Source: Burkholderiales bacterium
GTDB taxonomy: Bacteria > Pseudomonadota > Gammaproteobacteria > Burkholderiales > SG8-39
Reading direction: 5' to 3'
DNA length: 64,000 nucleotides
Assembly (NCBI GenBank): GCA_046160305.1
Contig: JBJXGX010000305.1
Coordinates: forward strand, 17,322 to 81,321
In this document: in pieces, positions 1 to 64,000 of the stretch
Layout of the letters: every line of letters begins with the position of its first letter
How positions within the stretch are numbered: position 1 is the first letter of the stretch
The notes under the pieces: model-generated
What the model saw: the letters and a program-made list of their open reading frames with translations, nothing else
What the model was told of the DNA's origin: nothing
The model's database searches: none
Translations under genes and position numbers: made by a program

Positions 1-1463
1 ATAACGACGATGCGATCGGCAACACGCAGGAGCTCGTCCAGATCTTCGCTTACCATCAAGATGGCCGTCCCGCGATCGCGCGCCGCGATCAGCCGACCCT
101 GCACCTCGGCCACGGCGGTGAAGTCGAGCCCGAAGACGGGATTGCTCACCAACAGCAGATCGGCGGCGTCGGCGAGCTCGCGCGCGAGCACGGCGCGTTG
201 CACATTGCCGCCCGAGAGCGACTCGATCGTCGCCTGTTCGCTCCGCGTATGCACGCGAAACGCCTGGATCAACGCACGCGCACTGCTTCGCAGGACACCG
301 GGGCGAAGCCAGCCGGCGCGCGCGAACGGCGCTTCGTCGAAGCGGCGCAGACCGATGTTCTCAGCCACGCTCATGCCGGCAACGCACGCGTTGCGTAGCG
401 GTTCTTCCGGCAGACTGCGGACCCTGAATGTGCGGTTCTGTGCGCGCGTCGCTTGGTATTCCTGACCATTCACCTGCACGCTGCCGGCTTGTCGGTCGCG
501 TTGCCCGACCAGCGCCTCCATCAATTCGCGCTGCCCGTTGCCTGCAACACCGGCCACACCGACGATCTCGCCCGCGTGCACGTCGAGATCGAGTGCATCC
601 ACCGCGCGTTCGCCGCGATTGCCCGTGATCCTGAGACCGCGCACCGATAGGCGTACCGGCCCACGCGCGTTGGCGCTTCGCGCGAGCGGCCGCGTGGCGG
701 CAACCTCATCGCGTGCCGCCCGGGCATCGTCCTTCGCATCGCTGCCGCCGACCATCATCGAGGCGAGCTGCGCGGCATGTGTGCCGGCCACCGCGATGCT
801 ACCGACCAGCCGGCCACGACGGAGCACGCTCACGTCGTCGGCGAAGCTGATGACCTCGCGGAATTTGTGGGTGATCAGAATAACGCTGCAGTCTCCCGCA
901 TGGGCGTGCGCACGCAACGTACCGAGTACCTCGTCCGCCTCTTGCGGCGTCAGCACCGAAGTGGGTTCATCCAGGATGAGCAGGCGCGGACGCAGGAACA
1001 ACTGCTTGAGGATTTCCAGCTTCTGCTTCTCGCCAGCCGACAGTTGCTGCGGCGTCGCATCCAGATCCAGACGAAATGGCGCCTGGTCCATGAACGTGCG
1101 CAGTTCCGCACGGGCGCGCGACCAGCGAATCACGGCCGGCAATCCACCGCGGGCGAGCAGCAGATTTTCAGCGACAGTCATGCCCGGCACCACGGTGAAG
1201 TGCTGATACACCATGCCGATGCCGAGCGCCCGTGCCGTCATTGGCGAGGCAATGTCCTGCTCCCGCTTGTCGAGCAGCACCGCACCGGCATCCGCACCGT
1301 GGTAGCCGACGATGCACTTCACGAGCGTGCTCTTGCCTGCGCCGTTTTCGCCAAGCAACGCGTGCACGGTGCCAGGGCGCACCGACAGCGTCACCTGGTC
1401 GAGCGCCGTGAAGGGGCCGAAGTGTTTGGTCAGCCGATAGATCTCGAGCGACAGTGCGTTCAT
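1..1463 (-). CDS. ABC transporter ATP-binding protein, sugar/nucleoside (CUT2) type with two ATPase domains; 3' end runs off the window
   Basis: Manual translation from ATG at 1463: MNALSLEIYRLTKHFGPFTALDQV...HALLGENGAGKSTL (Walker A), LLILDEPTSVL (Walker B). Missing from the ORF track because it has no stop inside the window. Confidence 0.9.
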   Translation of the reverse strand, partial: MNALSLEIYRLTKHFGPFTALDQVTLSVRPGTVHALLGENGAGKSTLVKCIVGYHGADAGAVLLDKREQDIASPMTARALGIGMVYQHFTVVPGMTVAENLLLARGGLPAVIRWSRARAELRTFMDQAPFRLDLDATPQQLSAGEKQKLEILKQLFLRPRLLILDEPTSVLTPQEADEVLGTLRAHAHAGDCSVILITHKFREVISFADDVSVLRRGRLVGSIAVAGTHAAQLASMMVGGSDAKDDARAARDEVAATRPLARSANARGPVRLSVRGLRITGNRGERAVDALDLDVHAGEIVGVAGVAGNGQRELMEALVGQRDRQAGSVQVNGQEYQATRAQNRTFRVRSLPEEPLRNACVAGMSVAENIGLRRFDEAPFARAGWLRPGVLRSSARALIQAFRVHTRSEQATIESLSGGNVQRAVLARELADAADLLLVSNPVFGLDFTAVAEVQGRLIAARDRGTAILMVSEDLDELLRVADRIVV

Positions 1464-1468
1464 CGGCG

Positions 1469-2143
1469 CTACAAAGCCGCGAGGACCGCGGCAGAAGAGG
1501 CGACCGCGCCGAATACACCGCCCTGCATCTGCACCATCTTGACGGCTGCCTGGTGATTGCCAGGATCCGTGGCACCGGTGCAGTCCTCCAGCAACAGACA
1601 CTCGAAGCCGCGATCGTTACCCTCGCGCATCGTCGTGTGCACGCAAACGTCGGTGGTGATACCGGTGAGGACCAGGTTGCAGATGCCGCGCGTGCGCAGA
1701 ATGAGCTCCAGGTCGGTCGCGCAGAAACTGCCTTTGCCGGGCTTGTCGATGATGATCTCGCCCGCTCTTGGTGCGAGCTCGGGGATGATTTCCCAGCCGG
1801 GTTCGCCGCGCACCAGAATGCGCCCGCATGGCCCGGCGTCCCCGATACCGGCACCGATGCGTTGCGAACGCCAGCGCTTGTTGGCGGGTAGATCCGACAG
1901 ATCGGTGCGATGTCCCTCGCGCGTGTGAATGATGTGAAAGCCTCGCTCGCGCATCGCAGCGAGCACGCTCCGGATCGGCTCGATCGGTGCGCGGGTGAGC
2001 GAAAGGTCGTAGCCCATCGTATCGACATAGCCGCCGATGCCGCAGAAGTCGGTTTGCATATCGATCACGACCAGCGCCGTGTTGCCGGGCGTGAGATTGC
2101 CATCGAACGGCCACGGATACGGCGTGGACTCGACGTGCCGCAT
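1469..2143 (-). CDS. biuH: Biuret hydrolase (cysteine hydrolase, isochorismatase superfamily)
   Basis: [55 protein letters not shown] closely match recalled BiuH motifs with an Asp-Lys-Cys triad. ATG overlaps the upstream TGA (TGATG). Confidence 0.85.
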
Positions 2144-3186
2144 CACGCCACCTTCTTTCGTGTTGCACCGGGCGTATCGAGTGGGTTCGCCTCGGCACCG
2201 CGATAGGGGCGCGTGGGCGGCGCGAAGCCGCATGAGGTGCCGTCTTTTTCCCGCACACTCGCGTCCCAAGGCAGGCGATAACGACCATTCACCATGTCGT
2301 GCATGAAGGTGTAGGGACAGTCTTGCGCGCCGCCGGCGACCGCCACGAAGCCGCGGTGGTAGAGCTGATAGATGTTGTTCTCCACCCCCCACACCGCACG
2401 GGCCTCGCGCACGAGGTCGGGACGCAGCTCGCACGTGATGATCTCGTCGGCCCGGCCGCCGCCTGTGGCGAGCACGCTGCCATCGAAATTGCAGAACATG
2501 CCTTCGCCCATCGAGTCGTACGTGCCGTCGCTGCCGCACATGCACACGCTCGCCGTCTGCGCAAGATTCTGGAAGGCGTTGGCCTGGTTGGTGATCTGCC
2601 AGGCGTGGCGGATCGGCGCGGTGTAGCCCGCGGTACGCAGAATGATCTCGGCACCCTTGTATGCGGCCTCGCGTGCCATTTCAGGAAACATGCCGTCGTG
2701 GCAGATGATGAGCGCGATCTTGCATCCGCGCGGACCCTCGCACACCGGTACGCCCAGGTTGGCCGGTTCCCATGGTTCCACCGGCACCCACGGGTGAAGC
2801 TTCCGGTAGTACAGGCGGATCGTGCCGGTGTCATCGATGATGATGCCGCTGTTGTACGGGTTGCCCTCGGGGTTCGCTTCCATGATCGAGAAGCAGCCCC
2901 ATATCTGATGTTCGATACACGCGGCCTTGAACGATGCGACCTCAGGCCCGTCGAGCGAACACATCAGCGCCGGGGCAATGCTCATCGAGAGCCCATGGAG
3001 CGAGTACTCGGGGAAAACGACCAGATCCATCGAGGGCATGTTGCGCCGCGCCTTGCCGACCATCTCGCAGAGGCGTGCGGCCTGCGCGGCGAGCTGCGCT
3101 GCCGTATCCACCACCGGCAGTTGTAATTGCACCAGGCCCGCAACGACACCATGCGGGGACTTGTTCAAACCTCCGAGTCCGTTCAT
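2143..3186 (-). CDS. amiF: Formamidase (nitrilase superfamily, AmiF type)
   Basis: [10 protein letters not shown] start; Glu-Lys-Cys triad in FPEYS, YRKLHPW and IICHDG (CHDG is AmiF-like, AmiE has CDDG); ENNIYQ near the C-terminus. Confidence 0.8.
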
Positions 3187-3196
3187 CGCTTCCTCA

Positions 3197-4117
3197 TTAT
3201 CGGTTGACCGTAAGTTCCATCGGGGCACCCTGCAGCGCACGGCGCGGCGAGCATGTTGCGATCAGGATCGCGAGGGTGAGCACATAGGGCACCGCATTGA
3301 ACAAGTGGTAGCCGCCGCTGATCCCCACGGATTGAAGTGCGGGTCCAAGCGCACCGGCGCCGCCGAACAGCAGCGCGGCCCAGAGACAGCGGACCGGATG
3401 CCAGCGCGCGAAGATCACCAATGCGACCGCAATCAATCCCTGCCCGCTCGAGAGCTGTTCGTTCCAACTGCCCGGGTAGTAGAGCGACAAGGACGCTCCA
3501 CCGAGCCCGGCGATGAACCCGCCCGCGGTCGTGGCGGCGATGCGTACCCCACTTACCGAAGTGCCGAGCGCCCGCCCGGCGTCGGCCGAATCACCGACCA
3601 TGCGCACCAGCAGTCCCCAGCGCGTATTCGCCAGACCCCAGGTCAGGACGAGCGCGAGCACGACGCCGATCGGGAACAGTACGTTGATCTGTAAAGCCGC
3701 GCCGACCGCTCCGGAATCGCTCCAACCACCCAATGGAATCGACGGAATCTGCGGCGCTTGCGGTTGGATGAGCGGTTTGCCGAGGTAAAACGCCAAGCCC
3801 GCACCAAGCAGCATGATCGCGATGCCGGCGGCGATATCGTTCACCCGCGGCAGCGAGCACATGAGGCCGTGGAGCAATGCGATCAACGCGCCGCTTGCGC
3901 CCCCGGCCAGCACACCAAGCCACCATTGACCGGTAAGATAGGCGCCACCGAATCCGGCCATCGCCGAGAACACCAATACGCCTTCCAGGCCAAGATTGAT
4001 CCGGCCCGCTTTTTCGGTCAGGCATTCGCCAAGGCTCACGAACAGGAACGGTGTACCGACGCGGACTGCGCCGCCGATCACAGCGAGCAGCACATCGAAC
4101 ACAGCGAAATCGTTCAC
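3197..4117 (-). CDS. ABC transporter permease (BPD_transp_2)
   Basis: Hydrophobic; EKAGRINLGLEG and GQGLIAVALVIFARW motifs. GTG start overlaps the upstream stop. Confidence 0.88.
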   Translation of the reverse strand: MNDFAVFDVLLAVIGGAVRVGTPFLFVSLGECLTEKAGRINLGLEGVLVFSAMAGFGGAYLTGQWWLGVLAGGASGALIALLHGLMCSLPRVNDIAAGIAIMLLGAGLAFYLGKPLIQPQAPQIPSIPLGGWSDSGAVGAALQINVLFPIGVVLALVLTWGLANTRWGLLVRMVGDSADAGRALGTSVSGVRIAATTAGGFIAGLGGASLSLYYPGSWNEQLSSGQGLIAVALVIFARWHPVRCLWAALLFGGAGALGPALQSVGISGGYHLFNAVPYVLTLAILIATCSPRRALQGAPMELTVNR

Positions 4118-5202
4118 GAGAGCGCCACGGCCGGTGCCGGCACAGGGGCGGGCTTCGGTGCGGACCTCGGCTTGAAGAGTCTGCCGCGCAGCGCCTCGCT
4201 CGCGAGAATGAACACAAAACAGAATCCCATCAGCACCTGCACGGAGGCGTCCGGCAGGCCCATGCGCCGCTGCAGCAGGCTGCCCGCGGCAAGAAATCCT
4301 CCGAAGAGAAGCGCAACCGGCACGATCGCCAGCGGCTGATGCCGTGCGACGAAACTGACCAGTATCCCGGTGTAGCCAAGGCCCGCGATCATCGAAGCAT
4401 TCGCCGAGGTGTGAACCGCCGCCACCTCGATACCGCCTGCCAATCCCGCGGCGCCGCCGGCCAGCGCGCAAGCGGTGACGATGAGACGGCTGCCGGGCAG
4501 TCCGACCAGTCGAGCCGTGCGCAGATTGCCGCCGACGACGCGCGTGGCGAATCCATGGGTCGTACCCGCCAACCATAGTGCCGCGGCGATACAAAGAACG
4601 ATCCCGAACAGAAGCCCCCAGTGCACGTCCCAAGACCCCATCGTGCCGATGCGCAGTGTCTCCGGCAACGCAAGGGTCGAGGGCTTGTTCAAGCTTGCCG
4701 GATCGCGCAGCGGCCCTTCGACGAGGTGCTTGAAGAGCGCAATCGCGATGTAGCCGAGCAGGAGGCTCGAGATCGTTTCGTTGACGCCGCGCCATTGGCG
4801 CAGCACGCCGGCCAGGGCGATCCAGGCGGCGCCCGCCAGCACGGCGACCAGTAGCACGAGCGCAGTCCCGGCCGATCCTTCCGGCATTGGCAGCATGTAA
4901 GGCAGCGCCGCGCAGGCCAAGCCGCCAAGAACCAGCGCCCCTTCGCCGCCGATCACGATGAGCCCCGCTTGTGCCGGCAGCGCGACACACAGCGCGGTGA
5001 GCATCAGCGGCGCAGCCCGCTGAAGCGTGTTCTGCAGCGAGAACGAATCGCCGAAGGCTCCACGAAAAAGCAAGAACCAGGCTTCCACCGGATCGTGTCC
5101 GCCGACCCAGACGAACAACCCGAACAGCCCAAGTGCCGCGACGATCGCGATCACGGGCAGCGCGATCGCCTCGCCGGCTTCGCGCCAGGGCATCGAACGC
5201 AT
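4114..5202 (-). CDS. ABC transporter permease (BPD_transp_2)
   Basis: APLMLTAL, IGGEG, GVNETISSLLL, GYTGILV; multiple TM segments. Confidence 0.88.
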   Translation of the reverse strand: MRSMPWREAGEAIALPVIAIVAALGLFGLFVWVGGHDPVEAWFLLFRGAFGDSFSLQNTLQRAAPLMLTALCVALPAQAGLIVIGGEGALVLGGLACAALPYMLPMPEGSAGTALVLLVAVLAGAAWIALAGVLRQWRGVNETISSLLLGYIAIALFKHLVEGPLRDPASLNKPSTLALPETLRIGTMGSWDVHWGLLFGIVLCIAAALWLAGTTHGFATRVVGGNLRTARLVGLPGSRLIVTACALAGGAAGLAGGIEVAAVHTSANASMIAGLGYTGILVSFVARHQPLAIVPVALLFGGFLAAGSLLQRRMGLPDASVQVLMGFCFVFILASEALRGRLFKPRSAPKPAPVPAPAVALS

Positions 5203-5229
5203 CGCGAGCGCGCGGTCGGACGGTGTCGT

Positions 5230-6348
5230 CTACACCTTACCGATGACGCCTTCCACCAGGTAGCTCATCGCCTCGAGCTCGACGTCGGTCTGCTTGAACG
5301 TCTTGCCCTTGGCAATGACGACCTTGCCGGTGTTGTCCTTCAACTCGCCGCCGAAAATGTCGAAGCCACCCGCCATCATCTTGGCGCGCACCGCATCGGC
5401 GTTCTTGCGTGCGGCCTCGCTCACCGCCGTGCCGTACGGCGAGGACTTGACGAACCCATCCTTCAAGCCACCGCGCACGAAGTTCGGATGTGGCTTGCCG
5501 TTGCGCGCCGCCTCGACGATCTGCGTGTAGGCGGTCACCCAGTTCCACTCCGCGCCGGTGAGATAGGCCTGCGGGGCGAGCTTGGCCTGGCTCGCGTGAT
5601 AGCCGCAGACCATCTTGCCGCGCTTGGCGGCCGTCTCGACCACGACCTTGGGTCCATCCACATGCATCGTGAATACATCGGCGCCTTGATCGGCGAGGCT
5701 GTTGGTCGCCTCGGCTTCTTTCACCGGCATCGACCAATCGCCGGTGAAGATTGCCGTGGTCGTGATTTTCGGGTCCACCGAGCGCGCGCCCATCGTGAAG
5801 GCGTTGATATTTCGGAGCACTTGGGGAATGGGCTTGGCTGCCACGAAGCCGAGCTTTTTCGATTTGCTCATGTGGCCGGCGACGACCCCGTTCAGGTACT
5901 GCGCCTCGTCGATGTAGCCGAAGAAGCTGCCTACGTTCTTCGGATGCTTGCCGTCGGTCCAGAGGCCCCCACAATGCGCGAAGCGGATCTTATCGTTCTT
6001 GGGTGCCACCGCGAGCACGTGCGGATCGAAGTAACCGAAGGAAGTCGGGAACAGCAACGCCGCGCCGTCCTGCGCGATCATGCCCTGCATCGATTTCTGT
6101 GCTGCCTGCGTCTCGGGCACGTTTTCTTCTTCGATCACTTTGATGCCGGCGACTTTCTTCATCGCCGCCGCCGCTTCCGCGTGCGCCTGGTTGTAGCCGA
6201 AATCGTCACGCGGCCCGACATAGATGAAGCCCACCGTCATGGCGCTCTGCGCGTGCAACACACGGCTCCAGCTCGACGTGGCGATGATCGTGCCGAGCGC
6301 ACTCGCGCCTTGCAGCCAGTCTCTGCGATTCCAACGATGCATAGCCAT
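5230..6348 (-). CDS. BMP-family ABC substrate-binding protein with Tat signal
   Basis: NRRDWLQ twin-arginine motif; GFIYVGPRDDFGYNQAH; AGGAGG RBS upstream. Confidence 0.9.
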   Translation of the reverse strand: MAMHRWNRRDWLQGASALGTIIATSSWSRVLHAQSAMTVGFIYVGPRDDFGYNQAHAEAAAAMKKVAGIKVIEEENVPETQAAQKSMQGMIAQDGAALLFPTSFGYFDPHVLAVAPKNDKIRFAHCGGLWTDGKHPKNVGSFFGYIDEAQYLNGVVAGHMSKSKKLGFVAAKPIPQVLRNINAFTMGARSVDPKITTTAIFTGDWSMPVKEAEATNSLADQGADVFTMHVDGPKVVVETAAKRGKMVCGYHASQAKLAPQAYLTGAEWNWVTAYTQIVEAARNGKPHPNFVRGGLKDGFVKSSPYGTAVSEAARKNADAVRAKMMAGGFDIFGGELKDNTGKVVIAKGKTFKQTDVELEAMSYLVEGVIGKV

Positions 6349-6425
6349 CTCTCCTCCTTATCATTTGGGCGGGGTTGGAACGGGCCTGGCGTGTTGCCGC
6401 ATTGCCTCTTCCGCTGTGCTCATAC

Positions 6426-6440
6426 GCAAGAGACAGACCA
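6426..6440 (-). promoter_or_regulatory. Putative sigma54 (-24/-12) promoter of the ABC-formamidase-biuH operon
   Basis: Minus strand reads TGGTCTGTCTCTTGC (GG-N10-GC with TTGC), about 80 bp before the start codon. Confidence 0.65.
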
Positions 6441-6513
6441 GCCGTCCAAGCGCACGAAAGCGACCTAACGCGTTGTTTTGTAGAGGCGGGCGGCGAGTCG
6501 GTGCATCGGCTTG

Positions 6514-6559
6514 GCACCGGAAATGTGCGCAGGCAACGATCAGTGCACTTGAACGGTGC
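6514..6559. promoter_or_regulatory. Tandem NtrC-type enhancer sites
   Basis: Two GCAC-N7-GTGC dyads (6514-6528 and 6545-6559) with centres 31 bp apart, upstream of the sigma54 motif. Confidence 0.65.
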
Positions 6560-6606
6560 CATGGAAACGCACGCGGCCGCGCCAACCAGGCAATCGATCG
6601 GCGCAC

Positions 6607-6635
6607 TTGACAGCGCTCCGCGGTCGGATTATCGT
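6607..6635 (+). promoter_or_regulatory. Putative sigma70 promoter of the Rieske cluster
   Basis: TTGACA (6607-6612), 17-bp spacer, TATCGT (6630-6635). Confidence 0.6.
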
Positions 6636-6672
6636 TGTTTCGTATTTGGACCAGTGTTTCATATATGGAACA
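6636..6672. promoter_or_regulatory. Tandem operator-like dyads, probably bound by the cluster's IclR
   Basis: TGTTTCGTATTTGGACCA (6636-6653) and TGTTTCATATATGGAACA (6655-6672), 15/18 identical; the second is a near-perfect palindrome. Both lie directly after the -10 box. Confidence 0.55.
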
Positions 6673-6873
6673 GAATGTCTCGGCAGCGGTATCGTCCGCG
6701 GCGATTCGGCGGCGGTTCTGTCGAGCGTCCGCTGCACCAGGCATGCGTCCTCATTCCTCCCGGCGAATGGACGCGCCCCGGCCGAGAGAGTGGTGATGGG
6801 GTACCCGGTGCGAAGCGAAGGCAGGTAGGTCTTTGTACAGATCGGATCCCGGCGTGGATCGAAAGGAGTGAAG

Positions 6874-7260
6874 ATGGCTGAGCGAGGCATGACCCGGGCT
6901 CACATGCCCACGGCGAACACCGAGGGCGTCGTTCCCGACTTCAACCCTTATCTCGAGGCGTACGCGCATCCGCGCCGCAACACCCATGCCGGCAGCGGAC
7001 AGATCTTTGGGCGCAGCGAGCGCGATCTGATCGTGTGGCAGACGCGTCCGGCGGTACCAAACGACTACGAGCTCGGACTCGCCTCGACGCTCGAGCAGAT
7101 TTTCGCCCAGCGCATCTATGAGCTGCCCGACATCGTCGCGGCGCTCAATCGCGAAGGCGTCCGCACGCCAGGCGATGCGGCCTGGACAGAGCAGAACTTC
7201 CCGGAGGCATTCCGTGTGCTGGGCCGGCTCGCTTTCGGCGAGGGGCACGATCATGGCTGA
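6874..7260 (+). CDS. Small recombinase-like helix-turn-helix domain protein
   Basis: AAGGAG RBS; C-terminal ELPDIVAALNREGVRTPGDAAWTEQNF resembles the recombinase DNA-binding HTH; no catalytic domain; overlaps the Rieske start. Confidence 0.7.
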   Translation: MAERGMTRAHMPTANTEGVVPDFNPYLEAYAHPRRNTHAGSGQIFGRSERDLIVWQTRPAVPNDYELGLASTLEQIFAQRIYELPDIVAALNREGVRTPGDAAWTEQNFPEAFRVLGRLAFGEGHDHG

Positions 7261-8302
7261 CCCTCAAGCTGTTGAGCGACTCGTCAATCGCGGGCTTCGC
7301 AATCAGTGGTATCCGGTGCTCCCAAGCTGGGCGCTCGCGGGCGCTCCGGTGGGCATCACGCGCTTGTCGGAAAACCTTGTGCTGTGGCGCGACGACGATG
7401 GCACGGCGCACGCGATCGAGGATCGTTGCCCGCATCGTGGCGCACGCCTGTCGCTTGGCTGGAATCTTGGCGATCGCCTTGCCTGCTGGTATCACGGCAT
7501 CGAGGTGGATGGCACCGGCACGGTGCGCAAAGTCCCCGCGATAAGTCCCTGCCTCCTCGAGGGCAAGCAGGCCGTCAAGCGCTATCCGATCCAGGAAGCC
7601 CGAGGCGGTCTCTTTGTCTATTTCGGCGATTCCCTGCACGCCGAACCGTGCCCCCTCGAGCTTCCCGAAGAGCTCACGAGTGACGAGTACGGCGCGATCC
7701 TTTGCTTCGCGAAGTGGCGGTGCAACTACCGCTACGCGATCGATAACGTCATGGATCCGATGCATGGGGCCTACCTGCATGCGTTGTCGCATTCGATGGC
7801 CGAGGGCGACAAGAGCGCGAGCATGCAAGTGAAGAAGACGGCGACCGGCTTTTCGTATGAAAAAACGACACAACGTGATCTGAACTTCGATTGGGTCGAA
7901 TTCGGCGAATCGGGTGCGACATGGCTGCGATTGGCCATCCCTTATCGCCCGAGCGCGGGGCCCGGCGGCAACTTCGGCATCGTCGGCTTCGTCACGCCGG
8001 TCGACGAGGACAACTGCTGCGTGTTCTTCTGGCGGAACCGGAAATGCACGGGTTGGGTACGCGACGTCTGGCAATTCATGTACCGCACCAAGCTGGAAGG
8101 CCTGCACTGGACCGTGCTCGAGCAGGATCGCTTCGTCCTCGAGCACATGGCACCTGATGCCCGTTCGCGCGAGTGCCTCTATCAGCACGACACCGGTTTG
8201 GCGCGCGTGCGTCGCATTCTTCAGAAAGCGGCTGAAGCGCAGCTCGAAGCACTGCCGGCGGAGCAGCCCGCCGAAACTTCCACGGCCCGACCGGCCGCCT
8301 GA
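7253..8302 (+). CDS. Rieske non-heme iron oxygenase alpha subunit (VanA/TsaM-like)
   Basis: CPHRG...CWYHG Rieske motif; DNVMDPMHGAYLH mononuclear iron motif; EQD. Confidence 0.92.
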   Translation: MADPQAVERLVNRGLRNQWYPVLPSWALAGAPVGITRLSENLVLWRDDDGTAHAIEDRCPHRGARLSLGWNLGDRLACWYHGIEVDGTGTVRKVPAISPCLLEGKQAVKRYPIQEARGGLFVYFGDSLHAEPCPLELPEELTSDEYGAILCFAKWRCNYRYAIDNVMDPMHGAYLHALSHSMAEGDKSASMQVKKTATGFSYEKTTQRDLNFDWVEFGESGATWLRLAIPYRPSAGPGGNFGIVGFVTPVDEDNCCVFFWRNRKCTGWVRDVWQFMYRTKLEGLHWTVLEQDRFVLEHMAPDARSRECLYQHDTGLARVRRILQKAAEAQLEALPAEQPAETSTARPAA

Positions 8303-8335
8303 CGACTTCGAGCACCCAAACGGAGAGGACCCGTC

Positions 8336-8881
8336 ATGACACATCCCGAAGCTGCGACCGGCGCGAAGACTCGACTCGGTGCGTTGCTGGAATCGCGCGT
8401 AGCGCGCTTTTCGACGCGCAAATACGATTGGGACGCGCTCAAGTTCCAAGCCGACTTCGACCCGAAGTATCGGCGCGCGCAGATGCGCTATGTCGGTACC
8501 GGGGGCACCGGCGTCAAAGCGGACGCGAGTGTCGTACCGGCCGAGCACTTCACCTTCTCCACCATGATTCTGCCCGCCGGCGCCGAGGGTGCGCTCCATG
8601 TCCACAACGATGTGGAGGAAGTGTTCTTCGTTTTGCGCGGCAAGGTGAAGCTGATTGCCGAGCTGGATGGCGAGCGCTGGGAGACTATTGTCGGCGAGCG
8701 CGACTTGATCTCCTGGCCGCCGGGGGTCTATCGCGGCGAGATCAATGTCGGTGAGGAGGATGCGCTGATGTGCGTGATGCTCGGTTCAGCCAAGCCGGTG
8801 ACACCGACGTATCCGCCGGATCATCCGCTCAGCGCGATCAAGCGCGTAGGAATCTGCGCGGCGGACCGCGCAGATTCCTGA
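8336..8881 (+). CDS. Cupin domain protein
   Basis: GALHVHNDVEEVFFVLRG and DLISWPPGVYRG cupin motifs. Confidence 0.85.
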   Translation: MTHPEAATGAKTRLGALLESRVARFSTRKYDWDALKFQADFDPKYRRAQMRYVGTGGTGVKADASVVPAEHFTFSTMILPAGAEGALHVHNDVEEVFFVLRGKVKLIAELDGERWETIVGERDLISWPPGVYRGEINVGEEDALMCVMLGSAKPVTPTYPPDHPLSAIKRVGICAADRADS

Positions 8882-8936
8882 TGGAAGACGCTACGTGCCT
8901 TTATTTCCGCGAATGGGCTAAACAACAACCGCGACC

Positions 8937-9677
8937 ATGACGCAATCGCTCCAAGGCAAACGCATCCTGATCACCGGCGGTGCACGCGGGATGGGTCGCG
9001 CATTCGCCGAAGCGGCGATCAGCGCCGGCGCACGTGTAGTGATCGCCGATGTGCTCGAAGAGGTCGGGCGTGAGACTGCGCAAGCGATTGGCGCCACGTT
9101 CGTACCCGTCGATCTCGCTGTTCCCGCTTCGATCGAAGCCTGCGCGGCGCAAGCGGCCGCGACGCTTGGCGGCCTCGACGGCCTGGTCAACAACGGTGCG
9201 ATCACCAGTTCAGGCGGCGTGTCGCTCGAGTCGCTCGATATTGACGTCTGGGACCGCGTCATGACCGTCAATGTTCGCGGCACCTGGCTCATGACGCGGG
9301 CCGTGCTTCCCCATCTGCGCGCCGCCGGTCATGGACGCGTGGTGAACATCGCCTCCGACACCGCGTTGTGGGGTGCGGAGCGGCTGATGGCCTATGTCGC
9401 GAGCAAGGGTGCGCTCATCGCGATGACACGCTCGATGGCGCGCGAGCTTGGCGAAGACGCGATCACCGTCAACGCCATCGCGCCGGGGCTCACCTTGGTC
9501 GAGGCCACGGAATATGTTCCCGCGGAGCGGCATCGGCGCTATGTCGAGGGGCGTGCGATCAAGCGCGCGCAGGCACCCGACGATGTGTGCGGTGCGGTGA
9601 TGTTCCTGCTCTCCGATGGTGCATCGTTCGTGACCGGGCAACTGCTCGCCGTCAACGGCGGCTTCACGATGCATTGA
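8937..9677 (+). CDS. SDR family oxidoreductase
   Basis: TGGARGMG, NNGA, YVASK. Confidence 0.92.
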   Translation: MTQSLQGKRILITGGARGMGRAFAEAAISAGARVVIADVLEEVGRETAQAIGATFVPVDLAVPASIEACAAQAAATLGGLDGLVNNGAITSSGGVSLESLDIDVWDRVMTVNVRGTWLMTRAVLPHLRAAGHGRVVNIASDTALWGAERLMAYVASKGALIAMTRSMARELGEDAITVNAIAPGLTLVEATEYVPAERHRRYVEGRAIKRAQAPDDVCGAVMFLLSDGASFVTGQLLAVNGGFTMH

Positions 9678-9703
9678 TCGAACGACATCCTGCAGCGCGG
9701 CTC

Positions 9704-10492
9704 ATGAAAGAAACCGACAATCCCTACAACGTCCCGGGCCTCGAGCGCGGGATGCAGATCCTCATGTTGTTCGATCGCACGCGACCTGCGATCGGCGCGC
9801 CCGAGTTCGCACAGGCCCTGGGTATTCCACGCACCACGGTGTTTCGTTTGCTCCAGACGCTCCAGCATCTCAAATTGATCGTGGCCACCGAGAGCGGCGC
9901 CTATCGGCTCGGTCCGGCCGTGCTGCGGCTTGGGTTCGAGTACATCGCATCGATCGACCTGACCGAGCTGGCGCGGCCCATCGTGGAACGGCTGCGCGAT
10001 GCGACCGGGCTGCCCGCGCAACTGGTTATTCGCGATGATCGCGAGGTGGTTGTGGTGTTGCGCTTTGCGGGGACATCGGCGTTCGAGAGCAGCGTGAACG
10101 TCGGCACCCGAATGCCCGCGCACGCGACCATTCTCGGGCGCATGTTGCTGGCGGATCTCAACGCGGCGGAACTTCGCCGGCTCTACCCCGAGCGTGAGCT
10201 CAAGCGCTATTCGGCGCACACTCCGAAGAACGTCGCTGCCTTATCGAAGCTGCTCGAAGCCGATCGCGCACGGGGGTTCGCCGTGAGTGAGTCGTTTTAC
10301 GAGCGCGGTATTTCGGCGGTTGCCGCGCCGGTGCGGGACGATACCGGACGCATCGTCGCGGCGATCAGCGTCACCACGCAGCGCGAGTCGATTCCGGCGA
10401 GTGAGCGCACCGTGCTCATCAAGCAGGTCGTCACCGCGGCGGGCGAGCTGTCCGGTCAACTCAGCTATCGCGGCAGCCGTACCGCCGCCTGA
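9704..10492 (+). CDS. IclR family transcriptional regulator
   Basis: N-terminal HTH (GLERGMQIL...IPRTTVFRLL); GTRMPAHATILG; ISAVAAPVRD. Confidence 0.92.
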   Translation: MKETDNPYNVPGLERGMQILMLFDRTRPAIGAPEFAQALGIPRTTVFRLLQTLQHLKLIVATESGAYRLGPAVLRLGFEYIASIDLTELARPIVERLRDATGLPAQLVIRDDREVVVVLRFAGTSAFESSVNVGTRMPAHATILGRMLLADLNAAELRRLYPERELKRYSAHTPKNVAALSKLLEADRARGFAVSESFYERGISAVAAPVRDDTGRIVAAISVTTQRESIPASERTVLIKQVVTAAGELSGQLSYRGSRTAA

Positions 10493-10611
10493 CCGGAACC
10501 GACTCATGCCTTTCACCATTGACTTCCGTGGACCCATGGCAAACCTGTTTCCCGCGCTGTCCTCCTGCGCTCCCGGTAGCTTCATTCATTTCTTTGAAGG
10601 ACATCGTCCCC

Positions 10612-12300
10612 ATGGCTGATCGTATCGAGCGCATTGCCGTCGGCGAACTCATTGCACGGTTCCTGGAAGAGTGCGGCGCGACGGCCGCGTTCGGCGTCAT
10701 TTCGATCCACAACATGCCGATTCTGGATGCGTTCGGCCGGCGCGCCGAGCAGGCGAAAGCGAACGGCCGTCCCGCGCCGATCCGCTTCGTGCCGGCGCGA
10801 AGCGAACCCGGGGCGGTGAACATGGCCGATGCCTATGCACGCGTCGCGGGCCGGATCGGTGTCGCCGTCACCAGTACCGGCACCGCGGCGGGCAACGCGT
10901 GCGGCGCGATGGTCGAGGCGCTCAGCGCCGGCACACCGCTCCTGCATCTGACCGGGCAGATCGAGGTGCCGTACCTTGACCAGGATCTCGCCTACATTCA
11001 CGAAGCGCCCGCGCAACTCGATATGCTGAGGGCGGTTTCCAAAGCGGCCTTTCGCGTCCGGAGCGCCGACACCGCGCTTGGCACCTTGCGCGAGGCGGTG
11101 CGGATTGCGCTCACACCACCGCGCGGTCCGGTGAGTATCGAGATTCCGATCGATATTCAGTTGGCTGAAATCCCCATGCCTGCGTCGATTGCACCGGCGG
11201 CAATCGGCGTGGCCCAACCCAACGCGGCCGAGCTTGACTTGCTGGCCGAGCGACTCGCCGGCGCCAAGAGGCCGCTGCTCTGGCTGGGCGGTGGCGCGCG
11301 GCATGCCGCACGCGCGGTCAGACGCCTGCTCGATCTTGGATTCGGCGCGGTGACGAGCGTACAAGGCCGCGGCGTCATTGCCGAGGACGACCTCCGTTCC
11401 CTCGGTGCCTTCAATCTCTATGCGCCGGTCGAGCAGTTCTACGCGACCTGCGATGCCATGCTCGTCGTCGGCTCCCGGTTCCGCTCGAACGAGACGCTCA
11501 AGTACAAGCTGAAGCTGCCGCGCCCGTTGTTGCGTATCGACGTTGATCCGCAACAGCAGGGACGTTGCTATCCGGACGATTTGTTTATCGTGGCCGATAG
11601 CGTGCTCGCCCTCGACGGCCTTGCGGATCGGCTCACCGGCCGCATGAAGGTCGATCCTTCGTTCGCGCGCGATCTCGCCGCGGCACGGGCGGCCGCGGAG
11701 CGCGTCGTTATCGATGGGCTGGGTCCTTACCATGCGTTGCTCGCTGCGTTGCAACGCGCGGCGGGGCGCGACTTCATCTGGGTGCGGGACGTCACGGTGT
11801 CGAACAGCACCTGGGGCAATCGGAGCCTTAATATTTTCGGCCCACACGACGGCGTGCACGCGCTCGGGGGGGGCATCGGTCAAGGCGTGCAGATGGCCAT
11901 CGGTGCAGCCATCGCGGCCGGTGCGCGCAAGACGTTGTGCCTGGTGGGCGACGGCGGGCTGCAAGTCAATATCGGCGAGCTGGCCACCATGGTTCAGGAG
12001 AACGCGAACGTCGTCGTGATCGTGATGAACGATCGTGGCTATGGTGTGATCCGCAACATCCAGGATGCGCAATACGGCGGGCGCCGATATTTCGCCGATC
12101 TGCATACGCCTGATTTCGGCCTGCACGCGCAATCGATCGGCTTGCCGTATCGTCGGGTCGGCGATCTGGCAACGATCGCGACAACGCTTACCGAAGCGAT
12201 GGCGCGGACTGGACCGAACCTGATCGAAATCGATATGAATCAGATCGGCCCGTTCGCGAAGCAGTTCGCCGGCCCGCCGGTCAAGGAAGCTCGACCATGA
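10612..12300 (+). CDS. Thiamine pyrophosphate-dependent enzyme (acetolactate synthase-like fold)
   Basis: ARSEPGAVNMADAYAR with the catalytic Glu; GDGG...MNDRGYG ThDP-binding motif. Confidence 0.9.
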   Translation: MADRIERIAVGELIARFLEECGATAAFGVISIHNMPILDAFGRRAEQAKANGRPAPIRFVPARSEPGAVNMADAYARVAGRIGVAVTSTGTAAGNACGAMVEALSAGTPLLHLTGQIEVPYLDQDLAYIHEAPAQLDMLRAVSKAAFRVRSADTALGTLREAVRIALTPPRGPVSIEIPIDIQLAEIPMPASIAPAAIGVAQPNAAELDLLAERLAGAKRPLLWLGGGARHAARAVRRLLDLGFGAVTSVQGRGVIAEDDLRSLGAFNLYAPVEQFYATCDAMLVVGSRFRSNETLKYKLKLPRPLLRIDVDPQQQGRCYPDDLFIVADSVLALDGLADRLTGRMKVDPSFARDLAAARAAAERVVIDGLGPYHALLAALQRAAGRDFIWVRDVTVSNSTWGNRSLNIFGPHDGVHALGGGIGQGVQMAIGAAIAAGARKTLCLVGDGGLQVNIGELATMVQENANVVVIVMNDRGYGVIRNIQDAQYGGRRYFADLHTPDFGLHAQSIGLPYRRVGDLATIATTLTEAMARTGPNLIEIDMNQIGPFAKQFAGPPVKEARP

Positions 12301-12366
12301 GCGTCTTGATCCCCTGGACGATTCGCGCGTATCGACTCGGCCGCCCACACGATCCGCGGAGGAGAC

Positions 12367-14763
12367 ATGGCCAACCCTGGCGTAGCAATGGCGAATAACC
12401 CGACCGGCTCCTCCTTCATCGGCAGGCCGATGCGGCGCGTCGAGGACGATCGCCTGTTGCGCGGACACGGGCGCTTTCTCGCGGACTTGCAGGTGCCCGG
12501 TGCGTTGGTGGCGCTATTCGTTCGCAGCCCGCATGCCCACGCGCGCATCGGCCGGGTCGATGCATCGGGCGCGCGCGCGATGCCGGGCATCGTCGCGATC
12601 TTCACCGCGGCGGATGTTGCCGCGCGCACCGAGCCGATCTGCATCGCGGGCGAGGTCCACACACCGGAGCGGCTGCTGCGCGAGCTGAAGCCGATGGACC
12701 GCATCCATCCGATACCGCTCTTTCCTGCCGAACGCGTGACCTACGTCGGGCAACCCGTCGCGATGATCGTGGCCGAGAACCGGAACGCGGCGCTCGATGC
12801 GGCCGATCACATCAATATCGAATACCAGCCGCTTCCTGCTGTGCTCGATCCGGTCGCTGCGCTTACCGTCGATGCGCCGCTGGTCGAGCCGAGCTGGCAA
12901 AGCAATCTCGCGCTATCGGTCGCCACCGGTAAAGGCACACCGGAGGCGATTTTCGCGACCGCGCCGGTCGTGGTCGAGGAAGAAATCACCACGCATCGCT
13001 ATGCGGCCTCGCCGCTTGAGCCGCGCGGTATCCTCGCGACGGTCGAGCCCTTCGGCGGCAAGCTCATCGTGTGGGCAAGTACGCAGACCCCGCATGTGCT
13101 GCAGAACATTCTGGCCGGCTCGTTGCGTCAGTCGCCCGATAGTATCCGCGTGGTCGCCTGCGATGTCGGTGGTGGTTTTGGTCAGAAGGGCATCCAGTAT
13201 GTCGAGGACGTCCTGGTCACGTTCGCCGCCCGCGAGCTTGGCCGATCCGTGCGATGGGTCGAAGAGCGGACCGAAAATCTGGTCGCCGCGGCGCATGCCC
13301 GCGACCAGATCCATCGCATCGCCATCGCCGCGACCCAGGACGGAATGATCCTCGGCGTGCGCGACGACGTGCTGGTCAACTTCGGGGCCTTCAATGTCAT
13401 CGGTCTGGTCGTGCCGTACAACACGCTCTCGCATCTGCTTGGGGCGTATCACGTGCCGCACGCGCATATTTCGGTGAAGGGCGTCGTCACCCACACCTGC
13501 TTTACGACGCCTTATCGCGGCGCCGGACGCCCCGAGGCGGTGTTCGCGATGGAGCGCATCATCGATCGGCTCGCCGCGCGTCTGAACATGGAACCCGCCG
13601 ACGTGCGGGCGCGCAATCTCGTCCGGCCGGACGCGATGCCCTATGACACCGGGCTCTTGTATCGCGACGGCAATCCGCAGATCTACGATTCGGGCAACTT
13701 CCCCGAGCTGCTGCGACGCGCGCGGGCCATCGTCGCCTTGGACGCCTTTCGGGCGCAACAGACCGCATCGGTCCCGCCGGGCGGCATGCTGCGCGGCGTG
13801 GGCTTCGCGCTTTATGTGGAAGGTTCCGGAATGGGGCCGTTCGAAGGCGCGGTCGTCCACGTGCTGTCCTCGGGACGCGTTCAAGTGGCAACCGGTGCCT
13901 GCAGCCAAGGGCAGGGGCATCAGACGGCGTATGCGCAGATCACCGCTGACGCGCTTGGGGTCCCATTCGATTCGGTGGAGGTGATCGGTGGCGACACATC
14001 GACCATCGCGTTCGGCATCGGCACGATCGCCAGCCGCAGCACCGTGACCGCGGGAAATGCGATCAACCAGGCCGCGATCGCGGTGCGGGAGCGGGCGCTT
14101 GCGATCGGCTCGGAACTTTTGGAGGCCGCGGCGGCTGACCTGGAGCTGGTGGACGGAAACATCCGCATCAAGGGCATCGCCGAGCGCGCAATTCCGATCG
14201 CGCATATCGCACAGGCTGCGGCGCGCGCCGCGTTGCGACAAGGCGCGCCGGGCGATGGGCTGCTCGCGGAGACCGCGTACTTCAGCCCGCCGACCGTCAC
14301 CTATGCGAGCGCCGCGCACGCGGCCGTCGTCGCGGTCGATCCGGATACCGGCGTCGTGACCTTGGAGCGCTACATCGTGGTCCACGACTGCGGCCGCGTC
14401 GTGAATCCGCTGCTCGCCGACGGACAAGTCATCGGCGGGGTGGTGCAGGGCATCGGCGGCATCCTGCGCGAAGAGATGATCTACGATGCGAGCGGCCAAC
14501 CGCTGTCGGGCACACTGCAAGACTATGCGCTGCCGATCGCCACCGACATTCCCGATATTGAGCTCGATCATATCGAGAGCCTGTCGACCCGCAATCCGCT
14601 TGGCGTGAAAGGCCTCGGCGAAGGCGGCGCGATCGGGCCGCCCGCTGCGATTGCCAACGCGGTCGAAGACGCGTTGAAGTCGCTTGGCGTCGTTGTGCGC
14701 CGCGGGCCGCTCACGGCGCAGCGCGTACGCGAGCTGCTGCGCGCTGCGACCCATTCGAACTGA
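12367..14763 (+). CDS. Xanthine dehydrogenase family molybdopterin-binding large subunit (CoxL form II-like)
   Basis: RRVEDDRLLRG, VGGGFG, PYRGAGRPE, GQGHQT, KGLGEGG. Confidence 0.9.
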   Translation: MANPGVAMANNPTGSSFIGRPMRRVEDDRLLRGHGRFLADLQVPGALVALFVRSPHAHARIGRVDASGARAMPGIVAIFTAADVAARTEPICIAGEVHTPERLLRELKPMDRIHPIPLFPAERVTYVGQPVAMIVAENRNAALDAADHINIEYQPLPAVLDPVAALTVDAPLVEPSWQSNLALSVATGKGTPEAIFATAPVVVEEEITTHRYAASPLEPRGILATVEPFGGKLIVWASTQTPHVLQNILAGSLRQSPDSIRVVACDVGGGFGQKGIQYVEDVLVTFAARELGRSVRWVEERTENLVAAAHARDQIHRIAIAATQDGMILGVRDDVLVNFGAFNVIGLVVPYNTLSHLLGAYHVPHAHISVKGVVTHTCFTTPYRGAGRPEAVFAMERIIDRLAARLNMEPADVRARNLVRPDAMPYDTGLLYRDGNPQIYDSGNFPELLRRARAIVALDAFRAQQTASVPPGGMLRGVGFALYVEGSGMGPFEGAVVHVLSSGRVQVATGACSQGQGHQTAYAQITADALGVPFDSVEVIGGDTSTIAFGIGTIASRSTVTAGNAINQAAIAVRERALAIGSELLEAAAADLELVDGNIRIKGIAERAIPIAHIAQAAARAALRQGAPGDGLLAETAYFSPPTVTYASAAHAAVVAVDPDTGVVTLERYIVVHDCGRVVNPLLADGQVIGGVVQGIGGILREEMIYDASGQPLSGTLQDYALPIATDIPDIELDHIESLSTRNPLGVKGLGEGGAIGPPAAIANAVEDALKSLGVVVRRGPLTAQRVRELLRAATHSN

Positions 14764-14805
14764 TCCACCCTCACGATTCGTATCACGCACACACCCGGAG
14801 GACCC

Positions 14806-15795
14806 ATGAACCACACCTTTAGGCAACGTTCGACCTTGTTGGTGGGCGCGCTGCTCGGCGCCGCGCTCATGACCAGTGCTCTCGCCCAGTCGTTCCCATC
14901 GAAGCCGGTGCGGATCATCGTGTCGTATCCGCCGGGCGGTCCGGTCGATGCGCTCGCCCGGCCGCTTGCCGATGGCCTGCAGAAACTTTGGAACGGCAAC
15001 CCAGTGTTGGTCGAGAACCGGCCGGGCGCGAACGCCATCATCGGCACCGACTATGTTGCCAAGCAACCGGGCGATGGCCACACCTTGCTGCTTGCGAACG
15101 ATCCGTCCCTCTCGTCCAATCAGTACCTCTACAGCAAGCTTCCCTACGACCCGGTCAAGGATTTCGTGCCGGTCGCAGGGGTGGCCTCGACGACCTTGAT
15201 CCTGCTCGTGCCGCCCGGCCGGTCCTACGCGACATTCCAGCAACTCGTGGCCGGCGCGAAGGACAAACCCGGCACCTTGAGCTACGGCAGCATCGGCCCG
15301 GGCAGCGTCACGCATCTCGACGCCGAAGCGATGGCGAGCGCAGCCGGCGCCAAGCTCGTGCACGTCCCGTACAAGGGCACGGGCGAAGTCGTACCGGCGT
15401 TGCTCGCGGGGCAGATCGACATGGCGCTCTCGGCGATCGGCCCATCGCTTGGTCACATTCGCTCGGGCAAGCTGCGCGCGCTTGCGATCGCCAGCGGTCA
15501 ACGCAATCCGCTCCTGCCCGATGTGCCGACATTCAACGAGGCCGGCCTTGCGAACTTCGAGGCACGCTCGTGGTTCGCGCTTGCCGCGCCGACCGGCACG
15601 CCGCGGGCCGTGGTCGACAAGATTGCCGCCGATGTACGCAAGATCGTCGATGCCGCCGAGTACCGCGACAAGTACATCGCGGGCATGGGCCTTGACCCGC
15701 TGCCGCTTGGCCCCGACGCGTTCGCCAAATATCTCGACGCGGATCGGACGAAGTACGCTGAACGGGTGAAGAATGCCAACGTGCGGCTCGACTGA
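14806..15795 (+). CDS. Bug/TctC tripartite tricarboxylate transporter substrate-binding protein
   Basis: Signal peptide; PPGGPVD, ENRPGA, HVPYKG, PDVPT. Confidence 0.92.
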   Translation: MNHTFRQRSTLLVGALLGAALMTSALAQSFPSKPVRIIVSYPPGGPVDALARPLADGLQKLWNGNPVLVENRPGANAIIGTDYVAKQPGDGHTLLLANDPSLSSNQYLYSKLPYDPVKDFVPVAGVASTTLILLVPPGRSYATFQQLVAGAKDKPGTLSYGSIGPGSVTHLDAEAMASAAGAKLVHVPYKGTGEVVPALLAGQIDMALSAIGPSLGHIRSGKLRALAIASGQRNPLLPDVPTFNEAGLANFEARSWFALAAPTGTPRAVVDKIAADVRKIVDAAEYRDKYIAGMGLDPLPLGPDAFAKYLDADRTKYAERVKNANVRLD

Positions 15796-15829
15796 GGCGG
15801 GTCGCCGTGCCGCGTCATCGAACACCCCG

Positions 15830-16840
15830 ATGAGAATCGACATGCCAAGGATCGATATGCGAAGAATCGCGGTTGTGCAACGGCTTGCCGCGGTCGCTTT
15901 CGCTGCCGCCTGCGCCCCGGCTGGCGCCCAGGACTATCCGAGCAAGCCCGTGCGGATGATCCATCCGTATGTGGCCGGTGGCCCGGCGGAGCTGATCACG
16001 CGCACGGTAAGTGAGCGCATGGCGAAGGTGCTTGGGCAACCGCTCGTCGTAGAGTCCCGTCCCGGGGCCGCCGGGAGCATCGGGGCGGAACTCGTGGCAC
16101 GCGCGGCACCCGATGGCTACACGTTGCTCGTCTCGGTGAACTTTACGCTGGCGGCCAACCCGCACCTCTATCCGAACCTGCCGTTCGATCCGCTGAAGGA
16201 CTTCGCGCCGATCATTGCTCTGGCCGGCTACGACAGTGCGCTCATCATGCATCCGTCGATCCCCGCTAGCAATGTGCAGGCGTTGATCGCGCACCTGAAA
16301 GCGAATCCGGGCAAATTGAATTTCGCCTCGGCCGGCAAGGGCAGTCCGGGACATGTGCTGGGCGAGCTGTTCAAGCTAAAAACCGGGGTAGACCTCGTCC
16401 ACATCCCGTACAAAGGGAACGCGCCGGCGGTCCAGAGCGTCGTCGCCGGCGAATCGGCGATCATGTTCACGCCGACCACGGTTGCCACCCCGCTCGCCAA
16501 GGCGGGGCGCCTCCGTTTGCTTGCGGTGTACAACACCGAGCGCAATCCGGACTTCCCCGACGTGCCGACGCTCGAGAGCGAAGGCATCACCGGGTTCGAG
16601 CAGAAGGATCTGCCCGCCTGGTACGGTTGGCTCGCGCCGGCGGGCACACCGCAACCGATTATCGCGAAGCTCAATGCCGAGGCGAATCGAGCGCTGCGCG
16701 AGAAAGACATCGCCGATCTCCTGCAGGCGCGGGGCTTCATCCCGTTTGGCGGCACACCGGAGCAGTTCGGTGATCTGATCAAACGCTCCTATGCATCGTG
16801 GGGAAAGGTGATCCGCGATACCGGGATCAATGGCGAGTGA
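15830..16840 (+). CDS. Bug/TctC substrate-binding protein
   Basis: YPSKPVR, ESRPGA, PDGYTL, HIPYKG. The start could be 15830, 15842 or 15857. Confidence 0.9.
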   Translation: MRIDMPRIDMRRIAVVQRLAAVAFAAACAPAGAQDYPSKPVRMIHPYVAGGPAELITRTVSERMAKVLGQPLVVESRPGAAGSIGAELVARAAPDGYTLLVSVNFTLAANPHLYPNLPFDPLKDFAPIIALAGYDSALIMHPSIPASNVQALIAHLKANPGKLNFASAGKGSPGHVLGELFKLKTGVDLVHIPYKGNAPAVQSVVAGESAIMFTPTTVATPLAKAGRLRLLAVYNTERNPDFPDVPTLESEGITGFEQKDLPAWYGWLAPAGTPQPIIAKLNAEANRALREKDIADLLQARGFIPFGGTPEQFGDLIKRSYASWGKVIRDTGINGE

Positions 16841-17008
16841 TCAATCGTCGCATCGTCACCGCCCGAATGGCCCTGGATGTCGGTCTTACTGTTTGGCGCG
16901 TTCGCCCTTATGAAAGCCCGTAGCGCACGTAGCGTCGGCCATCAGGAATCTGCGCGGTCCGCCGCGCAGATTCCTAGTGCGCAGATTCACTCCCCGGAGG
17001 ATTCAATC

Positions 17009-17986
17009 ATGCATGCCGTTCTTCGTTTCACGCGGATCATTGTCATGGCAGCGCCGCTCGCCATCGCTCCGGCCATCGTATCGGCCCAACAGGACTATCC
17101 GGCCAAGCCCATCCGCGTCATCGTGCCGTTTCCGGCGGGCGGCTCGGCGGATCTCGTCGCCCGCACCGTCGGGCAGAAATTCAACGACAACACCAAGCAG
17201 CCGTTCATCGTGGAGAACCGCGCCGGTGCCGACACGATCATCGCGATGGATATGGTGAAGAACGCCCCCGCCGACGGCTACACGGTTGGCTATGCGATCG
17301 GCTCCGCGCTCACGATGAATCCGACCTTGTACACCAAGCTTCCCTACGATCCGGTCAAGGACTATGTGCCGGTGATGGTGATCGCCAACGTGCCGCTCGC
17401 GCTCGTCGTGCATCCTTCAATCCCCGCCAACAACGTTCAGGAGCTGGCCGCGCTCATCAAAGCGAAGCCGGGCGAGATCTTCTACGGGCAGGCGAACATC
17501 GTGGCGAAGATCGCGACCGAGGCGTTCTCGATGGCCGCCGGCGGCAAGATGACGGAAATCGCCTACAAGGGCAGCACGCCGAATGTGCAGGCGCTGTTGG
17601 TTGGCGAGGTGAAGGTGTCGATCGAGCCGGTTGCCACGGTACTGCCGCACGTCCAGGCGGGCAAGCTACGCGCGCTTGCGGTGACCGATAGCCGGCGTTC
17701 TGCCGCCTTTCCAGACTTGCCAACGATCGCGGAGGCCGGCATTTCGGGCTATGCGTTCAACAATTGGCACGCGATCATCGTCCCCGCCGGTACACCGAAA
17801 GACATCGTCACCCGGCTGCACGCGGAGATCACGAAGGCGGCGCGTCATCCGGACGTCGCGGCGAAGGTGCAACCGCTTGGTGTGGAGATTGTCGCCGGCA
17901 CGCCCGACGAGCTGCAAAAGCGCGTTGCTACCGAACGGGAGCACTGGGCCAAACAGATCAAGGCGATGGGAATTCGGCTCGACTGA
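17009..17986 (+). CDS. Bug/TctC substrate-binding protein
   Basis: GGAGG RBS; YPAKPIRVIVPFPAGGSAD, ENRAGA, PDLPT. Confidence 0.92.
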   Translation: MHAVLRFTRIIVMAAPLAIAPAIVSAQQDYPAKPIRVIVPFPAGGSADLVARTVGQKFNDNTKQPFIVENRAGADTIIAMDMVKNAPADGYTVGYAIGSALTMNPTLYTKLPYDPVKDYVPVMVIANVPLALVVHPSIPANNVQELAALIKAKPGEIFYGQANIVAKIATEAFSMAAGGKMTEIAYKGSTPNVQALLVGEVKVSIEPVATVLPHVQAGKLRALAVTDSRRSAAFPDLPTIAEAGISGYAFNNWHAIIVPAGTPKDIVTRLHAEITKAARHPDVAAKVQPLGVEIVAGTPDELQKRVATEREHWAKQIKAMGIRLD

Positions 17987-18045
17987 GCCCGCCATCGGAC
18001 GTGCATTGGGGGTGTGCATGGGGCCATGCCTCGGCGAAGCGAATG

Positions 18046-18591
18046 TTATGCGGCGAGCGGCGTAGGATCATCGGCCGGCGGGTCGATCTTGAAGGTGCCG
18101 GCCGTGATGCACGTCATCGAAAAACTGCCCACGGTCGCGACGAGCGCTACCATGTCTTCCACGCCCATGACTTTCTCGGCGGCGGCGTAGGATTCGTCGC
18201 CCAGCCCTTTGTTGGCGAGGATGTCGCGTGCGGTGGTGAAACAGATGCGCTCGCGTGCGTTGGGCAGGTCCGGAGCCTTGCGTGCATTGATGGCATCTAT
18301 GATCGACTGCTCGACGCCGACGGCGAGTGATCCGCGCACCTGCGCGAACCATGGATACCGGGCATTCCAGTGCCGCGCGACGGTGATGTTCACGATCTGC
18401 TGTTCGCGCTTGGACAGCGGTCCGGAACCGATGCAAGTGCGCATGTTTTGGGCCGCCTCGAAAACTTTTGGCAGGCGGATGTAGGCGTAGTACGGGCCAC
18501 CGACGATGCCGCTCGTTGCCTTGGCTGCGTCATAGACGCGTCCCTGTTCGGCGTTCATCTCGGTGCGGTCCAGAATCTTGATGCGTGCCAT
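18046..18591 (-). CDS. Carboxymuconolactone decarboxylase/AhpD-like protein
   Basis: GGPY, LSKREQQIVNITVARHW, MVALVATVG pattern; GAGGAG RBS. Confidence 0.7.
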   Translation of the reverse strand: MARIKILDRTEMNAEQGRVYDAAKATSGIVGGPYYAYIRLPKVFEAAQNMRTCIGSGPLSKREQQIVNITVARHWNARYPWFAQVRGSLAVGVEQSIIDAINARKAPDLPNARERICFTTARDILANKGLGDESYAAAEKVMGVEDMVALVATVGSFSMTCITAGTFKIDPPADDPTPLAA

Positions 18592-18788
18592 GTGTGGTCT
18601 CCTCGGGATTGGATGTGGGCGCAAGGGTACCAGTGCTGTCCGGATCGTGCGGGCCGCGAATCCGGCTCACCTGGCGTATCGTTGCGCCGTGCGCTCGCGA
18701 TATCCCACCGAGTGCCACCGCCGCGTCGACTGCTCCCGACTTGGGCAGAACGCGTAAATCGTGATCCACCTATCAGGAAGGAGACATC

Positions 18789-19217
18789 ATGAAGCCGAAG
18801 ACCGACGAAGAATATGTGCATCTCAATTCGCTGGCTTGGAAGGCATTCCCCGACGCATTCTCAGGGGGCGGCATTCGATGGAAACTGCTCCATGTATCGC
18901 CCGAGCAGGGTGCCTGGACCGCGATCTTCGATTGCCCGAAGGGCTCATCGTTCGCACCGCACGTCCATGCGGGACCGGGCGAGTACTTCTTGACCAAGGG
19001 CAGAATGGATGTGCGCGGCGGCAAGGCGGCCGGCGGTGATACGGCCGTTGCACCGGGTTACGGCTTCGAGTCGTCCGGCGCGCGCCACGACAAGACCTAC
19101 TTCCCCGAGGACAGCGAGTTCTATATGACGTTCCTCGGGCCGCTCACATTCATCAAACCGGACGGCTCGCCGATCGCCGTGATCGGTTGGGCCGAGGCAC
19201 AGGGCGCCTGGGGTTAA
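18789..19217 (+). CDS. dke1: Acetylacetone-cleaving diketone dioxygenase (Dke1-like cupin)
   Basis: WTAIFDCPKGSSFAPHVHAGPGEYFLTKG, GFESSGARH, FYMTFLGPL, IGWAEAQGAW closely match the recalled Acinetobacter Dke1 sequence, including the 3-His iron site. Confidence 0.85.
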   Translation: MKPKTDEEYVHLNSLAWKAFPDAFSGGGIRWKLLHVSPEQGAWTAIFDCPKGSSFAPHVHAGPGEYFLTKGRMDVRGGKAAGGDTAVAPGYGFESSGARHDKTYFPEDSEFYMTFLGPLTFIKPDGSPIAVIGWAEAQGAWG

Positions 19218-19228
19218 GGGGCGACGTG

Positions 19229-19262
19229 GCGCGAGGCCGCGTGAATCTTGCGGGCCTCGCGC
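19229..19262 (+). terminator. GC-rich hairpin after dke1 (possible terminator or mRNA stabiliser)
   Basis: GCGCGAGGCCGC...GCGGGCCTCGCGC; no clear U tract. Confidence 0.35.
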
Positions 19263-19347
19263 GCGGCAGGTTGAGGTGTCTGCAGCAATTCAACAAACGG
19301 CGGTTCGTTCAACGCAATTTTGCTCGCCATCGGGCGGGAGAGGGGAT

Positions 19348-20328
19348 ATGAAGCATTTGGTACGCATGATGCGAATGATGGGAATGGGCGGCGGTATCGC
19401 CTTCGCCATGCTCGCGGGTCCGTTGCTCGCACAGGAATGGCCGGTCCGTCCGGTGCGGGTGATCGTCAATGTCGCACCGGGTGGTGTCGCCGATATCGTG
19501 GCGCGCCTGCTTGCGCCGGCGCTCGGTGAATCGTTGCGCCAGCCCTTTGTCGTCGAGAACCGCGCGGGGGGCGACGGTCTGATCGGCATAGAGGTTGTTG
19601 CCCGGGCTGATCCGGACGGCTACACGATCTGCATGTCCCCCGGCAGCTCGATCGTGATCACGCCGCATCTGGCGGCGCGCAAGGACCTTGATCCGCTCGA
19701 AGTGTTGAGTCCGATCGCACCCTCCGTAAAGAGCACCCAGTATCTGGTCGTGCATCCCTCGAGCCCCGCGAAGTCCCTTGAAGAATTCATGGCGCTCGCG
19801 AAGAAGTCGACCCGCATGAACTACGGTTCGGCAGGCACCGGCACCGGCCTGCACATTTCCGCCGAGCTCTTTCGCCGCGAAGTCGGGTTCGAGGCTGCCC
19901 ACATTCCCTACAAGGGCGCGGGACCCGCGTTGAATGACCTGCTGGGCGCTCAGTTTGATTTCATGTTCGACCCGGGTTCGGGTGTCGGCGCGATCAAAGG
20001 CGGGAAGCTCCGGCTGCTCGCGGTGACCGGTACGCAGCGCCATCCGGATTACCCTGACACGCCCACCTTCGATGAGCGCGGCATCCGATCGGTGGATGGC
20101 GGCACCTACTTTGGCTTCTATGCGACCAAGGGAACGCCGGTTGCCATCGTCCAGCGCCTGAATGCCGAGATTGCCCGCGCCGTACAGTTGCCCGAGTCGC
20201 GCAAGCGCTTCGACACCATGGGCGCGCAGATCGGCGTGATGAGTGCGGCAGAGTTCGGTACCTATGTGCGTGTCGAAAGCGAACGATACGCAAAGCTCAT
20301 CCGCGAGTTCGGCATCCGGAAGGATTGA
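19348..20328 (+). CDS. Bug/TctC substrate-binding protein
   Basis: APGGVAD, ENRAGG, PDGYT, HIPYKGAGPA. Confidence 0.92.
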   Translation: MKHLVRMMRMMGMGGGIAFAMLAGPLLAQEWPVRPVRVIVNVAPGGVADIVARLLAPALGESLRQPFVVENRAGGDGLIGIEVVARADPDGYTICMSPGSSIVITPHLAARKDLDPLEVLSPIAPSVKSTQYLVVHPSSPAKSLEEFMALAKKSTRMNYGSAGTGTGLHISAELFRREVGFEAAHIPYKGAGPALNDLLGAQFDFMFDPGSGVGAIKGGKLRLLAVTGTQRHPDYPDTPTFDERGIRSVDGGTYFGFYATKGTPVAIVQRLNAEIARAVQLPESRKRFDTMGAQIGVMSAAEFGTYVRVESERYAKLIREFGIRKD

Positions 20329-20443
20329 GTGCCGAGAGAAGCGGGGGGACTAGGGCCTATCCGCGAACGCTCTACGCAGCACAATCGTCGTGGCGTGAAG
20401 CTCGCGAATCGGTTCAGCACGAGATTTTGTTGGTAGACGATCC

Positions 20444-21904
20444 ATGCGAACTTGGTTCCCCGACAGGATGATCTGGCAACTCGGCTGGATTGCGGTCGTT
20501 CTGGTTGGTGCGCTCGTCATCGTGCGTTACGACATCGCGCAGCGCCGTGATATGTTTCAGACGAATGCGCGGATCGCGCACGGCGTACTCAGTCAACGAG
20601 CCGTGCAGCATGAAGCGATTCTCAACACGCTCGTTCTGCTGAGCCCCAAGCTGCGGCCCGAACAGCGTTTGCCCGCCGTCTATCCCCAGGTGCTTGCGGT
20701 GCACCGCCGGGATGCCGGCGACACTTGGTCCGACCCCGCCTTCGAATCGGCGGAGAGCCGTTCACGCGAGGTGCGCCATGCGGTACTTGGCACCATCGAC
20801 CAGGTAAATGGCCAATACTCGCTCGTGCTCGCGGGCGAGCCGACGAGCTTCGCGCTCAACATCGACGTACTGCGCATGGTAAATTCTGGCGAGTGGCCGC
20901 TCGCGCCGGTCGGATCAATCCGCGCAGTTCTCGAATACGCTGATAAATCGATTCTGCTGCACCAAGCTGAGCCGGCTGAAGCACAACCTGTCGGTCTCAC
21001 CGCGGGCTTCGTGTTCGAGAAGCCGCTCGCGGCCGTGAGCCAACCCTTCGTGCTGCGTCTGTCGCGCGCAACCGGGCCGGCCCAATGGCCGTGGACATTG
21101 TTGCTCGCATGGGCGGGGCTCACAGGCTTCGCGCTGGCTGCGCTGGTCGCCAGGCTCAGCAAGCAGCGCGAGCGCCGCCGTACTGAAGAACTGCTGCGCG
21201 TAGGGCAGGTTGCGCGTTTGAATGCGATGGGGGAATTAGCAGGTGGCTTCGCGCACGAACTGAATCAACCGCTTGCGGCGGTCATCACCAACGCGCAGGC
21301 AGCGCAGCGACTACTCGATAACGATCCGCCGGATTTGGGCACCGCGCGTCAAGCCATGGCACAGGCTGCAACGCAAGGCCGGCGCGCGGCGGATGTTATC
21401 GCGCGACTGCGACGTCTCATCGATACGCCGAACGTCGCGCAGCCCCGGCAACTGGTGAACCTGGAAGCAAGCGCGCGGCATGTGTTGGATCTGCTCGAAC
21501 CCGCGGTGCAACAGGGCGGCATCGAGGTGACGGTGACGGGCCAAGGACGCGCGGCGCTGGCCGATCCCGTTGCGATCGAGCAGATCATTCACAACCTGCT
21601 CGGCAACGCCATGCAGGCGCTTGAAGAAGTGCCGGTCGGTGAACGCCGCCTGAATCTGCAAGTCCGCGACGAAAGCGACCAAGTCACACTGATTGTGCGA
21701 GACAGCGGACCCGGAATCCCCCCCGAGGCGCTGGCGCACATATTCGAGCCGTTCTACACGACGCGGCGCGGTGGGCTGGGATTGGGCCTCAGTCTATGCG
21801 AAACACTTGCGCAGGCGATGGACGGCGCGCTCACGGTCCGCCATGCCGCACCGCGCGGTGCAGAGTTTCGCCTTACATTGCCGGCGGCAAGGGCAACGCA
21901 ATGA
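20444..21904 (+). CDS. Membrane sensor histidine kinase
   Basis: Two TM segments; AHELNQP H-box; NLLGNA, DSGPG, FEPFYTT, GLGLGL. Confidence 0.92.
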   Translation: MRTWFPDRMIWQLGWIAVVLVGALVIVRYDIAQRRDMFQTNARIAHGVLSQRAVQHEAILNTLVLLSPKLRPEQRLPAVYPQVLAVHRRDAGDTWSDPAFESAESRSREVRHAVLGTIDQVNGQYSLVLAGEPTSFALNIDVLRMVNSGEWPLAPVGSIRAVLEYADKSILLHQAEPAEAQPVGLTAGFVFEKPLAAVSQPFVLRLSRATGPAQWPWTLLLAWAGLTGFALAALVARLSKQRERRRTEELLRVGQVARLNAMGELAGGFAHELNQPLAAVITNAQAAQRLLDNDPPDLGTARQAMAQAATQGRRAADVIARLRRLIDTPNVAQPRQLVNLEASARHVLDLLEPAVQQGGIEVTVTGQGRAALADPVAIEQIIHNLLGNAMQALEEVPVGERRLNLQVRDESDQVTLIVRDSGPGIPPEALAHIFEPFYTTRRGGLGLGLSLCETLAQAMDGALTVRHAAPRGAEFRLTLPAARATQ

Positions 21905-22527
21905 ATTCCATTTCTCCATTGATCCATGTCGTCGACGACGATGAAGCGGTTCGCGAGAGCCTCGCGCTATTGATCGGTACGGTCGGACTGCGTGTGGCGA
22001 AGTGGAAGCATCCACAGGACTTTCTAGACAACTTCGACCGCGACGCCGTGGGCGCCATCGTCCTCGACGTGCGAATGCCCGGCCTGAGTGGACCGACCGT
22101 GCTGGATACGCTGCGGTCTCAAGGCGCAGACCAGCCCGTGATCATGCTCACCGGGCACGGCACGATCGATATGTGCCGGCGGGCGTTCAAGGCGGGGGCC
22201 GTCGAATTCCTGGAGAAACCGGTTGACGACGAACCACTGCTGGAGGCGATCCACAACGCTATTCGGATGCACGTGCAATCGCGAGGACGCCAGGCTGCCG
22301 ATCGCGAAGCCCGTGATCGTTTCGCGACGTTGTCTGAGCGCGAGCGCGACGTGCTCTCGTTGGTGGTGACGGGGCTCACCAACAAGGAAATCGGCCGCGC
22401 GCTGACGCTCTCGCCGCGGACGGTCGAGACGCACCGTGCCCATCTGTCGGAAAAGCTGCGGGCGGATTCGCTCGCGCAGCTGATCCGGCGCTATGCAACC
22501 CTGGTCGACGAGGCCGCGACCAAGTAG
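21901..22527 (+). CDS. FixJ/TtrR-type response regulator
   Basis: VVDDD, LDVRMPG, MLTGHG, FLEKP; LuxR-type HTH TNKEIGRALTLSPRTVETHR. Confidence 0.92.
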   Translation: MNSISPLIHVVDDDEAVRESLALLIGTVGLRVAKWKHPQDFLDNFDRDAVGAIVLDVRMPGLSGPTVLDTLRSQGADQPVIMLTGHGTIDMCRRAFKAGAVEFLEKPVDDEPLLEAIHNAIRMHVQSRGRQAADREARDRFATLSERERDVLSLVVTGLTNKEIGRALTLSPRTVETHRAHLSEKLRADSLAQLIRRYATLVDEAATK

Positions 22528-22633
22528 TTCTACTGATGCACGGGCGTATGCGCACGGATGTTTCGTGGCGATGCGTTCTCCTATATTGATGCCACGGTCA
22601 CTATTTGACCGGAACAACAATAGGAGATTGACC

Positions 22634-23125
22634 TTGAAACCCGTTGCAACGCTCGTAATCCTCGGCGCCGCTGTTGTCACTACGCTCGCCCAGGCTCAGG
22701 CCGTTCGGACCGAGAGGAATATGTCGCTCGAACTGGCCAATCAGATCGCTTCCACCAGCGTTGCCGCGTGTCAGGCCAACGGGTACGCCGTTGCGGCAAC
22801 CGTTGTCGATCGCGCCGGCACCGTGCGCGCCGTGCAGCGCGCCGACAATGCCGGCCCGCATACGTTGGGCGCCAGCCTGCAAAAGGCCTACACGTCGGCA
22901 TCGGCGAAGAACACCACGTCGGCCATGATGGAAACCGCTCAGAAGAACCCGGCCGCGGCCAACCTCGTTCATATTCCCGGCTACTTGTTACTTGGCGGCG
23001 GCGTGCCGGTGAGAGTAGGCAACGAGGTGATCGGCGCCGTAGGAATCGGTGGAGCCCCCGGCGGTCATCTCGACGAACAATGCGCCATGAGCGCGCTTGA
23101 CAAAGTGAAGGACCAACTCAAATGA
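22634..23125 (+). CDS. Exported GlcG/HbpS-family heme-binding protein
   Basis: AGGAG RBS then TTG start; signal peptide; VVDRAG, KAYTSAS, LGGGVP, GAVGIGGAPGGHLDEQCA. Confidence 0.85.
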   Translation: MKPVATLVILGAAVVTTLAQAQAVRTERNMSLELANQIASTSVAACQANGYAVAATVVDRAGTVRAVQRADNAGPHTLGASLQKAYTSASAKNTTSAMMETAQKNPAAANLVHIPGYLLLGGGVPVRVGNEVIGAVGIGGAPGGHLDEQCAMSALDKVKDQLK

Positions 23126-23814
23126 AATCGCTGCGCATCGGCTTGCTGGTCCTGGCTTTGGGAGTCGGCGCGCAGCCGGTGGCGGCGCAGGTGCCTCCTT
23201 CATCTTCTGAAATTGCTGCCTACACAGGAATCCATGCAGCGGCCCATCGCGGCGATGTCGCGACGATCGAACGGCTGGTAGCTGTCTCGCGTGCAGCGCT
23301 CGAAGCGCGCGATCAACAAGGTCGTACACCGTTGCATGTGTCGACATTCGCGCGCCAACGCAGCGCAATACAAGCATTGCTCAAAGCGGGTGCCAACCAC
23401 GGCGCGCTCGAACAGGGCCGGTACGATGCGGTGACCATCGCCGCCGTCGCCAACGACGAGGAAACCCTACGGCTGTTGCTGGCCGCGGGCGCGAGTGCCA
23501 AGCTCGTCACCAGCCGCTATGACGGTACGGCGCTGATCGCGGCGGCCCACCTTGGGCATCACGGCGTGGTGCGGCAATTGATCGCCGCCGGTGCGCCGCT
23601 CGACCATGTCAACAACCTCAATTGGACCGCCCTCGTCGAGGCGATCGTGTTGGGCAATGGCGGTGCCGATCACTTGAGCACATTGCAAGCGCTCCTCGAC
23701 GCGGGCGCCAGCACCAAACTGACCGATCGCGAGGGCCGCACGCCCTTGCAGCTCGCGAAAGGACGCGGTTACGGGACGATGGTCCGCGCGCTGGTCGCGG
23801 CCGGCGCGCGCTGA
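23122..23814 (+). CDS. Exported ankyrin repeat protein
   Basis: Signal peptide; GRTPLH, GTALIAA, WTALVEA, GRTPLQ repeats; ATGA overlap with the upstream gene. Confidence 0.88.
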   Translation: MKSLRIGLLVLALGVGAQPVAAQVPPSSSEIAAYTGIHAAAHRGDVATIERLVAVSRAALEARDQQGRTPLHVSTFARQRSAIQALLKAGANHGALEQGRYDAVTIAAVANDEETLRLLLAAGASAKLVTSRYDGTALIAAAHLGHHGVVRQLIAAGAPLDHVNNLNWTALVEAIVLGNGGADHLSTLQALLDAGASTKLTDREGRTPLQLAKGRGYGTMVRALVAAGAR

Positions 23815-23880
23815 GGCATGAGGCTGTCAGGAAGGCGAATTCAAGAATTCGATATGGCGATTGATCATTGCCGATGGGCA

Positions 23881-24708
23881 CTAATCCGCCCGATTCCATC
23901 CCCACCATGCGCAAATCGCCTGGCCCATCACGAGCGATTTATCGCGTTCTGGCAACCAGGGCAGTGCCTCGGTAAACATCGTCACGCATTGCCGCCAGGG
24001 CACGGGCATCTTCGTGATGTCGGTACCCCAGAACATGCGGTGAGGACCGAACGCATCGTAGATCTGTCGCAGGTAGGTGTGCATCGCGGGGAATGGATAT
24101 TTTTCGCTGGCGTAGCCCGGCGCGCCGGTGGCCTTGACCGCTACGTTAGGGCATTTTGCCAGCGCCAGCAGATCGGGTATGTGCGTCATGGCGGCGGCGT
24201 CCTTCAAAGTCGTCATGCCGCCCCGGCCGCCAAGATGGTCGATGGTGAGGCGCAGCCCGGGATGTCGCAGGGCGATTGTGCCGACCTCCCGCAATGAATC
24301 GGTCGCCATCATCGCGATAGGCACGTTTGCGCGTTCGGCCGCGGCCCAGAGCCACTCGAGCGTGCCATCGCAGAGCCACGTGCGGTGAGGCTCACTAAGG
24401 AATGTATAACGCAGACCGAGCATGCCCGGCTGGGCTCGCCAATTCGCGACAAGGGAGCGGGATTCCGGTTGCTCGAGCGGAAGCGACCCCATGATCGCGA
24501 ACCGCCCGGGGTAGTCGCGCACGGCCGCGAACGCCAACGCGTGCGAATCGGGATCCCAGCCCGGCGGATGAATCACCGCGGCATCGACACCGCCCTCGTC
24601 CATCAGGCCAATGGCCTCCGCGGCGGTGAACGATGTCACCTGTCGATGCGATAGATTGCTTGGCAGGCCGGTTCTCCACAGGTGAATCTGGGCGTCAATG
24701 ATCTGCAT
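23881..24708 (-). CDS. Amidohydrolase_2 family (lactonase-like) protein
   Basis: IIDAQIHLW, IDHLG, RMFWGTD. Confidence 0.85.
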   Translation of the reverse strand: MQIIDAQIHLWRTGLPSNLSHRQVTSFTAAEAIGLMDEGGVDAAVIHPPGWDPDSHALAFAAVRDYPGRFAIMGSLPLEQPESRSLVANWRAQPGMLGLRYTFLSEPHRTWLCDGTLEWLWAAAERANVPIAMMATDSLREVGTIALRHPGLRLTIDHLGGRGGMTTLKDAAAMTHIPDLLALAKCPNVAVKATGAPGYASEKYPFPAMHTYLRQIYDAFGPHRMFWGTDITKMPVPWRQCVTMFTEALPWLPERDKSLVMGQAICAWWGWNRAD

Positions 24709-24939
24709 CGTGCTCTCCTGTTCATGGCCTTCGGTGATGTGGCAAGGAGTATCGATGGCCGCCGGCACGCAGTCAATGCGGCGGGGGCATGCGGCGGCGA
24801 TTGATAGTCCGTTACCAGCGCAAAGCATTCCGAGGCGCTTAAGAATCATTTAGCATTCGACTAGGAAACACTTAAGAGCGCGTCCGTCCGCCTGCGCCGA
24901 TAGTTGTGGTCATGGCATTCACGCATCGCATGATCCGCA

Positions 24940-25960
24940 ATGAAACGCTCGCTCCTTTTATCCAGCACCCTGCTGTCGGCGATCCTCCCCATCGTGACCG
25001 GCATCGGCTCGGTGCACGCCGAGGACACGCTGCCTCTGCGTTTGCATGACACCGGGCTCTACGGCGCGAATACGGCGATGCCGCGTGGGGATCTTCACGG
25101 ATTTACGCCGCAGTACCCGCTCTGATCGGACGGCACCGAAAAGCGACGCTGGATCCATTTGCCCCCCGGCACGGCCATCGATGCGTCGGACCCCGATGCC
25201 TGGGCGTTTCCGCGTGGCACCAAGCTCTGGAAAGCGTTCGCGCTGGGCGATCGACCGCTCGAAACCCGCTTCATCGAACATCAGGCCGACGGAACATGGC
25301 GGTTCGCGACGTACGTATGGAATGACGCGGGCACCGATGCGGTCCTCGCGCCGGCTCGTGGCGTCACGCTGACCGGGGTATCCGGCGCACCGCGCGGACG
25401 CTACGTCGTGCCGAGCCGAGGCGATTGCCTGGTCTGCCATGGCAGCGCACCGGTGCCGGTGCTTGGCTTCGCTGCCTTGCAGCTTTCTCCCGATCGTGAT
25501 CCGAAGGCCGTCGGCGCGCCTCCGATGCGCCAAGGCGACGCGGACCTTCGCAGTCTCGTGAAGCAGGGCGTGCTGCGCAATCCATCGCCCAAGCTATTGG
25601 CGACACCACCGCGCATTCCGGCCGCCACGCCCACCGAGCGCGCCGCGCTGGGAATGCTGCACGGCAACTGCGCCCATTGCCATAACACGAGCGAGAACCG
25701 TGTACCGCTCGCGCTCACCCGTGCGCAAGGCGTGGCGGATCCGATCGGTCGGTACCAGGACGTGCTGCGAACAACCGTCAACGCGCGAAGCCGTTGGCGC
25801 GCGCCGCACGATGAAAGCGACACGGGCGTGCAGGTCGTTGTGCCGGGGCGCCCGGCATCAAACGTGCTCGCGATACGCATGGAATCACGCCACGCAGCGA
25901 CACAAATGCCGCCGCTCGGCACAGAGCTACCCGACGCCGCAAGCGTCGAGTTGATTCACC
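24940..25960 (+). pseudogene. Interrupted exported diheme c-type cytochrome (SO2930-like)
   Basis: The 61-aa and 279-aa ORFs share a frame, separated by TGA at 25123-25125 in PQYPL*SDGTEKRRWI; two CxxCH motifs (CLVCH, CAHCH); QMPPLG; 3' end apparently deleted. Confidence 0.75.
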
Positions 25961-26378
25961 GTTCAAGATGGGCGAGAAGGGTTCTGAGTTCGATCTGAGT
26001 CGAATGCTCTCGGGTCATCCGCAAATGCTGAAGATGCCGCCGGCTCCGACGCTGCCCGAGGGACCGTGGCTGGTCGTGTCGTCTGCGACCAACACGGCCT
26101 TTTCGGGGCCGTGGGGCGTGAGTTTGACCACGAACCTGACGCCCGACCCGGATACCGGGCTCGGCCGCTGGACGGAGCGTGACTTCATCGCCACGATCCG
26201 CACCGGCCGCCACATGGGCCGTGGACGCGAGATCCTGCCGCCAATGCCGATCCCGGTCTATAGCAACTTCACCGACGCCGATCTGGGCGCGATCTTCGCG
26301 TATCTGCGGACGATTCCGGCAATCAAGAATCAGGTCCCGGAGCCGCGACCGCCCGCTGGCGCGAAGGCGGTGCAATAG
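25958..26378 (+). pseudogene. 5'-truncated c-type cytochrome (diheme c-553-like) fragment
   Basis: PFKMGEKG...MLSGHP, NLTPDPDTGLGRW, ILPPMP, DLGAIFAYLRTIP are present; signal peptide and CxxCH are missing. Confidence 0.7.
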
Positions 26379-26625
26379 CGGATGCGGGTGCCTGTTGATC
26401 CTGCCCGGTGACAACCGGCACCTTCACGTCATCTGCGCGCATTGTTCAACCACTGCGCTCGCTCACGATCGACCCGGCATTCCACGCGCGAAGGCCGGGC
26501 CATCGCAGCGCTGCGAAAACACCGAACGTCCGCGGACTATTTGCTTGGTCGGCAAGGCGGCATCCTATCGCGCCTGTCTGCACACCACCGCCTGTCACGC
26601 CGGCCGGTCGCGGTACTATCGTCAG

Positions 26626-27318
26626 ATGAAATCCTTCGTCTTCGCTTTCGCTCTGGCCGCGGTGCTCTCGAGCGGTGCCGCATCCGCTCAAAGCTTTCCC
26701 AACAAGACCGTGCGCGTGATGGTCCCCACCGCGCCCGGTGGGGGCATCGACGTGTCGTGTCGAATCGTCACCGCCAAGCTGCAGAAGTATTGGGGCCATC
26801 CGGTCGTGGTCGAAAATCGGCCGGGCGCGGCGAGCCTGCTTGCGCTTGAACTTTTCAATGCACTGGCCGGCACGCAGATCACGCCGATCTCCTACAAAGG
26901 CGCGGGTCCCGCGCTCGCGAGTTTGATGGCGGGCGAGACGCAGATTGCGTTCGCCGACATCGGTAGCGGCGCGTCGACCTTGAAATCGGGAAGGGTGCGC
27001 GTGTTGGGTATCGCCACGCTCGAACGCTCGAAGCTCTATCCGGATTGGCCGACCATCGATGAATCGGGCGTGCCAAAGTTCGAGACGAGCACATGGGTCG
27101 CGATGTTCGCGCCCGCCGCAACGCCGCGCGAGATTACCGAGCGCATCGGCCACGATGTCCGGCGGGCGCTCGCCGACCCCGATGTCAGGCAGCGCTTTCA
27201 GGCGATCAATTTCGAGGTGGTCGGGTCGACCGCCGAGGGGCTCGCATCGATCATGCGGCGGGACACCGATAAGTGGCGCCGCCTCGTTCGCGAACGCAAC
27301 CTGAAGTTTTCGCAATGA
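26626..27318 (+). pseudogene. Bug/TctC receptor with an internal in-frame deletion
   Basis: 230 aa versus about 325 aa for the paralogs; ENRPGAAS runs straight into LLALELF, losing the PDGY...GS segment. Confidence 0.75.
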
Positions 27319-27377
27319 ACGCCGAGCGTGAAGTTGTCTCAATGAACGTCGAGCGTGAAGTCTCCACAATGAACGCG
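27313..27377 (+). repeat. 27-bp imperfect tandem repeat (about 2.4 copies), each unit carrying an in-frame ATG
   Basis: CAATGAACG at 27313, 27340 and 27367; translates as MNAEREVVS-MNVEREVST-MNAAR. Confidence 0.85.
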
Positions 27378-28427
27378 GCGCGCCTGCTGCTCGTGGGCAG
27401 CATCCCGCTCGATACGCCGGAGCGCGTCTTCGAACAGTTCGGCGGTCCGCTCGGCCGCTACCTCGGCGCGCTGCCTGATGGCGAGGTCGGCTTGCGGTTG
27501 CATTGGATCAGCCGGATTCATTTCCAGGTCTTCGCGCTGCATCCGGATCTAGAGATCATGCAGCGTCCGCCGCTCGATAACGGGGTCGAGCGTTTGAATC
27601 CGCGCAACACCGGAGAGAGTTGGCGATTCAAGGTGCGTGATAGTGTCGATCGCATTCGCTTCGGCGAACCGGGATGGCGCCTCGGCTACGCTCGCGATGC
27701 GATCAACTCGTACTACGTATTTCGCGCGATGCGCGAGCAAGGCCGGCTTCCGGCGGGCTTGCGCTTCCAGATCTCGCTCGCCTCGCCGAATAGTGCCGCA
27801 CCGCCGCGCATTCTCGTGAATCCGGAGCGCCTGCCCATTCTGCGCGAAGGCTACGAGTTCGCGATGGCCGATGAACTGCGGACGATCTTCGCGCACATTC
27901 CCGCGCGCGATCTCGCGATCCAATGGGATTGTTCGACCGAAGTGCAGGACGCGTATGGTGAAGTTGCGAACCTTGCACCTGAGGGCGGGATCGAACGCAA
28001 TGTCGCGCAGTTCGCGCGGCTGTGTCCCGCCATTCCGTCCGAGGCGCGAGTAGGCGTGCATCTTTGCTTCGGCACGCTCGGCGGTTGGCCGCGATTCGCG
28101 CCCGGCGATCTTGGCCGCACGGTCGATCTTGCCAACGGCATTATCGCCGGCGCTGGTCGTCGCGTCGATTGGATGCATATCCCGGTGCTCGATCGTGCTG
28201 ATGACGCGTTCTTCGCGCCATTCGCGCGCCTGCGTGCGGGCGACACGCGCGTATTTCTCGGCTTGATCCACAACATGGAGCGATTCGGTGAACGCGTCGC
28301 CGTGGCGCGCAAGTATCTCGCCGACTTCGGCCTCGCCGCGTTCTGCGGTTTTGGGCGGATGCCGCCCGGCGATATGCCCGGCGTGCTCGCTGCGCACTTG
28401 CGGGCGCTGGAACTCGCTGCGGCGTAG
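27315..28427 (+). CDS. Cobalamin-independent methionine synthase-like (MetE C-terminal fold) protein
   Basis: LVGSIP, PDGE, AIQWD, HLCFG, FCGFGR with probable Zn ligands His-x-Cys...Cys. Confidence 0.65.
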   Translation: MNAEREVVSMNVEREVSTMNAARLLLVGSIPLDTPERVFEQFGGPLGRYLGALPDGEVGLRLHWISRIHFQVFALHPDLEIMQRPPLDNGVERLNPRNTGESWRFKVRDSVDRIRFGEPGWRLGYARDAINSYYVFRAMREQGRLPAGLRFQISLASPNSAAPPRILVNPERLPILREGYEFAMADELRTIFAHIPARDLAIQWDCSTEVQDAYGEVANLAPEGGIERNVAQFARLCPAIPSEARVGVHLCFGTLGGWPRFAPGDLGRTVDLANGIIAGAGRRVDWMHIPVLDRADDAFFAPFARLRAGDTRVFLGLIHNMERFGERVAVARKYLADFGLAAFCGFGRMPPGDMPGVLAAHLRALELAAA

Positions 28428-28559
28428 GGGCGATTCGGGCTGCGTGAGGTGACCGTGTTGGTCTTGGGGTCACCGGTCGCACCGCGTTGCCGTCTGCGGA
28501 TGCGCGAACTGGAATGTCTGCGCCGCCTGCGCGAATGCGAGGATCGCGCTCGAAATGCG

Positions 28560-28792
28560 GGGGCCATCGCACGGCCGCGCCGCGCACCGGCCACGATGAG
28601 CGCGGCCACGTGCGAAAACTGCTCCAGGACGATTTCGACCTGGACGAAAATTGGTGGCAACGAGGTGGAAGTGCCGAAGCCAGCGCCGAACAAGATGATG
28701 CAGGCAATCGATAGCGGAACACTCGCGCCGGTTACGAGTATGAAGGCCATCGATGTGACAATCGTTGCTGTGTAGCTGCCAAGGGCGACCAT
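28560..28792 (-). pseudogene. MFS transporter C-terminal fragment
   Basis: Hydrophobic IILFGAGFGTSTSLPPIFVQVE...ALIVA segment with no intact start or end. Confidence 0.5.
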
Positions 28793-28976
28793 TCGTCGAT
28801 CGGTGTGCGGATGGCGATGACGCGATCAATCACTGCATCCATTTATCTTCACCCACTGATGATTGCGCTCCGGCGCTCCGGCGCATCGTCGATTGGCGGA
28901 TCGCGAGTGCGATATATTGATGATTCGGGTGCGCTGATCCCTGTCCACAATGGCGCGCGATCATTTGGAGAATGAA

Positions 28977-29957
28977 GTGCGGCTCAATCACCTGGCACGA
29001 ATCGTATTGGCAATCGGCGCATCGGCAACCATGTGCGTGCACCCGGCGAATGCGCAGCAGATCTATCCGGCGAAGCCGGTGACCTTGATCGTTTCGACTT
29101 CGACCGGGACCACACCCGATTTGCTCGCTCGATCGATGGCCCCACGTCTTGCCCAGCGAATCGGCCAATCGGTGATCGTTGACAACAAGGTGGGAGCGAG
29201 CGGGAACATCGGCGCGATGGCGGTGGTGAAGGCACCGCCGGATGGGCATACGGTATTGATCACGACCAACAATCTCTCGTCGATTCAATATTTCGTGAAA
29301 GAGATGCCCTTCGATCCGGTGGTTGACTTGGAACCCGTGATGAAGCTTGCGATCGCGATGTACTCGCTCGTGATCAATCCCAATGTGCCGGCGCAGACCG
29401 TCCAGGAATTCATCGCGCTCGCCAAAGCAAAGCCGGGCGCGATGAACTACTCGACCCCCGGGGTGGGCTCGCCGCATCACCTGTCCATGGAACTCTTCAA
29501 GCAGCGGACCGATATCGCGATTACACATGTGCCGTACAAGGGCTCCGCGACCTCGCTCACCGACGTGCTCGGCGGACAAATCGAGGCGACATTCACACCT
29601 ATGAATACGGTCATCCCGTTGGTGCGCGCCGGCAAGTTGCGCATGCTTGCGACCGCTACGGACAAGCGAACGTCGTGGCTGCCCGACGTACCGACCTTGG
29701 CGGAGCAGGGGATCGACGGCGTCGACCCTGGGGCGTGGGGCGCGATGTTCCTCCCGAGGGGAACGCCCGCGCCGATCGTAAAGCGATTGCTGGATGACAC
29801 GACGGCGGTGCTAAGCGAACCGGCGTTGCGCGATTCGCTATTGGAGCGGGGCGTGGTCCTGTCGCTCAGTACGCCTGAGGGACTCACGAAGCTTTTGAAG
29901 GACGATCTGGCGCGCTGGAAGATCGTGGTGGAACGGGGGCGGCTGAACGTGCAGTGA
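28977..29957 (+). CDS. Bug/TctC substrate-binding protein
   Basis: YPAKPV, DNKVGASG, PDGHT, HVPYKGS, PDVPT; GGAG RBS before GTG. Confidence 0.9.
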   Translation: MRLNHLARIVLAIGASATMCVHPANAQQIYPAKPVTLIVSTSTGTTPDLLARSMAPRLAQRIGQSVIVDNKVGASGNIGAMAVVKAPPDGHTVLITTNNLSSIQYFVKEMPFDPVVDLEPVMKLAIAMYSLVINPNVPAQTVQEFIALAKAKPGAMNYSTPGVGSPHHLSMELFKQRTDIAITHVPYKGSATSLTDVLGGQIEATFTPMNTVIPLVRAGKLRMLATATDKRTSWLPDVPTLAEQGIDGVDPGAWGAMFLPRGTPAPIVKRLLDDTTAVLSEPALRDSLLERGVVLSLSTPEGLTKLLKDDLARWKIVVERGRLNVQ

Positions 29958-30030
29958 AGCCCAAGGGCAAGTAGCGCGTGCGGAGTCGTCCCGCGTTTGA
30001 GGTTTCGTTACAACACCGCGGGCATCGCCC

Positions 30031-31338
30031 TCATCGAGCTTTGCCCGGCACCAGGCGGACAGTGCGCGGCGCCGCGAACCCGATGGCAATCGCCGACATG
30101 ACACAGCAGCCGAATGCCAGAACGAAGGCGATTTGGTAACTGCCCGTAACATCGTGAATGATTCCGGCGGCCAATGGCCCGGCCGCGCCGCCGCCGATCA
30201 ATCCGATCGTCAAGGTACCGAAGATCGTGCCGTAATGTGGGCCATCAAAAATTTCTGCGACGATCGGCCCCATCACGGAAGTCACGCTGTAACCGAGCAG
30301 GCCCTGCGCGATCACCATGCCGTACAACAGAATCCGTGTGGGGTGATGCTCAAGGCCGATGAGGGCCGCGTAACAGAGGGCAAAGCCTGCGCACCCGGCG
30401 GTCCACACCCACTCGCGGCCGATCCGATCCGACAGCGCCCCGAGTGCGATCTGACCCGGAATCGCGACGATGCTAACCAGTCCCAATGCCCAAGCGGCTT
30501 CCAACGGGTCAAAGCCGATCTCGATGAGATACTTCGTCTGGTGCACTTGCACGGCGTACCAGGCAAAGGTGCAGCAGAAAAAGCCGATCATGATCCACCA
30601 AAAGCGCGCGGTCCGAATGGCGCGTCCGAGCGTCCATTCGGTAGCGGCCCATTCGTGATCGACGACGTTCGAAGGCGGCTTCCTGGCATGTCCGCCGGCC
30701 GGTTGCGGGTCGCCGTCAGGGCGTAATCCTAGATTTTCGGGTCGGAGCCAAACGAACAGGTTGATCGGCACGAGTACCACGAGCGCCAGCATCCCCAAGG
30801 TCAAACAGGCAGCTCGCCAGCCCTCCTGTTGAATGATGGTCTGTACCCACGGCAGCAGGACGATACCGCCGACACCGACCCCGGCAAACGCAATGCCGAT
30901 GGCAAGACCTCGCCGACGGACAAACCAGTTGGGCAGAAATAGCGATTGCGCGGTGTAGCTCATGCAATTGGCGCCACCGCCGACCAGTACTCCAAGGGTC
31001 AGGTAGAGATGCCATGGCTGGGAGATCACCATCGCGGCGAGGAGGCCCGAACCCAGTAGCAGCGCGCCCAACTCGATGACGACCCTGGGACCGTGCCGGT
31101 CGATGAGGCGGCCGACAACCGGACTCAGAACAGCCGAAACGAGAAAGCCAAATGAAAACGCCCCGGCTACCATGCCGCGATCCCAACTGAACTCCTCGAC
31201 AAGGGGCGGCAGGAGCAACGAGAATGCGGTGCGCGACGTGACGCTGATGGCCATCGTGACGAATGCAATGCCGACAATCACCCAGCCGTAGAAGAACGGC
31301 AGACGGCGCAGTCGGAGGGCAAGCGGCTCTACAAGCAT
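30031..31338 (-). CDS. MFS transporter
   Basis: FFYGWVIV, GRLIDRHGPR, WFVRRRGLA, GALSDRIGR; about 12 TM segments. Confidence 0.9.
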   Translation of the reverse strand: MLVEPLALRLRRLPFFYGWVIVGIAFVTMAISVTSRTAFSLLLPPLVEEFSWDRGMVAGAFSFGFLVSAVLSPVVGRLIDRHGPRVVIELGALLLGSGLLAAMVISQPWHLYLTLGVLVGGGANCMSYTAQSLFLPNWFVRRRGLAIGIAFAGVGVGGIVLLPWVQTIIQQEGWRAACLTLGMLALVVLVPINLFVWLRPENLGLRPDGDPQPAGGHARKPPSNVVDHEWAATEWTLGRAIRTARFWWIMIGFFCCTFAWYAVQVHQTKYLIEIGFDPLEAAWALGLVSIVAIPGQIALGALSDRIGREWVWTAGCAGFALCYAALIGLEHHPTRILLYGMVIAQGLLGYSVTSVMGPIVAEIFDGPHYGTIFGTLTIGLIGGGAAGPLAAGIIHDVTGSYQIAFVLAFGCCVMSAIAIGFAAPRTVRLVPGKAR

Positions 31339-31469
31339 GGATTCGCGTTTGCGTCGGGGCTGACTAAGTCGCACTCAAAAAAGAAAGCTGAAGACGGGTG
31401 CCGTCGTCAAGAAAACAATCGACGAAGGCGTTCAAGGATCGATTCGAGCCCTATCGATCGAGTGATTGA

Positions 31470-32861
31470 TTACGGTCTGACCGCAGGCGGTGGCAGGATC
31501 TTGCGCTCCGCGGCGAGCGCCCAGATCTTTTGCGCGGCAAGTGCGGCCTTGCGCATGATGGTGCCTTCATCCACCTTAAGCAGCTTTCCGTCGCGCACGA
31601 CCGGCTCGCCGTGAATCATGGTGAACACGATGTCCCCGGCGTGGCCTTTCCAGATCAGGTTCTTGACGGGGTCCCATACCGGTTGTAGATGCGGCTTGAA
31701 GAGGTCGAACACCAGGAGGTCTGCTTTCGCGCCCGCCTGCAACCGGCCCAGGTCCGGCCGGCCTAATGCCTTCGCACCCGCCAACGTACCAGCGCGCATC
31801 AACTGGTGCGCCGTGCCCACATGCGCCTTGCCGAAGAACTGCTTGGATAGAAGGCCAGTGACGCGCAACTCGCCGATCATGTCCATGCCATGCGAATCGG
31901 TGCCGATGCCTGTGCTCACGCCCGCGTTGGCAAAACGCGCGAACGGGAAGTTGCTGCCCTCGCGTGCGAAGCCGAACGCGCAGTTCGCGACGTGCGTGCC
32001 GGTGGCGGCGAGTTCCGCAAGTTCTTCATCGGTGGTGCAGCCGGCATGCGCCAGCACGACGCGATCACCCAAGAGGCCGGTGTCCCGCGCATACTCGGTC
32101 GCCCCCATGCCGTAACGCTTGCGAAGCAATGCGAGCTCCTGCGGCGTCTGCGCAAAGTGCGTCGTGAGAATACAGTCGAGATCGTCGGCCGCCTTGCGAC
32201 TTTCGCGCAGCAGTTCGGGCAGGCAGGTATCGGTGGCATGCGGGCCGATCGCCACCTGGGCGAGGCCGTTGCGTCCCGCATCGCGCACTTTGTGGAGCGC
32301 GATCGATTTCGCGAGCTGGGCCAGGCCATCATTGTCGAAGTCCCAGATCGGATGCCCGTCTGGCCCGAGACGCGAATTCGAAGAAGACATGATGAACGGC
32401 GCGCCGACGGTGCGAAGGCCAATCTCACGGGCGACATCGAAGAACATCTCCTGCCCGTGGTGCCACATGTCGAGCACGGTGGTGGAGCCGCCTTTGAGCA
32501 GATCGATCATGCCAAGTGCGGTGACCGCGTGCAGTTCCTCGCGCGTGAGTTGCTGCGCGGCAATCGCCGTGAGCGGCAAGAGCACGTTGTAGACGAGCTT
32601 GGGAATCCAGGGGTCCATCTCGAGATCGTCCGGGATGCCGCGGAACAGGCCGCCCCGGATGCAATGCGCATGCAGATTCACAAAACCGGGCATCACGAAG
32701 CCGTGCTCGTAGCGGACCACCGGCGTGCCCGCGGCCGGCGCATCGCGCGTGACCGCCTCGATCGTCGTGTCGTCCACATAGACGTAGTGATCCTCGAGGA
32801 GGACCTGCTCGCCGTCCCGCATGCCAAGCACGTATTTGCCGGCGATGACGCATGTGGTCAT
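31470..32861 (-). CDS. Amidohydrolase (SsnA/AtzA/TrzN-like deaminase or chlorohydrolase family)
   Basis: PGFVNLHAH, GPHATDT, LAHA, GIGTD, GAKADL. Confidence 0.85.
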   Translation of the reverse strand: MTTCVIAGKYVLGMRDGEQVLLEDHYVYVDDTTIEAVTRDAPAAGTPVVRYEHGFVMPGFVNLHAHCIRGGLFRGIPDDLEMDPWIPKLVYNVLLPLTAIAAQQLTREELHAVTALGMIDLLKGGSTTVLDMWHHGQEMFFDVAREIGLRTVGAPFIMSSSNSRLGPDGHPIWDFDNDGLAQLAKSIALHKVRDAGRNGLAQVAIGPHATDTCLPELLRESRKAADDLDCILTTHFAQTPQELALLRKRYGMGATEYARDTGLLGDRVVLAHAGCTTDEELAELAATGTHVANCAFGFAREGSNFPFARFANAGVSTGIGTDSHGMDMIGELRVTGLLSKQFFGKAHVGTAHQLMRAGTLAGAKALGRPDLGRLQAGAKADLLVFDLFKPHLQPVWDPVKNLIWKGHAGDIVFTMIHGEPVVRDGKLLKVDEGTIMRKAALAAQKIWALAAERKILPPPAVRP

Positions 32862-32868
32862 GGCCGCG

Positions 32869-33816
32869 CTATTCCGGAATGATGCCCGCTTCGTTGGTGA
32901 GCCGCCGCCAGACCGCGGTCTGGTCGCGCGCCAACGTGCCCATCCCTGCGGCCAAGAGCGGATTGATCTCCATCCCCTGGCGCTCGATTTGCTCGCGCAC
33001 TTCGGGCTTTTGCAAGGTTGCGAGCAACTCGCGCGAGAGCCGCTCGACGATCTCAGCCGGCATTTTCGCCGGCCCGAACAGGCCCATCCATGGGATCGCC
33101 GCGAACGGCGTAATGCCCGACTCGGCCATCGTCGGCAGGTCGGGCAATGCCTTGCTGCGGCTGGTGAGCATCGTCGCGAGCCCGCGGATGCGTCCGTCGC
33201 GAACGTGCTGCGCTAACGTCCCGGTGACCAGCACCAACTGGATACGCCCGCCGATCAGGTCGTTTAGCGCCGTCGTCTCACTCTTGTAGGGAATCACCTG
33301 GATCTTGAAATTCTCCGCGGCAGCGAAGAGCGTCGGTGCGATGCTTGCGGTGGCACTCGAGCTGCCCGCGTTCAGTTTGCCGGGATTGTCGCGCCCGTAG
33401 GCGGCCAGCTCCTTCAAGGTGCGCACCGGCAGGTCCGGATGCACCGTCCAGAAGAAACTGTTGACGCCGATGCCGCCGATCGGCGTCATGTCGGCGATCG
33501 GATCGAAGGGCACCTGCTTGCGCAGTGACGGCAGCGCGGAGATTTGCGTCGAGGTACCGAAGAACACCGTGTAGCCGTCGGGCGCGGCCTTGACCAATTG
33601 CTCGCCGGCAACGATGCCGTCAGCACCGGGCCGGTTGTCGATGACCACCGGCTGGCCGAGCGACTGCGACATCGACACCGCGACGATGCGCGCGATCACG
33701 TCGGTCGCGCCGCCCGTGCCGAACGCGACGATCGCGCGCACCGGCTTGGAAGGGAACTGCGCCTGCACCGGAAGCGAGCAGGCAAGAAGCAAGGCGAGGA
33801 AAAGAGTTCTTTTCAT
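32869..33816 (-). CDS. Bug/TctC substrate-binding protein
   Basis: FPSKPVR, GGATD, DNRPGA, PDGYT, PDLPT. Confidence 0.92.
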   Translation of the reverse strand: MKRTLFLALLLACSLPVQAQFPSKPVRAIVAFGTGGATDVIARIVAVSMSQSLGQPVVIDNRPGADGIVAGEQLVKAAPDGYTVFFGTSTQISALPSLRKQVPFDPIADMTPIGGIGVNSFFWTVHPDLPVRTLKELAAYGRDNPGKLNAGSSSATASIAPTLFAAAENFKIQVIPYKSETTALNDLIGGRIQLVLVTGTLAQHVRDGRIRGLATMLTSRSKALPDLPTMAESGITPFAAIPWMGLFGPAKMPAEIVERLSRELLATLQKPEVREQIERQGMEINPLLAAGMGTLARDQTAVWRRLTNEAGIIPE

Positions 33817-33940
33817 GGAAATCCGGGTTGGCGTGATATTCGCGGTGATGAAGCGGATAGGTCGACGCTTGGGCTCGCGCGGGGTCGTGAATGCTTTGAT
33901 GGCATCAAGGGGCGAAACGGTGTACGACTCGCGCTGATGC

Positions 33941-34801
33941 CTACCTCTGCGCGAGCTGCAAGGCAGCGCGCATTAAATGACTATCGGGTCGCCTGAGTTC
34001 ATCGATGATCGTGAAGTGATTGGTATTGGTGATCGGGATCAGATCGCCCGCAAGATGCGCCGCTGCCCGGGCGGCGTGGAAATCGCGGCTGCTCGCGACC
34101 ATTCCTGGCAACTCGCCGGTGCCATACGCAATCGATAGCGGCTTTGCGACGCCCGGCAAGCGCATCGGCGAAAGCGTTTCGATTTCCGTTTCGCCGAGCT
34201 TCACCTTGTCGTTGACATGCGGGGAGTCGCGCAGCGGAGCGAGATCATAGACGCCGGAAATCGCCATCCCCGCTGTCACGATTGGATGATCCAACAGATA
34301 CGCCGTCAAATGTCCGCCTGCTGACCAACCCGAGAGGATCACTGGGCCCGCGATACCGCGGCGGGCGGCATTTGCAGCGAACCAATCGAGCGCAGCGCGA
34401 AGTTCTTGCGTGATCTGCGTGAGGCTTGCCTCGGGTGCCAGGGTATAGCCAGGTAGCGCCGCCGACCAGCCATTGGCAAGCGCACCTTCGGCGACGCAGG
34501 CGAACATCTCCTTGCTGCCGCGTTGCCAATAGCCGCCGTGAATGAAGACGAAGCAGGGCGCGTTGGGATCGGCACTGGGATACAGATCCCATTTCGTGCG
34601 ATCCCGAGGCCCATAAGGCAGGTCGAGGTGTTGTGGGCGTTGCGTGCGCAGGGCGGTCGACGCGGCAGTCCAACCCTCGTTTTTTTGCTGGACGAATGCA
34701 GCGCCCGCATGCGCCACATTGTTGAAGGCGAGATTGCGCGCCTCAAGGGACATCGTCATCCAGTTAGTCGCTATGGGCGCGTGGTGGTTAGGATCGAGCA
34801 C
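33941..34801 (-). CDS. Alpha/beta hydrolase (arylformamidase/esterase-like)
   Basis: FIHGGYW, GWSAGGH nucleophile elbow, ISGVYDL, NHF. Confidence 0.85.
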   Translation of the reverse strand: MLDPNHHAPIATNWMTMSLEARNLAFNNVAHAGAAFVQQKNEGWTAASTALRTQRPQHLDLPYGPRDRTKWDLYPSADPNAPCFVFIHGGYWQRGSKEMFACVAEGALANGWSAALPGYTLAPEASLTQITQELRAALDWFAANAARRGIAGPVILSGWSAGGHLTAYLLDHPIVTAGMAISGVYDLAPLRDSPHVNDKVKLGETEIETLSPMRLPGVAKPLSIAYGTGELPGMVASSRDFHAARAAAHLAGDLIPITNTNHFTIIDELRRPDSHLMRAALQLAQR

Positions 34802-34999
34802 AAGAGGGCTCCTTGAATTGGGGTTGGGAACTTGCGTCGGGCAAAAATACTTTGAATTTATGTCGCGTCTGACCCCGGCTGGCTAAGCGACTGCGATATT
34901 TGCGGTGATGAAGCGAATGGGATGTCGTTTTCGTTTAAGCCGAGACATGAATGGATTGATGGCATCAAGGATGCCCGCCATGCGCTCGATTTCGAACAC

Positions 35000-35416
35000 T
35001 TACCCCGGCACCACCACCCGCGGCGACAGTCCCATCCGTCGAGAACGTCGGGCGAATTGTTTGTCGTCGAACGACGCCACGCTTTCGCATCCCCTATAGC
35101 TTGCATGATGCAAGGCGTCGGCCAGCCCCAGCCCAGCCTCGCAATTCGCAAGTGCCTGGACGACGCTCGCTCGATCTTCGACCGTGACTTGCGGCAACGC
35201 CAGCAAATGATTCAGCACCGCCGCGATTTGCGCGGTTGAGAATTTGTAGTATCCGCGCATTACCCATTCCAGCTCAAGCAGCACGGTCTTGCAGACCATC
35301 AGCGATTTGCCCGATTCGATCAGGCGGCGCGCGGCCTCGCGCTGCTTTTTCGCCTCGGCGTCGCCGTCATCCTCAACGTAATAGCGTACAAGGACGTTGG
35401 TATCGAGCCCGATCAC
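35000..35416 (-). CDS. vapC: VapC PIN-domain toxin
   Basis: GLDTNVLVR, LLELEWV, ADALH, SFD; overlaps the antitoxin stop. Confidence 0.88.
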   Translation of the reverse strand: MIGLDTNVLVRYYVEDDGDAEAKKQREAARRLIESGKSLMVCKTVLLELEWVMRGYYKFSTAQIAAVLNHLLALPQVTVEDRASVVQALANCEAGLGLADALHHASYRGCESVASFDDKQFARRSRRMGLSPRVVVPG

Positions 35417-35679
35417 TTGCTTGGTCTCGACTTACCCGTCGATTTTCCCTTGCGCAGCAAATCCGACGGATCGAAATCGGCTGGCACGGCGGCCCGTCTG
35501 CTTTTGAGTATGCCGAAACCGCTCGCGGAAACCTTCGCCGGCGTGCTGAATATGCGCATTTCCAAATGGTCACCCACCAGGACAAACTCGACCTTGCTGC
35601 CCTGACGTAAGCCCAACTGCTGCCGCAGCGGTTTCGGAATCGTGACTTGTCCTTTGCTCGTAACAGATGTGCTGTCCAT
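35413..35679 (-). CDS. vapB: AbrB/MazE-type antitoxin
   Basis: VTSKGQVTIPKPLRQQLGL; directly upstream of the PIN toxin. Confidence 0.85.
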   Translation of the reverse strand: MDSTSVTSKGQVTIPKPLRQQLGLRQGSKVEFVLVGDHLEMRIFSTPAKVSASGFGILKSRRAAVPADFDPSDLLRKGKSTGKSRPSK

Positions 35680-35760
35680 GATCGGCACCTATTCAATAAA
35701 TGGTAATACTTGGTAAGGCTATCATGACTCATAGGGCGACAACTCGCGGACCTAAGGCCA

Positions 35761-35907
35761 ATTGAACGGGAAATCCACGCCATCGGCGAGGCGGCGCAAT
35801 TCGGACAGTCTCAGCTCGCCAAGCTGACGGGCGTCAACGCGCGTACGCTGCAAAACTGGGAGCAGCATCGAACGCGGCCAACCGGTCCGGCGTGCGCTTC
35901 AGGATGA
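35761..35907 (+). pseudogene. XRE/HigA(NadS)-like HTH remnant
   Basis: Manual translation QSQLAKLTGVNARTLQNWEQHRTRPTGPACASG*; no start codon and an early stop. Confidence 0.65.
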
Positions 35908-36152
35908 TCTGGTAGCGACCATCGAGTGTCATCGGCATGGCCACCCGCTTCAAGCCGATCTTTTTATAGTGCCGGTCGATCGCTTCGAACACGCAGGTGG
36001 CTTTGCGTTCGGCGGGCCATGGGCCATGGGCGCTTGAGCGTTGGCTGGGCTCGGGTTCGGCAGCGCCAGTATCCACGGCCTCCCGTCTCACTACAATGTG
36101 GGCGGGAGCGTGTTCGTCAGGATCGAATTGGAGCCACTGTTGATAGTCGGCA

Positions 36153-37100
36153 ATGAATGAATCGCGCGTATCCGCGAGTTCGAACGCGAATCCGAGTGTC
36201 GACGCCGCTTCGACCTATCAAGGGATTGCGTTCCTGATCATCGCGGTCCTCGGCTGGGGTCTCGTGTGGCCGATCAATAAGGTGGTCTTGGAGAGCATGT
36301 CGCCCTATTGGTTTGCGGCGATCCGCTCGGCAATGGGCGCAGCGGCGCTAATGGTCATCTCGATTCCCGGAGGGCGGCTTGTGGTGCCGCCGCGATCGGA
36401 CATGCCTATCCTGTTGAGCATCACGCTGCTGCATATGGTCGGTTTCGCGCTCCTTGCATCGATCGGGTTGCAGTTGGTTCCGGTGGGTCGTTCTGTCGTG
36501 CTCGCCTATACGACACCTTTGTGGGTCATGCCGGCGGCGGCATTGTTTCTGGGTGAGCGGCTCACGCTGCGCCGCACGATCGGTGTCGCGCTTGGGTTGT
36601 TCGGACTGGTGGTGCTGTTCAATCCCTTTGCGTTCGACTGGAGCGAGCGCGCCTCGGTGATCGGGCATGCCGCACTGTTGCTCGCTGCATTGTGCTGGGC
36701 GGCGAGTATCGTGCACATTCGCGGTCACACATGGCGCTCGACGCCGTTTCAGCTCGTACCGTGGGAGGCGCTGCTGGCGACGGTGATCCTGTTTTGCATC
36801 GCGCCGCTTGCGGAGCCGTGGGTTGCGGTCGACTGGGATGCGAAGCTGATCGGTCTCGTGTTCGCGAGCAGCATCGTTGGCGTGGCAATCCCGTACTGGG
36901 CGATCGCGATGGCGGGTCGAAGGTTGTCAGCGATCACGGTATCGCAGGGACTGCTCGGGGCGCCGATCATTGGTATCGCCGTCGCTACGGTCGCGCTGGG
37001 CGAAGCGCCGGACCTGTCCGTGTGGATCGCGCTCGTCTTGGTCGTCGGCGGAGTCGCGTTTGGCACGACAGGCAGCCGGCCACGCCGAGTCCGTGATTAA
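36153..37100 (+). CDS. DMT/EamA family transporter
   Basis: WGLVWP, YTTPLW, FLGERL; about 10 TM segments. Confidence 0.88.
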   Translation: MNESRVSASSNANPSVDAASTYQGIAFLIIAVLGWGLVWPINKVVLESMSPYWFAAIRSAMGAAALMVISIPGGRLVVPPRSDMPILLSITLLHMVGFALLASIGLQLVPVGRSVVLAYTTPLWVMPAAALFLGERLTLRRTIGVALGLFGLVVLFNPFAFDWSERASVIGHAALLLAALCWAASIVHIRGHTWRSTPFQLVPWEALLATVILFCIAPLAEPWVAVDWDAKLIGLVFASSIVGVAIPYWAIAMAGRRLSAITVSQGLLGAPIIGIAVATVALGEAPDLSVWIALVLVVGGVAFGTTGSRPRRVRD

Positions 37101-37278
37101 AGAGGGCAGTGCCGCGGCGTTGTCGATGGACCACTCGGAAGCCGTGAAGAACAAGGCAGAACAAGTTGAGGCGATGCGCCAATCCCGCAATGCTGGACGC
37201 AGCACCGAGACGGGCGGCGCTGGATTTCATCAAGAATCACCATCCGGTCTGCCAGCGATTCCGGATCGCGAATTTTTC

Positions 37279-37318
37279 ATCCTTGTATATTAAAAGTGGA
37301 CTTTTAATATGCAAGGAT
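37279..37318. repeat. AT-rich palindrome, 19-bp arms, 2-nt spacer, one mismatch
   Basis: ATCCTTGTATATTAAAAGT-GG-ACTTTTAATATGCAAGGAT. Confidence 0.85.
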
Positions 37319-37319
37319 A

Positions 37320-37411
37320 AGATCAAGGAAACAGCGGGCAGCCTGTTTCTCGTTGAGCAGAACGCCAAGCAGGAATTGGCGATCGCCGATCGTGCCGTAT
37401 CCTCTGCATGA
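37320..37411 (+). pseudogene. LivF-type ABC ATPase C-terminal remnant
   Basis: IKETAGSLFLVEQNAKQELAIADRA resembles the LivF LLVEQN...AL.IADR motif. Confidence 0.6.
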
Positions 37412-37473
37412 TGACCTCGCAACCGGCGTGCGTGCGACCGCCGTCGTTCAGGGAATGGCGGAGGTCGATGCGT

Positions 37474-38457
37474 TCAATCCGACTTCAGCCCTAGCGATTT
37501 AATCACCGGCGACCAACTGGTCACTTCATCTTCCACAAAGCGCTGTGCCTTGTCGGGAGTGCTGTCCGCGTAGACCTCCAGACCCGCCTTGGTCCACAGT
37601 TCGAGCATGGTGCTGTCGGCCATCGTCGTGTTGACCGCGGCTACGATTTTTTCGATGACGGGTTGCGGCGTGCGGGCCGGAACGAACAGACCGAAGAAAT
37701 TGATGGCGATCATGCCTTGCACGGTTTCGCGCGCGGTCGGAATGTCGGGCGCGATCGCCGAGCGGTTTGCCGTCGTGACGGCCAGAATGCGGACTTTCCC
37801 GGTCCGATGAAGATCAAAGACGTGGCCGCTGATGTTTGGCACGGCGACCGGAATATGACCGCCAAGTAAATCAGTCAGCGCGGCCGGACCGCCACGGTAC
37901 GACACGTGAGAAAGACCGGGTGCGTTGATCAGCGATCGGAATAATTCGCCCGCGAGGTGTCCGGTCGACCCGGTACCGGCCGAACCGTAGGAAAGCTGTC
38001 GCGCGGGAGCGCTCGCATAGGCCACAAACTCTTTCAGCGTATTCACCGGCAGCGATGGATGAACGCTGATGGCGTTGCCGCCGGTTGCCAGCATTGCGAT
38101 GCACCGGAAGTCCTTGAGCGGATGGTACGGCGGTGTGGACACCGTGAGCGGCCCGATCACATGCGTTGCGGCGCTTCCCAGCAGCATCGTGTAGCCATCG
38201 GGCGCGGCGCGTGCCACGGCGTTGGCACCGATGACACCGCCCGCGCCGCTCAGGTTTTCGATCACCATCGAGCCGAGCGCCGACTTCATGCGATCGGCAA
38301 ACGGGCGTGCCACCGTATCGTTAATACCGCCAGGCGGAAACGGCACGATCAAGCGAATCGGTTTGGTCGGATAACTCTGTGCCGCACTGGAGCCGGCGGC
38401 AACAATACCGATCACCACGACGAACAACGCAGCGCCTGCTCGGGCTGTCATTCCCAT
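37474..38457 (-). CDS. Bug/TctC substrate-binding protein
   Basis: YPTKPIRLIVPFPPGGIND, PDGYT, YGSAGTGS. Confidence 0.92.
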   Translation of the reverse strand: MGMTARAGAALFVVVIGIVAAGSSAAQSYPTKPIRLIVPFPPGGINDTVARPFADRMKSALGSMVIENLSGAGGVIGANAVARAAPDGYTMLLGSAATHVIGPLTVSTPPYHPLKDFRCIAMLATGGNAISVHPSLPVNTLKEFVAYASAPARQLSYGSAGTGSTGHLAGELFRSLINAPGLSHVSYRGGPAALTDLLGGHIPVAVPNISGHVFDLHRTGKVRILAVTTANRSAIAPDIPTARETVQGMIAINFFGLFVPARTPQPVIEKIVAAVNTTMADSTMLELWTKAGLEVYADSTPDKAQRFVEDEVTSWSPVIKSLGLKSD

Positions 38458-38602
38458 TGTTATTTCTTTCCGAAGAGGCATAGGCGAACCGCGGAACCAT
38501 GGCCGGTCGCGGATACGTCTAGTTGTTGCGAGTCGTTGCGAGTTGTTGCGGTATGCTAATCGCAATTCGCGCCGGGCAAGTGGCGCACCACTCCGGAAGG
38601 AT

Positions 38603-39475
38603 ATGACCGTGACAGTCGCGACAGTCGTGAGAATCGCTCCCAATAACCCGGTATTCGATTTGCCGGTGATCGTCGCAATCGAGGAAGGCTTGTTCGCCAA
38701 GGCGGACCTCGACGTGAGCTTCTCGGCGACCTACGCGGATCGCGAGAAAGACACCGTCGAGAAGCCGATCCTCTCAAGACTCAAGGAGCAGCTCTTCGAG
38801 TGCGGCTCGGCCAATAGCTACAACGTCTGCGAATGGGCCAGCATCGACCGGCTGGAACGCGGCACACGCGGTGGCAGCATCGCAGCACTTCGGGCGGCGG
38901 TCGCGGCACAGGCCATCCTCACCTTCGAGGACGCGTTGCAGACGCCGCGCGATATGGCCGGCGTTCCGGTCGTCGTGCAGGAACTCACCGGCTCGCACTA
39001 TACAACGCTCCAGATGCTGGAGAGCGCGGTCGGCCGTGAGCACGTCAAGATCGAGAACGGTGGACTCCCGCAAATGCGTTGGCGCGGATTGAAGAGCGGC
39101 CTCCACCGCGCGGTCGCGGTGATGGAGCCGTTTATCAGTCTGGGGCTCAAGGAGGGCGCGCATATCATTGCCGCCTCGTTCTATCGCGGCGGTGAGGTGG
39201 TGGGGCCTGAACTCACGTCCGAGCAGCGCAAGGCCTACTACGATGCAGAGAATCAAGCGGTCGATCTGATCAACGCGGATTTCTACCAGTACGCGCATCA
39301 CGTCACCGCCGCCACCCACGGCGCGCTCGAACCGCGCGAGTTGCTGAAGGCATTCGTCCATTACAAGCACGTCGACTACTACGATCCGGACCGGTTCAAC
39401 CGGGCCTATGACTGGATGAAGGCGCGCGGCATGACTGACGGGCAGGGTGCGCACGGGGCATTGGTGGTTGGCTAA
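38603..39475 (+). CDS. NMT1/SsuA-like periplasmic-binding-fold protein with no signal peptide
   Basis: LPVIVAIEEGLF, TGSHY, VMEPF typical of PBP type 2; GGAAGG RBS; no hydrophobic leader. Confidence 0.7.
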   Translation: MTVTVATVVRIAPNNPVFDLPVIVAIEEGLFAKADLDVSFSATYADREKDTVEKPILSRLKEQLFECGSANSYNVCEWASIDRLERGTRGGSIAALRAAVAAQAILTFEDALQTPRDMAGVPVVVQELTGSHYTTLQMLESAVGREHVKIENGGLPQMRWRGLKSGLHRAVAVMEPFISLGLKEGAHIIAASFYRGGEVVGPELTSEQRKAYYDAENQAVDLINADFYQYAHHVTAATHGALEPRELLKAFVHYKHVDYYDPDRFNRAYDWMKARGMTDGQGAHGALVVG

Positions 39476-39544
39476 CGCGCGTCGGATTTGCCTTCGCGAT
39501 TTGGCTACCAGCAGATAACGCGCCGATCGAATGTGATTCGAAAA

Positions 39545-40369
39545 ATGAGCCTCAACAGCATTAGCGTGACACCTCTTTCGCCGCATATCGGCGCGGAGAT
39601 CACCGGTGTCGATCTGCGCGAGCCATTACACGGTGAGCAGGTGGAGGAAATTCACGCGGCCCTGATGCGCCATCTCGTGGTCTTTTTCCGCGACCAGCCG
39701 ATCGACTTCGTCGCGCATAAACGCTTTTGCAGCTATTTCGGCGCAATGCACATCCATGTCGGCGGCGATGGCACCGCTTCGAGCACTGTCGAGGGCCATC
39801 CTGAAATCCGGCGCCAACATTTCACCGCCGATTCGAAGCGTGTGTCGGGCGAGGTGTGGCATACCGATCAATCCTGCGCGCCGATCCCGCCGATGGGCAG
39901 CATCCTGCACCAGCACATCGTGCCGCCGATGGGCGGGGGCGACACGCTGTTCGCCAGCATGTATGCGGCGTACGACGAGCTGTCGGCTCCCATGCAGCGC
40001 TTTCTTGAAGGCATGACCGCAATGCACGACGGCGCATTGTTGTTCGATAAGACGTCGACCAAGTATCCGACCGCCGTGCATCCGGTGATCGTGCGCCATC
40101 CGGTCACTGGCCGCAAACTGATCTATGTGAATCGTGGCTTCACGGCGCGCATCAACGAGTTGCCGGTGACGGAAAGCGCGGCGGTGCTCGCATTTCTGTT
40201 CGAGCATTGCGCGCGGCCGGACTTCCAGATGCGCTTTCATTGGCGCGCGCATTCGATTGCCTTTTGGGACAATCGCTGCACCCAGCACCAGGCGATCTGG
40301 GACTACCACCCGAATGTGCGGTCCGGTTACCGGATCCAGATCAAAGGCACGGCGCCGCCGATTGGTTAG
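39545..40369 (+). CDS. TauD/TfdA family 2-oxoglutarate-dependent dioxygenase
   Basis: IGAEITGVDL, WHTD, GGDTLF, HPVIVRHP, WDNRCTQH. Confidence 0.92.
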   Translation: MSLNSISVTPLSPHIGAEITGVDLREPLHGEQVEEIHAALMRHLVVFFRDQPIDFVAHKRFCSYFGAMHIHVGGDGTASSTVEGHPEIRRQHFTADSKRVSGEVWHTDQSCAPIPPMGSILHQHIVPPMGGGDTLFASMYAAYDELSAPMQRFLEGMTAMHDGALLFDKTSTKYPTAVHPVIVRHPVTGRKLIYVNRGFTARINELPVTESAAVLAFLFEHCARPDFQMRFHWRAHSIAFWDNRCTQHQAIWDYHPNVRSGYRIQIKGTAPPIG

Positions 40370-40557
40370 CGAGTGGACGGCTCCGCTCACTCGCGCGTCA
40401 GTGCGGCCAAGCGCGCGATGAAAATCCGATCGCCGGGTCAGTCAAACATCGCAGATGTCGCGGCCAACACGGATCTTGGCCGCATCGCCCATTCGACGCA
40501 GGCCGACTTTGTCGTGGCCGGCCGCGTGAATCACCGGGCCCGAAGCCTATTAAGGCG

Positions 40558-40950
40558 CTACTTGATCACTTCCCAGAATATTCCCGCAATGCAGATGAAA
40601 CCCAGCGTGAATATGACGGTCCTGATATAGGCGATCCCTAACAAATAAACGACCGCATGTCCAAGTCGCAGCCAGAAAAAGCACACCGCCCAAAACGCCG
40701 TCATGGCATTCGCCTTGCCGGCCAAATGCGCAATGATCACGAGCGCTGCAAATGGCGCGAACACCTCGACCGCGTTCATATACGTGCGATCGGCACGTTT
40801 CCCCCACGACGGTAGGGGGCGCGGCGTCGGATCCACGTAGTTGATCGGTTTGGGAAATCCGTTCGTCATGACCTGCGCCACGACATAGGGTATCCACAGG
40901 ACTGCCGTCAGCAATGCCGTCAGCGCGAGGTATTTGAGGTCAGTCGACAT
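40558..40950 (-). CDS. MAPEG family membrane protein
   Basis: RADRTYMNAVE, RLGHAVVY; four TM segments; AGGAG RBS. Confidence 0.8.
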   Translation of the reverse strand: MSTDLKYLALTALLTAVLWIPYVVAQVMTNGFPKPINYVDPTPRPLPSWGKRADRTYMNAVEVFAPFAALVIIAHLAGKANAMTAFWAVCFFWLRLGHAVVYLLGIAYIRTVIFTLGFICIAGIFWEVIK

Positions 40951-41134
40951 GGGGATCTCCTTTGGTTTGAATGGGCGAATTATCGTAGCGGGCGTCACGT
41001 GCAGATATCGACGTCATCGAGACGTGCGGTTCACTTCGCTTTCGATCCGCCATCGGCCCTTGCAGTCGGATGCTGGCCTTGCAGAATCGCACATAAGCCC
41101 CCTCGGGCATCTGTTTATCAATACACCCCCTCAC

Positions 41135-42763
41135 TCACGCGGCGACGAGATCAGGCTTGTCGGGTCGCGATCGCAATTTCACCGGGATGATCTTCTTGTT
41201 TGCGGGTAGAAACTGTTCCGGCACATCGGCGTAGACCGTGTTCGAGGTGGTTCCCGCCGCGAGTGGTATCGGGGGCTGCGCCGGATGCAGCGGAATTTCC
41301 TCCAGCTGGGTCGCGACCGAAACACCCTCGTGCGTGAAGTGCGACTTGGCCCGCAACAGCATCGGCAGGTGCTTCGCCATGTGCCAGAACGTCCAGCGGT
41401 GCTGCCACAGTCTCTTCGCGAACCGCCTGTGGTACTGCTTGCTCTTGTAGAAACGCATGATGTGCCAGTTGTAGAGGTCCTCCATCTGCTCGCGCGACGA
41501 GAACCCCTCTGGCACATAGACGAAATTCAGGCAGTTCATGAGGCGCCAGTCCTCGTGGAAGGACCCCTCCTTGCCGTTGTTCTGGATGATTTCATGCCAC
41601 ATCGGCGCGCCATGGAACGGCGTGAATTTGGTCATGTTCATCTCGTCGAGGTCGAGCTCCAGGATGAAGTCCGACGTCCTCCGGAGCGTCTCCGGCGTCT
41701 CGCCCGGCAGACCAAATATGAACAGCCCCTTGGTCCGCATGCCAAGCTTCTGGATGCGTCGCGTCGTCTCGCGAACCTGCTCGAGTGCGACGCCGGTTTT
41801 GTGCCGCTCCATCATGGCAGGGTCGGCGGTCTCCATGCCCATCGACAGCATCAACGCGCCGGCCCGCTTCATGAGGGAGAGGAGTTCCTCGTCGTCGTTG
41901 TGACCGACGCGGATGGCGCAATTCCAATCCATGCCAAGCGGCTTCTTGATGAGCGTCTCGCATAGCTCGACCACGCGCTTGCGACTGGCGGTGAACAGGT
42001 CGTCGTAGAAGTTGATGTGATGCACGCCGTAGGTATCGCGCAGGTGCTTCATGTGCTCCCACGTGTATTCGGCGGAGTTGTGCCGGTATTTGTGTTCATA
42101 CACCGTGCGATCGCAGAAGCTGCATGTGAACGGGCAGCCGCGGCTGGTGATGAGGTTCGTGCCGTAGCGCTTGATGTAGCTGAAAAGCGGCAGGTGATAC
42201 CCGGTGGGGAAGCCCTCCAGCTTGTGCCAGGCCGGAAACGGCAGCTCGTCGAGATCGTTGATGCGCGTGCGACGAGGATTGGAGACCACCTTTTCGCCGT
42301 CGCGCCAGACCAGACCCGAGATCGTCGCGGGCGCAGCGCCGTCGGCGAGATCCTGGAGCGTTCCCTCACCTTCGCCCACGCACAGATAGTCGATGTTCGG
42401 AAAATGCTCGAGGAGCTGGCCGCCGATCGAAGAGGGGTGCACCGCGCCGAAGATGATCTTCACCCCCGGGCGCTTCTGCCGGATCAGGCCGGCGATGTCG
42501 TAGCCGTCGAGGAAAGCAGAGGTGGTCGTTGAGAATCCCACCATATCGGGCTTCCAGTCGACCACTCTTTGCGCCGTCTCCTCCGCATTGCGTGGCGGCC
42601 TGGGACCGAGGCAGTCGATCAGCATCGTCTCGTGGCCGTGCTTTTCGAGCCAGGAGGCCAGCGACAGAATGCCGATCGGCGCCATCCGGTTGGCGAAGAG
42701 CGACAGATCGGGTTGACCAGGGCAGAAGTTGTAGCCGGCCGGATGAATGAGGGCCACGCGCAT
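41135..42763 (-). CDS. B12-binding domain radical SAM protein
   Basis: PIGILSLAS, VGEGE, TSRGCPFTCSFC (CxxxCxxC), FYDDLF, FIFGLPGET. Confidence 0.92.
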   Translation of the reverse strand: MRVALIHPAGYNFCPGQPDLSLFANRMAPIGILSLASWLEKHGHETMLIDCLGPRPPRNAEETAQRVVDWKPDMVGFSTTTSAFLDGYDIAGLIRQKRPGVKIIFGAVHPSSIGGQLLEHFPNIDYLCVGEGEGTLQDLADGAAPATISGLVWRDGEKVVSNPRRTRINDLDELPFPAWHKLEGFPTGYHLPLFSYIKRYGTNLITSRGCPFTCSFCDRTVYEHKYRHNSAEYTWEHMKHLRDTYGVHHINFYDDLFTASRKRVVELCETLIKKPLGMDWNCAIRVGHNDDEELLSLMKRAGALMLSMGMETADPAMMERHKTGVALEQVRETTRRIQKLGMRTKGLFIFGLPGETPETLRRTSDFILELDLDEMNMTKFTPFHGAPMWHEIIQNNGKEGSFHEDWRLMNCLNFVYVPEGFSSREQMEDLYNWHIMRFYKSKQYHRRFAKRLWQHRWTFWHMAKHLPMLLRAKSHFTHEGVSVATQLEEIPLHPAQPPIPLAAGTTSNTVYADVPEQFLPANKKIIPVKLRSRPDKPDLVAA

Positions 42764-43037
42764 GGAACGCTCCTTGGTCGCAGTGAACGCCCCTGGCGGG
42801 GCAGGCTCGGGCAGCAAAGTCCGCATATTGCTACGAGCCAGGGAAAAAGGAAACGTCCGCCTTTCGCCGCGACCGGTGCGTGCGGCCGCACCCCCGATCA
42901 GCCGGCGGACCCGGTTGCCGGGCTGTCTGGTGCGGTGCATGGCGTTTTCCGTGCACGTCGACGGTGCATGTCGGCCCCGCATTGACGCGCATCCGCGTGG
43001 CCTGTAACGTCTGCGACCGCCGTTACCCTCTGCCGAC

Positions 43038-43892
43038 ATGACTTCACCGAGTCTTCCGTCCGTGCCGACCGCCGTACAGCGTGCCGATCCGCGATGGCGC
43101 CTGGCGCCGATCTTCCCGGCCAGTGCCGCGTTGCATGCTGCGAGCCTTGGCGTTGTCGCGCTGCACCCACATACATGGCCCTGGGCGCTCGCGACCGTGG
43201 TTGGAAATCATGCGCTCCTCGCCGCCGTGGGGCTCGTTCCGCGCAGCCAACTCCTTGGCCCCAACATGGTCCGCCTTCCGGCTTCCGCGGCCGCACGAAG
43301 GGAAATCGCGATCACGTTCGATGACGGGCCGGATCCGGAGATCACCCCGCGCGTGCTCGATTGCCTGGATAGCGCCGGCGTCAAGGCGAGCTTCTTTGTG
43401 GTTGGCGAGCGGGTTCTTCGCTATCCGCACCTCGTGCGGGAAATCCACCGCCGCGGCCATTCGGTCGAGAATCACACGATGGTGCATTCCTTACGCTTCT
43501 CCTTGTACGGATCCGATCACCTGTTCAGCGAGCTCTCCGCGGCGCAATCGATCATCGCCGAGGCATGTGGCAGCCGCCCGCGCTACTTCCGCGCGCCCTG
43601 CGGTCTGCGCGGTCCGTTGCTCGATCGTGTGCTCGCACGGCTCGATCTGCAGCTCGTTTCCTGGACCCGGCGCGGGCTCGATACCGTCGCGCGTACACCG
43701 GAGCCCGTGCTGGCACGCCTTGCGCATCGCGCGGGCGCCGGGGACATCCTCCTCCTCCACGATGGCATCGCGGTGCTGGAGAAGCGCAACCATCATGTTC
43801 TGACGGTGCTGCCGAGGCTCATCGACGCTTGCAGGATGCGAGGCCTGCGGCCGGTGACGATGCGCGCTGCCTGCGACGTGGATCCTGCGTGA
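43038..43892 (+). CDS. Polysaccharide deacetylase (NodB-like) with hydrophobic N-terminus
   Basis: TFDDGP, NHTMVH, FRAPCG, LLHDG. Confidence 0.88.
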   Translation: MTSPSLPSVPTAVQRADPRWRLAPIFPASAALHAASLGVVALHPHTWPWALATVVGNHALLAAVGLVPRSQLLGPNMVRLPASAAARREIAITFDDGPDPEITPRVLDCLDSAGVKASFFVVGERVLRYPHLVREIHRRGHSVENHTMVHSLRFSLYGSDHLFSELSAAQSIIAEACGSRPRYFRAPCGLRGPLLDRVLARLDLQLVSWTRRGLDTVARTPEPVLARLAHRAGAGDILLLHDGIAVLEKRNHHVLTVLPRLIDACRMRGLRPVTMRAACDVDPA

Positions 43893-43913
43893 TATTGAAG
43901 GTGAGGACAGACG

Positions 43914-44663
43914 GTGAGATCGTGCCTGTTGCGTGCAACCCTTGTATTGTCATTGCTCGTTAGTGAAGCTTCGTTCGCCGCCGAAATCAAGGGCTTCTTC
44001 ACCGGCGCGGCACGCCGCTCGCTCGCGACGCTTCTCCCGCAATTCGAGCGCATCACCGGCCACAAGGTCGCGGGCGAATATGCCTTGCCGCCAGACTTGA
44101 TCAAGCGGATCCATGCCGGCGAGCCGTTCGACGTCATCATCCTCTCCTATGACGTCGAAGGGCTGGTCGGGCAGGGCAAGGTCGCGGCCGACTCGCGAAC
44201 CACGCTTGGCCGCATCGGTGTCGGCGTCGCCGTTCGTCAAGGCGCGCCGAAGCCGGACTTCAGCACCGTTGATGCGTTCAGGCGCGCACTGCTCAATGCC
44301 AAGGCGATCGCCACTTCGGGCGAGGGCAGCAGCGGCCGCTATGTCGCCGGCCTGCTCGATCAATTGGGCATCGCCGAACAGGTCAGGCCGAAAATTCGAT
44401 CGGGCGGTCCAGGCGCCTCCGCCCAACTGGTGTCTCGAGGCGAGGTGGATTTCGTCGTGTCGGGTCTCCCGCCGCTGATCGGCACGCCAGACATCGAATG
44501 GCTGGGCTATCTTCCGGCCGAGATCAACAGTTGGCTCTTGTTCACCGGCGGGGTCGGCACCAAGGCCGGCGAAGCGGACGCCGGTCGCGCGCTATTGAAA
44601 TTCCTTACGACCCCCGGTGCAGTCGAAGTGTGGAAGGAGAATGGCGTCGAGCCGGTTCAGTGA
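43914..44663 (+). CDS. ModA-like (SBP_bac_11) substrate-binding protein
   Basis: Signal peptide; FERITGHKV, GEPFDV, GVAVRQGAPKPD, SSGRY. Confidence 0.8.
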   Translation: MRSCLLRATLVLSLLVSEASFAAEIKGFFTGAARRSLATLLPQFERITGHKVAGEYALPPDLIKRIHAGEPFDVIILSYDVEGLVGQGKVAADSRTTLGRIGVGVAVRQGAPKPDFSTVDAFRRALLNAKAIATSGEGSSGRYVAGLLDQLGIAEQVRPKIRSGGPGASAQLVSRGEVDFVVSGLPPLIGTPDIEWLGYLPAEINSWLLFTGGVGTKAGEADAGRALLKFLTTPGAVEVWKENGVEPVQ

Positions 44664-44711
44664 CACTGCTGCCGGCGTCGCACACTTTGACATAGCTACT
44701 ACCGCATCAGA

Positions 44712-46694
44712 CTACCGAACCATCGTCGATGGCAACCACATGACGGTTGCCGGCACGAGCACGATCAAGGCGAGCTTGATGAAATCGGCGAGCACGAACG
44801 GCGCGACGCCGCGATAGACCGCGCTCAATGGCATGTCACCGCCGCCAAGACTCTTCAGCACGAACAGATGCAGGCCGAAGGGTGGCGTGATGAGCCCAAG
44901 CTCCAGCACGATGAGGTTGACGATGCCCCACCACACCAGGTCGTAGCCCATGCCGACCACGAGCGGCGACACAATGGGGACGGTGACGAACATCACCGTG
45001 CTCGAATCCATGATGCAGCCGAGCGCGATGTAGATCGCAAGAAGAAAGAAGATCACGATGATGGGCGACCACTGCAATGCGGTGAAGAACTGGGTCATCC
45101 GCTGCGGCAGGCCGGTGACACCCATCGCGAACGAAAAGGTGAGCACACCGAAGATGATCAGGTAGAGCAGGGCGGTCGTGCCGGTGGTCTCGCCCATGAC
45201 GGCGAAGAATGACTTCTTGTTCATGCGCCCGCGCGCGAGTGCGAAGAGGAACGCGCCGGCCGCGCCGACCGCGGCCGCTTCCGTCTCGGTGAAGATGCCA
45301 CCGTAGATGCCGCCCAATACGATGGCGAAGAGCGCGAGGCCAGCCCACGCCTTGCGGGCGGCGAGGCCGACCGAACCCCAGTCCGTTCGGGTCGAGCTCG
45401 CCGGTGCGATGGACGGACGAATGCGCACGCTCACGATGATGGCGAGCATGTAGAACGCGATCGCGATGATCGCTGGCACCACTGCTGCGATGAACAACTG
45501 CCCGATCGACGTCTCGGTGAGAAAGGCGTAGAAGATGAGCGGGATCGACGGCGGCACGAGCGCTCCGAGCGTTCCGCCGGCGGCCACCGCTCCGGAGGCG
45601 AGTTGCGGCGAATAGCCGCGTGAGATCATCTCCGGCATCGCGACGCGCCCGATCGTCGCGACCGTCGCAAGGGACGAACCGGTGAGCGCACCGAACCCGC
45701 CACAGCCGCCGATCGTGGCGAGCGCGAGGCCACCTCGAAAGCGTGCGAACAGCGCGTGCGCCAGGTCATAGATGTCTTGCGCCATGCCGGCAACCACGGC
45801 GAAGGCGCCCATCATGAGGAACATCGGCACCACCGCGACCTGATGATTGGTGATGAACTGTGCCGACTCGTTGCCGAGCACGCCAAGAATCGGATCGATG
45901 CCAAGCGAGAGCGCACCGGTTACCATGCCGATGACACCGAGCGCGACCGCAAGCGGCACATACAGAAAGAGCAGCACCCAGATGAGCCCGACCATGATCA
46001 GCGAGAAACCGAGCGGGCTTGCCTTGGCCAGGTGCGAGAGCGGCGCGTGCGCGAGCTGGAAGAGATAGAGCAGCGCCGCGGCGAGCATGACAAGCGCAAG
46101 CGAGGCGACGAACACCTTGATGCCGTCCATCGCGGGCGGCGCACTGTGAGCTTTGGTCTCGTCGCTCCCAAGGCTCCAGCGGCTCGGGTCGGGGATCCCT
46201 GCCAGCGCATACCGCACGCAGACCATGAATGCGACGACTTGCACGAGCGCGGTCATCGCGACGAAGAAGGCGATGGCCCAGATGTACGGATACACCGGCA
46301 TCTGCACATAGGTGGTCGCCATACCGCGCGCTTGCAATGCCTGTGCGTAGATAGCGATGCGCCACGCGATGAAGGCGTAGAAAACCAGTAGCAGCAACGA
46401 GCCCACGACCTTCAGCCATGCAATGCCGGCGGGTGGTATGCGCCCGCCAAGCATCTCGATCGTGAGATTCACGCGGAGCGCGGCACCCGATGGAAAGCAG
46501 GCCGACACCGCGACACCCAACGCCAGACCCAAGACTTCCGCCGCGCCCGGAATAGGCGCGTTCAAGAGCCAGCGCAGCAGAATGTCGGTGATGGTCGTGA
46601 ACGCGATCGCCAACATGGCGAACACGCCCACTACCGCGATACGCTGCGTGATGAGGACGCAGCGGCGGTCCAGCCGATCGAGCGCGAACTCCAC
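44712..46694 (-). CDS. TRAP transporter fused small and large permease (DctQM)
   Basis: N-terminal DctQ-like 4-TM domain; DctM motifs GGTLGALVPPS, GIFTETEAA, ITPPFG. Confidence 0.88.
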   Translation of the reverse strand: MEFALDRLDRRCVLITQRIAVVGVFAMLAIAFTTITDILLRWLLNAPIPGAAEVLGLALGVAVSACFPSGAALRVNLTIEMLGGRIPPAGIAWLKVVGSLLLLVFYAFIAWRIAIYAQALQARGMATTYVQMPVYPYIWAIAFFVAMTALVQVVAFMVCVRYALAGIPDPSRWSLGSDETKAHSAPPAMDGIKVFVASLALVMLAAALLYLFQLAHAPLSHLAKASPLGFSLIMVGLIWVLLFLYVPLAVALGVIGMVTGALSLGIDPILGVLGNESAQFITNHQVAVVPMFLMMGAFAVVAGMAQDIYDLAHALFARFRGGLALATIGGCGGFGALTGSSLATVATIGRVAMPEMISRGYSPQLASGAVAAGGTLGALVPPSIPLIFYAFLTETSIGQLFIAAVVPAIIAIAFYMLAIIVSVRIRPSIAPASSTRTDWGSVGLAARKAWAGLALFAIVLGGIYGGIFTETEAAAVGAAGAFLFALARGRMNKKSFFAVMGETTGTTALLYLIIFGVLTFSFAMGVTGLPQRMTQFFTALQWSPIIVIFFLLAIYIALGCIMDSSTVMFVTVPIVSPLVVGMGYDLVWWGIVNLIVLELGLITPPFGLHLFVLKSLGGGDMPLSAVYRGVAPFVLADFIKLALIVLVPATVMWLPSTMVR

Positions 46695-46697
46695 CCG

Positions 46698-47726
46698 CTA
46701 CTTGCCGTCTGGCGCTTTTACCGCGGCTTTCACTGCGCGAATCTCGCCACGATACGCAGCGAGTGCCTTGTCGCCGCCGGGTGTCTCTTTCACCCACTGG
46801 TCGAGCACGGGTTGAATGGCGCTTTTCCAGCGTATGGTTTCCGCGGCAGGAAGGCTGTAAAGGGTCTCTTTCACGACCGCCATGCCTCGTGCGTTCGCCG
46901 CGTTGACGGTTGCGCCCATGCGCTCGGCCATGGCCAGACCACCGGCCTTGTCGATGGCGGCCCTTCCCTGCGCGGGCAGCGCGTCATAGCGCTTCTTCGA
47001 CATGATCACCACCGCCGGGTCGCTGGTGAGCGGCAAGGCGAGCTGATGCTTGGTGACTTCATGCAGACGGAATGTGATGAGGCCGCCGAACGTCTGGACG
47101 GTTGCATCGATAAGACCGCGACTCAGCGCCTGGTAAGCCTCGGGCGGCGTGCCGCCGACCTGCGCGGAACCCAGTGCGGTGATGGCGCGGGTCGAGATGA
47201 TGTTGTAGGCCGACATCTTCTTGCCCTTCATGTCCTCGAGCGTCTTGATCGGTGTGCGCGAGAAAATGCTGCCATTGGCGAGCACGAAGAGGAACACCGG
47301 CCGCACGTCGGCGTATTCAGGCGCGGTGATGCCCTTGGCGTAGAGATTCCATAGTGCGACCGAGCCTTGGACGCCGTCTTCGGTTTCAAACGGCAGGCTC
47401 GCCACGTCGTGCAGCTTGAATTTGCCACCGGCCTGCGCGGTGAGAATGAAGCCGAAGTCGGCCACGCCATCGACCACACGATCGTACATGACGTTAAAGT
47501 TGCCAAGCGATGCGCCGAAGAACGGCTCCACCTTGATCGTGCCGCCGGCGGCTTCGTTCACCGCATCGATGAACGCGGTGAAGGACCCATGCAGCACCGA
47601 TTGCACCGGCGCGGGCGAAGCGAATTTGAGGGCGATCGGTTGCTGCGCGAAGGCGGGTGGCATCAAAGACAGCGCGAACGCGAACGCGAGCAGTGCGGTT
47701 CCGGCGACGAGCGGCTTCGTCGGCAT
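46698..47726 (-). CDS. TRAP substrate-binding protein DctP
   Basis: Signal peptide; DGVAD, PIKTLEDMKGKK, YQALSRGLID. Confidence 0.88.
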   Translation of the reverse strand: MPTKPLVAGTALLAFAFALSLMPPAFAQQPIALKFASPAPVQSVLHGSFTAFIDAVNEAAGGTIKVEPFFGASLGNFNVMYDRVVDGVADFGFILTAQAGGKFKLHDVASLPFETEDGVQGSVALWNLYAKGITAPEYADVRPVFLFVLANGSIFSRTPIKTLEDMKGKKMSAYNIISTRAITALGSAQVGGTPPEAYQALSRGLIDATVQTFGGLITFRLHEVTKHQLALPLTSDPAVVIMSKKRYDALPAQGRAAIDKAGGLAMAERMGATVNAANARGMAVVKETLYSLPAAETIRWKSAIQPVLDQWVKETPGGDKALAAYRGEIRAVKAAVKAPDGK

Positions 47727-47833
47727 GGGCGTCTCCTCCTTGGTGGTGTATAACCCTAACGCGCGATGAAACCGGCGTCAACGCCGGCGGAATCTGCGAA
47801 CTCCCTGCGGAATGGATTTCGGAAGGAGAGAGC

Positions 47834-48793
47834 ATGCCATCGATCGTTCCTGGCGCTGCACTGCTGCTCGCGGCCGCGTTCACCTCCTGCTTTGCGCAGA
47901 GCTATCCGACGAAGCCGATACGGCTGATCACGCCATTCCCGGCGGGCTCCGGCGCCGACATCATCACGCGCAAAGCCGCCGATGAATTGCTTCCGCGCCT
48001 CGGCCAGCCGATGGTTCACGAAGCGCGGCCCGGCGGCAACTTTCTCATCTCCGGCGAGGCGTGCGCGAAAGCTCCCGCGGATGGCTACACGCTTTGTGTG
48101 ATGACACCGGGCACCGTGTCGTACGCGCCATTCGTCTTCAAGAAAATGCCTTACGACGTGGAACGGGATTTCAAGCCGATCGTCAATCTGTTCTGGGTCG
48201 TGGGTGGATTGTTTGCCAGCCCGAACCTGCAGATCAACACCATCGAGGAACTCAAGGGGCTTGTCGCCAAGGGCCGCAGTTTCAACTGGGCAACGTTTGG
48301 CACCGGCAACAATACCGACGGCGTGCGCCAGTGGGTGCAAGACCACCTGAACATGACGGCCACGGCGATTCCCTACAATAGTCCGCCCGCCATCATCACG
48401 GCCGTCATGACGGGCGAGGCGGACCTCACCTGGATCGGCGTCTATAACGCGTTTGGGCCCACGCGAGCGGGAAAGCTGAAACTCATCGGCGTCGACAGCA
48501 CGAAGCGCTGGCCGGTGATGCCCGATGTTCCCACGCTCGATGAGACGTTCGGTCCATTCGGCTTGCGCGTCTGGATAGGCATCATGGGGCCGGCCGCGAT
48601 GCCGGAGGCCGCGGTGCAGCGCATCGCGGCCGAATATGTGAAGCTCTTCAGCGCGTCGCCCTTCCAGCAATGGCTTGCCGAGAATGGTGTGCAGAACGGC
48701 ATCATGGGGCCGGATGAATTCGCGAAGCTCCTCAAATCGGATCGCGACGACGCGGCCATGTTCGTCAAGAAATACAATTTTCAGGTGAATTGA
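47834..48793 (+). CDS. Bug/TctC substrate-binding protein
   Basis: YPTKPIRLITPFPAGSGAD, PADGYT, PDVPT. Confidence 0.9.
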   Translation: MPSIVPGAALLLAAAFTSCFAQSYPTKPIRLITPFPAGSGADIITRKAADELLPRLGQPMVHEARPGGNFLISGEACAKAPADGYTLCVMTPGTVSYAPFVFKKMPYDVERDFKPIVNLFWVVGGLFASPNLQINTIEELKGLVAKGRSFNWATFGTGNNTDGVRQWVQDHLNMTATAIPYNSPPAIITAVMTGEADLTWIGVYNAFGPTRAGKLKLIGVDSTKRWPVMPDVPTLDETFGPFGLRVWIGIMGPAAMPEAAVQRIAAEYVKLFSASPFQQWLAENGVQNGIMGPDEFAKLLKSDRDDAAMFVKKYNFQVN

Positions 48794-48839
48794 ATCATCG
48801 CCTGCAGACTGACCCTTCCCTCGATATCACCAAGTCCTC

Positions 48840-49646
48840 ATGGCAACGACCAACCCAGATCGCAGTCCTGTTCCCGACTACCTTTCCAAGCTGCGGCTTG
48901 ATGGCCGCGTTTTCGTCGTGCTGGGTGGTGGCAATGGCATCGGCCGGCAGACCTGTCACGCACTCTCGCAGGCGGGCGCAAAGGTGGCGTGCGTTGACCG
49001 CGATGCGAGCCTCGCCAGAATGGTCGCCGAAGAAACCGGCGGCGTCGCGCTCGTGGGCGATGTGAACAACCGTGCGGACGTCGAGCGCGTGTTCGCGGAG
49101 GCCGGGAAAGCCGGGCGCCTCGGCGGCGTCGTTGGGATCGTCGGGATGCCGGTGTTCGGTTCGTTGCTGGATTTCGACGAAGAGAAGTGGCGATCGCAGT
49201 TCGATCTGGTGTTCAATCATGCGTGCCTTGCCATTCAGATCGGCGGGCGCGCGCTCGTGAGTGCGGGCGGTGGCTCGATGGTGTTCGTTGGATCCATGGC
49301 TGGTATCACCAAGATTCCTGGCCAGTCCGCATACGGCGTCGCGAAGGCGGCACTGCACAAGCTTGTCGGTGCGGCCGCGAACGAGTTAGGTCCGTCCGGC
49401 ATTCGCGTCAATGCCGTGGCGCCAGGATTCGTGCGAACGCCGCGCCTCAAGTCGATGGTGAGCGCGGAGAGCTGGAAGGCCATGGATAGCATGACGGCAA
49501 TCGGTCACGCCGCCGATCCGGCGGAAATTGCCGCGGCGATCTTGTTTCTCGCCTCGGATCTCGCGAGTCATGTGACGGGGCATGTCCTGCTCGCCGACGG
49601 GGGCATCACCGGCACGATCGCACCGCCCAAGCTCAACCAGGCATGA
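48840..49646 (+). CDS. SDR family oxidoreductase
   Basis: GGGNGIG, YGVAK, VNAVAPG. Confidence 0.9.
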   Translation: MATTNPDRSPVPDYLSKLRLDGRVFVVLGGGNGIGRQTCHALSQAGAKVACVDRDASLARMVAEETGGVALVGDVNNRADVERVFAEAGKAGRLGGVVGIVGMPVFGSLLDFDEEKWRSQFDLVFNHACLAIQIGGRALVSAGGGSMVFVGSMAGITKIPGQSAYGVAKAALHKLVGAAANELGPSGIRVNAVAPGFVRTPRLKSMVSAESWKAMDSMTAIGHAADPAEIAAAILFLASDLASHVTGHVLLADGGITGTIAPPKLNQA

Positions 49647-49694
49647 CCATGAAGATCGAGAGCAACAAAGACAATCCATTGGAGGAACCCGCGC

Positions 49695-50435
49695 ATGAGT
49701 GATTCACTGCCACCGGAAAAACAGACGCTGCCCGAGATGCTCCGCGATCTTGTCATCGCCAACAGGATTCTCGGTCACGAGCACGTCGTCGACGTGTATG
49801 GCCATATCTCCATGCGACATCCGGACAATCCGGACCACTACTTCATGTCCTGCTCGCGGGCGCCGGCGCTGGTCACGCTCGATGACATTCTGGAATTCCA
49901 CGTCGATGGCACACCGATCGATGCGCGCGGCCGGTTGCTCTATGCCGAGCGCGCTATTCACGGATCGATCTACGCCAAGCGTCCGGACGTTGGCTCGGTT
50001 TGTCATAACCACTCCGCGCCGTTGATTCCGTTTGGCGTGACCGGGACGGCGCTCCGGGCGATTTTCCATATCGGCTCGGTGATCGGGACGAACGTTCCGG
50101 TGTGGGACATCCGCACCGAGTTCGGCGATACGAGTCTTCTGGTCGTTCGTCCCGACACAGGCGCATCCCTTGCCAAGGCGCTTGGGAATAATCGTGTCGC
50201 GCTCTTGCGCGGGCATGGCGCCGTGGTGGTCGGGCGAGGCGTGCGCGAAGCCGTCTACATCGCCATTCAAACGCAGAACAATGCGCAGTTGCAGCTTGCG
50301 TCGCATGCGCTCGGGACACCTGTCTATCTCAGCCCCGGTGAAGTCGAGGAGGCCGCGAAGATCATGCTGCAGCCCTTGTCGATGGAACGGTCTTGGCGAT
50401 TGTGGGCGCACGATGCCGGGTTTCCGGCGGGCTAA
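49695..50435 (+). CDS. Class II aldolase/adducin family protein (possible decarboxylase)
   Basis: GHISMR, ERAIH, HNHS, LRGHG zinc-binding residues. Confidence 0.88.
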   Translation: MSDSLPPEKQTLPEMLRDLVIANRILGHEHVVDVYGHISMRHPDNPDHYFMSCSRAPALVTLDDILEFHVDGTPIDARGRLLYAERAIHGSIYAKRPDVGSVCHNHSAPLIPFGVTGTALRAIFHIGSVIGTNVPVWDIRTEFGDTSLLVVRPDTGASLAKALGNNRVALLRGHGAVVVGRGVREAVYIAIQTQNNAQLQLASHALGTPVYLSPGEVEEAAKIMLQPLSMERSWRLWAHDAGFPAG

Positions 50436-50516
50436 CCGAACGCCATCTTTCCGGAATCGTGGCGTCAGGGTCGAGCCGAAATTTCGCGGCAAGCAGGCGA
50501 CGCGGTACCCGGCCGA

Positions 50517-51203
50517 TTACCGCCCGCCGCCCTTGCGCCACGCTTCAATCTTCTCGATCAATGCATCCGCGGTAGTGAGATCACAGTAGCGCCGATCGAC
50601 ATCGAGCAGGTTCGATTTGTGCGCTTCGATGTCCTGATCGCCCACGCAATCTTCCGGAACAATCGTGCGATAGCCGTGACTGAATGCGTCAACAATGCTC
50701 GCGCGCACGCAGCCGCTCGTGATACAGCCGGTCACGATCATCGTGTCGACGCGGTGCTTGGCGAAATACGTCGTCACCGGCGTATTGAAAAAAATCGACG
50801 GCGCGCTCTTTCGCAGGATGTAGTCATACGAGGGATCCGAGATGGCCGGATCCAGCTTCGCGCCGGCATCGCCTTCCAGCACCTTCGGGATGCTCGGGAT
50901 CTTCCAGTGCGGTGCGTCGCGCTCGGTGTGGTAGGCCATATAGCAGGTCGCGATCGGAACGCCCGCTTTGCGCGCGGCTTCGAGCAGGCGTGACGTGTTC
51001 TCCACTGCACGCATCACGAGGGGTGCGCCGCCGGTGGCGAACTTCGCATCGGTGAAGGCAAGCTGGAGATCGACGACGACGATACCCGGTTTTTCGCCGA
51101 ATCCCACCGGGCGCGCGCCGTAGCCGCGCTCGGCGTAACTCAGGTCTGTTTTCTTTCCGGCGGGTCGCGCGGTGGATCGTAGTGCACTCACGTTCGAACT
51201 CAT
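50517..51203 (-). CDS. Isochorismatase-family amidase (N-carbamoylsarcosine/maleamate amidohydrolase-like)
   Basis: VVDLQ, KSAPSIF, TSGCVRASIVDA. Confidence 0.85.
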   Translation of the reverse strand: MSSNVSALRSTARPAGKKTDLSYAERGYGARPVGFGEKPGIVVVDLQLAFTDAKFATGGAPLVMRAVENTSRLLEAARKAGVPIATCYMAYHTERDAPHWKIPSIPKVLEGDAGAKLDPAISDPSYDYILRKSAPSIFFNTPVTTYFAKHRVDTMIVTGCITSGCVRASIVDAFSHGYRTIVPEDCVGDQDIEAHKSNLLDVDRRYCDLTTADALIEKIEAWRKGGGR

Positions 51204-53059
51204 TTGACGCTCACCAGTTCGTTGATGGAGGAGGGCGCCGCGCGGTGCCTGGCCGTAAGCTCCGCGCGTCGCGCTTTGGTTGCCGCGGCGTCGACAGCGA
51301 GACTGTCGTCGTCGATCCTGCCGGTGAAGATAACGCCGTAGATGTCGCGTGCTTTCGCGATCGATTCCCAGCCTTCGAGCACGTCGTTGCGAACGCGCGC
51401 CGGGTCGCGGGTGACCGGGTCACCGTAGCCGCCGCCGCTGCTGTCGCGTCCGCGCATGCTCTCGCCTTTCTTGATCTGCCGATTGACGAGGTTGGGAAGC
51501 TTCGTCTTCAAACCATCCGGGGTATCGAGATGGGTCGATCCGGGCGTGCCGTTGTGCCCGCCGTTCACGCCGCGTGGTGGTGCGAACTGTCCGTCGCAGG
51601 GGATCACGACCTGCACCGGATTCTCAAGCGCGGTATAGGTGACCTGCTGTGCCGGGGCGCCGCGAAAACGACCGGCGCCCGCGGAATCGGTGACGATGCC
51701 CAGGCTTTCCACCCGGAACGGGTGCTTCAGCTCATCGATCTCGACCGAATCGCGATACATCAATCCGGCGATCACCGGAATCGCGTAATTCACCCATCCA
51801 TCGGCGGTGGGGCTCGCCGGCCCGCCATTGGTCGAGAGCATCATGCGATTCACATAGCGCGCATCCGCACGTCGATGATCTTTGCCCGATAACACGGCCA
51901 TGCCGGCGCCAAGACCGGTACCGCCTTCGGCCAGGCCATACCCTTCACCAAGTTTCGCGAAGGCGGATTGGGTGATGTTCACCAGACGCTCGGACACATT
52001 CGTCGTTGCGACCGAGCAGCTATGCGGAAACACCGGCGCGGCCACGACGCTGTTGTCGGCGTACTTGAACGAGAGCCGGCGGAACGACCCGGCGTTGCGC
52101 GGAATGTCTTTGTCGAGGGTATTGAAGATGGCGCCCACGACCGAACTGGTTGCCGCCGCCTCCGAGGTATTGAGGCCGCAATCGACACACGGTGGGTTCT
52201 CTCGCAGGTCGACATTGATCATGCCGGCTTTCGGGTCGATGTCGACGATCACCTTCAAGGTCAATCCATCTGGAAGGATGCCTTCGAGCGGATCCGATTT
52301 CCCGGTGTTCTCGATACGCGCTTTGGGGAGTTTGCGAATCGATTCGATCATGCGACGCTCGGAATAATCGAGCCAGGAGGCCATGAACGTCTTGATCATC
52401 TTCTTGCCGTACTTGACGCAGAGTTCTTTCAACCGGCGTTCCGCGATACGTGCCGAGCCGAGGCCTGCAAGATAGTCGCCATACCACTGATCCGGCACGC
52501 GGATGCGAGCGCGGCACATTCGTACCACGTCTTCCTCGTTCTTGAAGTTTCGCTGGATGCGCACGCCCGGAAAGACGATCGCACCCTCCTCATACACGTC
52601 GAGCGCCTTGGCGAAGTAGGACGACGGAATGCTGTTGCCGATATCGGCCATGTGGCACTTGGCCACCGTGGTGAAGAGGTGCTCGCCGTCGATGAACACC
52701 GGCACGAGAAACGTGTGATCGGCGGGGTGCGTATTGCCGCCGTATGGGTCATTGTCGAGATAGGCGTCGCCCTCGCGCAGGTCGCCCTCGTGATACCGGC
52801 ACATATTGGCGGCTTGCAGATGCGCGCCGAAAATGTGCACCGGCAATCCCTCGGCCGAAGCCAGAAGCTGGTTGTCGCCGGTGATGATGCAACACGAGAA
52901 ATCGCGCGCGCTCGAGATCACGGCCGAACGCGCTGCACGAAGCAACGTATTGGTCATTTCACGCACGATGCCATCCAACCGGTTGGCGATGACCGACATG
53001 ATGATCGGGTCGATCTTCACCGCAGTATTCGATTTCGTTGATGCTTTCGCTTTTGCCAT
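51200..53059 (-). CDS. Hydantoinase B/oxoprolinase subunit
   Basis: ARDFSC, NDPYGGNTHPAD, HMADIG, GAGRFRG, GGGYGDP. Confidence 0.92.
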   Translation of the reverse strand: MAKAKASTKSNTAVKIDPIIMSVIANRLDGIVREMTNTLLRAARSAVISSARDFSCCIITGDNQLLASAEGLPVHIFGAHLQAANMCRYHEGDLREGDAYLDNDPYGGNTHPADHTFLVPVFIDGEHLFTTVAKCHMADIGNSIPSSYFAKALDVYEEGAIVFPGVRIQRNFKNEEDVVRMCRARIRVPDQWYGDYLAGLGSARIAERRLKELCVKYGKKMIKTFMASWLDYSERRMIESIRKLPKARIENTGKSDPLEGILPDGLTLKVIVDIDPKAGMINVDLRENPPCVDCGLNTSEAAATSSVVGAIFNTLDKDIPRNAGSFRRLSFKYADNSVVAAPVFPHSCSVATTNVSERLVNITQSAFAKLGEGYGLAEGGTGLGAGMAVLSGKDHRRADARYVNRMMLSTNGGPASPTADGWVNYAIPVIAGLMYRDSVEIDELKHPFRVESLGIVTDSAGAGRFRGAPAQQVTYTALENPVQVVIPCDGQFAPPRGVNGGHNGTPGSTHLDTPDGLKTKLPNLVNRQIKKGESMRGRDSSGGGYGDPVTRDPARVRNDVLEGWESIAKARDIYGVIFTGRIDDDSLAVDAAATKARRAELTARHRAAPSSINELVSVK

Positions 53060-53080
53060 GATTCGCTCCAGCCTGCCCGC

Positions 53081-55153
53081 TTAGGTATACAGCAGATAGT
53101 GACCCGAGGCGCTCACCACGGCGCGCATATCCGGGTACACCACGATGGTCGTTGTCGGCTCTTCGATGATCGCGGGTCCGGCGATGTTCGCGCCGGGTTT
53201 GAGGTCCGTCCCGCGAAATACCGGTGTGCGGCGCCGGTCACCCGCGCCGAAATACGCCTCTCTCGTCCCGTTCGGCTTCGGCCTGTACTTCGCGGCCTTG
53301 CGCGTTGAGGGGCGTGCCGGTTTGGCAAGGCGAATGGCAATGCGTCCACGCCAGTTCACGCACTCGACCTCGCTGCCTTCGTCCCGCACTGCGTACACGC
53401 GATCGTGCACCGTGTGGAACGCTTCGACGAGTTTCTTCACGTCTTTGGGGCTGTTGAATCCCTTCACGGGCAGCGGCGTGTCGAGCTCCCAGACCTGCGA
53501 CTTGTAGCGCGCTTCAACGAAGAACTCCTTCTTTATTTTGGCGCGCGTGGCTCCTTGCAGGCTCGCGTGGAATCGATCGAGTTCTGCGTCGATTTCAGCA
53601 AGCGCTTTGTTCACACCGGCTGCATCGAAACTGCCCGACATCGTGACCCGGCTTCGCGTCTGTTCGAAGATGATGTCGGAATACTGCATGCCGCATGCGG
53701 ACATCGCCGAGGCGGTCTTTGGCAGGACCGTCGTCTTGCAACCCAATTCGCGCGCGATCGGCATGATGTTCAAGCCCGCCGCGCCGCCACCGGCCACCAG
53801 CACGCTTTCGCGCGGATTGAGCCCTTCGCTCACGGTGATCTCGTGGATTGCCTTGATCATCAGTTCATTGGCGATCGTGAGAATCGCAAAGGCGGCATCC
53901 TCGACCTTTCGACCGAGTTCGCCCGCAATCTTCGCGATGACGCGCTGTGCGGCTGATGCATCGAGGGTCATTCGTCCGCCATTGAAGTACGCCGGGTCGA
54001 CATAGCCGAGCACGACGCAGGCATCGGTCACCGTGGGGAAGTCGCCGCCTCGTCCATAACAAGCGGGGCCGGGCATTGCGCCGGCGCTTTGCGGCCCAAC
54101 GCGAAGGAGGCCGCCCGAGTCGATCCATGCGATCGATCCGCCGCCCGCGCCGATGCTTCGCACATCGACCGTGGACATCGCCACCATATGGCCGATCCAG
54201 CGCCGACCGAGCCAGCTATCGCGCGAATACACGAGATGGCCATCGCGCACGAGACCGACGTCGAAGGTCGTGCCGCCGGTATCGCAAACGATGGCATCAC
54301 CGCCCAGCGCTTCGATGGTCGTGTACGCCTGGCCGGCGACGGGTGCCATCGCAGGGCCGGACTTCAACATCTGAACCGGCCGCGTGGCGACTTCGGCAAC
54401 GTGCTGACATCCACCCGCCGATGTGCCGACCAGCAACTCGCCTTTGAATCCGGCGGAGCGCAAATCATCTTCCATCTCACGCAGGTGTTTCTGCATGAGC
54501 GGCTTCAGCGAGGCATCGATCGCCGTGGTCGAGGCGCGGCGATATTCCCGCACGATCGGATTCAATTGATGCGACAGGGTATAGGGAACGCCCGGCATTT
54601 CCTCATCGAGGATGCGGCCAAGCGAGAGTTCATGCGCGCCATTGGCGATCGACCACATGAGGCTCACTGCAACGGCTTCGAAGCCGCGCGCCTTCAATGT
54701 GCGCGCGATCTCGCGTGCCTGCGCAACATCGAGCGCGCGGACGACATTGCCTTGTGCATCGATCCGCTCATCGATCTCGAACGTATAGCGGCGCGGAATG
54801 TATGGTTCCGGATAATCGTAGCTATAGTCATGCGGATCGAACTTTCCGCCTTCGCGCAGCACGAGGATGTCGCGAAATCCGCGCGTCGTGAGGAACGCGG
54901 TCTTGGCGGTGCTTTTGGTGACCACGGCGTTGGTGGCGCGCGTGGTGCCATAGATCAGCATGTCGCTTGCCGCGAGGAGCCGGGCACCGGTCGTCCCGCA
55001 TTCCTCTGCCGCTACATCGATCGCGCCCCGCATGCCTTCGAAGATGCGTTGAGGCGTTGTGAGTGCCTTGCCGATCGCGCGGATGCCGCGGCTGTCGGCG
55101 ACCACCACGTCAGTGAAAGTGCCCCCCGTATCGACCGAAACCCGATAACTCAT
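53081..55153 (-). CDS. Hydantoinase A/oxoprolinase ATP-binding subunit
   Basis: DTGGTFTD, GTTRATNA, SGPA, DTGGTTFD, GAGGGSIA, PGPACYG. Confidence 0.92.
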   Translation of the reverse strand: MSYRVSVDTGGTFTDVVVADSRGIRAIGKALTTPQRIFEGMRGAIDVAAEECGTTGARLLAASDMLIYGTTRATNAVVTKSTAKTAFLTTRGFRDILVLREGGKFDPHDYSYDYPEPYIPRRYTFEIDERIDAQGNVVRALDVAQAREIARTLKARGFEAVAVSLMWSIANGAHELSLGRILDEEMPGVPYTLSHQLNPIVREYRRASTTAIDASLKPLMQKHLREMEDDLRSAGFKGELLVGTSAGGCQHVAEVATRPVQMLKSGPAMAPVAGQAYTTIEALGGDAIVCDTGGTTFDVGLVRDGHLVYSRDSWLGRRWIGHMVAMSTVDVRSIGAGGGSIAWIDSGGLLRVGPQSAGAMPGPACYGRGGDFPTVTDACVVLGYVDPAYFNGGRMTLDASAAQRVIAKIAGELGRKVEDAAFAILTIANELMIKAIHEITVSEGLNPRESVLVAGGGAAGLNIMPIARELGCKTTVLPKTASAMSACGMQYSDIIFEQTRSRVTMSGSFDAAGVNKALAEIDAELDRFHASLQGATRAKIKKEFFVEARYKSQVWELDTPLPVKGFNSPKDVKKLVEAFHTVHDRVYAVRDEGSEVECVNWRGRIAIRLAKPARPSTRKAAKYRPKPNGTREAYFGAGDRRRTPVFRGTDLKPGANIAGPAIIEEPTTTIVVYPDMRAVVSASGHYLLYT

Positions 55154-55205
55154 GCTTGCCTTTCTTGTTGGTGTTCGAATATTTTCCGCGATGTCCGGCG
55201 CGCCC

Positions 55206-55293
55206 GCGGGTCGGGTTGGCGTAGCGTAACCCGGCGGCCAGACATTGTCGCGTCGGCGTGCACCTACATTGCGCTACGCTAGCCCGATCTACG
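55206..55293. repeat. Inverted pair of REP-like elements
   Basis: TCGGGTTGGCGTAGCGTAA (55211-55229) matches the reverse complement of 55269-55287 at 16/19; the right copy reads GTAG-ATCGGG on the minus strand. Confidence 0.55.
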
Positions 55294-55298
55294 ATACG

Positions 55299-56615
55299 TC
55301 ATCGGGCAAGTTCAAACGATGGGGCGAGCTGCTCGCTGATCGAGAGCATTTGCCAATCGGAACCTGGTGCACCGAGCAGCATCAGCCCAAGCGGCAAGCG
55401 CTCGCTCGTCATCGCGACGGGCACCGAGACGATCGGACCGCCCAGGGCAGTGAAGGGAACAATGAACCGCGGATCGCCCGTCTTCATACCGACCGGTGCC
55501 GCATCGGGTGCCGCCGGAAATACCAGCGCGTCGAACGAATCGACCGCGCTCCAGAACGCATTGCGCGCTTCACTCACGGCGCGGCGCGCATCGATATAGC
55601 TCGCGTCGTGGATCATGCGACCACGCTCGACCGCGGCACGCAAGGCGGGCGTGACATCGTCGGCCGGCGCATCGACGAGTTGAGGGTGCACGCGGGCGAG
55701 CTCGTATTCGATCATCGTCTTGTGCCACTCGGTGAGCTTGGCGAGTGGGACGAGTGATCGTGTTTGCGCGACGGCGTGGCCGGCCGCCTCGATCTTATCG
55801 GTCGCCGCGCGGATTGATTGGCGTACCGTATCGGATGCGGATTCGAGGATAGCATCCTCGATGATCCCAATGCGAAGCGATCGCGATACCGGCATGCTGG
55901 GCCGGACCAAGAAGGGTGGCATCAACGCACGCGCCGCGATGGCAACATCGGCAACGCGATGCGCGAAGAGGCCCGGTGTATCGAAGCCCGGTGCGAAGGG
56001 AACGATCCCCTGCGCGGACCATGACAGGGTGCTGGGTTTGAATGCAGCAATGCCGCAGTAGGCAGCGGGTCGGCTGACCGAGCCGGCGGTCTGTGTGCCG
56101 ACGCTAAGCGGCACCATGCCTGCGGCGACGACGGCTGCCGGTCCGGCACTCGACCCACCCGGTGTATGCGCGAGATTGTGCGGATTGCGGGTAGGCGGCG
56201 GACCATCGAAATAGGCGAACTCGGTGGTATGCGCTTTGCCCAGAATGACGGCACCCGCCGCCCGGAGGGCAAGGACGATCTGTGCGTCGCCGGTGGCGGG
56301 TTGCGCGCCCGCACGCGTGCGACTGCCGGCGCGAGTGGGCCATCCGGCGACATCGATGACGTCTTTGATGGCGACCGGCACGCCATGCAATGGACCGCGC
56401 AATGGACCGCGCGACGCTTCCTCGTCGAGTCGTTCAGCCTGTGTGCGTGCGCCCCGACGATCGACCGAACACCAGCCTTGCACCCGCGAATCGACCGTGG
56501 CAATGCGCGCAAGGCTTGCGTCAATCAAGTCGCTAGCAGAGCCGGCTCTGCTAGCGATGCGGCGACCCGCAAGCTCGATGGATCCCGGGTCGCTCGCCAG
56601 TGAATCGCCGTTCAT
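55299..56615 (-). CDS. Amidase signature family enzyme
   Basis: [24 protein letters not shown] (Ser-Ser-Lys triad). Confidence 0.92.
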
Positions 56616-56635
56616 GGTTTCCTTGGTGAAATCCG

Positions 56636-58090
56636 TTATCGTGCTTGACTAACAGGGACGAACTCCAGATCGCCCAGGGCGATGTCCGCCATCATATCGG
56701 TGTGATCGTCTTGCGGTAGCGGCCACAGGATGGGCGTGCCGGTCTGATCGGAATACCAGTTCTTGCAACCGACCCACACTGTGTCGGGCAGCGCTGCCCG
56801 CATGCGTTCGAGAAATTTCTCGGTGGCGGCAACGGTCGGCATGACGGCGGCGTTTCGTTGATGTGCAATCTCGACGATCTTCATGATGTACGCCATTTCC
56901 TGCAGGAGACCAATCGGCACGGACAGATTATTGACCGGCGCAAACGGCCCGTACAGCATGAACAGATTCGGGAAACCGGGCATCACGACGCCGCGATAGG
57001 AGTAGATACGGTCCTTCCATGCTTCATCGATCGACAGCTCATTCAACCCGAAGATCTTGATCGGACGCATGTACGCGTGGGCGTCGTAACCCGTGGCGTA
57101 GACGAGCACGTCCAAGTCGTGGCGATTACCGTTGGCCATGACGATGCCTTCTGGCACGATCCGCGCAATCGGGCCAACTTCAATATGGACATTCGGTTGC
57201 TGGACCGCTTCATAGTAGTTCTGGTCGGATTTCGGGATGCGCGTGCAACCAAGATGGTAGTCGGGCGTGAGCTTGCGACGCAGCTCGGGGTCGCGCACGA
57301 TCTCGAGGAATTTCTTGAATTCGCTTTGCATCGCCTCGCGTTGCGGGCCGGGTTTGATGCGCCAGCGATCGGCGACGCTGTAGCCGTCCCATAGTTCTTT
57401 TTGCACGCGTTCATAGACTCCAGGGAGCTTCAGCTCCTTCTGTTCCGCCGAAGTCGTATAGGGGTTCTCCCGGATCCATACCCACTGGGCACGCCGGATG
57501 AACTGGGTGACTTCACATTCGCGGTAGGCGAGCGCCTCGGTGATTTGCACGCCGCTTGCACCACCGCCGATCACGCCCCAGCGTTTGCCCTTCATCGGCA
57601 CGCTATGGTCCCAGTCGGACGAGTGGAATGCCGGTCCGGCAAACGTTTCGCGGCCCTCGATCGCGGGCGTTATGGGTGTACTCAAGAAGCCGGTCGCGGC
57701 GATGAAAACGTCGGCAACATCGGATGTGCCCTTCGCCGTCTTGATATGCCAACGGCCATCGGTGAAGCGTGCCGAGACGATCTCTTCGTTGAAGCGAATG
57801 AAGGTGCGCAGACCGCGATCATCTGCAACCTTTTTGATGTATGCCTGAATCTCCGGTCCGGGCGCGAACCGGCGTGACCAGTCGTAGTTCGGTTGAAACG
57901 GAAACTCATACTGGCGGGACGGCACGTCAACGTATAGGCCGGGGTAGGTATTGTCCCGCCACGTTCCGCCCACTTCGCCTGCTTTCTCGTAGACGGTGAA
58001 GTCGATACCGGCGCGCTTCAGCATCTCGGCGGCGGAGAGGCCGGCAAAGCCTGCGCCAACGATGACATACCGAAGCTTTTGTCTAGCCAT
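56636..58090 (-). CDS. Flavin-dependent monooxygenase, Baeyer-Villiger type
   Basis: [29 protein letters not shown] (FxGxxxHxxxWD fingerprint), GGGASG, ATGY. Confidence 0.9.
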
Positions 58091-58117
58091 CGTGCCTCCC
58101 GTCCGGGCAGCAACGCG

Positions 58118-58960
58118 TTATTTCGCCAGCGAACGGATGAAGCGCAACACCGCTTCCGCGCTTTCGTTGGGTCGTTCGATGAACGGAATGTGGCCGCCAC
58201 CCGACACCTCGATGTACTGCGCGCCGGGGACGTTGTCGGCGATGATCCGCGAGAATTTTGCGGGGATGAAGTAGTCGTTGTCCGCGCTTACCACGAGGGT
58301 CGGGCAACGGAAGCCTTTTAGCCGGGTGGTAAATAGCGGTGTGCTTTCCTGGCCGGGGAGCTTGCGGCCCCACCAGAGGATCGAGTCGAGAAACGCGCGG
58401 TAAAGCTCCGGCGAATTGTTCTTGAGGAGCACCTGATTGCCCTGCATGACCTGGTAGCCGGCGTCACTTTCAAGATATTCGCGGGACATGGTGAACAAGC
58501 CCATGAAGTCCGCGATTTCCTCGCCCATGCCGCACCTGGCGATGATTTTCTTTCGCAGGTTGAAGTTCATATACAGGGCGCGATCGAGCTCGGAGAAGGC
58601 ACCGACGCAGATCAATGATTTCACGAGCTTCGGATGGCGGTCGGCAAACGACATCGCCATGCAGCCGCCCAACGATGAGCCGAGGACATGCACCGGCGCG
58701 AGGCCCTGCTGGTCGACCAGCGCGGCAAAATCATCGGCCCATAGTTCGGGCGTGTAGTGCACTTTGTCGGGCGCGTCCTTGCGCGACTGTCCAATCCCGC
58801 GCGGATCGACGACGATCGTCTTCATTTCCTGCCTAAGCAGCGGCTCGCCGATGCGGTAGTACCCATGATCGAGCCCGAGGCCGGGGAGAAGGATAATCGG
58901 TTCGCCCGTACCTTTGACCTCATACCAGATCTCCGTTCCATTCACCTGTGCCAGCGGCAT
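58118..58960 (-). CDS. Alpha/beta hydrolase
   Basis: DPRGIGQS, GSSLGG nucleophile elbow, GGH. Confidence 0.9.
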   Translation of the reverse strand: MPLAQVNGTEIWYEVKGTGEPIILLPGLGLDHGYYRIGEPLLRQEMKTIVVDPRGIGQSRKDAPDKVHYTPELWADDFAALVDQQGLAPVHVLGSSLGGCMAMSFADRHPKLVKSLICVGAFSELDRALYMNFNLRKKIIARCGMGEEIADFMGLFTMSREYLESDAGYQVMQGNQVLLKNNSPELYRAFLDSILWWGRKLPGQESTPLFTTRLKGFRCPTLVVSADNDYFIPAKFSRIIADNVPGAQYIEVSGGGHIPFIERPNESAEAVLRFIRSLAK

Positions 58961-58962
58961 TA

Positions 58963-59448
58963 TCAGTCTCCTTGGTCGCGATCAGGCATTCTAAGCATTG
59001 AGACGGCCGTCCACACGCAGGCGATCGGCGCGAGGGTCATGCCGAGGCTGGCAGGCAACCAGAACACAACCATTGGCAGCTGCAGATCGAGCGACAGATC
59101 GTTGGTGCGATAAGCCTTTGCCGTCGCGCCCCACATCAAATAGGCGACGAATCCCAGGCACACCGCAGCGGCGACGAGCCAGAATGCATCGATGCGTCGA
59201 TTGGTCGGTTTGCCAAGCCGCATCGTCGCCAGATCCACGATGATATGGCCGCCCAGGTGAAACGAGTAGGGCAGGGCGAGAAAGCCGATGAGGACTACGG
59301 CCATCGTGGACAGCTCGACGATGCCCCGCATCGAAAAAAGTCCGAGATTGCGCGCTGCGATATCGGTCACGGTAATCGCCATCAGAAAAACCAGCGAGAT
59401 CCCGGCAAGGTCGTAGCACCACCTGAAGATGCGCGTCATGGCGGTCAT
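58963..59448 (-). CDS. TRAP small permease DctQ
   Basis: Four TM segments; GHIIVD; ATGA overlap with the dctM stop. Confidence 0.85.
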   Translation of the reverse strand: MTAMTRIFRWCYDLAGISLVFLMAITVTDIAARNLGLFSMRGIVELSTMAVVLIGFLALPYSFHLGGHIIVDLATMRLGKPTNRRIDAFWLVAAAVCLGFVAYLMWGATAKAYRTNDLSLDLQLPMVVFWLPASLGMTLAPIACVWTAVSMLRMPDRDQGD

Positions 59449-60755
59449 TTGTCGAACATCAGGTTGGGCAGCCACAGAATGATCTGCGGGGATATACAGA
59501 CCAGCACGATCATCAGGATATCGGCAACAACGAACGGCACGCATCCCCAGAACGTGTCGATGACATCGATCTCCTTGTTCATCGTCGCCAAAATGAATAC
59601 GTTCAACCCGAACGGCGGATGAATGAGCCCGAGCTGGATGACCATCACCATCACCACGCCAAACCAGATCGGATCGTAGCCGAGACCGACCACGATCGGG
59701 AACAACACGGGCGTCGTGATGAAGAGGATCGCCATCGAATCCATGACGCAGCCAAGCAGCACCAGCGCGACCAGGATGATCCCGAGCACGACCGGCGGTG
59801 CGAGATTGAGCGCGCCGAGATAACCGGTCACTTCCTTCTGGAGTCCCACCGCGTCCATGAAGAAGTGGAACATTGCGATGCCGATCAGGATGAGATAAAT
59901 GATCGCAGACAGCTGTACCGACTCTCGTACCGCGATGACGAAGCCGGACCACGTGAATCGGCGCTGAATGAGGCCGACCACAAGCGTGCCTGCCGCGCCC
60001 ACGCCTGCGGCCTCGGTCGGTGAGAAGACCCCTGCGTACATGCCACCCATCATGAGAAGGAATACGAACGCGACACCGCCGCCGCTCTTCAACAGTGGGA
60101 TGCGTTCCCGCCACGGCATCGGGGCACCAGCGGGTGGCGCGATCTCCGGGTGATATCGAAGCCACAGTTGGATCGCGAAGATGAAGAGGAAGGTGAGGAT
60201 GACGCCGGGGACGATGCCGCCTGCCATCATTCGCCCGATCGAGGACTCGGTCATCATCGCGTAGATGACCATTGCGATCGACGGTGGAATGAGAATGTCG
60301 AGGGTGCTCGCAGCGGCGATGGACGCTGCAGCAAGACGCGGACTGTAGCCGTGCTTCAGCATCTCCGGGATCGTAATGCCGCCCATCGTCGAGAGCGTGG
60401 CGAGATTGCTGCCGGAGATCGCACCGAACCCGGCGCATGACAGTACCGAGCCCATGGCGAGGCCGCCACGATAATGCCCCATGAAGGCGTTGGCGGCCCG
60501 CACGAGATCGGTTGCAAGGCCGCATTGCACCGCCAATGCACCCATAAGCACGAACAGCGGGAGCACTGAAAGATTGTAATTGTTGAGCACTTCGAACGGC
60601 GCGGTGCCGACGACGTAGAGGAACGTATTCCAGCCCTTCATGTACCCGGCGCCGACTGCGCCAACGATGCCAAGCGCGAAGGCGAGTGGCATTCGCAGCG
60701 CCGCGAGAAGGATGACGGCGGCGAACCCGATCGCGCTAAGCGCAAGAGCGCTCAT
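59445..60755 (-). CDS. TRAP large permease DctM
   Basis: LPLFVLMG, ILIPPS, FSPTEAA, HPPFG. Confidence 0.92.
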   Translation of the reverse strand: MSALALSAIGFAAVILLAALRMPLAFALGIVGAVGAGYMKGWNTFLYVVGTAPFEVLNNYNLSVLPLFVLMGALAVQCGLATDLVRAANAFMGHYRGGLAMGSVLSCAGFGAISGSNLATLSTMGGITIPEMLKHGYSPRLAAASIAAASTLDILIPPSIAMVIYAMMTESSIGRMMAGGIVPGVILTFLFIFAIQLWLRYHPEIAPPAGAPMPWRERIPLLKSGGGVAFVFLLMMGGMYAGVFSPTEAAGVGAAGTLVVGLIQRRFTWSGFVIAVRESVQLSAIIYLILIGIAMFHFFMDAVGLQKEVTGYLGALNLAPPVVLGIILVALVLLGCVMDSMAILFITTPVLFPIVVGLGYDPIWFGVVMVMVIQLGLIHPPFGLNVFILATMNKEIDVIDTFWGCVPFVVADILMIVLVCISPQIILWLPNLMFDK

Positions 60756-60774
60756 GCTTTGCCACTCGCGATCG

Positions 60775-61815
60775 CTACTTGGCCCGCTCCTCTTCGGCGA
60801 CGGTCTTCAGGATCGCGTCGAACACTTTGCGTGCCGGTAGCCCCTTTTTCTCCAGATCAGCGACACGCGTATCGGTCACATGGCGAAACCTTTTTTTTAG
60901 GGCTTCACGCGTCTCCGGCGTCGTATCGATGAGCGAATGGTTGTTCTTCCTCGCTTCCGCGATGGCGATAGCGTCGATCTTGGTCCACATCGAGGACCAG
61001 CGCACCGCGGTATCCTCCGTCGTGTGGTCATCGATCACCTTCTTCGCCTCGGCGGGCAGGCTGTCGTACTTCTTCTGATTGATAACCAGATACACCGGGG
61101 TCATCACCGGATCCCAGTGAAGGTGGTGGCTGGAAATCTCCATCGTCTTGAACGCGATCAGGCTCTGCCAGGAGCCCGAGATGAAATCGACGACACCTTT
61201 CTGCAGGTTCTCGTATTGCGCGGTCAAGGGAAGCGCCACAACGCTGCCGCCGACCTCGCGGACGATGGCTTGCAGGCCGGGATTGGTCGTCATGACGCGC
61301 ATGCCTTTCAGGTCATCGATCGACTTGATCGGCTTCCTGCCGTGCAACTGTTCGCCACTTGCGAGCGTGACCAGGACCAGGCGGTTCGGCCGGAACTCGG
61401 CGGCAAGCTCGGGTTGATTGCGCGCAAGTTTGGTGACCGCGCGCGAACCCTTGACGTGATCGTTAATGAGAAACGGTTCGCCCATGAGCACGTTGAGCGG
61501 GAAGCGGCCTCCTTCGAACTGCTGGCCACCGAACGCCATATCGATGACGCCTTCGGCGACCATCTCGGAGTATTTGCTCGGTACCGAATAGGCAGAGCCG
61601 GTGCCGTACATCGTGACTTCGACCTTGCCGGTCGCTTCGAGGGCATCCCGCAGGGGCACAACGGTCAATGTGAGCACCGGATTGGCGAGGGTGCCGAAGT
61701 GGGCAAACGAGATCTTGGTTTTCTCTTGGGCGAACGCCGAATGCGTAACCAGAACGGCACCCGCGACCATGAATGCATTCACCCCTGTCGACCAGGACTT
61801 CCGGAATTGCTTCAA
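60775..61815 (-). CDS. TRAP substrate-binding protein DctP
   Basis: AAGGAG RBS then TTG start; PIKSIDDLKG, YENLQKGVVD. Confidence 0.88.
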   Translation of the reverse strand: MKQFRKSWSTGVNAFMVAGAVLVTHSAFAQEKTKISFAHFGTLANPVLTLTVVPLRDALEATGKVEVTMYGTGSAYSVPSKYSEMVAEGVIDMAFGGQQFEGGRFPLNVLMGEPFLINDHVKGSRAVTKLARNQPELAAEFRPNRLVLVTLASGEQLHGRKPIKSIDDLKGMRVMTTNPGLQAIVREVGGSVVALPLTAQYENLQKGVVDFISGSWQSLIAFKTMEISSHHLHWDPVMTPVYLVINQKKYDSLPAEAKKVIDDHTTEDTAVRWSSMWTKIDAIAIAEARKNNHSLIDTTPETREALKKRFRHVTDTRVADLEKKGLPARKVFDAILKTVAEEERAK

Positions 61816-61995
61816 GATGTCTCCTTTGGTTCGGCTTGCGCGCGTATTGATCTTGACAACGCTCGATAGAGAGCATCACCTTTCACCGCTATTTCAGAAT
61901 CATACCTCGATCAATTTGCAACCGACTCGACGACCGCAGCGACTCGTCGAGGCTGTCCCGATCGTTTGAGTCGTCCATGCGAGTTTGAGCCATCC

Positions 61996-63030
61996 ATGCA
62001 AATCGGCGTTTTCGATCATCTCGACAAGAACGACCTGCCGCTCTCCAAATACTACGAAGCGCGATTGCAGATCATCGAGCGCTACGATCGCGCAGGCTTA
62101 CATTCCTATCACTGCGCGGAGCATCACCTGACACCGATAGGGATGGCGCCATCGCCTTCCGTATTCTTGGCGGCAGTCGCACAACGGACCCGTGCGCTGA
62201 GATTTGGTCCGATGATTTTCACAACACCGATCTACCATCCGCTGCGGTTGATGGAAGAGATCTGCATGCTCGATCAAATGAGCGGCGGGCGACTGGAGAT
62301 TGGTTTTGGTCGTGGAGCGTCCGCCGCGGAGCTGCGCTATTTCGGCGCCGATCCGAAGCAGGCGCAGCATGACCACGACCGCAATCTGGCCTTCGTCCTT
62401 GATGCGCTTTCCTCCGGGAGCGTGACGATCGAAACCGACTACGGCACGCGGTCGATGCCGTTGCAGATCGAGCCCATGCAAAGGCCGCATCCACCACTTT
62501 GGTATGGCGTGCATTCGGTCGAAAGCGCCGAACGCGCGGCCCGCAAGGGGCTCAACCTGGTGAGCCTCGATACGCCGGCGGAAACGCGCCAGTACGTCGA
62601 TCGCTATCGGGCGATCGAGAACGAAGTGCGTCGCAGTCACGTCGCAATATCCAAGATCGGACTTAGCAATTTCGTAGTCGTGGGGCAAGATGACGGCGTA
62701 GCCATGGCGATTGCGCGCCGTGCTTATGCGCGTTGGCACCAAAGCTTCTACTACGCCTCGCGCCTGCATGGCTACGAGATTGCATTGATGCGGCCGGCGG
62801 AGTTCGATGAAATGCTGCGCTTGGGCAAGGCGATCGCCGGGTCGCCGGACACGATCAGTCGCGTGCTCTCCGAAAGGCTCGCTGAATCCGGTGCGAACTT
62901 CTTCGTTGGCCAGTTCGCATTCGGTGATTTGTCGTTGGCGGAGACGCTCGAATCGGTCGATCTCTTCGCGCGTCATGTCATGCCCGTGCTCTCGGCAATC
63001 GATCCTTCGAACGAGGCTCGGATCGCATGA
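61996..63030 (+). CDS. LLM class (luciferase-like) flavin-dependent oxidoreductase
   Basis: AEHH, HPLRLMEE, LDQMSGGRLEIGFGRG, QRPHPP. Confidence 0.92.
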   Translation: MQIGVFDHLDKNDLPLSKYYEARLQIIERYDRAGLHSYHCAEHHLTPIGMAPSPSVFLAAVAQRTRALRFGPMIFTTPIYHPLRLMEEICMLDQMSGGRLEIGFGRGASAAELRYFGADPKQAQHDHDRNLAFVLDALSSGSVTIETDYGTRSMPLQIEPMQRPHPPLWYGVHSVESAERAARKGLNLVSLDTPAETRQYVDRYRAIENEVRRSHVAISKIGLSNFVVVGQDDGVAMAIARRAYARWHQSFYYASRLHGYEIALMRPAEFDEMLRLGKAIAGSPDTISRVLSERLAESGANFFVGQFAFGDLSLAETLESVDLFARHVMPVLSAIDPSNEARIA

Positions 63031-63154
63031 GTTTCCGCTGCTGCAACATCCGGTGTCCAAGGGAGCTGCCGCGTTTCAGTTACAGTTGATGCGGACACTC
63101 CCTCGGACGAGGGGATTGGCCGTTCGCCACGATAGCAGGATTAGGAACGCAATC

Positions 63155-64000
63155 ATGGATCTCATTATTCGCAACGCCCGTATCGCGGGCGCCACTGACA
63201 ATGCCCCCGTGGATATCGGCGTCGATCGCGGCAAGATCGTCGCGATTCAACCGAAGCTGGCTGCCACAGGGCGTGAAATTGACGCGGCCGGCAGGCTGGT
63301 GTCGCCAGGATTCGTGGAGACTCACATTCACCTCGACAAATCGCGCATCGTCGATCGATGCAGCGCTCGCGAAGGAACGCTCGAGGAGGCGATCGGTGAA
63401 GTGGCCAGGGCCAAGAAGGCTTTCACGCCCGAGGATGTCTACACCCGCGCCAGGCAGACATTGGAGCGGGCGATTCTGCATGGCACGACGCACATGCGCA
63501 CGCATCTTGAAGTCGATCCGGGCATTGGCCTTCGCAGCCTTGAAGGGGTGCTACCGCTCATCAAGGAATACGCATGGGCGATCGATCTGGAGATCTGCGT
63601 ATTCCCGCAGGAGGGTGTGCACAACAATCCGGGCACTGCCGAGCTGATGCTTGAAGCGTTGAAACGCGGGTGCAAGGTCGTGGGCGCCGCCCCCTATACG
63701 GACTCCGATCCGCCTGGGCAGATCGATACGGTCTACAAGATGGCGCGCGAATTCGATGTCGATATCGACATGCATCTGGATTTCGGTCCGACTCCCGAGG
63801 GTATGGATCTTGATCACGTGTGTCGCCGTGCCGATGAATACAAGTACGGCGGGCGCGTTGCGATCGGTCATGTGACGAAGGCGGCGAGCCTCACACATGC
63901 CGAGCTCGAAAAGGCGGCGAAGCGGTTGGCTGGATCGGGGGTCGCACTGACCGTGCTGCCGGCTACCGATCTCTACTTGATGGGCCGCCACCACACGCAC
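63155..64000 (+). CDS. Cytosine/creatinine deaminase-like amidohydrolase (partial, runs off the window)
   Basis: Manual translation MDLIIRNARI...PGFVETHIHLDK, GTTHMRTH, FPQEG, DMHLD, IGHVT. Confidence 0.88.
   Translation, partial: MDLIIRNARIAGATDNAPVDIGVDRGKIVAIQPKLAATGREIDAAGRLVSPGFVETHIHLDKSRIVDRCSAREGTLEEAIGEVARAKKAFTPEDVYTRARQTLERAILHGTTHMRTHLEVDPGIGLRSLEGVLPLIKEYAWAIDLEICVFPQEGVHNNPGTAELMLEALKRGCKVVGAAPYTDSDPPGQIDTVYKMAREFDVDIDMHLDFGPTPEGMDLDHVCRRADEYKYGGRVAIGHVTKAASLTHAELEKAAKRLAGSGVALTVLPATDLYLMGRHHTH

Follow-up and report, generated by a model that had tools for sequence, protein, structure and literature searches.

Does the cluster of ten co-oriented genes that lies within a 64,000-nucleotide stretch of DNA from a Burkholderiales bacterium (the window) encode one catabolic pathway, and for what kind of substrate? 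All ten open reading frames are present on the forward strand with the protein families first assigned to them, as found by ORF calls and by matches to Pfam and NCBIfam (Table 1). The region is probably descended, in trimmed and lineage-specific form, from an uncharacterised but widespread operon for the breakdown of an aromatic or heteroaromatic carboxylic acid, and the window locus alone would then be a partial or peripheral module and not a complete pathway. The sequence-only reading, which had taken the ten genes as one pathway, is not upheld in this respect: only six of them form a conserved core, and redox partners and a ring-cleavage ortholog are absent.

Table 1. Features of the locus, with positions counted from the first nucleotide of the window.
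Feature	Position	Strand	Basis or remark
Promoter-like site, TTGACA-17-TATCGT	6607..6635	+	10/12 matches; about 240 bp 5' of first gene
Tandem operator, two 19-nt units	6636..6673	.	Repeat and palindrome search
HTH_62 (PF20552) protein, 128 aa, first gene	6874..7260	+	75 bits
Alpha-only Rieske oxygenase, 349 aa	7253..8302	+	Rieske and VanA_C domains
Metal-binding cupin, 181 aa	8336..8881	+	Cupin_2
Short-chain dehydrogenase/reductase (SDR), 246 aa	8937..9677	+	Pfam
IclR-family regulator	9704..10492	+	Pfam/NCBIfam
ThDP-dependent enzyme, 562 aa	10612..12300	+	NCBIfam PRK07064
Mo-hydroxylase large subunit (MoL), 798 aa, CoxL/Qor/Kdh type	12367..14763	+	All three domains found
Bug1, TctC-family periplasmic receptor	14806..15795	+	Pfam
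Bug2, TctC-family receptor	15773..16840 (ORF)	+	Start probably 15830–15857, before signal peptide
Bug3, TctC-family receptor	16877..17986 (ORF)	+	Start probably 17009

At the head of the locus, the stop codon of the HTH_62 gene overlaps the start of the Rieske gene (ATGGCTGA), and the remaining intergenic gaps measure 26 to about 170 bp. The larger of these, 119 bp between the IclR and ThDP genes and roughly 170 bp between Bug2 and Bug3, could contain internal promoters. Short contigs from four DNA runs of one study span the junctions IclR–ThDP, ThDP–MoL, MoL–Bug1, Bug1–Bug2 and Bug2–Bug3; a search of RNA runs found the stretch in none. Eight terminator-like hairpins were detected (8.4 in shuffled sequence), all of them within genes and none intergenic.

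Immediately 3' of the promoter-like site begins the tandem operator, composed of the unit TGTTTCGTATTTGGACCAG followed by TGTTTCATATATGGAACAG, the second of which is palindromic (TGTTYC-N6-GGAACA). Of 80 orthologous loci retrieved by means of the Rieske protein, 61 contain the palindrome, and 83 of its 87 sites lie upstream of the first gene of the operon at a distance of 800 bp or less; five shuffles gave 0 sites, and the whole 7.9-Mb genome has only two. The tandem operator is the presumed binding site for the IclR regulator of the cluster. Of the single promoter/operator proposed at the outset, the operator has a conserved palindrome; the promoter-like site does not reach significance in number (one sigma-70-like site in positions 6200–19400 against 2.3 expected from shuffles) and is plausible owing to its placement directly before the operator.

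Analysis of the neighbourhood of the Rieske protein, the check suggested for the earlier reading, shows that a core of six genes recurs in most of the 80 sampled loci, which include Burkholderia, Paraburkholderia, Caballeronia, Reyranella and alphaproteobacterial MAGs. This core is composed of the genes for the HTH_62 protein (matched in 77 loci), the Rieske oxygenase, the cupin, the SDR and the IclR regulator (75 loci for each of the last three), and the PRK07064-type ThDP enzyme (70). Most of the 77 matched loci have the HTH_62 gene directly upstream of the Rieske gene, and the SDR gene, whose orthologs are 55–79% identical, lies beside the Rieske gene in the 75 of 80 loci with a match. Full versions of the operon, as read from chromosome 2 of Paraburkholderia xenovorans LB400 and from near relatives of the window's bacterium, add a ferredoxin, a reductase, an extradiol dioxygenase, a hydrolase, an AspDH-like gene, an ALDH and a transporter. 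The extradiol-dioxygenase-like gene, hydrolase, ferredoxin and reductase carried by the full operons make an aromatic or heteroaromatic acid the most reasonable class of substrate, in keeping with the (hetero)aromatic compound first proposed. The initial statement that the enzyme set matches no characterised pathway also holds for the NCBIfam, PDB and literature searches: NCBIfam names for the operon proteins are generic or PRK only, PDB relatives are distant, and the literature searches returned no equivalent.

The first core protein, initially listed as an HTH regulator, is to judge from its domain matches no ordinary regulator but a small protein seen only alongside the Rieske oxygenase of this operon. 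All six strong HTH_62 matches are inside the operon (two in the window's own genome and four from 151 genomes of the order). Its structure model comprises a confident C-terminal three-helix bundle and a disordered N-terminus, and a fold search with this model gave no match at E ≤ 0.001. The Rieske oxygenase belongs to clade A of its family tree, with invariant motifs C59-x-H61 and C78-x-x-H81, plus the D164/H171/H176 region. Its relatives of 65–94% identity have generic names only, and similarity to the closest solved structures (putative phthalate 4,5-dioxygenase subunit alpha, CarAa and DdmC; E of about 1e-22 to 1e-21) is mostly confined to the Rieske domain.

In the cupin, residues H88, H90, E94, E95, R133 and N137 are invariant in 31 sequences. 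Its barrel is confidently modelled, and Foldseek returned generic cupins only (Ni-quercetinase, MncA and 5-nitrosalicylate dioxygenase). The cupin, which is retained in the window copy, resembles some ring-cleaving dioxygenases. No NCBIfam model scores above its cut-off for the SDR, and the nearest model for the IclR protein, PcaR/PcaU/PobR, reaches 182 bits, below the cut-off of 284.75. The ThDP enzyme scores 857.9 bits against PRK07064 (cut-off 495) and is the only member of that family in the genome; its closest solved structures, BbmA and acetolactate synthases, match with E of only 1e-40.

Below the core are MoL and the three Bug receptors, whose co-conservation with it had been set beforehand as a test; it was found for MoL and Bug1 at the level of the bacterial family, and Bug2 and Bug3 add little. 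Orthologs of MoL (66–92% identical, with paralogs at no more than 47%) follow a ThDP or ALDH gene in six of nine related loci (G001, G015, G027, G023, L006 and L003), in genomes that are kin and so do not represent six independent events. This arrangement occurs in clade A and clade B operons alike, and in L003 the MoL ortholog lies within the operon, with the ALDH on one side and the Glyox and reductase genes on the other. Adjoining the MoL ortholog in G001, G023, L006, L003 and G003 are orthologs of Bug1 (76–92%). MoL and Bug1 are lineage-specific add-ons to the operon in this bacterial family.

We consider it unlikely that MoL and the Bug genes have no relation to the core and lie beside it only through the huge expansion of their families in this genome. 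The expansion itself is plain: 61 MoCoBD_1 (large-subunit) and 32 Fer2_2 (small-subunit) matches and 396 TctC/Bug candidates; the 150 that were scored all had E < 1e-65. Some chance adjacency is expected owing to the numbers of Mo large subunits and Bug genes. The MoL orthologs of G012, G003 and G008 are located away from the operon, and most clade A loci (L002, L004, L005, L007, L008, L009 and L011) have no MoL within 10 kb. The Bug2 ortholog (85%) is present only in G001, a genome of the same genus, and Bug3 has a 93% ortholog there and looser matches in L004 (74%) and L007 (71%), 7–9 kb downstream of the Rieske gene; with Bug genes so abundant, these two say little. Chance placement does not readily accommodate the recurrence of one specific orthogroup out of about 60 paralogs behind the ThDP or ALDH gene, its link to operons of both Rieske clades, its position inside the operon in L003, or its company with Bug1 in five loci.

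Absent from the window copy are the ferredoxin, reductase, extradiol-dioxygenase-like gene, hydrolase, AspDH-like gene, ALDH and ABC importer. The best matches in its own genome reach 40–44% for Glyox, 33–35% for the reductase, 43% for the ALDH and 40% over 75 aa for the ferredoxin, and true orthologs in related loci are mostly 60–90% identical. No close Glyox ortholog was found in four genomes of the genus, compared with 75% identity in G027. A second partial copy of the operon, on contig C379, carries a transporter, a second Rieske/cupin pair, a hydrolase and an AspDH-like gene; its Rieske gene and that of the window fall into different clades, each tied elsewhere to full operons. As the genome is a bin of 95% completeness and 8.6% contamination, the absent genes could be merely unassembled, and C379 could come from another organism. 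Similarly, no small or medium Mo subunit gene lies near MoL, the 89-kb contig has no Fer2_2 match, and the nine related loci have no gene for a CoxS-like iron-sulfur small subunit. We know of no route by which a Mo large subunit without small and medium subunits passes on electrons.

These absences weigh against a self-contained, novel pathway for a substituted (hetero)aromatic compound to which all ten genes would contribute, read from one promoter, a proposal that we regard as very improbable. Co-orientation, short gaps without intergenic terminator-like hairpins, a single operator, purifying selection on all five genes tested and the order ThDP–MoL–Bug1–Bug2–Bug3 in G001, matching the window (the G001 contig ends inside the ThDP gene), would all fit such a pathway. 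However, a Rieske oxygenase needs a ferredoxin and a reductase, which the set does not have, nor does it have the full operons' extradiol-dioxygenase-like gene or the small and medium Mo subunits; the complete set of ten occurs only in this genus whereas conservation is that of the six-gene core, and the two larger gaps leave room for internal promoters. A decaying remnant of the full operon, devoid of present function, is just as improbable: seven or more full-operon genes and the redox partners are gone, but none of the ten ORFs is broken and their third-position GC is high, the Rieske and cupin catalytic motifs are conserved, the operator is kept, and the remaining genes are under purifying selection, with dN/dS of 0.08–0.14 against G001 for the five tested (ThDP 0.135, MoL 0.117, Bug1 0.120, Bug2 0.129 and Bug3 0.077).

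If the locus is a trimmed derivative of the wider operon, as we favour, IclR would repress it from the tandem operator for as long as neither the substrate nor an intermediate is bound to IclR, and the Bug receptors would pass a carboxylate to a TctAB membrane unit whose genes lie elsewhere. The Rieske oxygenase, together with the HTH_62 protein and with electrons from partners encoded elsewhere, would hydroxylate the ring. Further roles are assigned from family chemistry alone. The SDR may oxidise or re-aromatise the product, and the cupin may be a dioxygenase or isomerase of the Fe(II) type that converts a carboxylate-bearing intermediate, with which the invariant Arg133 is consistent. The ThDP enzyme would decarboxylate a 2-oxo-acid (or alpha-imino-acid-like) group, and MoL, with iron-sulfur and flavin subunits in trans, would oxidise the resulting aldehyde, replacing the lost ALDH, or alternatively hydroxylate the carbon beside a ring nitrogen. 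Absence of the ferredoxin, the reductase and the extradiol-dioxygenase-like ortholog may make this proposed working doubtful.

The closest known system is an orphan operon of 12–15 genes in Burkholderia, Paraburkholderia and Caballeronia (for example, P. xenovorans LB400 chromosome 2, locus L042), in which the only NCBI names are PRK07062 (SDR), PRK07064 (ThDP) and PRK13303 (aspartate dehydrogenase). Its HTH_62, Rieske, SDR, cupin, IclR and ThDP genes are syntenic with, and 36–76% identical to, those of the window, and the operator palindrome lies upstream. The window copy differs in having no hydrolase, second SDR, AspDH-like gene, ALDH, extradiol-dioxygenase-like gene, reductase or porin, in the cupin preceding the SDR, and in its extra Mo large subunit and three Bug receptors.

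An alpha-only Rieske oxygenase with a VanA_C domain is shared with class III systems of the carbazole 1,9a-dioxygenase type, in which CarAa is joined by a Rieske ferredoxin and a reductase, and with the VanA/DdmC type. A Rieske-type ferredoxin and a Pyr_redox_2 reductase are encoded in full operons, and no ferredoxin or reductase is encoded in the window; neither type is known to include a dedicated HTH_62 partner gene. The iph/tph (isophthalate/terephthalate) operons of Comamonas combine an oxygenase, a diol dehydrogenase, a Bug-type receptor and an IclR regulator. What they would share with the window is a cluster in which an alpha-type Rieske oxygenase and a dehydrogenase occur together with a TctC-family receptor and IclR; unlike the window, they are not known to include a ThDP enzyme, a cupin, an HTH_62 protein or a Mo subunit.

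Side-chain shortening and the formation of glutamate have been reported for the classical kynurenate ('quinoline') pathway of pseudomonads. The oxygenase, diol-dehydrogenase-like SDR and extradiol-type dioxygenase of the full operon would fit its steps in logical order. By analogy, the 2-oxo-acid decarboxylase/ALDH pair of the full operon and its amino-acid-dehydrogenase-like gene could explain the side-chain shortening and glutamate formation. No genes assigned to this pathway were found in the literature searched. The window copy could not run the pathway as written, owing to the absence of an extradiol dioxygenase ortholog from the window and the whole genus.

The lumichrome (riboflavin) operon of Nocardioides simplex offers a precedent for a Mo enzyme acting after a ThDP enzyme: the published account describes ThDP-dependent decarboxylation of a heteroaromatic 2-carboxylate and then hydroxylation of the freed carbon by a xanthine-oxidase-family enzyme, in an operon that also encodes a Rieske dioxygenase and an extradiol dioxygenase (PMC12746152). 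Its ThDP enzyme is split into a 20-kDa LumK and a 23-kDa LumL, its Mo enzyme carries all domains on one 140-kDa chain, and its Rieske oxygenase has alpha and beta subunits (PMC12746152). The likeness to the window is one of logic and not of homologous layout.

Ten plus-strand open reading frames lie between 6874 and 17986 of the window (C305, 17322–81321, in source bin G000: 7.9 Mb, 407 contigs, 95% complete, 8.6% contamination), and the gene list and shared orientation of the sequence-only reading are confirmed, the former by Pfam and NCBIfam matches. The first six genes, HTH_62 to the ThDP enzyme, are an undescribed yet widespread operon core with a conserved putative operator. Counts here rest on tblastn; gene-caller clusters (c11, c42 and c64), with missed genes and antisense ORFs, were excluded.

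Features of the locus and of its second partial copy
Feature	Position	Strand	Basis or remark
Sigma-70-like site, TTGACA-17-TATCGT	6607–6635		525-bp divergent intergenic region
Tandem 19-nt repeat, second unit palindromic	6636–6673		Directly behind the promoter-like site
HTH_62	6874–7260	+	PF20552
Rieske oxygenase, alpha-only	7253–8302	+	Rieske and VanA_C
Cupin	8336–8881	+	Cupin_2
SDR	8937–9677	+	Short-chain dehydrogenase
IclR	9704–10492	+	IclR family
ThDP enzyme, single chain, 562 aa	10612–12300	+	NCBIfam PRK07064, 857.9 bits (cut-off 495)
Mo-hydroxylase large subunit (MoL)	12367–14763	+	Hammerhead, MoCoBD_1, MoCoBD_2
Bug1	14806–15795	+	TctC family
Bug2	15773–16840	+	TctC family
Bug3	16877–17986	+	TctC family
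Second partial copy	G000:C379:21800–28400 (L090, 7837–14394)	−	Complementary to the window copy

The stop of HTH_62 overlaps the start of the Rieske gene. Short contigs from four DNA runs, all of one biofilter-metagenome study, span the IclR–ThDP, ThDP–MoL, MoL–Bug1, Bug1–Bug2 and Bug2–Bug3 junctions; additional joints with sides of 20–23 letters, located in Bug paralog sequence, were disregarded, and among RNA runs none was listed as containing the locus. The Rieske protein keeps its CxH/CxxH ligands and His-rich iron-binding site unchanged across 32 sequences; direct reading of the sequences also finds TGxxxGxG and YxxxK in the SDR, GDG...N in the ThDP enzyme, and GGGFG with a C-terminal GEGG in MoL. 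The cupin retains H88, H90 and E94, and its invariant Arg133, which takes the place of the last His of many cupins, suggests a carboxylate-bearing substrate. Searches for cupin specificity gave marginal quercetinase matches (phmmer against the PDB), generic cupins (structural model and Foldseek) and generic names (ESM Atlas) only, and among solved structures there is none close to the core proteins, their PDB relatives being distant.

Flanking the locus upstream is a divergent, unrelated set of genes on the minus strand (2143–6348) encoding a Bmp/PnrA-type ABC system (a binding protein and two permeases) and a CN-hydrolase; the intergenic region holding the operator is common to both sides, and in none of the 80 related loci do these genes stand beside the operon. 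The downstream flank, likewise unrelated, consists of a minus-strand gene without a Pfam match (18046–18624), which from its sequence we take to be CMD-like, a Cupin_7 gene and a fourth Bug gene (together 18046–20328), and a two-component system. In G001, a genome of the same genus, the order is that of the window (ThDP–MoL–Bug1–Bug2–Bug3–CMD–Cupin_7–Bug4), with 77–97% identity past Bug3, so the conserved block reaches beyond 17986.

Relatives of the Rieske protein are 62–94% identical and carry generic names throughout, the closest named ones being from Burkholderiales MAGs. Scanning a single genome for each species confirmed 570 relatives, and the top 80 loci were retained; among these 80, HTH_62 is found in 77, the SDR, cupin and IclR in 75 each and the ThDP enzyme in 70, core genes being missing mostly where contigs are short. 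The hosts are Burkholderia, Paraburkholderia (including P. xenovorans LB400, chromosome 2), Caballeronia, Glaciimonas, Trinickia, Reyranella and alphaproteobacterial MAGs, and one locus (L038) is a plasmid record (NZ_CP120432.1). MoL is present at full length in one of the 80 loci (L006), a 37% match at the edge of L055 being a paralogue, and Bug genes occur in a few near relatives only.

In LB400 the operon comprises, behind a divergent porin gene, HTH_62, Rieske, SDR, cupin, alpha/beta-hydrolase and IclR, followed by a second SDR (NCBIfam PRK07062, 473 bits), the ThDP enzyme, an aspartate-dehydrogenase-family protein (PRK13303.1-1, 541 bits), an aldehyde dehydrogenase (ALDH), a two-domain VOC/extradiol-dioxygenase-like protein matching HpaD at just 68 bits, and a Pyr_redox_2 ferredoxin reductase. 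Upstream, close relatives of the window also encode a ferredoxin of the Rieske type and an ABC importer of the NitT/TauT type. The gene content of this full operon follows the logic of a pathway for an aromatic or heteroaromatic acid; none of its members reaches a substrate-specific NCBIfam model.

The window locus is a trimmed variant and falls short of a complete pathway. By tblastn, the window contains none of these full-operon members: hydrolase, second SDR, AspDH-like protein, ALDH, VOC dioxygenase, reductase, ferredoxin and ABC importer. Best matches across the whole bin are 40–44% for the VOC dioxygenase, 33–35% for the reductase, 43% for the ALDH and 40% over 75 residues for the ferredoxin; the full-operon extras elsewhere in G000 are thus distant paralogs, except for the hydrolase and AspDH-like genes on contig C379. 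No close ortholog of the VOC dioxygenase was found in four genomes of the genus, and the family-level relative G027 has one at 75%. That the ten genes form a single complete pathway is therefore not borne out, with six of them conserved and the full-operon genes missing from the window. The interest of its copy is chiefly that of a natural deletion variant, revealing the genes that are kept together once the rest are lost.

The partial copy on C379 contains HTH_62, an ABC ATPase, a binding protein (346 aa, no Pfam match), a permease, Rieske, cupin, an alpha/beta-type hydrolase, the AspDH-like gene and a divergent 4-OT-family tautomerase gene; its Rieske and cupin proteins are 62% and 74% identical to those of the window, and it holds no SDR, IclR or ThDP gene. 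In a FastTree phylogeny of 83 Rieske sequences, the window protein falls in a clade (A) with those of loci L002–L011, G027 and Reyranella (support 100), and the C379 protein in a second clade (B), grouping with that of the related genome G015 next to Burkholderiaceae. Both clades are attached to full operons in other loci. Clade B is represented in 4/4 genomes of the genus and clade A additionally in G000 and G001. The clade A operon of Reyranella sp. CPCC 100927 (L008), an alphaproteobacterial isolate, is nested among betaproteobacterial MAGs in this tree, a placement hinting that the whole operon may have been transferred horizontally.

Preceding the locus is the sigma-70-like site, whose count is not significant (1 found against 2.3 expected), and directly behind it the tandem repeat. 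The 80 Rieske-fetched loci (1.54 Mb) were scanned for matches to the idealised palindrome TGTTCCATATATGGAACA with 3 mismatches at most. The palindrome, TGTTCC-N6-GGAACA, is present in 61 of the 80 loci, the window having two tandem units, and 83 of 87 sites lie upstream of the HTH_62 or ferredoxin gene at a distance of up to 800 bp (median 269 bp). Five shuffled controls gave 0 sites, and the whole 7.9-Mb bin has only two, that of the window and one with 3 mismatches inside a TctA gene (C291:16380). Taken together, the conserved placement, the empty shuffles and the two sites in G000 argue that the predicted operator is genuine and belongs to the operon family. We infer that it is bound by the IclR protein; as a conserved element it offers a direct handle for effector screening. 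The operator search gave no second regulon member in G000 and no site at the C379 cluster. Many Burkholderia loci (for example, L015, L018 and L022) have two palindromes about 285 bp apart in the porin–HTH_62 interval, and two loci (L013 and L052) have an additional site in front of the genes for the ABC importer, a separate unit in these loci. Terminator-like hairpins do not exceed the shuffled frequency, and every one is intragenic.

The small HTH_62 protein is not a typical regulator. The two PF20552 genes of G000 each stand at the head of one Rieske cluster. Across 151 genomes sampled evenly from the order, PF20552 matched in 7, above the cut-off in 6. The strong matches, two in G000 and four foreign, are all (6/6) inside the operon, the four foreign ones beside a Rieske ortholog. 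One weak match (33 bits) lies outside the operon, the match in genome G132 is below the cut-off, and 14 control genomes gave 0. Eleven columns are invariant in 29 HTH_62 sequences. The predicted structure (mean pLDDT 68) is confident only for a C-terminal three-helix bundle, with a disordered N-terminus, and Foldseek against the PDB gave no fold match at E ≤ 0.001, neither confirming nor replacing the label ‘recombinase-like HTH’. The protein may act as a subunit, an assembly factor or a co-regulator.

Behind the core are MoL and the Bug receptors, whose families are greatly expanded in G000. The bin holds 61 MoCoBD_1 and 32 Fer2_2 matches, none of the latter on C305, so that about half of the large subunits appear to be without a dedicated small subunit; it also holds 396 TctC candidates (E < 1e-65 for each of the 150 scored) and 9 matches to TctA, the membrane component of tripartite transporters, none of them on C305 beside the receptors. 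With families so expanded, adjacency by itself says little. Orthologs of MoL (66–92% identical, next-best matches ≤47%) were found in seven genomes among 60 relatives. Nine MoL loci were compared, L121–L127 from these seven genomes together with L006 and L003, and in 6/9 (G001, G015, G027, G023, L006 and L003) the ortholog is directly behind the ThDP or ALDH gene of the operon, although this and the other MoL and Bug counts overstate independence, the genomes being kin. In G012, G003 and G008 it is located elsewhere, away from the operon. The G015 ortholog is in a clade B full operon, and in L003 the ortholog and Bug1 lie between the ALDH and VOC-dioxygenase/reductase genes. The presence of MoL in operons of both Rieske clades argues for a functional link. 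In L003 (15261–18815) the ortholog appears as two overlapping tblastn pieces, with one long ORF carrying MoCoBD_1 and TctC domains, the result of a frameshift or, alternatively, of misassembly of the MAG.

Between G000 and G001 the dN/dS values are low (ThDP 0.135, MoL 0.117, Bug1 0.120, Bug2 0.129 and Bug3 0.077), which shows that selection maintains the arrangement within the genus. The search for subunits near MoL covered the [2Fe-2S] small subunit; no CoxS-like gene was found in the nine loci (7–20 kb each) or on C305, and one was found in the control locus. The MoL orthogroup is thus under purifying selection yet without a CoxS-like gene in these nine loci. The closest solved relatives of MoL are CoxL and the large subunits of 6-hydroxypseudooxynicotine dehydrogenase (KdhL) and quinoline 2-oxidoreductase (QorL), at 440–466 bits. 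MoL does not fit an aerobic CO dehydrogenase (form I CoxL): it reads PYRGAGR at the active-site loop, lacking the Cu-binding cysteine, and its NCBIfam CO dehydrogenase scores fall below the cut-offs (706 against 950 and 523 against 991).

The three Bug proteins score 219–248 bits to TctC. Bug1 orthologs (76–92%) accompany the MoL ortholog in five loci. Among the loci examined, Bug2 has an ortholog in G001 only, and Bug3 has one in G001 (93%) with matches of 74% (L004) and 71% (L007); Bug2 is thus genus-specific as far as searched, and Bug3 has looser counterparts in two related loci. MoL and Bug1 are family-specific recruits. Co-conservation of the Mo and Bug genes with the core accordingly extends, within the family, to MoL and Bug1, and not to Bug2 or Bug3.

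The literature searched yielded no characterised operon with the same gene set, and names in the databases are generic or from PRK models only, which leaves the enzyme set as unmatched as the sequence-only reading held it to be. Pseudomonas aeruginosa PAO1 presumably carries a similar cluster around PA3504–PA3514; we found no literature naming two or more of PA3505/3506/3507/3509/3511, and none on PF20552, HTH_62 or PRK07064. As to its class, the substrate is probably an aromatic or N-heteroaromatic carboxylate. The proposal of an undescribed pathway for (hetero)aromatic degradation is partly right, the locus itself being trimmed to a six-gene core plus recruits.

No gene assignment for the degradation of kynurenate or quinaldate was found in the literature. 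Growth of A. baumannii on kynurenic acid is stated in a review passage, and a KYNA review cites tracer work from 1961 only; an Acinetobacter ESGC paper was discarded as a match to the operon, being about kynurenine and KynU instead. Kynurenate as a substrate would be in keeping with the gene logic of the full operon. As for the parts of a kynurenate route, the oxygenase and SDR are present in the window, and the extradiol-dioxygenase ortholog and reductase were not found in the genus.

On a joint reading that we consider improbable, the operon would encode a pathway, so far without genes, that takes as substrate a bicyclic N-heteroaromatic 2-carboxylate, for example kynurenate, the PF20552 protein would be an obligatory new partner (a subunit or assembly factor) of the alpha-only Rieske dioxygenase, and the orphan MoL and a dedicated Bug receptor would have been recruited within the family, widening entry. 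One route for MoL would then be hydroxylation of quinaldate to kynurenate, a reaction known from the enzymology of the 1990s; the other would be hydroxylation of the carbon freed by ThDP-dependent decarboxylation of the heterocycle, as in the lumichrome pathway. The genus of the window would hold a cut-down version, covering part of the route only.

Many Burkholderiaceae of soils and plants, the model degrader LB400 among them, carry the core operon, as do other Proteobacteria; its products bear only generic or PRK-model names. Assigning a substrate would close a real gap in the annotation of catabolism, perhaps that of the long-known kynurenate route without genes. Unusual features are the small PF20552 family tied to the oxygenase of the operon (strong matches in the sampled genomes), the pairing of a ThDP enzyme with an AspDH-like dehydrogenase in an aromatic-type operon, and the conservation of MoL in the operon without a nearby iron–sulfur subunit gene.

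A chemical precedent, and the only relevant result of literature searches on the combined gene set, is the lumichrome pathway of Nocardioides simplex, in which ThDP-dependent decarboxylation of a heteroaromatic 2-carboxylate is followed by xanthine-oxidase-type hydroxylation and by Rieske and extradiol dioxygenases (PMC12746152). Its proteins, as described there, differ in architecture: the decarboxylase is split (LumK/LumL), whereas that of the window is a single chain; the xanthine oxidase LumJ is a single chain, whereas MoL is an orphan large subunit; and the Rieske enzyme is of the alpha/beta type (LumC/LumD), whereas that of the window is alpha-only (PMC12746152). On this subunit architecture the lumichrome operon is ruled out as a homolog, and the likeness lies in the chemistry (PMC12746152).
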